Source of the DNA: Lytechinus pictus
Lineage: Eukaryota
DNA: 64,000 bases
Reading direction: 5' to 3'
Assembly (NCBI RefSeq): GCF_037042905.1
Contig: NC_087250.1
Span: 7,194,001 to 7,258,000, forward strand
Positions 1 through 64,000 of this stretch are shown here, in pieces. The stretch's first letter is position 1. Each line of letters begins with the position of its first letter. The notes beneath the pieces are model-generated. The model worked only from the letters and a program-made list of their open reading frames with translations. It had not been told where the DNA came from and did no database searches. Position numbers and translations under genes: made by a program.

Positions 1-195
1 ATATAATGATTTTTTTTTTATTGTGTATGGTGCACAATAGACCAAACACATGACTGAGTGGTTAAAGTTGAATCTTTTATATCACATGTGTAGTGTAGTC
101 TGCAAACACAGACTCACATTTGACACTTCAACCAATAACAGGTCTAGAGTGAAGACTACATTAGACTCCAAAGACTCTGTCTGTGTAGCTCCAGC

Positions 196-412
196 CAGGG
201 GCGGATCCAGGATTTCCCAAAAGGGGGGGGGCAAATTTTTAGGAGGCTATTTCAGAAACAATTTGACAAGCAAAAAAAAAAAGGTCTTCAAGTTCAAAAG
301 AGGGGGCACAGCTGTGTTTTCATGGCATTTTTACATTACAAATTTTTAATTTTGCTTCTCAAAAGGGGGGCACGTGCCCCCTGTGGCCCCCCCCCCCCTG
401 GATCCGCGCCTG
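196..412. mobile_element. hAT-like MITE, 8-bp TSD
   Basis: TIRs CAGGGGCGGATCCAGG and CCTGGATCCGCGCCTG (1 mismatch); GCTCCAGC repeated at 188-195 and 413-420; no coding capacity. Confidence 0.9.
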
Positions 413-2589
413 GCTCCAGCCACAGTACATAGTGAATCTATATGTAGTCTCACTACTTCAGACTCTGCAGTATGCAGTAAGCGAAAACCAAAGGTCTGTG
501 CCCGCAGACTATGTGTAGTGCATGATAGACTAAATACATTGAAGATTTGCAGTTTCTTCTCTTGGCAAATGATAGCATAATGCATCTTTTTATTGTCTAG
601 CACACAATAGTCAAGAGCATGGCTGCAATGTTGTTCGTATCCAGGGGGCTGTTACACAAACAGTCGCAATCGAACACAACTTGGTTGTCAACCAATCACA
701 AAGCTTGCATTTGGGACTTGCATGTGATTTTACCAGTTAATATGATTGTGGGATGGATTGTTGTGTGTATCCAAGTAACAGGCTTCTGGTATGTTGACTT
801 AATATGACAGCGACCCGTCAATTATTAACTTTGAAACTTGATCCCGACCTTTGGATTCTAGTCTGTCTAAATGTTAAACACCGTATTGCAAGCGCAATAG
901 CACACAACTTACTTGTGGGCGACAGGGGAATTCACCCTCATGATAGCCAATTTGCAAACTGGAATGCATTGGGGCAAACATTTTTTTTCTGAAGTTGCCC
1001 CAAAACAATATTCAAGTACATGTACATTTAGAAAATCAATATTAAACAAGAAAATCAAAATACAGTAGAATACTTTATTTCAGCATAATTCCTCATTGAG
1101 CATAAAAAGGTATTCTTGTAATATAGCAAGAAACAGCAACTAAAATTCAAAATCCCCCCCTCAATAAAGCAAGTAATAATAGCCCCTAAAAATTGAAATT
1201 GATTTTTAACCTGAATCTTTCGGTGTATGGGTATTAAAACATGCAAGCTGGGTGGGGTAAAGCAGAATTTTACAGGGAAGTTCACCCTGACAAAAAGTTT
1301 ATTTCAAAAATAGCAGAAAAGATCATTTAAAATATTGGTGAAGGTTTGACGGAAATCCATTAAAAAATTTATTTTTTTTATTAGTGACGTCATATGCGAG
1401 CAGCTTTTCCACATATCGAATGGTAAAAAATTAATGAAATTGACCATTTTCTCAGAAAAGTAATACAGTGTACAATATCTGTGCGCCTGAACACGATTGG
1501 GGTTTCTAATGAACTCTGTATAATGATGCACTACTCTTTCAGAATTCACGTAATATCAATCAGTCATGGCCAATGAACCAAACCATTTTACAATGTAAAG
1601 TGCATTTAGAATAGTTAGGCCTATTGCCAAAAATAGTCTATTTTAACCTTGGTTAATAACAGTTGCCTGTCTGTTGCCATAAGGATGGCCTTCAACAATC
1701 AATTCAACTACAGTTGAACAGGTAGTTGGGATAAGATGAAAATGATTTCTGTGCGGAAATGAAAAATTTCCATCCGATCCATCAGCAATTGTTCATTTAT
1801 GAGCAGGTTTGATCAACTATTCATCCGCCCTATTGTGTAACTTATGAGCCCAAAAAATTTGAGGACATGGTGAATCATGGGGCAATATTTATAAGCTGCG
1901 AGTGAGCAAAGCACGCAAGCAAACATTTTGAAATTTTCTTATAGTTTCATTTTGATAGATTTTGATTTAGTAAATTCAGTATCAATAAGTATCATATTTC
2001 ACCCTTTTCCTTTTCATTCTTTTCCTTATTTTTTTTCTTTGACATGAGAATGTGGATCTAAATCATTTCCATCTTTTTATGCACATGAACAGTTTCCAGT
2101 GTATATATATATCCCAAATTGGTTAATGCTTTTCGGCAACTACATTTGGGAATTATCAAAAACAAAATTGTCACAGCAACCCCCTAAAATTCAATGCCGC
2201 CGGAGAGAAGTAAGCCAGAGTCCTGTTTCTTAAAGACTAGATATGTTACAATAAATGCTCAAGTTTTGTAACAAGTTTATACTATCAGCCAATCAGATTG
2301 AAGGATTTCAGTAGCTTTTAACTGTTATTGTGAAATTGTAAATCATAACAAGTTTTATGAAACACGACCCACATATTGTCCTGCCTTCATGACATACATA
2401 TGCCAATGAGGGATTATATAATGAACGATGAGTGACAAGATCTCTTGCAACATAAGAGATTAATAAAAAAATCCTTTGTTAAGTTTCTTCCCCATTGATT
2501 TCCTTCTTGAAGTAGGGAATTGTTACGCAACACTTACTACACAAAGGCCAGCACTGTGTAAGTGGAGAGAAAATATTTACGAGTTTCAT

Positions 2590-2999
2590 TTGCCATGGTG
2601 TAGTCTTTTTTTTTCTTGTATGTTTTTTAAATATTTTTATATGTTGTACAGTCCTACCTTACCTTGTCTAGGATTACATGCATGTTTGATATTGATTTAT
2701 GTTTTCTTTTATATATATGTATTGTTTTTACTATTGTATGTTTGTATTTTTTAAACGTGTCCACTGGACCCATCAGAAGGACAACCTGTGGCTGAAGAGG
2801 GCGATCCAGCCCACGAGTGGAAAATAAATGAATGAATAAATAAATAATATTAATAGATAAACAAATAAATAAATAAATAGTGAAATAAATGAATAAATAA
2901 ATAATTAAATAAATGAATAAATTAATAAATAAATGAATGAATGAATGAATGAATGAATGAATGAATGAATGAATGAATGAATGAATGAATGAATGAATG

Positions 3000-3030
<31 letters not shown>

Positions 3031-3065
3031 GAATCAATGAATGAATCAATACATAAATGAATAAA
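2590..3065 (+). mobile_element. Probable 3' end of a 5'-truncated L2/CR1-type LINE with (TAAA)n/(TGAA)n tail
   Basis: T-rich 3'UTR-like sequence, a GC-rich stem-loop segment at about 2760-2820, AATAAA, then a (TAAA)/(TGAA)/(TCAA) microsatellite at 2825-3065. Family inferred from architecture only. Confidence 0.5.
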
Positions 3066-3760
3066 ATAATCTGCAATTCTGCATCCAGTGTGCTATCTAA
3101 ATTACAAGTTCTCAGTGCAATATTGCTAATACTATCATTATCCCTGCAAACTAAAAGGATTACATTCCATATTCAATCTCAGAGTAAAAGTCAAATCATG
3201 AGGCGTTCAATATAAGTTTTCTTTTCCACAAAAGAGCAAAGGATTAAGGAAATTTCATGATTCCATTACAACTAACGACTTAGCATTAATTCATTACATG
3301 TTTGGTTATAATTAGAAGGCAATTTTACTATAAAGTTGGGGAAAATATCCCTTCTTCTGCATATCTGTAACATCAAATTGAACTATAGGCCTATACATGA
3401 AGTTGATGAACATTCTTTGCTACAGTACAGCTATTGTAGCAAATGAAAATCCCTACAGGGCAAAATAACACAACCGGATATATCTACCAGGCTAAAATTT
3501 ATTGCTAGATCATTTCTTCAAATGAAGAGTGATAATTTGTTTTTGCTGTTTTTGTAGACTACATGTATACTGAAAAATGAGAGTTTCAAATTTGAACCTT
3601 TTCAATGTTCAGTATTTAATTTTGCACCATTTATGGTGCAGACGAGCATTTCTTGGTACAAATAATAATAAAAAGGTGCATTTTAGCACCATTTTCTCAA
3701 CTTAGGTGTAAGATTGCACCCTAAAAGGTTGCATTTATGGTTAAAACTAAAAAATATTTC

Positions 3761-4502
3761 TTAGTGTGTATTATGATAGCAGGTCAAGTCTTTCCATACA
3801 ATTCATCTCATTCAAGATTAAATGGCATCATGGATAGAATGATCATTTCACGGGTGCACATCCTTCATTTGAGCATGTGGTGTTCATCTCTGCAACACAC
3901 AAACAATCTCATTTTCTGTCTCTAATACCCCTTTCATAAACCCAATCAAACCCAATTATGCGGCTAATAGCAGCATAATTTGGTCGTAAAATCAGAGGAG
4001 GACAAGAGTTATCCGCATTATTCTGATGCTGCTATTATCCGCATAATAGCGGCATCGGGACAAGATTTTGAGTTTATGAACGTATTTCCAAATAATGCGG
4101 ATAACTGCCATGGTGCGGTCACAAGGTCACCCTTTTCCAACACAACCCCATCGGAGGGGGCGTGTGCAGTATCCGCCTTTTTCAGGTCGGGCGCTCTTAA
4201 AAAAATAGTGCGGATTATTTTCGGAGTTTGTGAATGCAATTTTTATTAAATTATCCGCATTACTCTAAAGGCGGATAATTTGAGGATGGGTTTGTGAAAG
4301 GGGTATTAGTGTGCATGGTGTGTATTATGATAGCAGGTCAAGTCTTTCTTTACAATTCATCTCATTCAAGATTAAATGGCATGGGTAGAATGATCATTCC
4401 ACGGGTGCACAACATTTTGAGCATGTGGTGTTTATCTCTGCAACACACAAACAATCACAGGCATGAAAAATATCAGACCATTTTCTAATTTTCTGTCTCT
4501 AA
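3761..4502. repeat. Direct duplication of about 165-195 bp (3761-3925 and 4306-4502) flanking the MITE
   Basis: Both copies begin TTAGTGTG, contain TATTATGATAGCAGGTCAAGTCTTT, and end TTTTCTGTCTCTAA. Confidence 0.9.
3926..4305. mobile_element. PIF/Harbinger-like MITE
   Basis: TIRs TACCCCTTTCATAAACCCA and TGGGTTTGTGAAAGGGGTA; flanked by TAA (3923-3925) and TTA (4306-4308); internal TTATCCGCAT / ATGCGGATAA repeats. Confidence 0.8.
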
Positions 4503-4740
4503 AATATATGCATAGGAGCCTCTCAGTCGATGCCTGTCATTTCATACTCATACTCATAAGAGGTTTGATTGATACTGACTTAGAGAAAAAAAATGATTTT
4601 GTCTATATAGGACTGTACCATGATATCTAAACATATCATTACAAACAATTTTCATAATCATTCTTTCTTCCTTACGTTTAGTCTGCCAAGATAGGCTATT
4701 CTGATAGACAATATCAGGCCTACGTCTGTGACATTCAACT

Positions 4741-5251
4741 CCCGGGGGGGGCACTCGACCAAAAAAGTGGTAGGGGTGTGCCGCGGGCGAGACAAAAAAC
4801 GGGGGCCTTGGAGCGGGCTTATTGTAAGAAGGAGGGTCCTCGGAACGGGCTTCGGAACTACAAATGTTTGTGAAAACGGGGGTCCTTGGAACGGGTCGCC
4901 TACGTGCGAGTGCGTATGCATCCCTATGGAACGTACTTGCAGCTAGCCCGGCGGCACGACTGACGGGCGCGCCAGCGCAGAGGCGATGGTCGGACAGTGA
5001 GCTGCGGCCGCTTTTCACCAAAATTGCGACCGGAACGGCGTAACGGAAAATATGTGAAGCCCTGGAGCGGATTTTTTTCTTCTTTTTTCTCGAGAAGAAG
5101 AAAATGCTATGCTCTGGAGCGGCTTTCTTTGTTCTTTTTCTCAATAAGACAAAAATGCTATGCCTCGGAACGGAAATTTGAGTGTAAAAATGGGGGTCCC
5201 CTCCGCGGCACATACCCACTATGCATTATATACTGAGTGCCCCCCCCCGGG
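4741..5251. mobile_element. Non-autonomous DNA transposon with CCCGGG termini, 8-bp TSD
   Basis: TIRs CCCGGGGGGGGCACTC and GAGTGCCCCCCCCCGGG; ATTCAACT at 4733-4740 and 5252-5259. Confidence 0.9.
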
Positions 5252-5782
5252 ATTCAACTCAACTTTGTAAGAATTTTCTTTATTACTTGTGTTTTAATCC
5301 TTGGACCCCGTGGAAGAACAGTACTGTGTATGGATGGGCAGAGCTGAACTGGGTGTCCTTCCAAATTCACTTTTCTCATGTCTCTTTGATATTGTTGTTT
5401 CTTTGTATATGTCTGTCTAGCTAACTTGTTATTTTTTATATCTTGCTTTTATATGTTCATTTGTATACTTGTGTTTTTATTGTGAATTTCGGAAAATAAA
5501 TAAATACAAAATACAGACAGATGGTCACAACTCAGGATACAGTAGAGATCGTGTTAATCTTCCTATTCATTGAGTTTATGATGCCAAGAAAGAATCCCCC
5601 CTCCCCACTCAAGATGTAAAAAGAAAACCACACTCAGCAGCCCAGCTGGCAGCCCAGCTGGCAGCTCAGCGGTATCGATCTGACCACCACCTAATTTACC
5701 CCATCTTACCCCCTGCCGTTTCCCCTGGAAGTGTTCCCAAGGCCAAGCAGGCACAGAAACGAGATGTAACAAAAAATCTTAC

Positions 5783-6260
5783 CTGTTCTTATTTGGTTCG
5801 GTGTTTCTCTCTAGTTTCGCACTGTCCTACTATAACCAATTTAAATTCCACCACATTCCAGTGCTGTTATTATCCAACTTAATTCCTCTTTTAGATTATT
5901 ATTCCACCTCCACAAATCCAAAGGACAGAGAAACTTGCGGGATCATATACGTCACAAAACATTCACGGACGGACGTACGTGCAGCGAAAAAAGATCCAAC
6001 TTCTTCCAAAATTGTCCCGCCAGGCACCACGGCCACGGGTCGACCCACTACGAATTCCACCAAACTCTTCTTTCGAACGATGATTCGAAATGAACGATTA
6101 ATATGGCACAAATCGCAAAAATAAAGTAACTTCTAAGTCAACATTTCAATGTCCTGTAAATCATGAGCTCAGTTTAGTCCGGATCGATAAATTTATTGAG
6201 GTGTATCTTTTACACGGATCATCGAACTAATTCAGTCCACCTGTGTTCTGTCGGGTTGAA
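5783..6260 (-). other. Candidate non-coding first exon of a minus-strand gene running off the left edge
   Basis: Consensus donor CAG|GTAAG on the minus strand (CTTAC|CTG at 5778-5785); CpG-rich unique-looking sequence at 5900-6330; CRE palindrome just upstream. The 5' boundary is a guess and no coding exon was found to the left. Confidence 0.4.
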
Positions 6261-6283
6261 GAACTCCAGCTTGTCAAAAATTG

Positions 6284-6291
6284 TGACGTCA
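6284..6291. promoter_or_regulatory. CRE palindrome TGACGTCA with adjacent half-site
   Basis: GTGACGTCATTGACGTTC at 6283-6300, directly upstream of the candidate first exon. Confidence 0.4.
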
Positions 6292-7484
6292 TTGACGTTC
6301 GGCTTCACGTTCCTATGGTGATGGTCGGCTGAAGAGAATTAGGAAACTTTGATCCCAAGATTCGGGCTGTTTTGTTTTCACAGAATCCGGGTTGGGGTTT
6401 GTACCTACATGTATGTTTGTAAAACTGTATCTGCAATATATCTCTTGCGCAGACTTTGTATTAAATTTTGTGAAGGTGGGGCAAGTCATGGCCGGCCATG
6501 GAAAAGGGGATATACGCTAGCACTAGCACCTCAAAGATTTTTGCTGGGGGTACTGCGAATAAACACCATTGGCAGCAACCCTGAAAACCATATTGGTATG
6601 CTAAATAATATTGAAATTAGACGAAAATCAACTAAATTTTGTAGCGAGATTTTTTTCTATACTTGTCACTTTTTTTTCCAAACCAGCACCCCCCCCCCCC
6701 CCATCCCTATTCAAAACTCGTTCCCAGGGCCCTGAGACAGATAGGTTGGTGTGGTGGATGTGGTGGTGAGGAGATGATTGTGGAGGGTCATTGAAAATTT
6801 TGTTCATCGAGGGTTCACCGTTCTGCCGCTGAAACCATTGCCTACCCATTTTGAGGGATATTTGGGGGGGGGGTGTGAAGGGATACCCCCCCCCCCGCAA
6901 CTGCTCACCCAAAGTATAAACGTTTACAACGTTTCAAAATTTATTTATTGAAAATCCACACATCTTGGATCATTGTCAATATTACAAATAAACACTTTTA
7001 TGGACAGTTACATTGTAACACAAAGTTACAAATCAATTACGTAAATAAAAATAAGTATGATTACTGTGGTACAAATTTGAGTCAGATCACGGGGGGGGGG
7101 GTTCAAGTCGGACCTCGTGTATGAAACTGGAAAGAGGTTTTTCATGCGAATTGTGATATTGGGAGAGGAGGGTGAGTATAGAAGGGTCCAATCAAAACTG
7201 AGGGATTGGTGTCGTGTTTGGGTGCTCAAGCATGCAAACAGGGTTTTATCGATATATTTACATGTATGTATTATTTGATGTTTTTATAGTTTGTGATTGA
7301 TTATTCTTTGTTCCTATGCCCTTTTTGTTAGTAAAGGACATGTCCACCCCAACAAAAAGTTGATTTGAATAAAAAAAGAAAAATCCAACGTGCATAACAC
7401 TGAAAATTTCATCAAAATCGGATGTAAAATAAGAAAGTTTTGACATTTTAAAATTTTCCTTAATTTCACATAATAGTTTAATTA

Positions 7485-7651
7485 CAGGGGCCGCGGAACC
7501 GGGGGGCTGGGGGCTTCAGCCCCCCCCCCCCCCCCCACTTTTTTCCAAAACCGTGTACAAAAACGTAAAAATTACCATATGATTGTGATTTTTAGCATGG
7601 TCAGCCCCCCCCCCCCCCCCCCCCACTTTGAAAACCGTTCCGCGGCCCCTG
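7485..7651. mobile_element. CAGGGGCCGCGG-family MITE, copy 1 (5-bp TSD, hAT5-like)
   Basis: TIRs CAGGGGCCGCGGAAC and GTTCCGCGGCCCCTG; flanks AATTA and AGTTA (1 mismatch); same internal sequence as 20321-20503 and 46902-47041. Confidence 0.85.
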
Positions 7652-8275
7652 AGTTAAGGAAGAAAAGGACAGAGAAAAGGGTGCTGACATGTGATATCGC
7701 TCTATGAATATTGTGTTAGAAATTATTACAAAATCATATTTCAATTACAAAAAGGACATTTTTTTCTCTCGCTCGCTTGCAAATTTATATTCATATGAAT
7801 TCATATTTCCAATTCGTCCAATTTCCAACCCCTCCTTGGTCAGGGAACTTTGGGGTCCAGTACCCTCAAGCCCCCCCCCCCCCCCCCCTCGATCCCCTCC
7901 TCTCCCACCTATACATATACGCCAGTGCTGATAATAGTAAAGGGATATGAGCAAGGCTTCGGAAGATAGTCTTTTAAGTGGGAGGATTAGTGTTAGATCT
8001 CGTGCTAAAATTAGCAGTTCCCCCAAGGCGCGTTAAGCTGAGCAACACATAACGGGAAAATGGTTTAGAAATAGAACGTATCAAATCCCATTATGTCGTG
8101 GTTTTGATAGACTTCCCGCTCAAGGGCTTACTAAGTATTTACTTTAAACAGTTACCTGGGGTTTGCTTGCACAGCTTGGAATGGAAAAGGAAGATAGAAA
8201 GAAAAGAAAGGAAGGAAGGAAGATAGAGAGAGGGGGAGAAATAAAATGTGGAAGGACGGAAGAAAGAAAGAATGT

Positions 8276-8495
<220 letters not shown>

Positions 8496-8636
8496 CTTTT
8501 TTTTTTTACTTTTCAAATGAAGACTTTATTTACAAATTATAATCACAAAAGTCAGGTATATAATAAAAGAATAGTTTGACATAAACATTCAAATGAGATC
8601 AGGTTGATTACAAGCACAGAGTTATAAAACCAAATG

Positions 8637-11600
8637 TTAAATGAGCCATGCAATGCTGCCCTCGTTAATTGTAAAAAGTAATCTATTCATACACCATTTA
8701 CGTAAAAAGGCATCAATATTAGAACATAATTTGTAATAAGTAAATTCATAGAGTATTCTGTTTTTGAGACGATGTAACCAAATAATAAGTGGATCGGTGA
8801 AATTTGAGGTACGGTACATAAAATAAATGGTACTTTTTAAACTAATAATAAGAAAATTAGCAAGGCGGATAACCTTTCTGTCACGCCCTCTGGCATGCGG
8901 AATGAGTGCCCAGTATAGGTCAAAATTAAGTTTGAGAGAGGGGAGGAGATTGTTCAACAGTCTATGAAGAAGATTGAGAGAAGGTTGGATTCCTTTACAT
9001 TCGATGAACAGATGTTGAATGGTTCCTGGTTCTCCGCACCATCCGCAAAAAGAAGAAATGTCTGTATTAAGATGATGGAGTATAGTGAGCGACGGTAAAA
9101 TATTGTGAAGGAGTCTGTATTGAATATCAGCCTCTTTTTTAGGTGTTGGTAATTGATAGATAGATAGCCAGTTCACTTTTGTAGATGGATCGAGAAATCC
9201 AGTATCATGCCAATGTGAGCTTGATAAGATTGTCGTATTATCTAGTTCTTTCCTGTAGATTCTGTAGATAGCTTTAGAAGAAGCAATAAGTCCATTTTCG
9301 GAAGAAGCCATAGTGAAGTTGATCGGAGTAACTGGAGCAGACAATAGATCAGAGTATTTGTGTTGACAGCCTGAGTCATTAAAATATGTAGGGAAAACTT
9401 TAGAAAGTGCAGTTCGAATGAGTAATGTTTCACGTTCGATGAGACGCGATGATGGTTGTCGAAGTCCCCTTGGAAAGTTCTTTTGGAGACAGCTACTCTC
9501 AATCCAAAGACCAGTTGAGTGGTTTATCAAATGGCGAACTAGTTTCACTCCGCATGCCATCAGGCGCGTCGGAAAAAAATTATCAACATCAATTGCATCA
9601 ATAATATGAAAACTATTTAAGGGCATGTTAATTGCATGGCTGAAAGAGAGGGATTGTGTCACAATTCGAGCTCCAGATGTCAACCAAGCTCGCAGAACTT
9701 CACTATAGTAAACTGGAAGACTTGTGTAGAACTTAGGATCAATTCTTGTAAAGAACAATTGGTAATCAAATCCTAATTTACAATACTGTCTCAGAAAATG
9801 AGCCATAAAGTCGTTTACTGGATGAGAATTTAAGGAAAGAAACCGTTGAATAATCGAAAATCTGTAAGTTAGAACACGAGCTTGGAGACAAGCTAGCCCC
9901 AGCCCTTATTAAGTCTTTCTTTACATTTAATCCAGTTTTGTTTAGAATAATTAAACGTGTTCCCTAAATGAACTCCTAAAAAGGGGAGACCTTCACTATT
10001 CCAAGAAAAGTTGAGGGGTTTATCATTCCGACCTTTCCAACGGCCGACCCAAAGGCCTTGTGATTTTTTTTGTATTTAAACATGCAGCAGATGCCAGACT
10101 GAACATATTGTAAGTTTGTTCAACTAATTCAAAGCCAGCATCGGCTGTGACAAATATCGATACATCGTCTGCATATGCAGATACTACACAAGGTTTGTTA
10201 ATAGCAGGGATATTTAATGCATGATTATGTGAGTTCAGGAGAGGCTCAATGGCGAGAGTATATAGCAACCCTGATAGAGGGCATCCCTGTCGTATTCCTT
10301 TCTCAAAGGGGAAAGGAGCTGTCAGGGATCCACACACTTTAATGAGGCTTTCAGCCCCTTCATACAAAATTCGTATATAGGATATAAAATGACTTCCAAA
10401 GCCCATGCGTTTCATAACATTGAATAAATAAACGTGATCTACATTATCAAATGCCTTTTTCTGGTCCAAGTTCAATACAGCCAAAGAAATATTATCAGTG
10501 TTTGCATAGAACAAAATATCTCTAATGAGATTAATGTTGTCATAAATAGAACGACCGGGGATACAATAACTTTGGTCTCTTCCAATAACATGATCAATGC
10601 ATGATTTTAGCCTACTGGCAAGCAGCTTAGCAAAAATTTTATAGTCTGTGTTGAGGAGGGAGACGGGACGCCAATTTGAAATATCAGCGAGGTCTCCTTT
10701 TTTGGGGAGTAAAGTAATGACCGCCCTCCTAAAGGAGTATGGTAAAAATCCAGATTCAAGAGAGGAGGTAAGAACTTCGAGAAAATCATCTTTGAGCATG
10801 GGCCAAAAGACATGATAAAATTCAGAGGTAAGTCCATCGATACCAGGAGACTTATTTTTACCTAGCTGCTTGACAGCATTATCAAGTTCTTCTACAGATA
10901 TTGGATTCTCAAGGTCCTTTGATAAGGACGGATCAAGCGTTTTGATATTTACAAGTAAACTATTGATGGCGCTTTTGTCAGTTGGCTTTCGAGTGTAAAG
11001 AGATTCATAAAAATCCCGAACATGATTTTTTATCTCAGAAGGGTTCTCCGAAATACGTCCCGAAGCGAGCCGAATGCGGGATATACTTTTTGATAAGGAA
11101 TTCGTTTTTTCTAAGTTGAAGAAAAAATTGGAGCATGAGTCTGTTTCATTTGTGTATTTAAAGCGAGACCTCACAAGAGCTCCGCGTGCTTCATTTTTCA
11201 GTAACGAGTTTAATGCATTTCTATGCTCGTCGAGAGTATATTTATCTTGTGGGCTAGATTCTTTTGCGCTCTGAAGTTTATCAATCTCCTTGTTAATTTC
11301 TATGAGAGCTTGCCTTTTCCTTTGTACTATTTTTTTACTATACATTTGAGTAATTGATTTTATATGAACCTTTCCGAAATCCCACCAAGATGCAAGATTC
11401 GGGAAGTCATTTCTTTCTTTTTGCCAATCTGACCAAAAAAGACGAATAATATCAATGTAACTTTCGTCTTCCAAAAGGGTGTTATTGAAAATCCAATATG
11501 CACTTTTTCCTTTAGCCCGTATTGGGAATTTCAAAGTAAGAGAAACTGCAGAGTGGTCAGATAAGGAACAAGGTATAATTTCACACGTATGAATAGAAGA

Positions 11601-12258
11601 AACTAGACACGATGGTACATAAAATCGATCTAATCTAGACTTTGAAAAGCCATGTGCACTGGCTGGATTGTGCCGTTGCCAGGTAAATTTCTTTTCATTT
11701 GGATTTAGAAAACGCCATGCATCGCAAAGAGAAGATTTATTCAAAACATTTTGCAAAGCCGTAACAAGTTTAGGTCTGCGTTCTGTGAGCGTGCACAAAC
11801 GATCAATGGCAGGATTTTCAGTGCAATTAAAATCACCCACAATCACAATATTATCTTCGCAACAGGTGGAGATATGACAATTAAGGGCATTAATAGCTTT
11901 AATTGCCATTTCATCAGATTGAGGAATGAGTGTGTTGTATACATGATAAATACAGTTATTATGGGAGAGCTTGTTATACAATATATATAGCCATCAAAAA
12001 CAATAAAAGTAGATAAAATATCGACTTGAGAATTATTGACCAAAGTTGTCACTCCTGACCCTCGAGTAATACCGGGTGAGCAAAAAGGTTTATGGGACCA
12101 GTTGCTCCAGCAAGGATTGCTATCTTTAAGGTGGTAAGTTTCCTGTAAAAATACAACGAGCGGGTTGCATGCAATTTGCTCAACATAAACTCGGAAGGTG
12201 GCGTTTTGAGTTTGGGAGGAGCATCCTCCGGTGTTGAGGGTCAGCATTGACAGTGCCA
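8637..12258 (-). pseudogene. Tx1 ORF2 (AP endonuclease, reverse transcriptase, C-terminal Cys/His finger), frameshifted with internal deletions
   Basis: Motifs across three ORF pieces: TLNTGG, FLQETY, VGDFN, SRLDRFY, LSDH, KSPGIDGL, NWRPVSLLNTDYKIFAK, LDQKKAFD, GIRQGCPLSG, AYADD, CGWCGEPGTIQHLFIEC. Breaks near 11985 and 9810-10070. Confidence 0.93.
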
Positions 12259-12313
12259 TTATGGCTATAGCAACTTGAGCGTACGTAATGAATGGAGAGA
12301 AGGTAAAAAGGAA

Positions 12314-13787
12314 TTAGCTCTCCAGAGTGCTGATCAATTTGTATATCCTCTGCTGCATGTTACGTTTTACTAGGGGGCTGTTTTTCAGGGGCTTTAATTG
12401 TTTAACTAGCCCTGGAATATTTGATGTATGTTTCCGTGCAATCTGGGCAGGCTTTTTCCGCCCTTTCACGTTTGATAGAAATTTCACAATTTGGCCTTGG
12501 GAGAGGGGGCCTTGAGTCAATGGGAGTGCATCTTCCTTCGGGATATCTTCATCCGTTTGGGCATCTTCCCAAGTCATGGAGTCAGTGTCTGTAGATGAAT
12601 CTCCAACTGTGGAGGATGGGGTAGGAGGGATATTGGGGGTTTGGGAGTCAAGGACTTGTGTTAGGGTTGGAGAGTCTACGGTTTCGGTTTGGGAGGAGGG
12701 AGCTTTCCTGGCCACTTTCCGAAGAGGAGAGGGGGCCTTCAGTGTAGTAAGAGTAGTATTGTTTTCGTTTGATTCGGTTGTTAGTTGCTTACGTTTTGAA
12801 ACAACTTCAGAGAAAGTTCGGACAGGTGATGGGGGAGTTTTCCACACAGGCGAAGGGCACGCAGAAATAGATTTGGGGGGAGGGGACTTGGAGGACACGA
12901 CTATGGGCGTGGTAGTTGAATTGCTGGACGGTTGAGCAGGTGATGTCAGAGGTATGTGCAGTGGGGAGGATTGAGGCTTCCTAATGCGCGAGGGGGTGGC
13001 TGAGGTTGAAAGGGGCCCACGATCACGAGGTGGTAAACTAGGGAAATCAGAGGAGGTGGGTACAGGTGGGGGCATTGTAGTTGCCGCCAAGGGGGGAGGT
13101 GATGGTGGCATGGGGTCCGAAACCGTAGTGAGAGGCGGGGAGGATCCGCGCTGGCGCACTCTCGTGTCATTTGAAACTGGGGCAGCGTTTGTCTTTGACT
13201 GATTAGTATTTGTGCTTGTTTGAGGTTTCTTACAATTGCGGGAAATATGACCAAATTCACCACAGTTAAAACATCTAACTGACTCAGTTGAAATAAAAAC
13301 ACGATATTTCATACCTGAAAACACGAAATTAATGTTATCTGGAAGTGTTGTGTTAGGTTTCACTAATTAACACTTGAACGTGCCTTCTAAAACTCATAAT
13401 ATGGTTTAGACGTTTGTCTTTAAATCCTAGAGGTATTGGTTTGCAGTCGGACACAACTTTGCAAAAAGGTGCTAGATTTTCAGTCAAGACAGAATTCGGT
13501 AGTTCTGGGTATAAAATGACTCGAGTAGTGGGCCGTACAAGGGGGGTTAGTTCAAGAAAGGCCCCCTCATACTCAAGGCCTTGTTGTACAGCATTGATAA
13601 CAGCTTCTTTGGATTTTAGATACACAGCTATGCGACCATTAGAGATGCGAGAGGCAGATATTACGTCATTAGCGGGTATAGTTGTAGTAAAGATATTGAT
13701 ATAAGATTGTATCGTTACATTTTCAATAGCTTGAAAGCTTACACCATTGTGACGGGTGACATTTTTAAAATGTCCTACATTGTTTAA
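12314..13787 (-). pseudogene. Tx1 ORF1, major part (gag-like, CCHC knuckle, Pro/Ser-rich linker)
   Basis: VTRHNGV, SASRISNGRIAVYL, HIMSFRRHV, CFNCGEFGHISRNC; frameshift near 13360. Confidence 0.9.
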
Positions 13788-16700
13788 CTCTTACTATGCC
13801 ATGCCCAATACCCCTATAGTGCCAGGGATATTCGAGGGAATCCTAAATTGACCGAAACGTAAGCAGAGACCGATTTTAAAACGGTCATATCTCTTTACCC
13901 GTACGTTGTATAATGAAACCTTCTACATATGAAATGATGCATGGTTCATGAACTTTATGATCATGTTATGACCTTTCATATTTGCAATCGGAAAAATTGA
14001 GAAAAGATGAAATATTTTACATAGTTTTTTTTCAATAAGTAAAACCTAGAAAATTACGGTTTCATGAACATTTCAAAGAGTAAATAACCTGAGTAATTGT
14101 AGAGATACCAAAAAATTAAGAGGATAAAATTAAAGTTCAATGTTTACCCTTTCAAATGACGTATCTATTGATGAAATTGAGCAAACAGAAATATGAAAAA
14201 TAATGCTCTTTTTAATGAAATACTATTTTGCTATTCAAGTTATTTCCTCTGAAATGTGAGAGGGTTTATACACACGAAATAGAAACCGACCTTTCCAAAA
14301 AAGGGCATTGTCGTCGATCAAGTGACCAATCACAACACAGCTGCGATCCCCACGCAAACACACACAATAATATATTAGAGCCATGTATCTTCACAGTGCA
14401 GCCAACCGTACCCTTACATTCGTGTAGTCTTCAAAACAAGACCCTGTAATTTTTCAGAATGCGCGGTATTCCGAAACAACCGCTATGGGGGAAACAAAAT
14501 TATTAGCGCAGTGTAAATTTTATGTCATTTCAATTCTTGTCAATATTGTCGTAATGCAAAACATGTTTTTAGAAAAATCGTAACCTGGATACGATTTGTG
14601 GTGTGCGATGCACTCAACTATATACTGTTTTGGATAATGTAGGCGATTTCTATCCAGTGTCGGCAACAGACATTTGCGACCCTCTCAACTATCGATCAAA
14701 AGCATGAATCAGTGTAAAGTTTGGCCATATTTTGTCAGGGTCGATTCGTCGTACATACTATACGGGCTTTCGTACTGTAACAAAGTTATTGCCAGTCAGA
14801 AGGAGACAAAATATAGAAAACTAAAGATGATATATTGAAATATAGATAAAGAGGGATCGGACAGATTCAATACTAACGGGTTTGGGGTGTAAAATCCCAC
14901 AAAATAATATGGGCGTTTTTGGCAAAGTACACAGAACTAAGAAAAAATGTTTATTTTTCGTGAATCAAGAAGAGGAAATACAGATCAGTTACAAACTAAA
15001 AATAAATTCAATACAAATTTTCAAAAAGAAATTTTAGTTCTATTTGTTCTGTATTTGTGGTCTGACCCCCCCCCCTCGCCTTACAAAAAAGTGAGGTCAG
15101 GTGGAAATGTTTATGTTGATTTTTAGCCCTTTACAAAATTAAATGTATTTATTACAAAACATAATTCTAGCATAATATTCATACGTTATCATTATTACGT
15201 AAATAACTGATCTCACATCTCTCTTTCTCTCTCTCTCTCTTTCCATCTATCTATCTATCCATCTCTCGTAATCTCTGATCTCTCTCTCCTTTCTTTTTCA
15301 TGCCGTGTTTTTTTTTCACTTTTATTTTACTTTTATATCTTTGCATAGATTCTGTGCTTAAATGATAAACGATAATTTACAGTGAGCTAATGAATTATAA
15401 TGAGAGTAACAAAACTACTACTACTACTACTACTACTACACTACAACTACTTTTTACAGCAGTACAAAAACTGGGTGTCCTGGTCGGACAAATGAATCGC
15501 TTAAAATATTATGAACGTTGATATTTGTGAACACTCATTCTTAAACTGTCAAAAAATGTTAAGGTTGATCCGTTTTGAAGTAAGAGACCCCCCCCCCCCC
15601 CGGCTTCCAGGGTAACCAAAATTAAGATAAATATAATGAATAATTACGCAATTAGAATTTTGTGATTACAGTCATTATAAGACTGGTATTCTGACAATTT
15701 ACAGACTGTAATCTGGGCCAACTATGCATCTCGTACATGCCAAGGAATGGACAATACATGCCGGATATTCTTTTTCGTGTGGATAATATCATGCAATATG
15801 AATATGAAAATATAATGGCAATTTTAGACAAGAAAAGGGCCCCATTGCATATTATGTCTTTGAATAATTGATTATTTTCAAACTTTAGGCTTCATTCATT
15901 CCGCAAGCGAGCAAAGTAGCCACCTGTCTGATAGCGACTGCATTTTTATTGTTCATGCCACCAAGTCATGAACAATAGATGCCCAGACTCCCTTTCACGA
16001 GGAATGTCTAATCCGCACTCCCTCCTGACCTATTATCGAGGAGAGCAATTTAGCACAGGATGTTCATAGAAATCGGGCCACGCGCGCGTCTTTTGATTTG
16101 AATACTTTCAAAGGTTCCGATACGCACAATAGCTTTTCTCTCCGTTGAGATCAAGATTAAGATTCCTCCGTCTCTTTCCCCAACACCTTCCATTGACTTA
16201 TTGCCATTAAAGTACATAATTTTTATTCAAATATTTGTTTCGACTTTAAGACATTTAGCATCGACAATATACGTCAAATTTCCTGTAATCTAAATGATGA
16301 TGATGATAATGATAGGGATGATGGTAAAGATGGCATGGATAATGTCGAGAATGAGAACAAGAAATCACGGGGAAACAGCACACCTTGTAGCTGAAGCCTA
16401 TTTTGCATATTTAGAAATAAAGGATAAAGATAAGATTTATGATTGAAGAAATGTATAGGCTATATAATCCTTGACAAATCAAAAATACAGGAAATTGAAA
16501 GATAAAAGATGGAACATAAATAACGAAGCAATGGGGTTTGAAGGTAGAAATTACTAACAATTTGGAGAAATTTAGATCTTTATAATTTGTTGAACCTTAC
16601 GATTGTTTATTCAAATAATATGTTTGTAATGGATCATCTATCAGAAAAGTAAGATATTGCTTTCGACAATATCAGAAATTATATTTTCTACACCTCTTTA

Positions 16701-19527
16701 TTTGTGATATTTATAATTACCCCGTCATTAAAAATATCAATCTAGTAAGGATTAATTTTACTTCCCCTTCCCTGAAATAAAAATTAAATGGACATTATTT
16801 ACTGGTCAAATGATATATAAGTGACACCACTAAGTTTCTTTATACCGTGCATTGTCAATATTCATGCAGTAGGACTTATGCACAATCAACATACTCGATA
16901 TGTTAGTACAATTTACATTTCCAATTATTAAATTTGCTTGATATATTATTTTTTTTCCATTTAGTAGTAATCCAGTTTATGCTTCCCGATTTGCCATATG
17001 AGCTCAGCGTGTAGGGGAATATACCCATTATATTTTTGCTGGCAAAAAGGGAGAAACAAAAGAAAGTGGAACATCGGAAGAAATTATGCATTGATTGATA
17101 TAAATTATTTCTCGCTAATAAAACAAATGAGGAAGAATAAAAAGAAAACGCATTACGGAAAATGCATGACATTCACAGAATTTTGTAAATAAAAGATTAT
17201 GAAAAGTGCGTTTACTCGCTTGATTCGCTCACTCACACTTTTCTTTTTTTTTAAATCTTCCTTACACCCATCATATTTTTATTTCACCCTTGTCACATTG
17301 ACAACATATATTTTGTTGATGATCAAAATAATATTTAGGTTTCTTACCGTAACCGATGCAAATTTGATGTTTATTTTTTCCACCAAAATTGGTACGTAAT
17401 TTGGTGTTGTTATCAAATTTTACTGATCCATTTTTTTTTTTCATTTAGTAGTATATGATATCAGATTTGACATATGAGCTCAGCGTGTAGGGGAATTTAC
17501 CCATCATCGTTTTGCTGGCAAAAAGGGAGAAACAAAAGAAAGCGGATCATCGGAAGAAATGATACATTGATTAATATAAATTATATCCCGCTAATAAAAC
17601 AAATGATGAAGAATGGGGGAAAAAACGCATTGCGGAAAATGCATGACATTCACAGAATTTTGTAAATAAAAGATCATGAAAAGTGCGTTTACTCGCTTGA
17701 TTTGCTCACTCCCATTTTCTCTTTTTTTTCTTCCTTACACACATCATACTTTTTATTTCGCCCTTGCCACATTGACATCATATATTTTGTTGATGATCAA
17801 AATAATATTTAGGTTTCTTTCCGTAACCGATGCAAATTTGATGCTTATTTTTTCCACCAAACTTGGTACATTATTTGGTGTTGTTATCAATTTTGCTTGA
17901 TTCATTTTTTTCGTTTAGTAGTATATGATATCACATTTGACATAAGAGCTCAGCGTGTAGGGGAATTTACCCATCATCTTTTTGCTGGCATTGATTGCCC
18001 TTACACATTTTGTACACATTGCCTATTGACTTGGGGAAAAGCGAAGATTTTACAAAATAACACGACTTTTTCCTCGTAAATTTCTTAACTATTCTGTTGA
18101 TTTGAGAAGCGATACCTTTGTTTCTAGAAAGAAAAAATGTCTGCTCTTTCATATTTACATTTACTAAAAATCCTGAAAACACTTCAGTTTGGCGCAATTA
18201 GCAATTGATTCGGAAAACACCGCCACAGATCCAAATACCAGCAATGTACCAAAACGGCTCCGCCGCAGGGAGAGGTTAATTATCACTTTTTTTTGCTTCG
18301 TCCTATTTTATTCGAGGAGAAAATTGAACAATTCATATTTTTGTGAGAAGTTTGAATATGATATTAATAAGCGTAACAATATCAATAATTCTTTTTTTAT
18401 AATGGTAGGGCTATAAAAACACAAACGAATATGAACCATTATTTACCTGATCTTAAGTTTATAAAGAGAGAGTTTTGCTGCAGGAGAAATGCAATTAATA
18501 TGATTACAATCATTTTTATGACATAATATGTAATTATAATATTTATGACTGTTTTCACAAAATATTACTAAACTTTGAAATTCAATAACTTTGTTATTTG
18601 TTATCCGATTTTGATGAAATTTTCGGTATTTTGCTCAGTGAATTCTGCTTTGTATATAAAACTATAAATACTTTCAGCCGGGACCATCCCTTTTATACTA
18701 AAAAAGAAGGTGAAAGAGAAGAATAATGATAATAATAATTATAATAACAATAACAATAACAATAATGATAATAATAATTATAATAATAGTAATACTAATA
18801 ATGATAATATTAATAACAATAAGAAACGAATAAATAAATAATGAGTGTGATGATTGCAGTGCGCAGACGAGAGTTGGAAATGACAGGCTTCTTTACTCAT
18901 ATATTTATAACGAGAACAATTTTGTGACAATGCTAAAAACAATGTATAAGACCTTTCCCCCGCCCCCCCCCCCAAAAAAAAAATCCCCAAACAGTGCACA
19001 TTTGCAGGCAGAAAAAAGCCTTGACACAAGAATACTACCATACTGGCCTGCAAAAGACCCGATCGATAGCTCATGAATATTCATGTAACAATAGCGAATG
19101 GGCGAGTAGTGTTGGGTGAGGAACATCGTACCGCTCGGTCATTGGTCAATTCCGAGCTGAATGTCTTCACACATTCGCCGTTGCTCTGCCCATAGAAGTA
19201 CGTGTATTGCTACACACAACCGTTATATCACACGTGTCAATAGGGGAAATCTTGATTCAGATCGCGGCAATATCCGAAATCAACTCTTGAAAATAATGAT
19301 GCAAAAATACAATTTTACTCAAAAAATGTCTATGTAAACCACTATTTTTTATATGATAAAATGAATGGTGAATTCCTGGCCAGTATAACAACATAAAAAA
19401 CAGAAAATATGGTGTTGATTTTCTGGCTGTAAAATTGGTTTAAAAAAAAAAGTTCTCTGGGCACGCATACGTGCCAATGGCATTAGAGGGCTAAGGGCAC
19501 GTATAGCTGCCAACGGCATTTAAAGAG
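13788..19527. mobile_element. Non-autonomous piggyBac-like element of 5740 bp inserted in Tx1 ORF1
   Basis: TTAA at 13784-13787 and 19528-19531; imperfect TIRs CTCTTactATGCC and GGCATttaAAGAG; removing it with one TTAA restores the ORF1 frame; no transposase ORF seen. Confidence 0.85.
16925..17990. repeat. Tandem repeat, unit about 475 bp, about 2.2 copies
   Basis: Anchor GAGCTCAGCGTGTAGGGGAAT recurs at about 17000, 17476 and 17946 with alignable sequence between. Confidence 0.9.
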
Positions 19528-19597
19528 TTAACAAAGGGCCAGCTGCACTTGTGGTACGCTGGCCCTGTACACTACGTTGGTTTGCTTGACTGGCCAT
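19528..19597 (-). pseudogene. Tx1 ORF1, N-terminal 23 codons (MASQANQRSVQGQRTTSAAGPLL)
   Basis: ATG at 19597; joins in frame to 13783 across the TTAA site, giving ...GPLLNNVGHFKNVTRHNGV... Confidence 0.85.
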
Positions 19598-19807
19598 GTA
19601 CGAACCAGTCTAGAAACCTTACAAAAAATAACAGAAAATGTGTTTAAAAAACACTAAAATTGGTAAACCTGACGAAGGAGGATCGAGTCTATATCAATCT
19701 ATAACCCAACACAATTGTTATGGTACAAAAATCAAGGACCAAATGGTCATATAAATCAGTGAAAAACCAGAAAAACCGGAGCTCGAAAAAAAACACAACT
19801 ACCTCAC

Positions 19808-19809
19808 GA

Positions 19810-19884
<75 letters not shown>

Positions 19885-19931
19885 GAAAGAAAATTGGAAC
19901 GACGGGGGAATGGAAAGAGGAAAGATAAAAA

Positions 19932-19983
<52 letters not shown>

Positions 19984-20075
19984 GAGGAAATAAAATTGGA
20001 ACGAAGGAGGAATGGAAAGAAGAAAGCTAAAAAGAAGGAAGAAAGTAAGAAAGAAAGGAAGAAAGAAAGAAAGAA
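19808..20075. repeat. Compound (GAAA)n microsatellite
   Basis: GAAA arrays interrupted by two related AAATTGGAACGA..GGAATGGAAAGA blocks. Confidence 0.95.
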
Positions 20076-20320
20076 AAAAAAATTAAGCAGCACCCCCTAT
20101 AAAAAAAATCGTTTCCAGGGCCCTGATCCCCTAACATTTTTCATTTGCCCTCTATTTGATCCACACTATAAAAAAAAAAAAAAAAAAAACTTAGTGTTAC
20201 CACTGACAGCTGGGTTCCAATAATTTGAGCACAGCGATTGTTATGGACTTATTACACATAGGCGCCGACCGATAGGAGCTATGAAATATATTCAACTTTC
20301 AAGACAAACAAAATGATACA

Positions 20321-20503
20321 CAGGGGCCGCGGAACCGGGGGGGGGGCTGGGGGGGGGCTTCAGCCCCCCCCCCCCCCCACTTTTTTCCAAAACCGCGTAC
20401 ATAAACGTAAAATTTACCATATGATTGTGATTTTTAGCATGGTCAGCCCCCCCCACACTTTTGGCTCAGCCCCCCCCCCCCCCCCATTTTGAAAACCGTT
20501 CTG
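20321..20503. mobile_element. CAGGGGCCGCGG-family MITE, copy 2 (5-bp TSD)
   Basis: Left TIR intact; right TIR has an internal deletion (GTT[CCGCGGCCC]CTG); ATACA at 20316-20320 and 20504-20508. Confidence 0.85.
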
Positions 20504-20713
20504 ATACAGACATGTGTTTTGTTTTTGTTTTTTAAATATTACTGGGGAACGTTTTTCTTGGACGGACTGGTCGGATGTTTTATCCGGCGGTTACCACAGA
20601 AACAGTGCTTACTAATGAAAATTTTCAGATTTACAATTTACAATTTATTTACAATTTATCGGATTACAAAATGTTGAAACGTTCGCCAGATGTAAAAAAG
20701 GAAAGAATAACCC

Positions 20714-20858
20714 AGGGTCCATTGCATAATAAAAGTTAGTATTGTGGTAACTTTGCCAACCAATGGTAACTACCATGGTAACGCTGATCATCATCCAATC
20801 AAAATCAAGGATTCCATGCAAGTTTGATTGCATGGCAAACTTTTATGCAACGGGGCCC
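20714..20858. mobile_element. Small Harbinger-like MITE
   Basis: Imperfect TIRs GGGTCCATTGCATAA and TTATGCAACGGGGCCC; a related fragment lies at about 29055-29175. Confidence 0.6.
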
Positions 20859-21613
20859 AAGACCTTCAGGGCCACCATACAGACCTTCTCTCATAATACA
20901 AGGTCGATTAATTATTATGACTCGTCTGTCTTGTTGAGAGCTGGTAGAATGAGAAAACGTTTGTCACTGGCCGGATTGCAACGTAGATGGCGCGTTTCAT
21001 CAACCTATAACATGGTCAAGAAACAATATGCAGATTTTTTTCAATAAAAGAGGTTACATTTAGAACCGACAATATTTGGGAGGAATGACCCAAAATTTTG
21101 AAGGCTTTTTTTTTCAGATATGCCGTATCGAGCGAAAGTTTGTAAAAAAAAATGCGATAAAATTTGACATAATATTTATTAAATAATTTCATATTTCACC
21201 CTTCTCTCGGTTTAATTTCTTCTAGATTTTCGGATTTTTTTTTTTTTTTTTTTTTGGGGGGTCCATAGCCCCCAACACCCCCCCCCCCATCTGTAAGCCA
21301 GAGACGTTGAGATAGGAGATAGATAACCAGCGACAAAAAAGGCTGATGGGGGGATAAGAGATACCATCCCCAAGCTCGCTTGATGGCCCCTATATTTATT
21401 GCCATTATGAATGAACTAATAATTTATGAATATAAGTAATTTGCAAAACTTTGCAAAGTCGTGGGAAGCGACCGAGCCAAAAAATAGGTCCGAATTCTTA
21501 CAGGGCTAGGGGGTCCATGCACACTCTACAAGGATTTTCTTGTAGTGGATCCCTCCATTTTCTCAGATCTGTAAAATTTTTATGATAATTTGCCACTCCC
21601 CCCCCCCCCCCCC

Positions 21614-21840
21614 GGTGTTAAATGGGTACCCGGTAGGATGCGAAAGCCTATGTAGTATGCCTAGCAATTGAGTCTTAGAACTCTTGTTGGAATGCTCCCC
21701 AGGGAGTGGAGAAGGTGCATACATTGTATGCGGGCATGCAAGGATCCGATGACCGGGGTAATAATATATCTGTAAAGCGCTTAGAGACGTCGTTCCGATG
21801 TGTTAAGCGCTATATAAATGCGGAATATTATTATTATTAT
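21614..21840 (+). mobile_element. SINE core plus L2-type tail; head not recognisable
   Basis: GGTGTTAAATGGGTACCCGGTAGGA core, CCGGGGTAATAAT junction, AAGCGCTTAG...TAAGCGCTATATAAATG stem-loop tail, (TAT)n. Confidence 0.75.
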
Positions 21841-22810
21841 ACTATATACTTTGTTTTGAATACCTGTGGAAAAAAATATGATACATTGTACATACCTCAA
21901 TTTATATTGTATGTATACATTTTATTTGCAAATGTCATTGTAATTACTTTCGACCACTTTACTTTGTTCTGTTGAAAATAAAATAAAAACAACTTGAAAT
22001 TGAAAGCCCATGCATGGGCTAACTTGGCCTACCTTCGAGAAATGCAAACGTCCGTGGGCAGAGGCGTCGATCCTGGGGGGGGGGGGGCAAGGGGGCGATC
22101 GCCCCACCAATGAAAAGATTGGGGAGCAAACATATCGTTTTGCCCCCCCCCCTCCCCCAATAATTCCGCATGTGCAACTAAAAAATAAAATAAGATTGTA
22201 ATGCTACACTGAAATCAGCAAGCAAGATTAAGATACCAACTCGATTATGATTTAAAATCGTGCTCAAAATGTCTGCTTTTCAGATTGGAACTTGATATAA
22301 AAATTTTCAGCTCGCGCTTCGCGCTCGCATCATTTCTGTGAAACCCATACTTTTCATGATTAAATAGGTAAATAGAATGTCCCGTTTTCAGTTCTAAACC
22401 TCAAAAGAACTCTTGCTTCGATTTGCAATAATCTTTTTTTGGATGTATATCTTGTTCTTTATTAAAAGCGTCCATTAAACTGTCTTTTTTTTTCCAGATC
22501 GAAATATCAAAATTTTCAGCTCGCGCTTCGCGATCGCATCTATTGTTCTTCTAGATACTCATCTTAATCATTGGTACCAAAAATGCTTAGAATATTAAGC
22601 TTTCAGGTCAGAATATAAAGAAATTTCAGCTCGCTCGTTAGTGAGATACATGTATCTATCCTCCTCATGAGTTACTACAAACAAACATAAACAGGTACAT
22701 TTTTCCTGTTTTCATGTCATACTAAAAAATCTCAGCTCGCGCTTCGCGCTCGCATTGTTGGTGAGGGTGAGATATGTGTCTCTTTTTCATGAGTCATATA
22801 TGTATATATA

Positions 22811-23029
22811 TTATGTCTTCTTCATTTATATCATTATTATTTTAATTGAATTAATTATTTATTATTCATTAATTTATTATCTGTTCATTCATTAATGTGC
22901 AAAACAAACTTGAATGTTGTATCTCCTTATATTTTTCAGACGCTTCTGACGAAGTCTCAATTAAAAGACGAAAGCTAAAGCAAATAATGGTGTCCTGCGT
23001 CATCTGTTGAGTTGGCCTCGCCTCATCTC

Positions 23030-23032
<3 letters not shown>
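22811..23032 (+). mobile_element. Probable Penelope-like element terminal fragment between (TA)n tracts
   Basis: Contains a minimal hammerhead motif; bounded by TA repeats; short inverted tail CATCTCATTATA ... TATAATGAGATG across the (TA)n. Confidence 0.6.
22942..22981 (+). ncRNA. Minimal type I hammerhead ribozyme (Penelope type)
   Basis: GCTT-CTGACGA-A-GTCT-CAATTAAA-AGAC-GAAA-GC-TA-AAGC: stem I GCTT/AAGC, core CUGANGA and GAAA, stem II GTCT/AGAC, palindromic AGCT in place of stem III, UH site UA. Confidence 0.75.
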
Positions 23033-23081
<49 letters not shown>

Positions 23082-25687
23082 ATGAGATGCATATATATAT
23101 AATATAGGCCTATGTGCGTGTGGGGGTGTAGGGGTGTGTGTGGGTGAGTTTGTTCGTTTTGTGTGATCGAGCGCCTTTGGAACGTTGATTCATGATTTTG
23201 CCCCCCCCCCCATCTGAAAAATGGATCGACGCCCCTGTCCGTGGGCCAATGACATCAATATTAATGACGCGTTTTAGCCCATTAGCTAAGTTCCACCTTC
23301 GAGAATTCAGGCCAAGATGTGCAAACTTCTTTATCTTTCTTTAAGGAAAATCGGTTTCAAAGAAAAGAAAGACATGATTTATAAAGAAGGGCTCTCGATG
23401 ATGTCCCGTGCAGTAAACGTGGGGAAGTGGACTCATCTGGAGTCGCCCATGGTTGCATGACAATTTTTTTCCCAAAGAACCACAGAGATACCCCCGGGGC
23501 TGAAAATAATATAATCTAAATAGATAAAATAAAATCAGAAAGACAAAACAATGAAAACCTCATCAAAATTGTACAAATGATAACAAAGTTATGACATTTT
23601 TAAGTTTGGCATTATTTCCGTGAAAGAGTTAAAATGCACGTTCTCATGAATATGCAATGAGCAAGCTGATATTGTCAAATCCCCACTTATTCATCTTTTC
23701 TATTTTAGTATTTTTTATTTCTTCAATTTGTCCTCCGATCAAGAATTTAAAAAAACGGGGAACGACTCACTGCAACTTTTTTTAAAGGGAGATATATACA
23801 CACGTGCATGAAAATATGAAATATTTTTTTTGCGTTAGAATCAGATCTGACTTGTAACTCCCCCTTTTCTATCTGTTGCTGGAATTTATTGTAGCGGGGC
23901 TTTCCTCGAGGTATCCCCTTCTCTCTCTTTTTTTTTGTTCGACAAAATGGTTTATGTCAGTTTTTCTTTCTGCCTCATTTTTCAAATCACTGTTTATCAT
24001 ATCTGGGGTTGCCACGCAGTCAAGCTTAGCTTTTAGTGGCAACCCCTGCAACCTTTTTAAAATCGATATGTGTTAATAGAAAATGCAATTTTGTTCCAAG
24101 TTTTGCTTGTTAGTTTACGTATATTGCATTTTCTTTGCTAATGTGTTTTATGAAAAAGTGTTGCAGAAACTAAAAAATGAAAATGAAAATATTTTATAAG
24201 CATTGCCTTTAATTACTCGTATCATTTTTTATGTTGTACTTATTTTGAATCAGTCCAATTTTTTTATTATGTAGTTATGTTGATTTGTTTTGATAAAACA
24301 TAAAAAAATGAAATGCTTTTATGTCATGTTATTACATAAGAAAAGAGTAAAAGGAGATATAACTTCATCAGTCTACCTGTTGTATATTTTCTTGACGATG
24401 TGCAAACTGCTTTCACAAAATATTGCTTCACTTTAGAATTGAATGCATGTTAGATCACAAATTAAAAACTTAAAAAATCTTCAACTATGTTACTCTTTAA
24501 TAGATTTTTGTAAAACCTGCATTGATATTTTTCCCGGGTATTTCGTTATTTTTCTGTTTTTATTAACGAACTGCAAAAGAGTGAATTTTTTTAATCTGTC
24601 GGGAATTTGCAGTGAAAAGAGTGCCATCTCCAGTCCAAGTATAGTACACGTCGTCTTCAGGCGACTCCAAAGTTTTTAAGGTGTACTGAAACTTATTCTG
24701 TTTAGAGGGACAAAATAGATAGTTAATTCCTTTTATAATTATGCTTGGTAAATTTCCAATAAATGTTTATGGAGTCCTTGCAGGAATAATTTTGTTGTTG
24801 AAATCTGCTATATTTTTGTCAATGAACAAAGATATTCATCCCTCTTTATAGAATTTGTCTTACTGCCCCTATAAATTAGTGTACGTGACCATAAACAGAA
24901 TACCAAAATGGCGATCTTGTGAGAAGCGTTTCGTATCTAAGGAGACTGAAATGGTCAAAATTTCTGCTGAAATGGAGGTAAAGTTGACGATAATCCTCAT
25001 ATTTCGGAAGTTTAGTATTTGTGCATTTAAGTTAGCTTAATGATTCATCAATATATGTTAGATATATTTGAGATAACTTATATTTTACCTTTCAATGTGC
25101 AGCAGAGATTTTTATTTAATTTGCCCATTTTCGATGATCAGCACTGCGTTGCGCCTGCGGGGTGTTTAGCGTGTACATGGACAGTACGCGAGCGACCGGG
25201 TGAGTCACTGCAGCTAAAGCCGGCTAGCCAAGCCAAGGCAAAGCCGAGGACGGGTCCAGCTAGCTAACCAGCTTGAGCGGCGCAGAGCTGAGCCAAGGAA
25301 GGCCAACCTAGTCCTAACATAGTCATAGAAAGCTGGCAGCCGCGCCGTCTGTTTCAAGTAGTTTTTATTAAAAAAAAAAATCTCGTACACAGACGGTCGT
25401 GCAGCTGCCATAAATTATTATTGAACTGTGACCGAAAGGGTTGTTTATTTTGTACAATCACTACTCTGGTGTGGAACTTTTATTGCTGTTTTGGGGCTCT
25501 CCAGCTCGGTTTTTGGTGTGATATTATGAGCTAATGATATTATGAGCTAAAAATCAGCTAAATCTACATAGATAGACAGTACATGTACTGTACTATACTA
25601 TATATCTACTACTACTACTAGTTTTACGGCTTAGCTTCTACAGGGATTCTGAATTACGAATTGACCCCTTGAGTTTTAGAGCTTATC

Positions 25688-26452
25688 ATGCCTAGAGAAA
25701 AGAAAGCTACACCATCCGAGCTTGCACAAGATGTTATTGTAGAACTTCTGAAAAATGAGGAATTCAAAAGTTACCTAAAAACAACAGTGAAAGAAGCCAT
25801 CAAAGAACAAATAGTGCTAGATGCATTGGTGAAAACAGTTGAAGAACAAGAAGGAAAGATTATGGATCTAGAGGCTAAGGTTGAATCCAAATCTAATGAG
25901 ATTGAAAATTTGAAGAAAACCATTGCTTCTGCTACTAACAACGTTTCTTTGACCGATCGTAAGCTAAACACTCTTGAACAGTACACAAGGAGAAATAGTA
26001 TTCGTGTTCATGGAATCCAGGAAACACCTAATGAAGATACAGATGCCCTTATCATCGAACTTGCTCAGAAGAAGCTAGGAGTTAACTTAAAGATGGACGA
26101 AATTGATCGTTGCCATAGAGTTTCTTCCCCAACTGCTGCTAAGAGTGACCCTAATGACAGAGGAGCTGCGCGTAACACACGGAATCTCCCCCGTCCAATT
26201 ATTGTCAAGCTCGCTACATATCGCATTCGCTCAAAACTCATCGCAGCTCGGAAGAATCTGAAAGGAACAGGAATTTTCGTTAATGAAGACTTAACTAGAT
26301 CGAACGAGTCACTATACCACAAGGTTCGAAAACACAAGAAGGTCTCGCGCTATTGGACATTGGATGGAAGAATTTTTGCCGGTGTTCCTACATCATCTGG
26401 CAACATCGTGAAGAAGCTCATCACATGCGATGAAGATTTAGCGAGACTGTGA
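25688..26452 (+). CDS. LINE ORF1 protein (coiled coil plus RRM/CTD, L1-ORF1-like)
   Basis: Intact 254 aa; LEQYTRRNSIRVHGI, IDRCHRV, PRPIIVKL, IFVNEDLT, WTLDGRIF. Confidence 0.9.
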   Translation: MPREKKATPSELAQDVIVELLKNEEFKSYLKTTVKEAIKEQIVLDALVKTVEEQEGKIMDLEAKVESKSNEIENLKKTIASATNNVSLTDRKLNTLEQYTRRNSIRVHGIQETPNEDTDALIIELAQKKLGVNLKMDEIDRCHRVSSPTAAKSDPNDRGAARNTRNLPRPIIVKLATYRIRSKLIAARKNLKGTGIFVNEDLTRSNESLYHKVRKHKKVSRYWTLDGRIFAGVPTSSGNIVKKLITCDEDLARL

Positions 26453-26875
26453 CTGTGATTCGACTTTGCTTTGTTCCTCCTGTTTCGACATCTTTTAACT
26501 TCTATACCTATGTACTGAGTCTGTATTACTCAATGTACATTGTGTGCATGTGCGGAGTTTATATTGCTCTCTGCTCTGCTCTCCATTTGTACATGTACTT
26601 GTACAGTACCAGTCACACATCTTTGATGCCTGTTTGCCTGGCTCAGCCAGAAATCAGTGAATTACATGTATCTATTGTTCTCCGGTTTGAGGCAGGTAGG
26701 CAGTGTCGGGGATGTGTGACTGGTGGTGTTATTTAATTGCACCTGGCAAGACTTTATTAAGCTTTTTTTATTCTGTCAAACTAGTCTTAAGCATTAAAAA
26801 AATCTAATATCACTTTTTTTTGTTCTTTTTTTTTGTATTCTTTTCTTTTGAATAATATATAAGTGTAATTTTTGT

Positions 26876-28238
26876 ATGTATAATCTTGAGAGCCAATATC
26901 TGAATGATATTACAAGATTAAATAGATTTTTATCACCTGATGTTGATACCGAAGATGCTACTTTTAACTTATCTATTAATGTTTTTTCTATTTCTAAATT
27001 CAATACCAAATTGAGGGATTGTGTGTCAAATAATAATTGTATAAATGATAAACATTTTTCATGTATACATATAAACTGTCGAAGTCTTTCTAAGAACCAT
27101 GAGAATTTGATTTCATTCTTAAGCTGTTTAGATATCAAACCTACAATCATAGGCCTAACAGAGACTTGGATTTCCGAATCCACACCAAGTGCAATATTTA
27201 ATATCGATGACTATAAATTTGTTGGTTTAGAACGTAAGAATAAAAGAGGTGGAGGAGTTGGTTTTTACATTCGTAATGATGTTGAATACTCCCATGTAAC
27301 AGAGTTTGATATCAATGAATGCCACGTAGAAGGTATATTCTTGGAATTGAAACTTTGTAATAATTCTATATATGTCGCATCTATTTACAGACCACCTGGT
27401 CAGCCCATTAGTTTATTTGTTAATTCATTATGTGCAATACTGGATAAAATAAATATATCTTGTAAAAAACTGTATTTACTAGGGGATTATAATATTGACT
27501 TGTTAAAAGTGAATAGGAATTATGAGGTTAATATTTTTTTAGACACTTTGATATCTTATTCCCTGAACACTTTAATTCGTTATCCAACCAGAGTCACTGA
27601 TCACTCTGCGACTCTGTTGGATAACATCTTCACCAATGACGAAAATGTTTTTTTGTCAGGTGCATTGTTTTCCGACATAAGTGATCACTTTCCTGTTTTT
27701 TGTTTAAGTAACACCATTCTTAACTGTAATAAAAATAATAATATATCTGGGAAGCGGCGTAACATCACAGATCAAAACATTGCTAAATTCATTCTTGAAT
27801 TAAATAAAGTTGTTTGGAATGTTGATCATGAAGATCCTAATAAGTCTTATGATAAGTTTTTAGACAAATTTTTACATGCATACAATGTATGCTTTCCATA
27901 TTCCTCTTTTTCCATAACCAATAAGAATAGGAGCTATAAGCCATGGATGACAAAAGAAATACAAAAGTTAACTAAAAGAAAATGTAAGATGTATAAGAAA
28001 TTTATTAAGAATCCATCTGAATATAGGAAATGTGTTTATAAGAAATCAAGAAATAAACTCACAAATTTAATTAAAAAAACAAAAAAAGAATATTTTCGAT
28101 TACAGTTCCAAAATGCCTCTGGTGATATGAAACAAACATGGAAAGTGATTAACAAAACACTTGGTCGTTCTCAAAAGAAAGCTGGTCTTGATAAAATTAC
28201 ATACCAGGATCAGGTCTTAACAGATAATAAAGTGATAT
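26876..28238 (+). pseudogene. LINE ORF2, 5' part (AP endonuclease)
   Basis: HINCRSL, GLTETW, GGGVGFYI, YRPP, GDYNIDLL, PTRVT, LLDNIF, SDHFP, KPWMT; interrupted after DNKVI. Confidence 0.92.
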
Positions 28239-29939
28239 TAGGAGTGGGCTATAAATGGGTGATTTTTGGTTTTACTGTGGTAACAGTTTTTTTGTGTTCC
28301 TTTTACCTTATCTCAACATGAAATGACAATATTTTTTGTCTCGGGTCCGAGAAAAAAGTGTGCCGGGCCAAAATCCAAAATGGCCGCCAAAGCCCCCCAA
28401 AATCACAGTTTTGGCCACAACTTGTTTATTTGGTCGTCATTTTCTCTGGTTTTGGTGTCTATTCATATGTTTTTGGGGGCAGGCAATTTGTTTTTCCTAT
28501 AATTAGTACTTTTAAACCATTATTTGTAGAGTTAAAAGGTAATTATACCTAAATTTTCCAATTTTTGTAGCCTTTTTTCAGCCAAAAAGTGGGTTTTATC
28601 ATCCTGGGTTTCTGGGATATTAGATGGTACGAAGTCAACAATAGCAAGCAGCTTCATGTAGCTATATTGCTTTTATTCCTCCACTTTGGGTTTTACGGAT
28701 ATTTGTGAAATATATCAAATAAAAGAAAATGTCATTTATCCATAGGGGCTATACGGTGTACAATGCACTGTACATACTACACTGCATATATCCATGCATT
28801 GACCACCATGACATATGACAAGGCCTGTATATAAACTAGTGTCATAGAATGAGCTTTAAAGGTTTAGAATTAGATTGTGAATTTGATTCCTTGTCAGCTG
28901 ATGTACATGGTGAAACCAGCAACGTAAATTACCGTCACTTACATGTAAATATCACATACATGTATATATACGTACATCACATTTTTAGCCATATCTTCTT
29001 CATTTGGAGGCTTTTTTTAACCTGGTTCTGGTGTCTAACTGGCCTATGTTTATGGGGTCAGGTAACTACTAGTATCATGGTAATGCTGATCAACAGCCAA
29101 TCAGAATAAAGGATTGCATGCAAGTTACCATTAAGTTAAGTTAACATAATGGTAAATTTTTATGCAACGGGCCCCAGAATAGCTACAGTGTAAATTACCT
29201 CTCTCCGCCCCCTGAATTAGCATATTGGACAAAACATGTCCTCAATTTCTGAGACAAAACATATCTTCAATTTCTGAGGCATCTAATTCTAAACCTGAGA
29301 GCTCATTTCTATGACACTATAGTTTATACAAGCCTTGTTATCTGTCATGGTGGCCAATGCATTTATGCAGTGCAGTATGTATGTACAGTATATTGTACAT
29401 ATGTATACTGTATAGCCCCAATGGATAATTGACATTTTCTAATTTAATAAGATATATTTCACAAATATCCGTAAAACCCAAAGTGGAGGAATAAAAGCAA
29501 TATAGCTATATGAAGCTGCTTGCTATTGTTGACCTCGTACCATCTAATATCCCAGAACCCCAGGATGATAAAACCTACTTTTTGGCTGAAAAAAGGCTAT
29601 AAAAATGGGAAAATTTAGGTATAATTACCTTTTAACTCTACAAATAATGGTTTAAAAGTACTAATTATAGGAAGAACAAATTGCCTGTCCCCCAAAACAT
29701 ATGAATAGACACCAAAACCAGAGAAATTGACCACCAAATGAAAAAGTTGTGGCCAAAACTGTGATTATGGGGGGTTTTGGCGGCCATTTTGGATTTTGGC
29801 CCGGCACACTTTTTTCTCGGACCCGAGACAAAAAATATTGTCATTTCATGTTGAGATACATTACAAGGAATAAAAAAAAACTGTTGTCATATTGAAATTA
29901 CAAAAAAAGTATTTTTGACCCATGTATAGCCCACTCCTA
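28239..29939. mobile_element. Foldback-type non-autonomous DNA transposon, 1701 bp, 7-bp TSD (hATw-like)
   Basis: Terminal TAGGAGTGGGCTATA and TATAGCCCACTCCTA; imperfect inverted arms of about 640 bp (28239-28875 vs 29282-29939); GTGATAT at 28232-28238 and 29940-29946. Confidence 0.92.
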
Positions 29940-29946
29940 GTGATAT

Positions 29947-31601
29947 GTAATACAATAAACAAATACTTTGTTAACATTGGTCCGAAGTTACATTCTGAAT
30001 TTACATCTAATATAAATACTCAATCTGATTTATTAAAGTATATTACTAAAAATGACAAATCTTTATTTTTGTCCCCAATAACTCCTAAAGAAATATTGGA
30101 TATTGTAACTGGTTTTAAAAATAATGTCAGTGCTGGTTTTGATGGTATTGATGTCAAGGTTGTAAAGAAGTCAATACATGTAATTGCTAAATTATTATGT
30201 GATATATTCAATTCTTCTTTTGTTACTGGGATTTTCCCAGACCAGCTTAAGATTGCAAGAGTGGTCCCTGTTTTTAAATCTGGTTCTCCTGACATTATTT
30301 CAAATTATCGTCCAATTTCCGTTTTATCCATTTTTTCAAAAATATTAGAAAGATGTATTTATTCTCGTTTACATAGTTTCATTTCTCAGTGCAATATTCT
30401 TAACAATAATCAGTTTGGTTTTAGAAAGGGGCACTCCACATCTTCGGCCTTAGCAGAATTTGTATATAAAGTCACAAGTGCATTAGATAAACAGGAAACA
30501 ATGATTGGTCTTTTTATTGATTTAAGCAAAGCTTTTGACTCACTTGATCATGATTTATTATTACGTAAATTAAGTTATTATGGAATTAGGGGGGTTGCAC
30601 TCAGTTTATTTGACAATTATTTTCAAAATCGTAAACAGTTTGTTTCGATTGATAATTTTTCTTCCTCGATGCAAGGTATAAGATGTGGAGTGCCTCAAGG
30701 GTCGATCCTCGGCCCACTTCTGTTTATAATTTACATTAACGATTTAAGTAATGTCTCCAAAATTGTGGACTCTATATTATATGCAGATGACACCAGCTTG
30801 TTCATGTCCCATAAAAATGTACAAACTTTACAAACTATTTTCAATAAGGAACTGAAATATGTATCTAACTGGCTTACTGTTAATAAATTAACCTTAAATG
30901 TTAAGAAATCAAATTTTTTGGTTTTTACAAATAAAAATAGATCACAATTCAAATTTGAGGTTTGTTTAAATGATAAGCCAGTTAATGAAGTAACATTTAC
31001 TACCTTTCTAGGTGTTAATGTCGATAATAAGTTAACTTGGAATGAACATGCTGGTGTCATCTGCAATAAAGTTGCCAAAATCGTTGGTGTTATGTATAAA
31101 CTCCACACATTGCCGAAGAATATTCTTCTTTTATTGTATAATACCTTGATTTTACCATATTTGAATTATTGCAATATAGCCTGGGGTAATGCCTTCCAAA
31201 CACATATTAACAGAATATTTCTTTTGCAGAAAAAGGCCATGAGAATTATAACTCACTCTTCTTATCTCTCCCATTCTGGACCATTGTTTACATCTTTGAA
31301 AATTTTGAATATAATGGATTTGAATAGAATGAATATTGCACTTTTCATGTTTTTCTATAAAAAGGATCTCTTGCCTAATTCACTTAAGAATTATTTTTTA
31401 TTAAACACATCTGTACATACTTATTCAACAAGAAATGCTCAAAATATCCATATTCCACAGTGCAGTACTTCCATCTTCAAAAACAGTATATTTTATCAAG
31501 GACCAGTTATTTGGAACTCAATCCCTTCTGACATTCAATCAAGCCCTTCGGTATCTGTTTTTAAAAGGAAATACAAAACATTTTTATTGTCTAAGTCTTA
31601 G
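29947..31601 (+). pseudogene. LINE ORF2, 3' part (reverse transcriptase)
   Basis: NYRPISVL, QFGFRKGHST, FIDLSKAFD, GVPQGSILGPLLF, YADDT, FLGV; open to TAG at 31601. Confidence 0.93.
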
Positions 31602-32735
31602 ATTTATTTTTGGTTCTCCCCCCCCCCCATTCTCATTTGGTTAAGGTTTAGTCAGGTGTTTGTTTGTTATGTTTTTTTGTTTGTTTTTTTCTCATTGAAT
31701 TTGTGATTATATGATGTTTTTAATATTTCTTTAACTTTAAGTACAATTTTTGTTATTGGGTTGGCCTCACACAAGGTTTCTTCCTTTTTGGTCATTACCT
31801 TCCTCACTTTCTTTAAATTTGATGTATATTGTGTTTACATTGTCTATTTTTTATGTATTTTTATCTTGATCTCTTGAGGAGAAATAAATGAAACTTGAAA
31901 CTTGAAACTTGAATTAAACTTAAAAAGTTAAAGGGGGTTCACAATCATGACAATGCAAAAATCCTCCTGACGGGGCTCATTGATTCTTGAGACTTTATTT
32001 CAGTTTTCATAAAAATATTATAAAAGAACTGGAACAAAATACAGATTATTATTCCGTTTTGGCCTGAAATGCACCAAAACGGAAAAATAAACTTACTGCG
32101 GCTGTCGCTTTGTCGCGCAACTCCCACTTCCCTGATTTATCTGAAATCAAGACAATACTAGTACCAGGTACCGTACTACATAATTCATATTCATAAACAT
32201 TTTTTTGCCATTGATGTACACTCACACGTATTGCGAGGTTAGTATTAGTATACTATAGTATACTAATACTAACCACGAACCGCGTTTGGCAGTGGATTTC
32301 TAACTAGTGGGTCGCGCGTGCTGGGATCTCACTTCTTGGGTCCACAACACACGACTTCTATGGCTTGAATTTTCTGTGCGCGGCGGCATGTAATGAACCC
32401 TTGCATTTGGGACTTGCGATTGATTTTTTGACTTGCGTTTAAACGCAACTCTTTCTGCAACGGACCCCAGATCAAGTTAGAACTTCTGTCTCTGCAATTC
32501 ATTGGAGAGTGGAGCCAACAGAGTTCAGCGGAACAACCAATATAACAGAGACCGGGGCTTTTGGTCTAGGGCCATTCCAAGGCAAAGTTTTGGAACTAAA
32601 TGATCAACTGGTGGAAGAATTAGGGCTATTTTACTGTTTTTACCTGATATGGTCATGAGATGTTGCCATTACAAGTTAGGCCTACGTGTATAGTCTTTAC
32701 TCTAGGAAGGGTGGGTTCAACTTCTAACTTTATAA

Positions 32736-33125
32736 AGAGAAATGCCAGTGCAGTAGTTCAGTAAACACTGATTTCATGAGAAAGTCTGTAAACCAGGCTT
32801 AATTGTCAGTATATCATCGAGGATCTAGATCTGGTACAGTTACATAAACTGCACTTTGTGAAATCTACGCTGAAAAATGTTCACACTGAAGATCACCAAC
32901 ACAGATAAGCGCATGTGGGACAGTATTATTATTGCCTTGAATGTCGGCCCGACGCTTGACCCGAATCCTGTGCTTATTTGCTGATTTCTCAGCAATTACA
33001 CAATTCCTTCCAGAATTCTTTGGCACATATGTTTTATTTATACAAACAGACACGTCTTTGGTGGTCATTTCATTGGAATCTGTACGAACTCATTTTGATA
33101 TTGTTACCACAACTGGCATTTACCT
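32736..33125. mobile_element. Kolobok-like MITE
   Basis: TIRs AGAGAAATGCCAGT and ACTGGCATTTACCT; flanks ATAA and TTAA (degenerate TTAA TSD); purine-purine termini. Confidence 0.7.
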
Positions 33126-33300
33126 TTAAGTCCAACTTCAAATGATTTTCAAATTAACAACAGGCCATGACATGTACAGTGGAGGCCCTATTTCATATTT
33201 GAGTTTACCAGCAACATAATCATGATTGAAAACTCAATTAACAAACAACAGTTAGGCTAACGAGTTAGACATGATTAGATTCAGGGCCTTCAAAAGGCAG

Positions 33301-33595
33301 AATAATAATAATAATAATAGGCATTTATATAGCGCCATCTATCTAGAAATATTCTATTCCAAGGCGCGTTGTAATTATTATCATTATTACCCCGGCTTTA
33401 GCTCGAGCTGCCTTTCAGCGCTAATGCATTCAAGGAATCAATCCTACCGGGTACCCATTTACCTCACCTGGGTTGAGTGCAGCACAATGTGGATAAATTT
33501 CTTGCTGAAGGAAATTACGCCATGGCAGGGATTCGAACCCACGACCCGATGTTTCAAAGTCAGAAGACTTATCCACTGGGCCACAACGCTCCACA
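33301..33595 (-). mobile_element. tRNA-derived SINE
   Basis: A box TGGCCCAGTGG, B box GGTTCGAATCC, core CTCAACCCAGGTGAGGTAAATGGGTACC, tail ending GGCGCTATATAAATGCC(TAT)n. Confidence 0.9.
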
Positions 33596-34346
33596 CAAAC
33601 ACGATCAGCGGTGAACTGTTCAGTAACAAAAATATACAATGTACATGTAGGCCCCCTAAAGCTGATTATTTGTCTATCGTCTTCAAATTTCCTGCTTTTG
33701 TACAGCTTAATTGCACAGTTTGACCCATGACAAGAAAGGTCAATTCTGGCACCTGCTCGTCAGCCTTGTGTAGGCTTGCACTGCGAGAGCTAATTTAAAG
33801 ACGTTTCAAAACTAAATCGTGTTTCATGTCGCATTCACGATTCTGAAGTTCGTAAAATCTGAGGTGATTGCATAATTTACAAACACATCTCTTTCGACGT
33901 ATGAATTATTTTCTGAATCTTGTTTTGAAAGACGTTTCCTTTTACGACTGGAAATGGAGGACATTGAACACACCCTTTGTTTCTCATTGTATCTGTGTTT
34001 TGTAATCACGTTTTCAATCATGATTCATGTTGCCGTTTAGATTTGGAAACCGACATTGAACACATCTAACGAAATAGCCCTTTGCTACCTCTGAAAACCA
34101 GATATCAATTTTTTTTATATTGGTTGTAATTGGTTGCTTTGTTTGAGTTGTCATCAAAATGTGTGTTGTTTGTGAGTACATACTGTATGAACCACCCAAG
34201 TTTGCAATGAACCCATCGTGCGTTTAATTCCACTTTGAACTGCCTGAAATGAGTGAAAACTGACCAAAATAGTCCTTGGACTATAAATGATTATTTTGTT
34301 TTTCTTGATTTGCTGTAAATAAACGATGGTGGACTTGAGTCATATT

Positions 34347-34601
34347 CAGAGCTGCCAACCAGTACGTTTTTGGCGTATTTAGTACGTTTTTTGCAACCAA
34401 AATATGATGGTACGTTTTTCTTTAAAAAATACGATTTTGTAAAAAAAAAATTATCAGTGAGATATACACATGTTTCAATGTTATTTTTTTATTTGCAAGA
34501 GCAGTGCGCAATTTATTATGAAATACATTTTTTTTGGTGGAAAAATACATTTTTTTAAATCACAGAATACACTTTTTCATTCCCAGGGGTTGACAGGTCT
34601 G
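34347..34601. mobile_element. MITE with 6-bp TSD (hAT6-like), copy 1
   Basis: TIRs CAGAGCTGCCAACC and GGTTGACAGGTCTG; CATATT at 34341-34346 and 34602-34607; shorter relative of 57524-57933. Confidence 0.88.
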
Positions 34602-34772
34602 CATATTATTATTCATATTCATTACAAGATTGTGAATGCATCATCAAATTTAACCCCCAATTGCTCCCCATAGTATGTACATGTAGACTGTTACTGTTGG
34701 TTGTATTGGGAAGAGCGCTTTTGTATCAGCCAAATTTGGAGCAACGCTGGTGAGGAGGCAGTGTTTTGCCTG

Positions 34773-34786
34773 GTTACCATGGTTAC
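34773..34786. promoter_or_regulatory. RFX X-box-like motif in a candidate non-coding first exon (donor CAG|GT at 34821/34822)
   Basis: GTTACCATGGTTAC, 1 mismatch to GTTRCCATGGYAAC; lies where CpG-poor, TACATGTA-rich sequence begins. Confidence 0.4.
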
Positions 34787-36930
34787 TATAGAAATATGAA
34801 AGAATTGTTGAGGAGAAGCAGGTGTTTCTTGTATTGTTATGGAATATTATCGGTGAATAATATTCTTGTCATGGCATTGCAATTCAATATTTGTGTGTCT
34901 GCTATATAGAGGGACTGTATTAAAAGTAATCTTTTCCCGCAATTATATTTGAAAAGTATAATTTTATTATTTTCTGTATCCGAATCCAAGCCTTTTAATA
35001 CTACATCATGTCATTCTAATTTGTAGATGTTTCTTTCCCAGGAATATACAATGTATATACATCTACACTACCATGGTATTAATTTAACCTATAGCACATG
35101 AAAGGTGTGTAAGCCTTCACTAGTTGAAATCTGTTTTGCATAATTGTTGCCATGTCTGGCAAGCCTCTGGCAATTTGTGAGTTTTAATGATGAACCACCT
35201 TTCTATACTACATTTCTACTCTGGTTGCACTTGCAATGAACACCAAAACAAACTTTAAAAAATGTGCACCCTGTACATGTATGTGTTTGTGTGTTGGGGG
35301 GGGGGGAGGGGTTGGGAATGATTCATGTAGACTGCACAGATTCTAATTATCTATTTTATTGACTACTGGATAAACTCTTTCTTTGTCACCATTCATGATT
35401 TGTGATAATGACCATGATCCCAAACATTGGATCTATTAACAGCTACTTGTAGACTAGAGTAAGTAGAGTCTAGTCTAATCCCTTAATCCCCTTTGTCTAA
35501 GCTCACTGCTGGCTTAATACAATAATAGCTATCCCAGCAGACTGTTCAGCCGTACATTGTGGATCTTAAAGTCTTTAATTCGTTTGAGATGGTTAAGTGC
35601 ATGTAGATAAAATGCTATGTATTATTTGAAGAATATGAACATTTTGTAAAAAGTATGGCATTTCATTACCCACTTGTTAATTTGCCCTATTCCGAACTCA
35701 GGTTTTTAATGTGAAACTTTGGTGCGTACCCATGGAATGGATGTTGGATCATAGCCAATTTTCACACGGACTGATTAGTGTGAGAAATTAATTCTTACTA
35801 CTAAATAGCAATGTCTCCCTGGAGACCACTATTGACCTGTATATCTAAAATAAATGTAGACTCATCAATTGATACATCATAAAATTCTGTTGTATCAGAC
35901 CGTGGACCTATAATACTTAGGTCCATGATCAGACTATCAATAAAAACAGAAGTGTTGTTTGTATGCACTATGCATTGACCTAGCTGTTAGTCTCAACTTC
36001 AGGCACACCTTGTATATGTTCATTGTACACATATGAGGAAATATATTGTATTGCTACATGTAATCCATGATTCTATTTCAGAAAAATAAGAGTAGATGAG
36101 CAAAAAAAAAAACTGATTTGCCAAAATTATAAAATAAATATTTATTTTCAGCCATTTGTTATTATGTACATGTAATAGAGGAAGGGGGGAATTTTGCAAA
36201 GATACACTGTACTGTTCAATATCAGTCATTGCCTAGTAAATCAATAAATACTTCATAAACCCCTTGGAGTAATCTTTTAATTGTACATGTAATTCAACAT
36301 GTATTAAACAAACTTGTGACTACACTTTAGTTCTACTATAGATGAAGCCCCCCCCCCTCCCAAGCATCGAGGACAAGTTGATTGAATTTTATGTGTTTTT
36401 TATTATTAAGGTCTGAAAACATAAGACTAACTTGTGTAAAAATGCCCTTGCTGAATTTTTGTATACTTCATTAAAGGCTTGTATACTCAAAGTAAATAAT
36501 AAATACACAGGATATACCAGCCCATTTGTGTTTGTGTTTACCCACACATTTGTGTGTGTTGGGGGGGGGGTATAGTGTAAAAATCAAGGCTTTTGTTCAC
36601 TCAGTTCATGAACACTTACAAGTTCAGGGTCTTAAAAAGAACCAACCTTTTTATTCTGATCAGCAAAAAAAAAAGCATGTTTGCCCACAGGTTCAGGACC
36701 ATTTAGCAATCTGTACTCCATCATCATTTCTGATTTGGAAACCAGATGATAGACTTGCTTCTGAGGTTCTTGTGTTAACCTCAAAGTGATACAGTACTTT
36801 TTTTGTGGGTGATTTTGCCCCTTTCTTGGGTGCAGCTCTAGGAAAATTGGAACTCCTGTGGAATATCTTTTGTGTGTGGACTATTTGTTTCATTCGTTGA
36901 TAATTTTGTAAGTAACTTTTAATACAGCTG

Positions 36931-37480
36931 CCCGGGGGGGCCACTTACATTGACGAGTGGATACCATGCGCGACCAAAAAAACACGTAAAAAGGATGTCC
37001 TTTTCACGATAGGGCACGTTACGTACGTAACGTGATAAGGGTGTCAAAAACACAAAAATGATGAAAAAAGGGTGTCTATTTCGCTAGGAAAATTACGTGT
37101 TTAGGGTCGAATTTGCGGGAATGATAAAACAAAATTAAAATGTTTTATAAAGGATGTCCATTTTGCCCCAACACTACGTGTTTAGAGTCCGATTTGCGCG
37201 AGGTTTAAAAGGTGGGGTCGTACTAAACCAAATAAGGTAAAGCCGACGACCGAAGGACCCGTAACAATAAAACATTCCTGTACTTGTTTAGGGGTTCATT
37301 TCAGGGAATATTTGCCAAGAGTATCGTTTTGTTTACAATACTTGTTAAGGGTAGAGTTTCACACGCCAATACTGTTAAGGGGTGCATTTTCAGAATATGG
37401 AAATTACGTGTTTAGGGTGCTTTTCGAGACCCCATGGTCGCGCATGGTATCCACTCGTAAATGGAAGTGGCCCCCCCGGG
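36931..37480 (+). mobile_element. CCCGGG-terminus MITE, 8-bp TSD
   Basis: Imperfect TIRs of about 45 bp beginning CCCGGGGGGGCCACTT; TACAGCTG at 36923-36930 and 37481-37488. Confidence 0.92.
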
Positions 37481-39207
37481 TACAGCTGATAAGTCTGTAC
37501 ACTGTGCATGCAGTCGAGTAGAACGTAGACTAACAGTCATTGTTTTCACAGACCCACTTGAGTTTAATATTAGGCATGTATTTTTCTTTATATATGGAGA
37601 AGGGGCTTTGCTGTCTCTTTGTTCTTCTTTTATTAAACATAGATTTTTACATTATTTTTTCTTTCATCATCATGCAAAGAGTGTAAGGTACGTTGCATGT
37701 AGATGTAATCATTAATATCAATTCAAGTTATACATGTATTTTGTCATGGTTAATTATTGATCATATTTTATAATTGTTATCCACAAAATTGCACACCAAG
37801 TTACCTCAAGTACAGTACATTTATATGCTTGGTTGAGTTTTTGTATTCTTTGAATCTGCAGTACTTATTAAAAGACGAGTTCATTGAATGCATTTTTAGG
37901 CTTTTTAAAACCTACATGTACCGGTACATGTAGGTGTGTACATTTTTTTTTATTTTTTTAAACATTTTTTTTCAGGGTGGGGGTTATCAAAAACTTCAGG
38001 GAGTCTTAATTGTTAAAAAGAATTAGAATTCAATATTACTACCTGCAAGAATGTAGAATCAGGAAGAATATTGTTTGGGGAAATGAAAGAAGAGGAAATA
38101 CAAGATCAAAGGGAAGGGGGCAGATTTAAATCTTGAACAAAGACCTAATGTTGTTCTACAATGGACATGATAATGATATCATGAAACTTTACAATTTCTC
38201 TCATCTCATCTCATCTCTTTTTCTGGGGGGGGGGGCAGGCTGCATGTATATCCTTTGTGGTGATTGTATTTTATGCCCATAATGAACATTTACATTTCTC
38301 ATCATAATCATTCCATTTTATTGATGTAATATGAAGAGAAAAACCTAAATAGAACTTAGAATATTGTGTCTGAATTTGTAGACTACACAAGGAAGTACTC
38401 TGATTGGCTCTGTTACCCTTCTATAAAGCATATTAACACCTATTCTCACCCCCATGTTGTTTCTTTAAAGTACATGTAATGCCCAATTTAGCTGGGCCAT
38501 TTTATCAAAGGAGTACCTGGCTGAACTTTAGGGGTAATATTATAATAATTTTAATCAAGCTACACTGTACCTTCAGCATTACAAGTCATCTCTGAAAAGT
38601 TTATCACTGCACAATAATAGCAATTTCTATTTTTTTTTTTTGGGGGGGGGGGGGGTGCTGTAGCCTTTATTTACATTGACATGTATTACAGGCATTGTTT
38701 AAAAAAAATGTGTTTCACTCTGTCTACTGTCTACTATGATTTCTTATCAACCTAAAATATGATTATCTTGGAAAGAAGATGTGTCCGCATGATATGTAGT
38801 ATACAAATTATAGCGAATAGGCGTGAGTGCGATTCTATTTGTGTTGTACAACGCCTCTGAAGCTAATGTTTATACTTTACATGTAAAGGGGTATATTATG
38901 GCTTTATATGCCATGGGTGTCACATTCTGGTTGGCCAGAAAGAGAGAAACTTTGAGCCACAATCACTAGCATCATAAATTGTAAGAGGGGTGGGGGATGC
39001 GATTTTTAAGCACCTGCCCCTGTTTCAAAATTTGAAAGGGTTCTGCACTTGCCGGAGGCAATGTTTCCCCTTCAGCGATCTTGTGATATTTGAAATTGAA
39101 AAACATTAATCGTCTGTGGTTGCTAGTATAGTAGTTCATGTACATCTGTGTTAATGAATTATTTTGTTGCCTCGCAACAATTCAGGGGATGGGACAATTG
39201 TGAGAAT

Positions 39208-39405
39208 ATCAATTCAATTCAATTCAATTCTTTAATCCATTTCCATTCAAAACATAATACAAAGTAATATAAAGTAATACAAATCAAATACAATTTCACA
39301 GACGAGCATTCTTTGTAAAACAAAAAACAGTATGATATTGAGCATAAATGGAAATGAGGGGGGTCCACTAAAAAGCAAAGCTTGTAAAGTGTGGATCCCC
39401 CTTGG
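39208..39405 (-). mobile_element. Probable LINE 3'-end fragment with (GAATT)n tail
   Basis: (AATTC)4 on the + strand followed by A-rich sequence and a GGGGGTCCAC...GTGGATCCCCC stem. Confidence 0.5.
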
Positions 39406-39904
39406 AAAGGAAGAAAATATAATCGACTTATTCATACATGCGTTTATATACAGGAAAGAAAAAAGAGAAGGAACAAAAAGGTCGAAATCATATTGATGTA
39501 AGCATATCCCAACAATGCTTTCAGAAACCAAGCATGCGAGAACTACATTATCACTCGATACAAGTCATTTGTACTCTACATACATGTACATTTTAAATAA
39601 CTCAAATGAATTGCAGCCATGTTCCCCTGAAAAAAAAATCCTGTGAAAGTTCATGCGCACTGTAAAGATAACAAATTTGCCAAAACAATGTTGATTTTCA
39701 ATATTTAATTTAGACATACGTGTATATATACCCTGTACATGTACAAACATTATTATCAGGCTCTGTGGAAATGCTTGTAATTTGTTGATTTTCAATATTT
39801 AATTTATCCATACATGTACATTTGAATATGTACATACATGTACAAACATTATTATCAGGCACTGTGGGAAGTATTTTGTTTATATGTCAAGCCTATATGA
39901 AGTG

Positions 39905-40450
39905 TATCTAGGTCTGAAATACTAGACTACCATTGAGCAGTCGTCATTATTTAAATGAGATGGTGATATCTTTTGTCCATCTGTCTATAGATAACAGTGA
40001 TCACTCACCAGATCAATGTTGATTGCTTCCTCCTACTGTAGCATAATATTGCTCCTCCCTCTCTTTCTCTCCCCCTCATTCTTTCTCCCACCCCACCCTC
40101 TGAAGTCTAGTCTATCTGGGTCTGGAATAGGAGACTGTCATTGAGCATTCATCTATGCTAATGGGATGGTGATATATCTTTTGTCCATCTGTCTATAGAT
40201 AAAAGTGATCACTCACTAGATCAATGCTGATTGCTCCACTCCTACTGTAGCATAATATTGCTCGTCCCTCTCTTTCTCTATCCCTCATTCTTTCTCCCAC
40301 CCCCCCCCCCTCTGAAGTCTAGTATATCTGGGTCTGGAATACTAGACTATCATCATCGAGCATTCATCTATGCTAATGAGATGAATAGCCCATTGTCCAT
40401 CTGTCTCTCAGTGATCACTCACCAGATGTTCATTGCTTCCTCAATATTGC
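39905..40450. repeat. Tandem repeat, unit about 210-215 bp, about 2.6 copies
   Basis: TTGTCCATCTGTCT...AGTGATCACTCAC recurs at about 39973, 40181 and 40394. Confidence 0.88.
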
Positions 40451-43400
40451 TCCTCTCTCTCCATCTCTGTCTCGTTATCTCCCCCCACTCCCCCCCCCTC
40501 TCCTCTCCATGTATCTCTCCTATTCTAACCCACACATGCTAGTGAATATAACAGGCGACAGAAGCGCATTAGCCCAATTATGTTTCCTGCATATAGCTCT
40601 GCTTCATCTACCCCTCCCCCTCTCTCCCCCTCTCTTCTCTCTCTCTGTCGTGAAGCCCATGTGCATAGCGTAGCCCCACGTGTCTTTGTTTGGGAGCTCT
40701 GGACCGGGTCAGTTATGAATTGATTTGGAAATGTTTGCCATTCTCTGGATCTATAGGCCCTACCAGTACCGAACTATTTGGCTTTGACTTTGTCCTTAAA
40801 TCTGTTTGGGGTGCAGCTTTCAAAGCACTTTATTGCAACCAGCAAGATTTTGACCACAGATGTACATGCTTTTCTTTTCCATAAACGCAAGTTCCTGCTT
40901 ATTATTGTACCTCGAAAATGTACATGTAGTCGTTTTCTTCAAATTTCTCTACCCAGGAATACTCAGAATAGTCAGCTTTACAAAATATACATGTACGCGT
41001 ATATACAGGAGTGTATTTTTTTCTCTAAAATTCATCATATAAAACAAAAATAGGGCAACTACAGTGTAAAGCTCATCTCTTGGAGGAGTGATATAAAATA
41101 TTTTGTTACCCCTGGAACTGCTGAAACCTGGAGATACATGTACATGTAGTCAAGGAAAGTGGCTTTTTATATATTTTTTTGTGTGTGGAGATCGTAAATA
41201 CTGTAAAGGAGCATCACTGAATCGTTATACATGGTATGTTGGAAGAGACATTTTCCTTTTTAATAATACATGTATCTTCTGAAAAATGATTCATGTATTG
41301 GCGCATACCCCTGACCTGGATGGTGTTTTACAAAGCTGCTTGTTTATTTTGCAATCTGAATAATGCTCAACTGATGATCTCTGCGCTGAATTATATTGAG
41401 CTACATGTACCCCAAACATTATAAATAATGTTATTCATTGTCTGATTTTGGGGAAATTTTTCAGGGATTTGTTTGTCTGAATAAAATGCACCTATTGGAA
41501 TCATATCCATTTTCATCGTGGAGTTCCCCTTTAATTACACTGGTTATTTTCCTTTAAATAAAGGACCCCCCAAGTTGGTTTTAAATATAGGGTGTTTACA
41601 GGAGACACATAACAGACATTTTTATGAGTGGCATACATGTACAAAGAACAACAGAGTTATATTGATTTTTGTTTTCAGTACAGATTTTTTTAGCAATTTC
41701 GCCATTTACATACATGTACATGCATGTATTAAATGCTCAAACTCTCCCTTTTTAATTCCTCAAATGACTGAAAATATTGTTTTGAAAAACATACCGTAAT
41801 CATAGTATATATGAAATTAATTCAAATTATATGTCTGTAGGTACATGTACATATATGCATTGGTAGTCATTTTCATTTTTTCATTTAAGTTTAATATAGC
41901 AAGCTGTTCACATTTGACTTCTCATAATGAAATATAAAGAGACAATGTTTATTTATTTATATATATGAAATAATAATGTAATTTTCATTAAAAAAACCCA
42001 CTATTCAATGGAAAGCTGTTTGCATAAAATTGCATGTGACATCCCATAATGAAAAAAAAAAAGTTTCTCCTGCTTTACTTGGTATCAGGATGAACTGTCC
42101 CTTTAAAATGATCTTTCTGTACTCTCTGCAGGAGATCATATCTGATATCAAATATTCCTGAAATCTGAGAAGTCCCTACTGCAGACTGTATTTTATACTG
42201 TCCATGATGAATTGTAGATGTTTTTATTGAATATTGCAAAGTTCTTCAAATTTGATATTTTTTGTTTTGTTTCAGAAGGGAATTGTTTTATGTGTCTAGC
42301 AGACATACATGTTTATCTGTGCATGATATCCATCCATATTTGTGAAGTTTTGCACCAAGAATGTAATATAGATCTACATTGTATGCGCTGAGCTTGCAGA
42401 GCCCGCGGTTACTTGCATTAATATTAAAGCTACCGTGCTCAGCGGAACGCAAATAATAGTGCCTGCGCGGATGCATCACATATCACAGGACTTGCGCGGG
42501 AGAGACAGCTCACTGACCGGTGCGCCCGAGAGATTAATTAACCAATGTCCAGTGACATCAGAATATTATTGAGGTCTGATCAAGGAGTGATATCTCCTTG
42601 GTCTGATGTCACACAGCATCATACATACATGTACAATGTAGTTAGAATATGGTCACATACATGTATTTGAACCAAGAAAAAAAGAATATATTTATGGATT
42701 AATCAACATGTACATGTACATGTATGTAGGATATAATATCAAATGGCACACTGATATATTAAAAAAAAAAAGAACAAAAAATATGGCTACAACGTATAGT
42801 GCAGACAGTATACGGTATATGTACAGTGTGTAAATTATGCAGAGTGATATGCGAACATGCTTTTAAAGACTTGGTGTTAATTTTTAAAGGGACATCAACA
42901 GTCTAATGTAAACAGTCCATGGATCCAAATGTTTGCATTATCTATACAGACTTTAAAGGTATTGTTTACACCAATCATGAACCTCCCAGGCTTTTCCCTG
43001 AACAGGGACATTAGTGCGATTTAGCTCTAGTCTGTGTGCACAGACCCTAATCAGTATTACATGGACATGTGAACTCATTGTCAGGAGAGCTGATTTTCAT
43101 ATTTTCTTTTCACATTGACCCTTTTGTACATGTATGTATGTTGGGAAAGTTCAAAGGTCAATATTGAATTGAACGAAATCAATGTGTAGGTAGCTAAATG
43201 TAGCAGGTTTTACTCAGGTCAGTTTCCGGGTCAGTGTAAAACAAAGTTGTGGAATATTTTCGCGGGTCTGGGGTTAAGAAAGACAGTGTGAATACAAAAA
43301 CAGATATTATGGGGTTAATGATAGTCCGGGATTAAGGATAGTATGGGGTTAAGAAAATGCAGTGTGAAAAGCATAATAAAGTTGAAGGTGGATGAAGCTT

Positions 43401-43456
43401 GAATTTGTGTGGATTGTAAGGTATTGAAGCAGGCTACCCCTTACTTGCTCTCAATA

Positions 43457-43938
43457 GGTGGTTTCAAACCGCCTCGATCACAAGAATCCCCGTTAAATTA
43501 CGAGAACTTTTTTAGGCTGAAAAATACCCATTAATTATTCCTGCATTCACACCGCCCTGAAACATACCCTTCGGGATAAGTTCCTGAAGTTACGAGCATG
43601 CGCAGTATGGTCTGATAAGCAGCAAGGCGCGAAATTCAAAATCACTAGCCCAGCAGCAACCCATGCACGGCGCCGCACCCAACGACACGCTGGGCTAAAA
43701 GTTCCCGTAATTTGCTTTCAGACCGCCAAAATACCCACGACCTTGGAAAAATCCCCGCGAAAGTTCTCGTAATTTCGCCAAGTACCTACTATTTATCGGG
43801 TATTTTCTTTCGGGGATATTACGCGTACATGTAGTTTGCTTTCAGACCGCCAAAATACCTGGTATTTTCTGATCGGGGTAAATTTCCCGATCAGAGAATA
43901 CCTGGAACTGGCGAACTTCGAGGCGGTCTGAAACCACC
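43457..43938. mobile_element. MITE, TA-flanked, superfamily uncertain
   Basis: TIRs GGTGGTTTCAAACCGCCTCGA and TCGAGGCGGTCTGAAACCACC; TA on both sides; internal TTTGCTTTCAGACCGCCAAAATACC repeats. Confidence 0.85.
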
Positions 43939-44602
43939 TAAGGTCTTTGTTTATTAGCAATCATTGAATGAGGTTTAGGATACACTCATACTCTATTGTC
44001 ATTTAAATGAGCTTACACACTGGGGATTTAGTCATCTTTTGTTATACATGTAACTGAGACCCTTCCCTTCCTTTTGTCATTGTAGTCTCATCTTCTCAGA
44101 CTGTGCCCAAACAAAATTGGTAGGCCATGTCTTGTTTAATAAGCCTGTTCACGTTGTAAACTGCGCACAAGCAGAAAAAGGTCATTGGAGACAACCATGA
44201 AGGTGGCTTTCAAATTCATTGACATTTATAGGCATTTGTGATTTGATGATTATTCATGTATTCCTTTCAAAATATTCATCACATCCAAGCTGAAGAGTAA
44301 TAAATAGAGCCTTCATAATCACTGGTATTTGACAGTAGCCTAAACAAAAGTCAAATGTGCCAAAGGCAGACAATAAAACAGATTTCCAAACTTTATCCCT
44401 GATGTACTATTCAAGTCACCTGGTCTATACAATGCCTTTTGTTCTTAGAATTTGAATACTCTACGCAACATCTACATTTGAAAATGATAGTGCTTATCCT
44501 AATGAAAAATCACAAAGGTCATTTGAGAAAAGTTGATCATGAGCTAACCGTGAACTGGCTTATAGTTTGCTCAATTGGTTAAAAAAAAAAATCTTTAGAC
44601 CC

Positions 44603-45149
44603 CCCGGGGGGCCACTTTCATTGACGAGTGGAAACCATGCGTGACCATGGGGTCTCGAAAAGCACCATGAACAGTACACGTATTTTCCATATTCTGAAAA
44701 TGCACCCCTTAACAAGTATTGGCGTGTGAAACCCTACCCTTAACAAGTTTTGGAAACAAAAAGATACTCTTGGCAAGTATTCCCTGAAATGAACATCTAA
44801 ACAAGTACAGCGATATTTTATTGTTATGTCACGGGTCTGTCGGTCGTCGGTTTTTCCTTTACACATCGTTTGGTTTAGTACGGCCCCACCTTCCCCCTTC
44901 CACAGCTCGCGCCAATCGGACTCTAAACACGTAGTGTTGTGGCAAAAAGGATATCCTTTATAAAACATTTTAATTTTGTTTTATCATCCCCGCAAATTTG
45001 ACCCTAAACACGTAACTTTCCTAGCGAAATAGATACCCTTTTTTCATTATTTTTTGTGTTCTTGAAGAAGACATCCGTTTTACGTGTTTTTTTGGTCGCT
45101 CATGGTATCCACTCGTCAATGTAAGTGGCCCCCCCCCCCCCCCCCCGGG
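44603..45149 (-). mobile_element. CCCGGG-terminus MITE, inverted relative of 36931-37480
   Basis: Same TIRs and reverse-complementary internal sequence; flanks TTAGACCC and ATAGACCC (1 mismatch). Confidence 0.9.
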
Positions 45150-45639
45150 ATAGACCCACAATCCCATTACACCCTTTTCCCTCTTTCTTCCTCTCTCCCT
45201 CTCCGCTCTATGAAAAACTATGGCAAGAGTGTCATTTTGATATACACACATGACATTTGGTAAGGTATTTATCCCTATTATCAGGTCCCCTGGAGAGGAA
45301 TTTAAACCTTCAGTCCTCTGCTTGCTTGCTTTCTTTTCTAGCATTCAGGTAAAAAATCAAAATCACCATCAAGTTCACTGTAAATTCACTTTTATTATTT
45401 TATAGCATTTTGTGAACCTTTGTGAATTTGTAATAGGGTCTGAATGGTAGGCAGACTCAGACTACTTTCAAGCAATAAGCAGACACAACTCAATATCATG
45501 AATAGCATTTAGCTCTTTAGGCTTATATAGGTCTATTCTTTAGCTTGATGAGTCAAAGGGTATGTTCTATTTTGTGAAGATCTATAATTAACAGCTGTAT
45601 GCATGTTACTCTGTGCATCATGAACATTGTACTCCAAAG

Positions 45640-46300
45640 TGATAATAAAAAACAAACAAACCTGTCCTTCATGGCCATTATCATTATCATCAAAGTTTAT
45701 AAAAGGGATTTTTTTTTGCAACCAAATTATGAAAAAATTAACATTAAAAACAAACAAACTAACATGTAGTCCTTTATTGCATTATCATTAACTTTTATAT
45801 GGTTAGTTTTTTAATTCCAACCAAAATAATGAAAAAAGAAAAAACACAAACAAACAAATATATGTCCTCCATGGCCAGTTTCATTATTATTAATTTTGAA
45901 AATGGTTGGTTGAATAAACAATTACAAGTCCAATCAAATAATGAAAGAATAAACAACAAAAATAAACAAACCTATGCCCTTCATGGCCAGTTTCATTAAT
46001 CACCATCAACTTTAGAAATGGTTGGTTGAATATAACAATTCTACCATTAAGTCAATTGCAAATAGAGAAGAAAAAAAAATATGTAAACAACAATAACAAA
46101 CGTATGTCATTCATGGCCAGTTTCATCATTATCAGCTTGTAAAAAATGGATGGTTGAATATAAAATTGCATGTACAAGTCCAACCAAAAAAAAATAATGA
46201 AAGAAAATAAACAAACAGATCTCAAGTCCGACCAAATAATGAAACAATGAACAACAAAATCAAACAAACTCATGACTTTCCTTGCCAGTTCATTATTTAA
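45640..46300. repeat. Degenerate minisatellite, unit about 110-130 bp
   Basis: AAACAAAC..TGTCCTTCATGGCCA(GTTTCATT) recurs at about 45655, 45850, 45965, 46095 and 46262. Confidence 0.75.
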
Positions 46301-46901
46301 CTATGTACATGTAGAAGTAATCGGTTTGTGGACTCACAGTGTGCAATTCCAACCAAATATTGAAATCATATGATATTCTGTGTTGCAGATTGAAATTAAT
46401 TTTTCATATTTTGATACATTTGTGTATATTTCATCTTTCATATATTTTACACAGCTCAGGTATGCCACATCAAATGAATATTATAGCTTCATGCACATAC
46501 TGTACATGTATTTGCATTTGCAGTGTAATAAAAATAACAAGCCCCTTTTTTTCAAGATTAAAAAGACATGCATGCCATTTTAATGCCAGCTCTAAAGCAA
46601 GCAAATAGATGAAATTCCATAAATTTTTATGCAGTATCACATTACCATGGACACAGCATGCACTGCTGAGTAGAGCAGTAGATTGAGGATCTCTTCTTTC
46701 CCAGTCACATTTTTTTTTATGATTGAGAAATTGCCTGAATTTTTCATGATTTTCCGACATGTATGAATGTACAATATCACTTTCATACCTTGAGCAATTT
46801 GATAGCATTTTAGGCTATGTAGGCTTATAATATACTAGCTGAAATGAATGCCACAAATGCACCCTTTATTTTATTGTGTGCTTTATATTATTCATAACAA
46901 G

Positions 46902-47041
46902 CAGGGGCCGCGAAAGCGGGGGGCTTCAGCCCCCCACTTTTTTCCAAAACCATGTACAAAAACGTAAAAATTACCATATGATCATGATTTTTTGCATGGT
47001 CAGCCCCCCCCCCCTCTTTGAAAACCGTTCCGCGGCCCCTG
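46902..47041. mobile_element. CAGGGGCCGCGG-family MITE, copy 3 (5-bp TSD)
   Basis: TIRs CAGGGGCCGCG and CGCGGCCCCTG; ACAAG at 46897-46901 and 47042-47046. Confidence 0.88.
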
Positions 47042-47382
47042 ACAAGTGAGTATGACTGAACAAGGCTTAATCTTTGCAAATATCTCATAATATTAGAAAT
47101 CAATCAATTTTATTAATACTGGTATTTCACTTTAATAACAAAGACATAATAAAATTCCACACCTACATGTTCGTGTACGACTTTCCCATCTGTTCAGATG
47201 TGGTGTGGATGGTGCATATTAAAGCCTTAATATTAATTGTTCAGCGTCCTTGTAGTTGATTGCAAATATTTATGATGAGTATGTTACATTCTTTTGTTCC
47301 TCTGCAGGTGAAGAGCCTCCTGAGTGATCATCGATCACCATGGCAACGATAAACAGGGATAGTCTCCTTCAAGACTCCACCG

Positions 47383-47446
47383 ATGTATTCCTACCGTCCG
47401 TCCTCCACCGCCATGGGGGCCACTGAGGTTATAAGACCGTCCTCAG
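47383..47446 (+). CDS. Coding exon 1 (exon 47308-47446; MYSYRPSSTAMGATEVIRPSS)
   Basis: Acceptor CTCTGCAG|47308, donor CAG|GTGAGT; in-frame TAA upstream at 47350; alternative in-frame ATG at 47413 in GCCATGG context. Confidence 0.75.
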
Positions 47447-50400
47447 GTGAGTGAAGGAATAAGAGATGGAGAGATATATAGATGCAAAGATGGGTAGAAA
47501 GATAAATAGATAGAGAGAGAGAAAGAGAGTGTGAGAGATGTAAATACATGTATTGAAATACCTGTAGATAGAAAGATAGATAGATGGATAGATAGATAAG
47601 TGGATTATAGATAGGTACATGTAGATGGAGATATATGGATGGATGGATTGGATAGATGATAGATAGATAGATAAGTGGATTATAGATAGGTAGGTACTTA
47701 ACATGTATGTAGATGGAGATATGTGGATGGATGGATTGGAAAGATGGTAGATTTATAGATAGACAGATAGATAGATAGATAAGTGGGTTATAGATAGGTA
47801 CATGTAGATGGAGATATAAGGATGGGTGGATTGGATAGATGATAGATAAATAGATAGATAGATAGATCGATCGATCTATATGCGGATTATAGATAGGTAG
47901 GTACTGTACATACATATATGGATGGGTGGATGGATAGATAGGATAGAAGATAGATAGATAGATATGAAGGTAGCTGGGTCGTTGGATGGATTGATAGAAA
48001 GAAATAAAGAAAGATGGAAATAAAGAAATAAAACGAACAAATAAAGAAAGAAAGGTAGGTAGATTGATGTACAGGTGTTGATATATGAGGGTTGACAGCT
48101 TGTTGATAAATAGATATAAAGAAAGGAGCCTGAATAACATCAAATAACTCTGTCGTATATTTACAGGTACCCAACCCCAGGGCCACCGGGCGAGAGTGTC
48201 TGGTTCAAGCCCCCTGTCCAGTGCAGGATCGACCGGCTCCCACCGCAACAAGAAGCTGCTGAAGTCCTACCACGACTTCACCATGCAGATCTTCAGCTCC
48301 GGACAGGGAGCGGGGGAGAATGATAACCTGTTCGTGGCAGCTGTACGGAGTGGAGATTACGAGAGGGTAGAGAATATACTGCAAAGGAGAAGCCATGAGG
48401 TAGGGAACATTTGTGGTGGTTGTGGTAGCAGTGGTTGTGGTTGTAGCGTTAGTGGTAGTGGTAGTGTTTGTGGCTGCTTTACGGAGTGGAGATTACGAGA
48501 GGGTAGAGAATATACTGCAAAGGAGAAGTCATGAGGTACATGTAGGGAACATTTGTGGTGGTTGTGGTAGCAGTGGTTGTGGTTGTAGCGTTGGTGGTAG
48601 TGGTAGTGTTTGTGGCTGCTTTACGGAGTGGAGATTATGAGAGAGTAGAGAATATACTACAAAGGAGAAGCCATGAGGTACATGTAGGGAACATTTGTGG
48701 TAGTGGTGGTAGCAGTGGTTGTGGTTGTAGCGTTGGTGGTAGTGGTAGTGTTTGTGGCTGCTTTACGGTGTGGGGATTATGAGAGGGTAGAGAATATACT
48801 ACAAAGGAGAAGCCATGACGAGGTAGGGAACATTTATGGTAGTTGTGGTTGTAGCAGGGGTGGTAGTGTTTGTGACTGTTGTACGGAGTTGAGTTTATGA
48901 GAGGGTGGAGAATATACTGCAAAGAATAAGCCGTGAGGTAGGGAATATTAGTGGTGGTTGTGGTTATAGTAGTAGGAAGGCATGGGAAACACATGCTGAA
49001 AACTGAGAACAGGTGTGATGTGCAGATTTTTCACTTCATGCACAGTGTTGGTTATATTGGATTTTCTTACAATTTTCACGGTTTTTGTTGTGTTTTGTGA
49101 TCCAAAATTTTTTGACCTAAAAAATTTAATTTTCTGCGATGAATTCAGTGATATTGTTTTTCCCAAAGAAAATCACAGAAATCTAGGGACTCCCCTTTAT
49201 TCTATTATATTCCTAGTGATGTCATCATTAAGAAGTCTGTAGTCATAATCTGTTCGACCCATCTCACTTTTCTTCCAGGTCGTCAACGTCGATGCTCGAG
49301 ACCGGGAAACAGGGAACACCGCCCTCATGTGGGCAGTCATCAAAGGTCACATCAAGTTGATCAGGCTCCTCCTCAAGTACGGGGCGGACGTGACGCTGCG
49401 CAACGCTGCCACGGCGTGCGTCCTGGACCTGACAGAGGATCGTCAGATCCGGAAGCTCCTCCTGGAGTCCGTCCTGAGGAAGGGGGTGTCTCCTAGGCAT
49501 CTCCTGCAAGCAGCCTGGCAAGGGAACGCACAGGTCGTCAGGCAACTCTTGGTGAGTGGTAAATGTTTAGGAGGAGGGAGGGTCAAAGATGGCGAGGGGA
49601 AAAGTAGGAGGAAGGGGGTATCTGTTAGGCATCTCCTGCAACAGCCTGGCAAGGGAACATACAGGTTGTTAGACAACTCTTGGTCAGTGGTAAATGTTAA
49701 GGAGAAGGGAGGGTCAAAGATGGTGGGGGTAAAAGTAGGAGGAAGGGGGTATGTTAAGGCATCTCCTGCGAGCAGCCTGGCAATGGAACGTACAGGTTGT
49801 TAGACAACTCCTGGTGAGTGGTAATCCTTAGGAGAGAGGATGGGTAGGGCAGATGATGAAAATTATGAAAAGGATTCCTGTAAGTACCAATTCCATTCCA
49901 ACTTGATAAATTTCATCCTTCCTTAACCTAACATCCAGTTCAGTTAATACATGAGATACAAACAATAAAATTAAATGAACAATTGATAGAATGTAAATTG
50001 GCAGCCAATGTTAAAAAAATATGTTTTTTCCTTTGGTGTTTTACTGAACATACATATCATTTGCATAATGAGTTAAAGTGCCATTTACCATCAATATAAG
50101 AATTTATATTCCTCAATATATTCTTAAATTTTAAATCTACATTATCCTAAATTTGTTTGTCCTTTTGCAGAATGAAAGTAAAATTTTGGACATCAATTGC
50201 AGGAATTCCGATGGATTCACACCGCTATTATTGGTTACTAGAGACGTAGATTTATTTGAATCAAGTAAGTATGATAATAATAATAATAACAGTATATTTA
50301 CCCAGGATAGCCACTTCAGTTCCGAAAACTGTTATCCCAGTGGGCCCTGCTATTATTATTACCCGGCTAAGCTAGGCTACCTATTCAGGTGCATACAGCT

Positions 50401-53400
50401 TTTTTGAGGAATTACTTCCTGCCGGTACCCATTCACCTCACACGGGTCGAGTGCAGCACTCTGTAGGTGAATTCCTTGCTAAAGGAATTTATGCCATGGC
50501 TGGGATTTGAACCCACGACCCTCTGTTTTGAAGTCTGGAGACTAATCGACTGGGCCACAACGCTCCACACTCAAGAGAGGGAAGGAGGAAATAGAGGATG
50601 GGGGGGGGGGGTCAGAGTGAAACGGTAATGTTGCAGATAGATAAATACGGGTGGAAATGAGCAGGATGAACAAGTAGAAATGTGTAATCTGTACGGTAAT
50701 AAAAGATCCTTTTTTTTCTATCTCCTCTTCTCTCGTTCTTCCTGCTTCATCTCTGTTTTCCTTCTTTCTCCTCCTTGTCCTGTTCCTTCACATCTGATTC
50801 ATCCTCTCATCCACCTCATCCTTCTCTCTCTTTATCCCCCGTTCCTTCTCTTCTTCCTCCTCTTCCCCCTTCTCCATCCATCTTCCGCTTCTTCTTTCCT
50901 GTTTCTCCCCCTTCTCCTCCTTCTTTTTCTTCTTCTTCTTCTTCTTCTTCTCCTTCTCTTTCTCCCCCTTCTCCTCTTTCTCCTTTTCTCTCCTCCCCTT
51001 TGTCCCCATCTTCTTCCTCGCCGTCTCTTTTTCCTCTTCTTTCTCCTCAATTTCCTACTCCTTTTTCTCCTCCTTTCTCTTTCTCCTATCCCATTGACAT
51101 GTTTTGTTCTTTCTCTCCCTTCTTTCCCCTATTAGTTGGATCAGCCCTCGAGTCCTACGACCCTCTCGCCGTCATTGAAGAACTCCTTCGCCACCGAGCA
51201 GACCCCATCGCCACCGACCGAGAGAGCCACACCGCCTTGCATTACGTCTCTTCTGGCAGCTCACAACTCACCGACGAACTAGCCATCAGGCTCATGGCCA
51301 TTCCTTCCCTGGCCAACTCCTGCGATGGACGATCCGTTGCGCCGATCCACGTTGCCTCGAAGAGCGGGAGTGTTGATGTCGTGGTAGCGCTTCTAGACCA
51401 TGGGGTTGATGTCAATACAAGAGGCTATGCTGGGTCAACGCCGCTTCATGTTTCGGTGAGTTTATGATTCCGGTGAATCTATATTTGACATCTTCGGCTT
51501 GGAGTCTGTTGCATAAAGAGTTGCAATTAAACGCAATTTACTCAACAACTAACTGACTTAGGGGGTGTTTCAAGAAAATTTTTGCAATCAATTGCAAATA
51601 TTCTGTTGGAATTAATAGATCAATAACTGTCGCAAAGTAGTTAAAATTGCATGTTTGAAGAAGCAGCTTATCAATCAATCGCATATTCACAATTTATTTC
51701 AAAACTTGTGATTGATTTAGGGACCGATAATAAACTTGCAATTGATCGCAAGTTTCTTGCAATGCCCCATTACTGACTTAGGTGCAAAGGATGGTGTGTC
51801 CCTTCGCTCTCCTTCGGGTAATCCTTTTCCATTCGGTTCTACTTCAGTCTAGATCTTCAGCATCCAGTAGAGGGAGACCCACATCACGTCTGACTTGGTC
51901 CCTCCATCTGGAAATTGATAAAAATCAATTGAAACTTTAGTTTTAATCAATCGGAACCATTTTCATATTGGCTGTTTGACCTTTGCACTCAAGATAATTG
52001 AATTTCCTTTTAAGTCAATTTCAGGTTCAGAAATCAATCACAAATTTGTAATCGATTGCAAATTTACAACTGATAGTTGGTGTGCGTCTTGCAACTGAAT
52101 GTATGACTTCTGAAGTTTAGATTCTTTGAATTTGACCCTTGACCTTTGAACTTTAACCTTTGTATGTGACCTCTTTGGTTTAATTTCATTCTGCTTCAAA
52201 CTGGTCAAACTCAGGTTGCTAAACCATGAAGCTGATATCTTTATTGCAGATGTTGTTGGTTCATATTTGACATCCCTGAATTTGCATGAGACCTTTGATT
52301 AATTTCTTTTAGGCTCAAGCTGGTCAAACTCAAGTTGCTAACACCTTGCTAAACCGCAGAGATGATATTCTTATTGTAGATGTTGTTGTTCACCTTCGAC
52401 ATCCCTGAATTGACCCTTGACCTTTTAACCTTTGCACGTGACCTTTGACATTTGCAAGCGACCTTGATTAAATTCTTTCAGGCACAAGCTGGTCAAACTC
52501 AGGTCGCTAACACCCTGATAAACCAAGGAGTTGATATCCTTATTGTAGATGTTGTTGGTTCATATTTGACATTTAATCTTTGCATATTACCTCTGTGATA
52601 GCATTTCTTTCAGACTCAATTAAGCTGGTCAAACTAGGATCGCTAACACATTGTTAAACCGTATATATGACCATACTAGATGATAGTGGTTACAGATTTG
52701 ACCTCATCGAATGGATTCTTGACCTTTAACCTCTGCATGTGACCTCTTTGGTTTCAAGCTGGTTAAACTTCAGTTGCTAACACCCTGCTAAACCACGGCA
52801 CTGATATAACTATGGTAGATGTTATTGGATATATACTTGACCTAACTGTATTGACCCTTGACCATTGCACTTTAACCTGTGCATGTGACCTAATATGTTT
52901 CAATTCATTCAGGCTCAAGCTGGTCAAACTCAGGTCGCTAACACCTTGCTAAACCACGGCGCTGATATCACTATTGTGGATGACAGCGGTAACACGGCTG
53001 TAGATGTAGCTAAGACAAAGAGGATGAAATCTGTTTTAAGAGGTAAGAGCAATCAGATGGCTTATCAAATTTACAGATTTACTGCTTATCAAATTGTCCT
53101 GCGGTTGAATGACTTGAAACACTGCTGAAGATGTAACTAAAGCAAAGAGGATGAACTCGTGAGTTTCATGAAAGGTCTTGTCGGACATTTTTTCCAACAA
53201 GTACTGATTTGTCCGGCAGATTCAAGGGAAAATGTCAGATCTGACAAGTTGTCAGACAAAAAAATGTTGATGAAATGCTCCCCATGAGGCTAATTGTTCA
53301 ATTAAAAAAAAAAGTTTACGTGTGATAAAAAAACGTATATTTAAAGAAAGTTCAGTGAGAGGATTCATCTGTGGGGTTGTCATGGTCTAGTGGTTATGAC

Positions 53401-56400
53401 TCTCGTCTTTCAATCTGAAGGACTTGGTTTCGATTCTTTCTAAATTTAACTCACCTTGTGCTGCACTTGCCCCAGGTGAGGTGAATCGGTACCCGGTAGG
53501 AAGAAATTCCTTGAATGCTGCAGCACCTATATGGCAGCACATCTAGATCGGGGGTAATAATAGCAGTGCTTTGTATCCTCAGGCAAAAAGTGCTTGATAA
53601 ATCCAGCTATTATCTCCATACCTTCTTTGCTTTGACCTTTGACCCTTTGACTTTTGACCTTTGACCCTACATAGATGCATGGATGGACGTAACCGACAAC
53701 AAACAAGCTGAGGTGCTGAGTCCCGTCAAGCCACCGTCTCGTCTGGAAGATCGTAGTCCTAGACAGACTCGAGTTCATAGTCTTACGTCAACCTCGCCAC
53801 CCACTGAGGGACATGGAAGTAAGTGACCCTATAAGACCTTGTGATGTCGCCCTCATCTGACCGACCGTAAAATGCACACAAAAAAACAGGGTCACTATTT
53901 TGTTCATTTAGGCCACCCCCCCCAAAAAAAAAAAAAATATTGAAAATATACAAATGCAATGTTTTTGTGAGAAAATTTCAGATTTGGGCGAAGAATTTGC
54001 TCAAATTTTTGTTAAATGGCTTTAAAAAGAACTCTGATATGTCTGACTGCATTATTGTGTAAATTGTCTCATGCGCAATTTAGTTTGTGCAGTGCTGTAG
54101 CGAAGTTATTAAAAAAAAAAGAATATAGAAAAATGAAAACCTACCAAATGACCCAACTTTCTGATATCGGGCCTATGAGGGCAATATAACAAAAAGAATT
54201 AAGGCCTTTTCTATGCAGGCCCAGTTTCTTGAAATGTGTCACCCCATAGAGGTAGTGTCTTGCATTTTTTCATTGTCATTAATGCTAGCAATTACATGTA
54301 CAAATGGAACAATATTACTGCTATTATTATTATTGCTATTGTAATATTATTATTATTGTTATTATTTTTATCATTATTATAATTGTTATGATTAATATCA
54401 TTGTTACTATTATTATCATTATCATCATCACCATCATAATTATCATCATCATCATTATCACCATTATCATCATCGTTATCACCACCATTATGATCATAAT
54501 AATTGTTAGTAATTAATCTTATCCAAAGAAGATCCTAAATGTATCTTTCTCCATCCATCTTTTCTCTCATCTTAGATCGCATGATGCAGAAGTTTTCTGA
54601 GGCTCATAGAGCACTACAGGAAGAGGAACAACTTCTGAAGGACGTAGAAGCTGGTCGTTATACGCCTGGGTGAGTTCAGTAGAGATTGAAAAAAAGATAA
54701 CGTTTGATATGATAGTGTGGGACATTTGTCCATTAAATTACAAAAATTGATAAAAATCTATAGCTGTTATTCTATTTGTTTCACCTTTGTATTTTTTAAA
54801 AATAATTACTGCTGAATGAATAATTATAATAACATTACGATTGTAATCTGCCAGAAACTTCACAAATGAGAACTCGGTCTCCTCTTTACCATGTCGTATA
54901 ATGATAATAATCATGATAATAATAATGATAATGTAATAATAATGATTGTGATGATGATAATGATGGCAATGATGATGATGATAGTGATGATAAAAATGAT
55001 AATGATGATGACATTGATAATGTTAGCAATGTTGATGATGTGGATGATGAAAATGATAATGAAAATCATAATGATGATAATGATAATAATGGTAAAGAAA
55101 ATAATGATAATGCTAATAATAATAAAATTTCAATAATTCTCCCTCTGCAGACTTCACACAAAAACGCTGAATCTCCTTAGGACCCCTTCCCGCAACTCGC
55201 CCCTCCTAACCACCACCAACCGAGCCCCTGCCCCTCCCAAGACGCCCCGGGTCCTGGACCCTCTCTCAAGCCCCGCCTCCAAGACCAAATCCTCTGAAGG
55301 TCAAGGGTCGAAGAAGCCACGAAGGTCACTGACCTTCTCTGGTCGGGTCAACAGTACATCCAAGGAACAGAGGTCAAGAGGTCACAACAAGGTCAGCAAG
55401 ACAAGATGTAAGTTATCATCTTCACCTTTACTGTTGGAATGTATAATGGTATCATTATTATCTTTATTTATTTATCCAGAGTAGCCTGTTCAGCTTTATA
55501 CAAAAAATATGTCAAATTACGCAATATGTACAATTAAATGCTCATAAAAAATCACGGGTCTTCCACAGGGCTCTGCATTATTGTCTACATACATAAAACA
55601 CATAATTCATAACATAAAGAAAACTAAAACATTTCATTATGTTCTTGTAACATCTCTAAATTTATTCTCAAAACCTCAATTTTCTTTATTGTTATATATT
55701 TGTATCAGAATTCTTACCATGTGTTGTATATTATCTTATTGTTTACACTACACAAGCTGAAACAGACCTTGCATTCGTCTAAGGCAACAACAAAAACAAG
55801 GCAACTTTGTTTTTGGTGCACTTTTAATCTACCGTACTGCTCTTGAAATTTCACCTGTTCCCAAAAAAGCAGTTTTTAGAAGAAAAATACTGTTCACTCT
55901 ATTACTTTACATAAATTTTTATATTTCAGCAGATCCGACAAGTCTTCAGGTCAGTGGAGACGGATCCCAAGTACCTGTTACTGTAGTAGGCCTGGACCTA
56001 GATGACAATCTAAGGGATGTCAGGTAAGACTAAGCCCAGACTATATTCTATTCTATACATGATTAACCTCGACTGTAGTAGTCCTGGAACTAGATGATAG
56101 TCTAAGGGATGTAAGGTAAGAATAAGCCCAGATTATATTCTGTTCTATACATGATTAGTCCATACTGTAGTAGTCCTGGACCTAGATGACAATCTAAGGG
56201 ATGTAACGGTAAGAACAAGCCCATACTATACTCTATTCTATACATGATTAACCTCGACTGTAGTAGTACTGGACCTAGATGACAGTCTAAGGGATGTAAG
56301 GTATAGAATAATCCCAGATTATATTCTATTCTATACATGATCAATGTCTTCTGTAGTAGGCCTGGACCTATAAACTGATTGGCTATCATTTGACCCTTTG

Positions 56401-59400
56401 CCAAATACCAAACATGATTGAATACTTTGTTGTTATTCTTTTAAATGGGATATGAAGCATATCGTGAAATAACATATGAGCAAATCATGTTCAGTTCAGT
56501 GATTTAGAAAGCACTATTTGGGTTGACAACCAATGACCTTCATCTGCTTTTGCACAAATTGTTATTACAAAGTGGCTCATTGCTAGAAATGGGATGGCTA
56601 AGCCAGGATAATAAAAACAGTCCAATGCACACTGCAGAGATTTCATGATAATAGTTACACCGATGTGTTGGCTCAGTTGGTAGAGCATCCGTCTCACAAC
56701 TGGGAGGTCGAGAGTTCAAACCTTGGCTGCGTCAGACCAAAAAGGTGTCAAATGATGGGAGTTGCTTCTACCCTGTTTGGCGTACAACGATTAAAGGGAT
56801 AGAGCCTTGTCGATCTGGCGCTGCACAGCGGCTGCCGGGCCCACGATCAATTGGGCAAAGCAAATTTACAGAGTATTTCATTTCATGTCTATTTCGAACA
56901 ACGAAATATGGATTTGCATTTTCATTTTTTTTTTACATGTTTATTCACTCCTCAGGTTTCAGCGCATAATGCCCTCCGGTGCCAAACAACTCGATCGACA
57001 CGCCTCAACCCAGAGCGACACATCCCTCCACAAACATAGAGGGGGATCTACCCTCCATCGTTTATCAGATCCAAGCCTAACTGATGTAGCCAAGGCCTAC
57101 CATACATTCTGCAATAAGGATTTATCAACCAGCCCGGCATTGGCTCATGTTCCGCCGATACGCACGTCGCAACTCTTGAATCTTGGTAAGAATATATGAA
57201 TTTCTGTAATTCCCTTCATGTTGAGATAAATCAATCATGCTTCAATTTGGTCGTAATCCTGGGGGCCGTTTCATAAAGCTGTTTGACAGTTAAGAGAGAC
57301 TTCATGAATGACTGGTGATCCTTATGCGCTTAATAATCGCCAATGAACATTTTGGTGTATACCATTTACCACAAGAAATGATCACCAGTCATTCTTAATG
57401 TCGCTCTTAGCTTAGAAACAGCTTTATGAAACACTCACCAGTAATGATATCATTATGTACATGAATTTACTGGAATGCTTTTTCTTCCGGTATTCTTAGA
57501 TGAGTCTTACATACATGTACATGCAGACCTGCCAACCAGTACGTTTTAGCCGTATTTAGTACGTTTTTGCAACCAAAATACGGCAGTACGTTTTTTCTTT
57601 GAAAAAAATAAATCGTAATTTATTGAGAAAAATAATCTCTATATGTCTCTATTTCATAAAACGTGCACAAATATGGTTATTAGATCAATGTAATTTCAGG
57701 TAACTTGTTTTTTTTTTCAATCATTTTGTTCAAACCAGAATGAAGATATACACATGTTTTAATGTTTTTTTTTCATCTGCAAGAGCAGTGCGCATTTTAG
57801 CTTGCATGCAGCTTGAGCGCCGCGATGAGCGAGTGCGCCAAGCATTTTATTATGAAATACACTTTTTTGGGGAAAAATACAGTTTTTTTAATCACAGAAT
57901 ACAGTTTTTCATTCCCAGAGGTTGGCAGGTCTGTACATGTAAGTCCAGAAAGTATGTATACCTGACCCTCTGTATGTGAAACCTTCCTGTAGTGATTGTT
58001 TTCTTTGTTTTTTAGTTCATATGAAAGGTTGTAGTGCTCTCAAAGTATAATGTCTTGATCAGTATACAAAGTGAAGTAAAAATAGGAAAAAATGGGGGTT
58101 GGACGTGCGTAAAGGGTTGTTACTTTAAGGACTTGCTCTAACTGAATTTAACACTGAGTAAAAAGCTATTATTAACTTCTAACTGGATCACTTTGATTTC
58201 TTTACAGAACAAATGCATTTGCGGCTGACCTCGCCGAGCCCGAACCCTGAGGCGTCAAGTCTGTACCCAAACTCTCGCAGTGTTCTTCCACACTCGCCAG
58301 GGAACTTTGGTGACAATCGCCACCTACAGGAAACCATCTTTGAGTTTGAGGATGAGGAAGGTGGTGATGGTGATGATAAGAATGAGATGCCAACAATGAG
58401 GCTGAACTTGGAAGAAGTCGTCGACGAGGAGAGCAGAGGTCATCAAGGTTCGCTCCAGAATCGCACCGTCATGTTCAACATCGAAGCTAGTCGTGTCAAC
58501 CCCCTCAAAGATAGTTCTGATTCGGGTCAGGGATCATCCAGGTCGACGGTTAGCCACACCTCCTCTGCTGCGAGCCTTGTCATGTCAAGCCCAAGTCCGC
58601 AGCTTGAAGTCGACCGCAAGGAAGCTGCAAAGAATCGCTTGGGAATCAAGATGACGCCATCTGCCACCAAGGTTCCAGATGAGAGAATTGCACTTTTTCA
58701 AAGAGCACAGATGAAACTTCCAAGCCTTGGTCGGGCCTCGCCTGCCGTCAAACAGTCTCAAGGACAAAAGACAAAACGACAGACAAGTGAAGAGTGCCTT
58801 TCGGTGTTGTCCGTGTCCTCTATAAATGCTGTCATGTCTCCAGATGTTGGAGATGCCAAAGATACAGCAAATGAAGACATCCAGAGCAAATCCTTAGCGA
58901 TTGGTAATGATCTCAATCGTCAGTTGCAGGGTCAACAGAATAGTTTAAATCGGCAGGGTGGGAAACGAAAGATATCTCTTGAGGACAATGCCATGTTGCT
59001 TGAAACAAGAAAGCGATCACTATCTTCCACCAGTGAATCAAAGACACTTACTCCAGCTGCTTCTAGTCAGTCCAGCCGTCCCTCGCCTCTGTCAGGTGGC
59101 AGTGGGACAGCAATGGTAAAAAAGGCTGACGAGCGATTATCTATCGACAGTATGGCTGATAACGCGTCAAAGAAAAACACTGCCCTTGTGACACCATTAT
59201 GTGCCACCAAAGGTACAGCGACCCCTGCTTGCCCTTCCACCAAACGTTTGCCCCATCAGAAAACAGCACAAATCTTTTCTTGTAAGAATGCACAACCTTC
59301 AGCGAACACTGCAAAGAAAATGGCTGATAAGAACCCAAAGACTGAATCTTCCGTACCTGGGACACAAAATGGTACCAAGGGAGAGAAGAAATCAACGCTT

Positions 59401-62400
59401 GTCAGTGCCTCCAAACCGGTTGTTCGGACATTAGAAGTCTTGCCCGTTGCCAAAGTAGATAGCAAATCATCTGGAAAGTTATCTGAAAAGGACACCAACA
59501 AAGGTGATGATCAGGGAAGCTCAAAGCTTGATAAATCTGTTGTGAAAACAGAAGTGAAAACGCCGAAGGAAAAATCAATTACAAGCAGTGATACTGTCAA
59601 GCCAGACAAAACAGGGAAGTCAGAAAGTAAAGCAGTGATCAACAGCAAGGGAAAGACTGGACATGTTTCAAGTAGTATGAAAAGTAGTATGAAAAAGGAG
59701 GACCGTAGATCTGATCTTGTGAAGCCAGCCTCAGATCTTGCTAACAAAAAAGCATGTAATAAGACAGATAAAAAGACTGTTACTTCAAAATCACAGAGAG
59801 AACTTGGTGGAGGGCCTGAAGGGAAAAGTGCAATAAGTGTAAAGAAGGGTGCTGCAGCTCCAACTAACAAAGCCGCATGTAAAACGAAAAATGACCAGGG
59901 TAAAGTGAAAACGGGGAAAAAAGAAGAAGCTGAAAAGAAGTTGATCACTTGGAGAATATCATGTGATGATGATGATGATTCATCAGAATCAGACTTTGAT
60001 AATGAGCAACAGCGATTTGTTGAAGAAGACATTCTTGTTCCAGGGAGAGATCGGAAAGAGCAGAAGGTCTTACGGAAAGGAAGTACAGTTCCTCCATGCA
60101 CAAAGACAGACGACTTTGAGGACCTTGCAGAAAGTAGCGATGCTGAGGATGTTTTTGAGGAAGTGATCTTCAGTGATGAAGAGGACACACCTACAGACAT
60201 CGGTAAAGCTAAGACAAAGCTTATCAAGGACCCATCTAAGATATCCTCAAAGCACCAAAAGCCACCTACATCACAGGGATCCAAGGCAGTTCAAAAGTCC
60301 ACAGTTAAACCTCCAGTAGCAACAAAGAAACCAACACCTGGTACCCAACAGCAGAAGAGTGTTGTCAAGGAATCGGCTAAGGCAAAAGGAACCTTTGTAA
60401 AAAAGCCCCTGAAAACAGAAACGCAGAATGAGACAGTCAAAGGCAAGGTAGCCGTCAAAGGTATGTCTGTGACGAAGACACTGTCAAAGCAACCTAGTCC
60501 AACTGATAATACAAATACCCGCAAGGCTGCTGAGAAAAGCATCTTGAGTGTTTCACATCAGAAGCCTTTGAACACTTCAACCAGCAGCAAAGTCGAGAAA
60601 GAGATTAACAAGGAAAAGCAGCCTCCGGAGAAAAACAGCTCAAATGCTTTGAAGCAAAAGCCTTCCGAGGTTGTGAAAGATGGTAGAAGTGATGTTAAAG
60701 GAGTGGACAGCAAAGAAAAGACGGTACTTAAAACCGTACAGCAAAAGACAAATGTGAAGAATGCTGCGTCACCGGCGAAAGTTCAGAACAGTTCTGTAAG
60801 TTCAAAAGTAGAAAACAAGCAAGATGCTCCACAGGTGAAGTCTAGTGTTGCAATAGATAGCAGTAAGGAAGACCTGAAGGTCTCTGAGAGACTTGAAGGT
60901 GAAGCAATTGAATTTAAAGGTGTTGCTTCAACAGAAACAGGTGAAAGTTTAGAGGTCAATCCTGCCGGTCAGAATTACATTGACCCTGCTGTAAAGGTCA
61001 TAACATCAGAACAAGGTGATGACATTCATCTGAACCCAATCAGTCCAAAAGAACCAAAACCTGGGAATAATTCCTTCAGGAAAGGGAAGTACAAGTCTCC
61101 AAACACCTCGCCTCGTGATTTTCCTGCTTCAGAGGCCGCAGTGCCGGAAAAGAAGCCTGTCCGTGACCCAATGGCTGCCAAACAGTCCCCGGTGATCATG
61201 GATATAGTGGAGATGTTTAAGTCGGCCAGTTCTGGAACATCCCCCGATGTCAAACTTGAGGTCTTGGGAAAGATCAAGGATCGTGTTGCTAGTGTAAAGG
61301 GTCCTGTGAAGAAGCTGGTGAAGAATGTTCCAAAGAAGGTCTCGGCTACTGTGCAAGCAAAAGGAAATAAGGGAAAGAGCAAGGACCGAATTGGCAGTGG
61401 TGGGAAGAGTAAAGGAAGAGTTGGAAGTGGAGGAAGTAGGAGCGGTGATGGGTCAAAGGTTATGAAAAAGACCAAGAAATCAAATGGAAGGACAAAGTCA
61501 AAGAAGAAGATGAAGGAAGTGAATTACAGCCTGTTGCCAGATTCAGAGCAAAACAACACTGCCTTCATCACAGGTCAGGGCTGGAGCATCAAGACCTCAA
61601 GGAATGAGAACGATGATGTTATCCTCCAGGAGAATAATCAGGACGATTCCTCAGACGATGATGTGGGAAATCTCGAGCTTCCTAACCTTGGTGAATCGCA
61701 GCTCAGTCCGCACAACTCCCTGAAATTGGATGAGTTGGTCGTGATGAGGTCAATATCTCTGGAAGAAAAGAAGAATTTGGTGAACATCTTGAGCCCGCTT
61801 GAGATGAATGCTCCTTACTTTATTCCAGACACCATGGGCACAATCAAGGAGTTTGTCGACTCTCTCAAAAGTGATTCTTCAGAGATCAGTGCGGTGAAAG
61901 CTGCGGTGAGGGACAATCATTCCGATTCTCAAACTCAAGGCAATGTGACTGAAAATGTAGATCCAAGAGAAGAAAGGTCTATGGCTCATGCGGAGACAGA
62001 TTCGACTAATCTTGATCACGGAACGAATACTGATACTAAGAAGAGCCCTCCAGTTCCAGATGTAAGGGTTAGGAAAAGCAGCACCCATTCCCAGATGGAT
62101 AATGCCATACATAATCCTGAACATGACAGTGGACACCTTGGTCTTACTGGAGAGCTGTCAAATTACGATACCAACCCTGAACTCCTCAAGGTTTTCCACA
62201 TCAAGGATCACTATGAGACGGTGTCTTCTCAAGGGTCACGTCGAACTTCCATCGCTTCAGACGAGGAAGCAGTGCGGGAACATCTAAGTTTGATTCTGAA
62301 CAAACCGGACAGCGGGAGTGATGCGAATGAAGACCAAGGTGGTAGCAACATGAGAGGACAGTCTGGTGAAGATTCACCAGGACAAAGAAGAGAGCCGAAG

Positions 62401-63111
62401 GGTAATGTCCTCAAGAAGAAGCCACCCTTACCAAAACTACTCCATCAGCATCAGATCCAGTCTTCCAGACGGCCCAGCCCAAGGCGAGCCAGTGAACCAA
62501 ACTTACCACCTCCTGATGCTGACAGTACCTCCTTTTCTGTAACTCCCATCAAGAAACTTGAACAGAAGAGAGAAGAGAACAAGTCTCAAGTTTCAACAAT
62601 AAAGAACAGTCTTCCAGATAAGAAGTTCAGCCCTCCGTCTTCTTCCACGAAGAAACAGCGTGGCAAATCCCTCGGAGACGTGCCTTCAGATGCCTCGAGC
62701 AAAGATCATGGTCCGAGTTCAAGTACCACCAGCCTTCCCATCAAGTCCTCGATCATTGAGGAAGATGGTCACCAAGATTCTGCTGATGAAGATTGGGTCG
62801 AGGAGGAAGAGCCTCTTGCCAGACACGTCCAGACGCTGACGGAGAAGACACTCCAGGAATTCGAAACCATTGCTCAATCTGTTGATACCGCCACAACCTC
62901 TGTTATCCACACCCGACCTCCATCATCAGCCGGTGGGCAGTCCATCCATACCGCCAGGAGCTCTATCAGGAGTGTCTCTCCTAGCCCTAGGGTGAGGGAT
63001 GTCATCAATGTGCAAGGAGGTGACCAGGAAGAAAGAGAGTTCTTGAATCAGAGCATCGCGCTCTCTGAAACAAGCAGTGAGGTCTTCAGGGATTTCAACG
63101 ATACCGGAGAG
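47383..63111 (+). CDS. Spliced, 3'-partial gene: ankyrin-repeat N-terminus plus long Lys/Ser-rich disordered region; tentatively MAP3K19/YSK4-like (kinase domain not in window)
   Basis: join(47383-47446,48167-48399,49279-49551,50171-50264,51136-51455,52913-53042,53675-53818,54576-54669,55151-55407,55930-56023,56956-57185,58208-63111) = 6837 nt, 2279 codons; all introns GT-AG, phases match, no stops. Confidence refers to the gene model; the family name is much less certain. Confidence 0.88.
47460..48120. repeat. (GATA)/(GGAT)-based compound repeat with higher-order unit of about 100-120 bp
   Basis: GATAAGTGGATTATAGATAGGTA recurs at about 47594, 47670 and 47778, and more diverged near 47880. 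Confidence 0.85.
48167..48399 (+). CDS. Coding exon 2 (start of first ankyrin repeat)
   Basis: TTACAG|GT...GAG|GTAGGG; ...NLFVAAVRSGDYERVENILQRRSHE. Confidence 0.88.
48327..48965 (+). repeat. Tandem array: exon-2 3' end plus donor, original and 4 copies
   Basis: TACGGAGTGGAGATTACGAGAGGGTAGAGAATATACTGCAAAGGAGAAGCCATGAG|GTA repeated; GT at 48400, 48536, 48678, 48823, 48938. Confidence 0.95.
49279..49551 (+). CDS. Coding exon 3 (ankyrin repeats)
   Basis: TTCCAG|...TTG|GTGAGT; VNVDARDRETGNTALMWAVIKGHIKLIRLLLKYGADV...LLQAAWQGNAQVVRQLL. Confidence 0.93.
49477..49845 (+). repeat. Tandem array: exon-3 3' end plus donor, original and 2 copies (131-bp unit)
   Basis: AGGCATCTCCTGC..CAGCCTGGCAA.GGAAC..ACAGGT.GT.AG.CAACTC.TG|GT repeated; GT at 49552, 49683, 49814. 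Confidence 0.95.
50171..50264 (+). CDS. Coding exon 4
   Basis: TTGCAG|...A|GTAAGT; NESKILDINCRNSDGFTPLLLVTRDVDLFES. Confidence 0.92.
50271..50569 (-). mobile_element. tRNA-derived SINE, same head and core as 33301-33595 but a different tail
   Basis: TGTGGAGCGTTGTGGCCCAGT head, GGTTCAAATCC B box, GAGGTGAATGGGTACC core, (TTA)n end a few bases from the exon-4 donor. Confidence 0.88.
50715..51130. repeat. Polypyrimidine low-complexity tract of about 400 bp upstream of the exon-5 acceptor
   Basis: Almost entirely C/T on the + strand, includes (CTT)n. Confidence 0.9.
51136..51455 (+). CDS. Coding exon 5 (ankyrin repeats)
   Basis: ATTAG|...TCG|GTGAGT; HTALHY, APIHVASKSGSVDVVVALLDHGVDVNTRGYAGSTPLHVS. 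Confidence 0.93.
52130..52990 (+). repeat. Tandem array: acceptor plus exon-6 5' end, 5 degenerate copies upstream of the true exon
   Basis: CAAGCTGGTCAAACTCAGGTCGCTAACACC-like units at about 52197, 52316, 52485, 52622 and 52756, with the true copy at 52916; AG retained at 52312, 52481 and 52613. Confidence 0.93.
52913..53042 (+). CDS. Coding exon 6 (last ankyrin repeat)
   Basis: ATTCAG|...G|GTAAGA; AQAGQTQVANTLLNHGADITIVDDSGNTAVDVAKTKRMKSVLR. Confidence 0.92.
53371..53612 (+). mobile_element. tRNA-derived SINE, degenerate, third tail type
   Basis: TGGTCTAGTGG A box, degenerate B box, CCCAGGTGAGGTGAATCGGTACCCGGTAGGA core, CGGGGGTAATAAT junction. Confidence 0.8.
53675..53818 (+). CDS. Coding exon 7
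   Basis: ACATAG|...A|GTAAGT; DAWMDVTDNKQAEVLSPVKPPSR...; phase 1 to 1. Confidence 0.88.
54310..54512. repeat. (ATT)/(ATC)n degenerate microsatellite
   Basis: Trinucleotide periodicity visible directly. Confidence 0.9.
54576..54669 (+). CDS. Coding exon 8
   Basis: TCTTAG|...GG|GTGAGT; RMMQKFSEAHRALQEEEQLLKDVEAGRYTPG. Confidence 0.88.
54898..55125. repeat. (GAT)/(AAT)n degenerate microsatellite
   Basis: Trinucleotide periodicity visible directly. Confidence 0.9.
55151..55407 (+). CDS. Coding exon 9
   Basis: CTGCAG|...T|GTAAGT; open in the expected phase; Pro/Ser/Arg-rich. Confidence 0.87.
55930..56023 (+). CDS. Coding exon 10 (NAGNAG acceptor)
   Basis: TTTCAG|CAG|ATC...CAG|GTAAGA; phase 1 to 2 bridges exons 9 and 11. 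Confidence 0.85.
55980..56369 (+). repeat. Tandem array: exon-10 3' end plus donor, original, 3 copies and a partial (92-93-bp unit)
   Basis: ACTGTAGTAG.CCTGGACCTAGATGACA.TCTAAGGGATGT..G|GTA repeated; GT at 56024, 56116, 56209, 56301. Confidence 0.95.
56659..56935 (+). mobile_element. tRNA-derived SINE of a second family (Meta-domain-like core, from recall)
   Basis: A box TGGCTCAGTTGG, B box GAGTTCAAACC, followed by GTCAGACCAAA...CCCTGTTTGGCG...TTAAAGGGA and a T-rich end. Confidence 0.75.
56956..57185 (+). CDS. Coding exon 11
   Basis: CCTCAG|...G|GTAAGA; RFQRIMPSGAKQLDRHASTQSD...SQLLNL. Confidence 0.88.
57262..57438. mobile_element. Palindromic Harbinger-like MITE
   Basis: GTTTCATAAAGCTGTTT pairs with AAACAGCTTTATGAAAC, and GAATGACTGGTGATC with GATCACCAGTCATTC. 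Confidence 0.7.
57524..57933. mobile_element. MITE with 6-bp TSD (hAT6-like), copy 2
   Basis: Perfect TIRs CAGACCTGCCAACC and GGTTGGCAGGTCTG; TACATG at 57518-57523 and 57934-57939. Confidence 0.92.
58208..63111 (+). CDS. Coding exon 12, giant exon of 4904 bp, low-complexity and probably disordered
   Basis: TTTACAG| acceptor in phase 1, uninterrupted ORF, GAG|GTAGGT donor; the ORF-track extension to 63195 reads into a MITE. Confidence 0.92.
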
Positions 63112-63127
63112 GTAGGTACAGACCCTG

Positions 63128-63282
63128 GGGCCATTTCAGATAGAGTTACAACTGTGGCAACCTTGCCCTTATTGTTACTCCCATGGAAACTTTGATTGCG
63201 ATTTATTGCTGAACCCTGTTACCAATGTAGTTATTGTAGTGGCAAAGCAACAACAGTTGTAAGTCTTTTATGAAATGGGCCC
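63128..63282. mobile_element. Harbinger-like MITE, 3-bp TSD
   Basis: Imperfect TIRs GGGCCATTTCA and TGAAATGGGCCC; CTG at 63125-63127 and 63283-63285. Confidence 0.75.
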
Positions 63283-64000
63283 CTGTATCTTAACTAATCT
63301 CTTAATAAGACTTTGAAACATAGAAATTGATATCTTCCAATGTAGCTTAATAATTATTGCTTTAGTAATTGAGTATATGAATTTTAAAAAGGCCCAAGTC
63401 CATAGGAGGTCATTTCGAGAAAAATTGAAAAAAAAATTGATATTTTTTTTAATTTGGGCAATTAAAGTATATTTGACCGAAAGAAAGACATCAGAGAACA
63501 TATAAAACAAATTTAAGTGTACATTTTCATGAACATTAATATTTACGTTACTTGTGGGCGGGGCCTTTTGTCTGATGGACTTGGGTCATTCTTAGAATCA
63601 TATGTACTTGGACCATTCTTACATTCATATACATGGTAGACTTCTGTAGTAAGTAGCAGAAATAATGAGAGAGGGCGCTATGATATGAATGTAAGAATAG
63701 CCCAAGTCCTAGATTACCAGATTTTCCTTCTTTAAGGCATTTCTGAGAACAATTTCCCATATTTAACTCAATTTCGCCAAAAATACTCAATTGTTAATAA
63801 TACACTACAGTCACTGATGGTTCATTCAAGATTGCATCCTTGCAGATTTTTCTCTTGAAAGGATATTTTCTAACAGCATGTTTCAGACCTATCATACTAT
63901 TTGTTTTAGGGCAGCATTGCTAGTCTTCAACAATTTATTTTGAAGTGCTTAGGTAGCCAAGAAAATCAACATTACTGATTGATTATACATTGTGTCACTA

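What the first reader, a model, noticed from the sequence alone, without database searches (positions are those of the whole stretch)
48327..56369. Junction echoes: four exon-intron boundaries of one gene tandemly re-copied into the intron
Seen: unrelated 92-170-bp units, each spanning a real splice site, are arrayed at the exon 2 donor (4 extra), exon 3 donor (2), exon 6 acceptor (5) and exon 10 donor (3 plus a partial). The true exon is always at the array edge, and most copies retain GT or AG. Every alternative site I translated gives a frameshift or premature stop. Inference: either a duplication process biased to splice junctions, or retained decoy/poison sites tuning splicing and NMD; also a route to new exons and introns. 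I do not know of this being described as a recurring system. Null model: ordinary tandem duplication filtered by selection.
Basis: partly seen in the sequence, partly recalled or inferred. Interest (0 to 1): 0.8.

Follow-up and report, generated by a model that had tools for sequence, protein, structure and literature searches.

The report
Mirage repeats at exon boundaries
Short stretches that span exon-intron boundaries of one sea-urchin kinase gene have been copied in tandem into the adjoining introns, a little-known repeat type ('mirage' minisatellite, described in amphioxus) that clusters in this gene far more than chance allows.

Summary
Four tandem arrays (units 142, 131, about 122-170 and 93 bp) each span a real splice junction of an 18-exon ankyrin-repeat/kinase gene. 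Orthologue proteins show that the edge copies are the authentic sites.

Amphioxus 'mirages' (Adh3, troponin C, globins, PGBD5) and the human F7 intron-7 VNTR are the same kind. This scan has also noted it in annelids (e1-7275744, e1-7142826).

New here:
- The rest of the gene, outside the window, carries four more junction arrays, so 8 of 34 junction sides are affected, against 1 of 136 in other genes (Fisher p 1e-5).
- All eight long-period arrays in the gene span junctions. The random-placement null gives 8e-7, and 5e-4 for the four out-of-window arrays alone.
- A KIFC1-like kinesin is a second hot gene.
- Echo GT/AG decays at the background rate (29 of 38 kept), and every echo site tested gives a premature stop, so decoy function is not supported.
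- Echo exon parts differ mostly at synonymous sites, and copies nearest the junction are most like it. This points to repeated budding from the live exon.

No RNA or read evidence could be obtained. Verdict: real mirage minisatellites, probably neutral, made by a junction-biased, gene-clustered process of unknown mechanism.

The parts
47383..47446 (+). exon 1 (start codon; donor CAG|GTGAGT)
   Evidence: tblastn with orthologue proteins; sequence and frame
48167..48399 (+). exon 2; authentic donor GAG|GTAGGG at 48399/48400
48329..48975 (+). array A1: 142-bp unit (about 71 bp exon-2 end + about 71 bp intron start). Real copy 48329-48470; echoes 48471-48612, 48613-48754, 48755-48873, 48880-48964 (97, 94, 91, 89% identical to the real copy)
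   Evidence: all four echoes keep GT; use of any echo donor meets a stop 132 nt past the junction
49279..49551 (+). exon 3 (ankyrin repeat); donor TTG|GTGAGT
49476..49845 (+). array A2: 131-bp unit (76 bp exon-3 end + 55 bp intron). Real copy 49476-49606; echoes 49608-49737 (GTCAGT) and 49739-49845 (GTGAGT)
50171..50264 (+). exon 4, no array
51136..51455 (+). exon 5 (ankyrin repeats), no long-period array; CT-rich low-complexity tract just upstream
52132..52982 (+). array A3: about 122-170-bp units (intron-5 end + first 70 bp of exon 6). Echoes 52132-52252, 52283-52382, 52405-52551, 52572-52660, 52724-52821; real copy 52846-52982. AG kept in 3 of 5 echoes
   Evidence: missed by TRF
52913..53042 (+). 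exon 6 (ankyrin repeat); authentic acceptor is the last copy of A3
53118..53158 (+). degenerate 41-bp copy of the 3' part of exon 6, 76 bp into intron 6 (possible remnant of a donor-side echo)
   Evidence: 85% identity to 52991-53031
53675..53818 (+). exon 7, no array
54576..54669 (+). exon 8, no long-period array
55151..55407 (+). exon 9, no array
55930..56023 (+). exon 10; donor CAG|GTAAGA
55979..56370 (+). array A4: 93-bp unit (45 bp exon-10 end + 48 bp intron), 185-bp super-period. Real copy 55979-56071; echoes 56072-56157, 56163-56256, 56257-56344; partial copy 56351-56370
56956..57185 (+). exon 11, no array
58208..63111 (+). exon 12 (4904 bp, low-complexity linker). The gene continues beyond the window (exons 13-18, kinase domain) with four more junction arrays

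Best explanation
These are 'mirage'-type minisatellites: real germline tandem duplications whose unit straddles an exon-intron boundary. Each began as one duplication of 55-205 bp across a junction. That leaves the mRNA unchanged as long as the copy contiguous with the exon body is spliced. The array then grew mainly at the exon-proximal end, by unequal exchange or conversion involving the live junction unit, and pushed older copies outward into the intron. Shown: the arrays, their positions, the conserved authentic sites, neutral decay of the echo GT/AG, the synonymous-biased variation, the identity gradient, and the strong excess of junction arrays in this gene. Inferred: the echo sites are mostly silent because the splicing machinery takes the outermost site that completes the exon (5'-to-3' scanning or exon definition, as shown for human F7). 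Any leaky use yields a premature stop and decay of the transcript. The echoes themselves have no selected function. The initial duplications come from a mutational process that is biased to coding/non-coding boundaries and concentrated in particular genes; its mechanism is unknown.
For: The arrays and copies were verified. The authentic sites are fixed by collinearity with four echinoid proteins. Four further junction arrays lie in the same gene outside the window: exon 13 acceptor 87 bp x2.4; exon 14 donor, real + 3; exon 15 donor, about 205 bp, real + 1 + partial; exon 17 donor, 55/108 bp, about 9-10 copies. One pipeline gives 8 of 34 junction sides here against 1 of 136 in 37 myosin exons, 26 exons of 7 other kinesin genes and 5 SNF2 exons, Fisher p 9.6e-6. 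The out-of-window part alone gives 4 of 11, p 8.5e-5. Random placement gives 0.06-0.33 per array, a product of 8e-7, and 4.9e-4 for the four unseen arrays. A second hot gene is a KIFC1-like kinesin with 3 of 8 sides affected; excluding the array that drew attention to it, 2 of 7, p 0.006. GT/AG is kept in 29 of 38 echoes against 0.77 expected (plus reading). All 14 usable echo sites in the window give in-frame stops. Exon-derived parts carry 65 synonymous and 64 non-synonymous unique variants, against 27% synonymous expected from the spectrum of the intron parts, p 1.4e-8. Variants shared by all echoes split 10:2, shared by some 18:10, private 31:43. Identity to the real unit falls with distance, permutation p 0.019. 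Precedents: amphioxus mirages splice normally by RT-PCR, and copy number differs between haplotypes (PMC3087553 section 16). F7 pseudo-sites are silent (PMC1557585 abstract and discussion).
Against: Silence of the echo sites, copy-number polymorphism and correctness of the assembly are therefore all inferred. Baseline exon ends are Pfam match ends and not exact junctions, so the baseline may be slightly undercounted. The baseline is 136 sides from three protein families only. The focal gene was chosen because of its arrays, although the out-of-window half and the kinesin test are free of that bias. Echo donors are as consensus-like as the authentic ones (6-8 of 9 positions), so leaky use is plausible, and a regulatory role through transcript decay cannot be excluded. 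The synonymous bias could also mean constraint on the echoes themselves.
Confidence: 0.7

Rival explanations
1. Pure chance plus filter. Ordinary tandem duplications fall at random, those inside exons are purged, and in a compact gene many of the rest happen to straddle junctions.
For: In other genes the rate (1 of 136 sides) equals what array density predicts: about 0.09 arrays per kb gives 0.7-1.4 expected. Per array, the chance of spanning a junction in this compact gene is not small (0.06-0.33). The scan covers very many windows, so striking coincidences will be picked.
Against: Eight of 8 long-period arrays in the gene span junctions (product 8e-7). P(at least 8 of 34 sides) at the background density is at most 2e-9. 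A second gene shows the same clustering. The flanking non-genic DNA has only background array density.
Confidence: 0.07
2. Selected decoy or poison splice sites. The echo sites are kept because they tune splicing or feed transcripts to nonsense-mediated decay.
For: The arrays cluster in particular genes. Echo donors match the consensus as well as the authentic ones. Every use gives a premature stop. Echo exon parts show a constraint-like synonymous bias.
Against: GT/AG decays at the background rate (29 of 38 against 0.77 expected). In the exon-17 array, half of the units have lost GT. The synonymous bias is strongest in variants shared among copies and weakest in private ones, as expected from budding off a constrained exon and not from constraint on the echoes. 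In amphioxus and human F7 the extra sites are silent (PMC3087553 section 16; PMC1557585).
Confidence: 0.12
3. Assembly artefact: alleles or reads wrongly stacked in tandem at exon-intron borders of a very heterozygous genome.
For: Sea-urchin genomes are highly heterozygous (my own knowledge, not from a call). No reads could be laid to check.
Against: There are up to 10 copies per array, 80-97% identical, with indels and higher-order periods. Two alleles cannot give this. Independent arrays occur in several genes. The same structures were confirmed experimentally in amphioxus, according to PMC3087553 and PMC3902484.
Confidence: 0.04
4. The echo copies are genuine alternative coding exons or alternative exon ends.
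For: Echo exon parts keep open frames with few amino-acid changes in some arrays: A1 copies 2 and 3 are 100% identical in amino acids over 19 residues, and the kinesin echoes are similar.
Against: All 14 alternative sites in the window lead to in-frame stops. Orthologue proteins show no insertions at these junctions. Kinesin units are 151 nt, so each adds a frameshift.
Confidence: 0.02

Closest known systems
'Mirage' minisatellites of amphioxus (Adh3, troponin C, globins BflGb6/BflGb9, PGBD5; named by Canestro et al. 2002, which I could read only through PMC3087553 section 16 and passages of PMC3902484)
   Same: The tandem units span an exon-intron boundary, at either 5' or 3' boundaries. Units run from tens of bp to about 160 bp and copies are 81-100% alike. 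Many but not all copies keep AG/GT. The authentic copy lies at the array edge. Several boundaries of one gene can be hit (PGBD5).
   Different: A different phylum (echinoderm). My searches listed no sea-urchin case. Here at least 8 junctions of one gene are hit. I give a quantitative excess over other genes and over random placement, a synonymous-biased footprint and a distance gradient; in the papers I read I did not see such tests. Splicing and copy-number polymorphism, shown in amphioxus, are untested here.
Human F7 intron 7 37-bp VNTR (Borensztajn et al. 2006, PMC1557585; abstract and discussion read)
   Same: The first repeat unit contains the exon-intron junction, so the authentic donor is followed by a row of pseudo-donors. 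This gives the working model for why only the most upstream site is used.
   Different: It is a single locus with 37-bp units identical in sequence. Here the units are 55-205 bp and diverged, acceptor-side arrays are included, and many junctions of one gene are affected.
Intron gain by tandem genomic duplication (Rogers model; Hellsten et al. 2011, PMC3265369; review PMC3443670 section 8; Gao and Lynch 2009 not held, cited only through that review)
   Same: A short intragenic tandem duplication supplies duplicated splice signals.
   Different: That model duplicates an exonic AGGT and uses both copies to create a new intron. Here the duplicated segment already contains a working junction, no new intron exists, and the copies sit inside the old intron.

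Membership tests
mirage minisatellite (amphioxus type) | tandem repeat whose unit spans an exon-intron boundary | tested here: met
   Eight arrays, each with at least 14-15 bp on both sides of a junction fixed by orthologue collinearity
mirage minisatellite (amphioxus type) | both 5' and 3' exon boundaries can be affected | tested here: met
   Six donor-side arrays (exons 2, 3, 10, 14, 15, 17) and two acceptor-side arrays (exons 6, 13)
mirage minisatellite (amphioxus type) | many but not all units keep AG/GT | tested here: met
   29 of 38 echoes keep the dinucleotide (read by eye)
mirage minisatellite (amphioxus type) | regular splicing is not disturbed (only the authentic copy is used) | not testable with these tools
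Indirect only: orthologue proteins match the edge-copy junctions
mirage minisatellite (amphioxus type) | copy number unstable between haplotypes or individuals; concerted evolution within the array | tested here: inconclusive
   No second haplotype or reads available. Higher-order periods (185 bp in A4, 108 bp at exon 17) and the identity gradient indicate turnover
F7-type junction VNTR | first unit holds the authentic donor, followed by pseudo-donors that stay silent | tested here: inconclusive
   The structure is met for six donor arrays. Silence is not testable
intron gain by tandem duplication | duplicated AGGT sites are used as the donor and acceptor of a new intron absent from relatives | tested here: not met
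   The protein is collinear with four echinoid orthologues, with no new intron position implied. The copies lie inside pre-existing introns
poison exon / decoy splice site | splice signals conserved above background and used in a regulated way | tested here: not met
   The conservation part is not met (29 of 38 against 0.77 expected). Usage is untestable here

The most novel reading that the evidence does not exclude
A mutational process aimed at coding/non-coding boundaries operates in particular genes of highly heterozygous marine invertebrates. Repair or recombination synthesis primed in a conserved exon stalls or switches template where homology ends. That break in homology could be a diverged allelic intron, or the exon-exon joint of a spliced transcript or cDNA used as repair template. 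The result is duplication of the boundary. Mirages would then be scars of this process and a steady source of new splice sites, intron sliding and intron gain. The duplications abutting or spanning stop codons (the focal gene's 3' UTR; kinase locus L018) would belong to the same process.
Probability: 0.3. Interest if true: 0.8.

Novelty: new member of a known kind. Interest (0 to 1): 0.6.

Why it matters
How splice sites and introns move or arise is an old open question, and mirages were proposed as one route, but only anecdotally and only in amphioxus. This locus shows the phenomenon in an echinoderm. It also gives numbers: about a quarter of one gene's junctions carry arrays, against under 1% elsewhere, and every array in the gene sits on a junction. 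That makes a junction-targeted, gene-clustered duplication process a testable hypothesis in a model-organism clade with good embryology, RNA tools and several sequenced species. It also warns annotators: echo copies score as extra exons in protein and Pfam searches.

Tried and rejected
1. RNA and read evidence. The run search listed no holder on record as RNA.

2. Junction centred in the unit. In the four window arrays the junction lies at 0.41-0.58 of the unit, which looked non-random. With more arrays (exon 17 at about 0.69; kinesin at about 0.63 and 0.79), and allowing for detection limits, this is not significant. Dropped.

3. Circular-RNA or backsplice origin. I saw no AG/GT at the unit boundaries of A1 and A4 when reading. 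Not pursued.

4. Mutational bias as the cause of the synonymous excess. A spectrum taken from the intron parts predicts 27% synonymous, against 50% observed. Rejected, with the caveat that CpG classes were poorly sampled.

5. Tandem Pfam hits as a genome-wide detector. These gave 1 clear cluster among 436 exon matches. An SNF2 lead proved to be a read-through alignment with no repeat. The detector is insensitive to short exon parts.

6. A whole-genome pattern test (three spaced donor motifs against permuted motifs) was judged under-powered by estimate and was not run.

8. Papers not held: Canestro 2002 and Gao and Lynch 2009. No supplements were read.

9. The upstream 47 kb holds only two LINE-like elements and no other Pfam-recognisable gene, so there was no in-window control gene.
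Full report
**What is there**

The window is G000:C6:7194001-7258000 of an 812-Mb sea-urchin assembly. From 47.4 kb to the window end runs the 5' two-thirds of a plus-strand gene. Its product is 94% identical to an uncharacterised Lytechinus pictus protein, 92% to L. variegatus and 69% to S. purpuratus. The product has N-terminal ankyrin repeats, a long low-complexity linker and a C-terminal protein-kinase domain.

I mapped the orthologue proteins by tblastn and required GT-AG borders and an open frame. This gives 18 exons and 2629 aa. Exons 1-12 lie in the window, and exons 13-18 lie in the next 6.1 kb, which I fetched as L041/L042. An alignment of four echinoid orthologues, including Diadema, shows no insertions at the junctions. 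The sites I call authentic are therefore old and conserved.

**Check of the observation**

TRF finds the arrays at the exon 2, exon 3 and exon 10 donors.

| Array | Junction | Unit | Copies | Identity to real unit |
|---|---|---|---|---|
| A1 | exon 2 donor | 142 bp | real + 4 | 97-89% |
| A2 | exon 3 donor | 131 bp | real + 2 | 89, 88% |
| A3 | exon 6 acceptor | about 122-170 bp | 5 + real | 83-89% |
| A4 | exon 10 donor | 93 bp | real + 3 + partial | 91-94% |

- The units occur nowhere else in the genome.
- In the window, 9 of 9 echo donors keep GT and 3 of 5 echo acceptors keep AG.
- All 11 echo-donor choices and the 3 intact echo acceptors run into an in-frame stop. Three of these 14 add a multiple of three bases but still contain a stop.
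- Echo donors match the consensus about as well as the authentic donors, at 6-8 of 9 positions.
It follows from geometry: only the copy contiguous with the exon body can be the real one.

**It is a known kind**

Full-text searches led to three sources.

- Ebner et al. [quoted passage not shown] The units are 150-160 bp and copies are 81-100% identical. One globin has 6 units in one haplotype and 3 in the other. Many but not all units keep AG/GT, and splicing is normal by RT-PCR. The paper says the generating mechanism is unclear and offers a model for intron gain. It attributes the name to Canestro et al. 2002 (Adh3), which is not held.
- Pavelitz et al. 2013 (PMC3902484, passage read) add PGBD5 and troponin C.
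- In the human F7 gene, a 37-bp VNTR has its first unit spanning the exon 7 donor. The pseudo-donors are functional but silent, because the most upstream site is taken (PMC1557585, abstract and discussion read).

The scan's own earlier notes record the same structure in annelids. They include the remark that variation among units is mostly synonymous (e1-7275744, e1-7142826). I found no sea-urchin report in the listings.

**What is new: the gene is a hot spot**

The part of the gene outside the window carries four more junction arrays:

| Junction | Unit | Copies |
|---|---|---|
| exon 13 acceptor | 87 bp | x2.4 |
| exon 14 donor | about 120-127 bp | real + 3 |
| exon 15 donor | about 205 bp | real + 1 + partial |
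| exon 17 donor | 55 bp, 108-bp super-unit | about 9-10 |

I used one fixed pipeline throughout: blastn self-hits with offset 40-800 bp, at least 35 bp long, not low-complexity, and covering at least 14-15 bp on each side of the junction.

- The focal gene scores 8 of 34 junction sides.
- No other long-period, non-low-complexity array lies inside its introns. The only other internal repeats are microsatellite-like.
- There are also two degenerate exon-fragment copies (53118-53158; L041 3080-3126) and a 124-bp duplication that starts 5 bp after the stop codon.

For a baseline I harvested exon loci of other genes with Pfam searches of the same genome.

- The baseline comprised 74 sides of myosin-head exons (loci L043-L072), 52 sides from seven other kinesin genes and 10 sides of an SNF2 gene.
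- One of these 136 sides is positive, a 73-bp acceptor echo in a myosin gene.
- That equals the expectation from the background density of arrays, about 0.09 per kb, which gives 0.7-1.4 expected.
- Focal gene against baseline: Fisher p 9.6e-6.

All eight doing so has probability 8e-7, and the four unseen ones 4.9e-4. The DNA flanking the gene has only background array density.

**A second hot gene**

In the kinesin search, five tandem Pfam hits to the same motor-domain segment marked an acceptor-side array. It has 4 echoes of 151 bp, 88-96% identical, in a gene whose best named relative is 'carboxy-terminal kinesin 2-like' of L. variegatus. The 8.5 kb held (L073) also carries an acceptor array at another exon (3 echoes) and a donor echo in which GT has become TT, so 3 of 8 sides are affected. 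Leaving out the array that drew attention, 2 of 7 against 1 of 136 gives p 0.006. Junction arrays therefore cluster by gene.

**Function or by-product?**

Across 11 arrays, the splice dinucleotide is kept in 29 of 38 echoes (17 of 24 GT, 12 of 14 AG). The count comes, with some copies read by eye. The mean copy identity of about 0.88 predicts 0.77, so there is no difference. There is no sign that the sites are preserved or purged.

**History of the copies**

The exon-derived parts of the echoes differ from the live exon by 65 synonymous and 64 non-synonymous unique variants.

- Third codon positions carry 67 of the 129 variants.
- A substitution spectrum taken from the intron-derived parts of the same units predicts 27% synonymous (p 1.4e-8).
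- The bias is strongest for variants present in all echoes (10:2) or in some echoes (18:10), and weakest for private variants (31:43).
- Exon parts are slightly less diverged than intron parts, 9.8% against 12.5% (p 0.02).
- Copies nearer the real junction tend to be more like it (permutation p 0.019).

Together these fit arrays that grow at the exon-proximal end by exchange with the live, selected unit. Older copies then record earlier synonymous states of the exon. They do not require selection on the echoes, though that is not excluded.

**Mechanism**

Shown: real structures in the assembly, junction-biased and gene-clustered, with turnover anchored at the live junction.

Inferred from F7 and amphioxus: the echo sites stay silent because the outermost site that completes the exon is chosen, and leaky products would carry premature stops.

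Unknown: why junctions, and why these genes. The two duplications that abut or span stop codons (the focal 3' UTR; kinase locus L018) hint that the relevant feature may be the boundary between constrained and unconstrained sequence and not splicing as such. This suggests template switching where homology between diverged alleles, or between gene and spliced transcript, ends. That is speculation, and I give it a probability of about 0.3.

**Limits**

- No RNA or DNA reads could be laid.
- No orthologous genomic loci were available.
- Baseline exon ends are Pfam match ends.
- The baseline covers three families.
- Canestro 2002 and Gao and Lynch 2009 were not readable, and no supplements were consulted.

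Noticed in passing
window 8637-13790 (-) and 25673-31601 (+): Two LINE-like retrotransposon remnants. The first has reverse transcriptase, zf-RVT and zinc-knuckle ORFs; the second has an endonuclease/exonuclease/phosphatase domain plus reverse transcriptase. No other Pfam-recognisable gene lies in the upstream 47 kb.
   Followed up: partly
window 49856-49930: A dispersed repeat of about 75 bp in intron 3, with at least 38 other copies (73-93% identical) on many contigs of the genome. Probably a small mobile-element fragment.
   Followed up: no
L041 6105-6306 (= 70105-70306 in window numbering, outside the window): A 124-bp tandem duplication (78% identity) that starts 5 bp after the gene's stop codon, so it sits at the coding/3'-UTR boundary.
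   Followed up: partly
L018 (G000:C15:1400156-1403833, minus strand), oriented positions 2286-2491: A 103-bp x2 tandem duplication (91% identity) that spans the stop codon of a kinase ORF. The first copy keeps the reading frame end, and the second repeats the last codons, the stop and the 3' flank.
   Followed up: partly
G000:C7:28966763-29009091: At least 11 identically scoring kinase-domain ORFs (337 aa open frames; 10 score alike, one slightly higher) in a head-to-tail array with 4.0-4.3 kb spacing.
   Followed up: no
G000:C14:19492925 / C15:17985039 and C4:3066033 / C5:27338036: Two pairs of kinase-domain matches with identical scores and ORF lengths (1393 aa; 357 aa) on different chromosomes. 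The second pair also shares the same 3' tandem array. They may be recent interchromosomal duplicates or mobile-element cargo.
   Followed up: no
L056 oriented 1086-1191 vs 1567-1672: A degenerate copy (76% identity) of the inner part of a myosin-head exon lies 481 bp upstream of that exon. It may be a decayed duplicate or an alternative exon, and it is not a junction echo.
   Followed up: partly
L075 oriented 2559-2655 vs 3287-3377: The first 100 bp or so of two consecutive introns of a kinesin gene are 78% alike, each starting 10-17 bp after the exon match. No exon sequence is shared.
   Followed up: no
window 50842-51080: A 240-bp CT-rich low-complexity tract directly upstream of the exon 5 acceptor, forming an unusually long pyrimidine run.
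   Followed up: no
one search hit list (P0007, P0008, P0009): Predicted kinesin proteins of Danionella, Globodera and a Logan assembly score higher against the single kinesin exon than the 100%-identical sea-urchin orthologue does. This suggests the segment occurs more than once in those models, perhaps because echo copies were annotated as exons.
   Followed up: no
window 50290-50570, 53360-53560, 56660-56850: Stretches that looked tRNA-derived (SINE-like) by eye. ARAGORN found no tRNA in 47000-64000, so this is unverified.
   Followed up: partly
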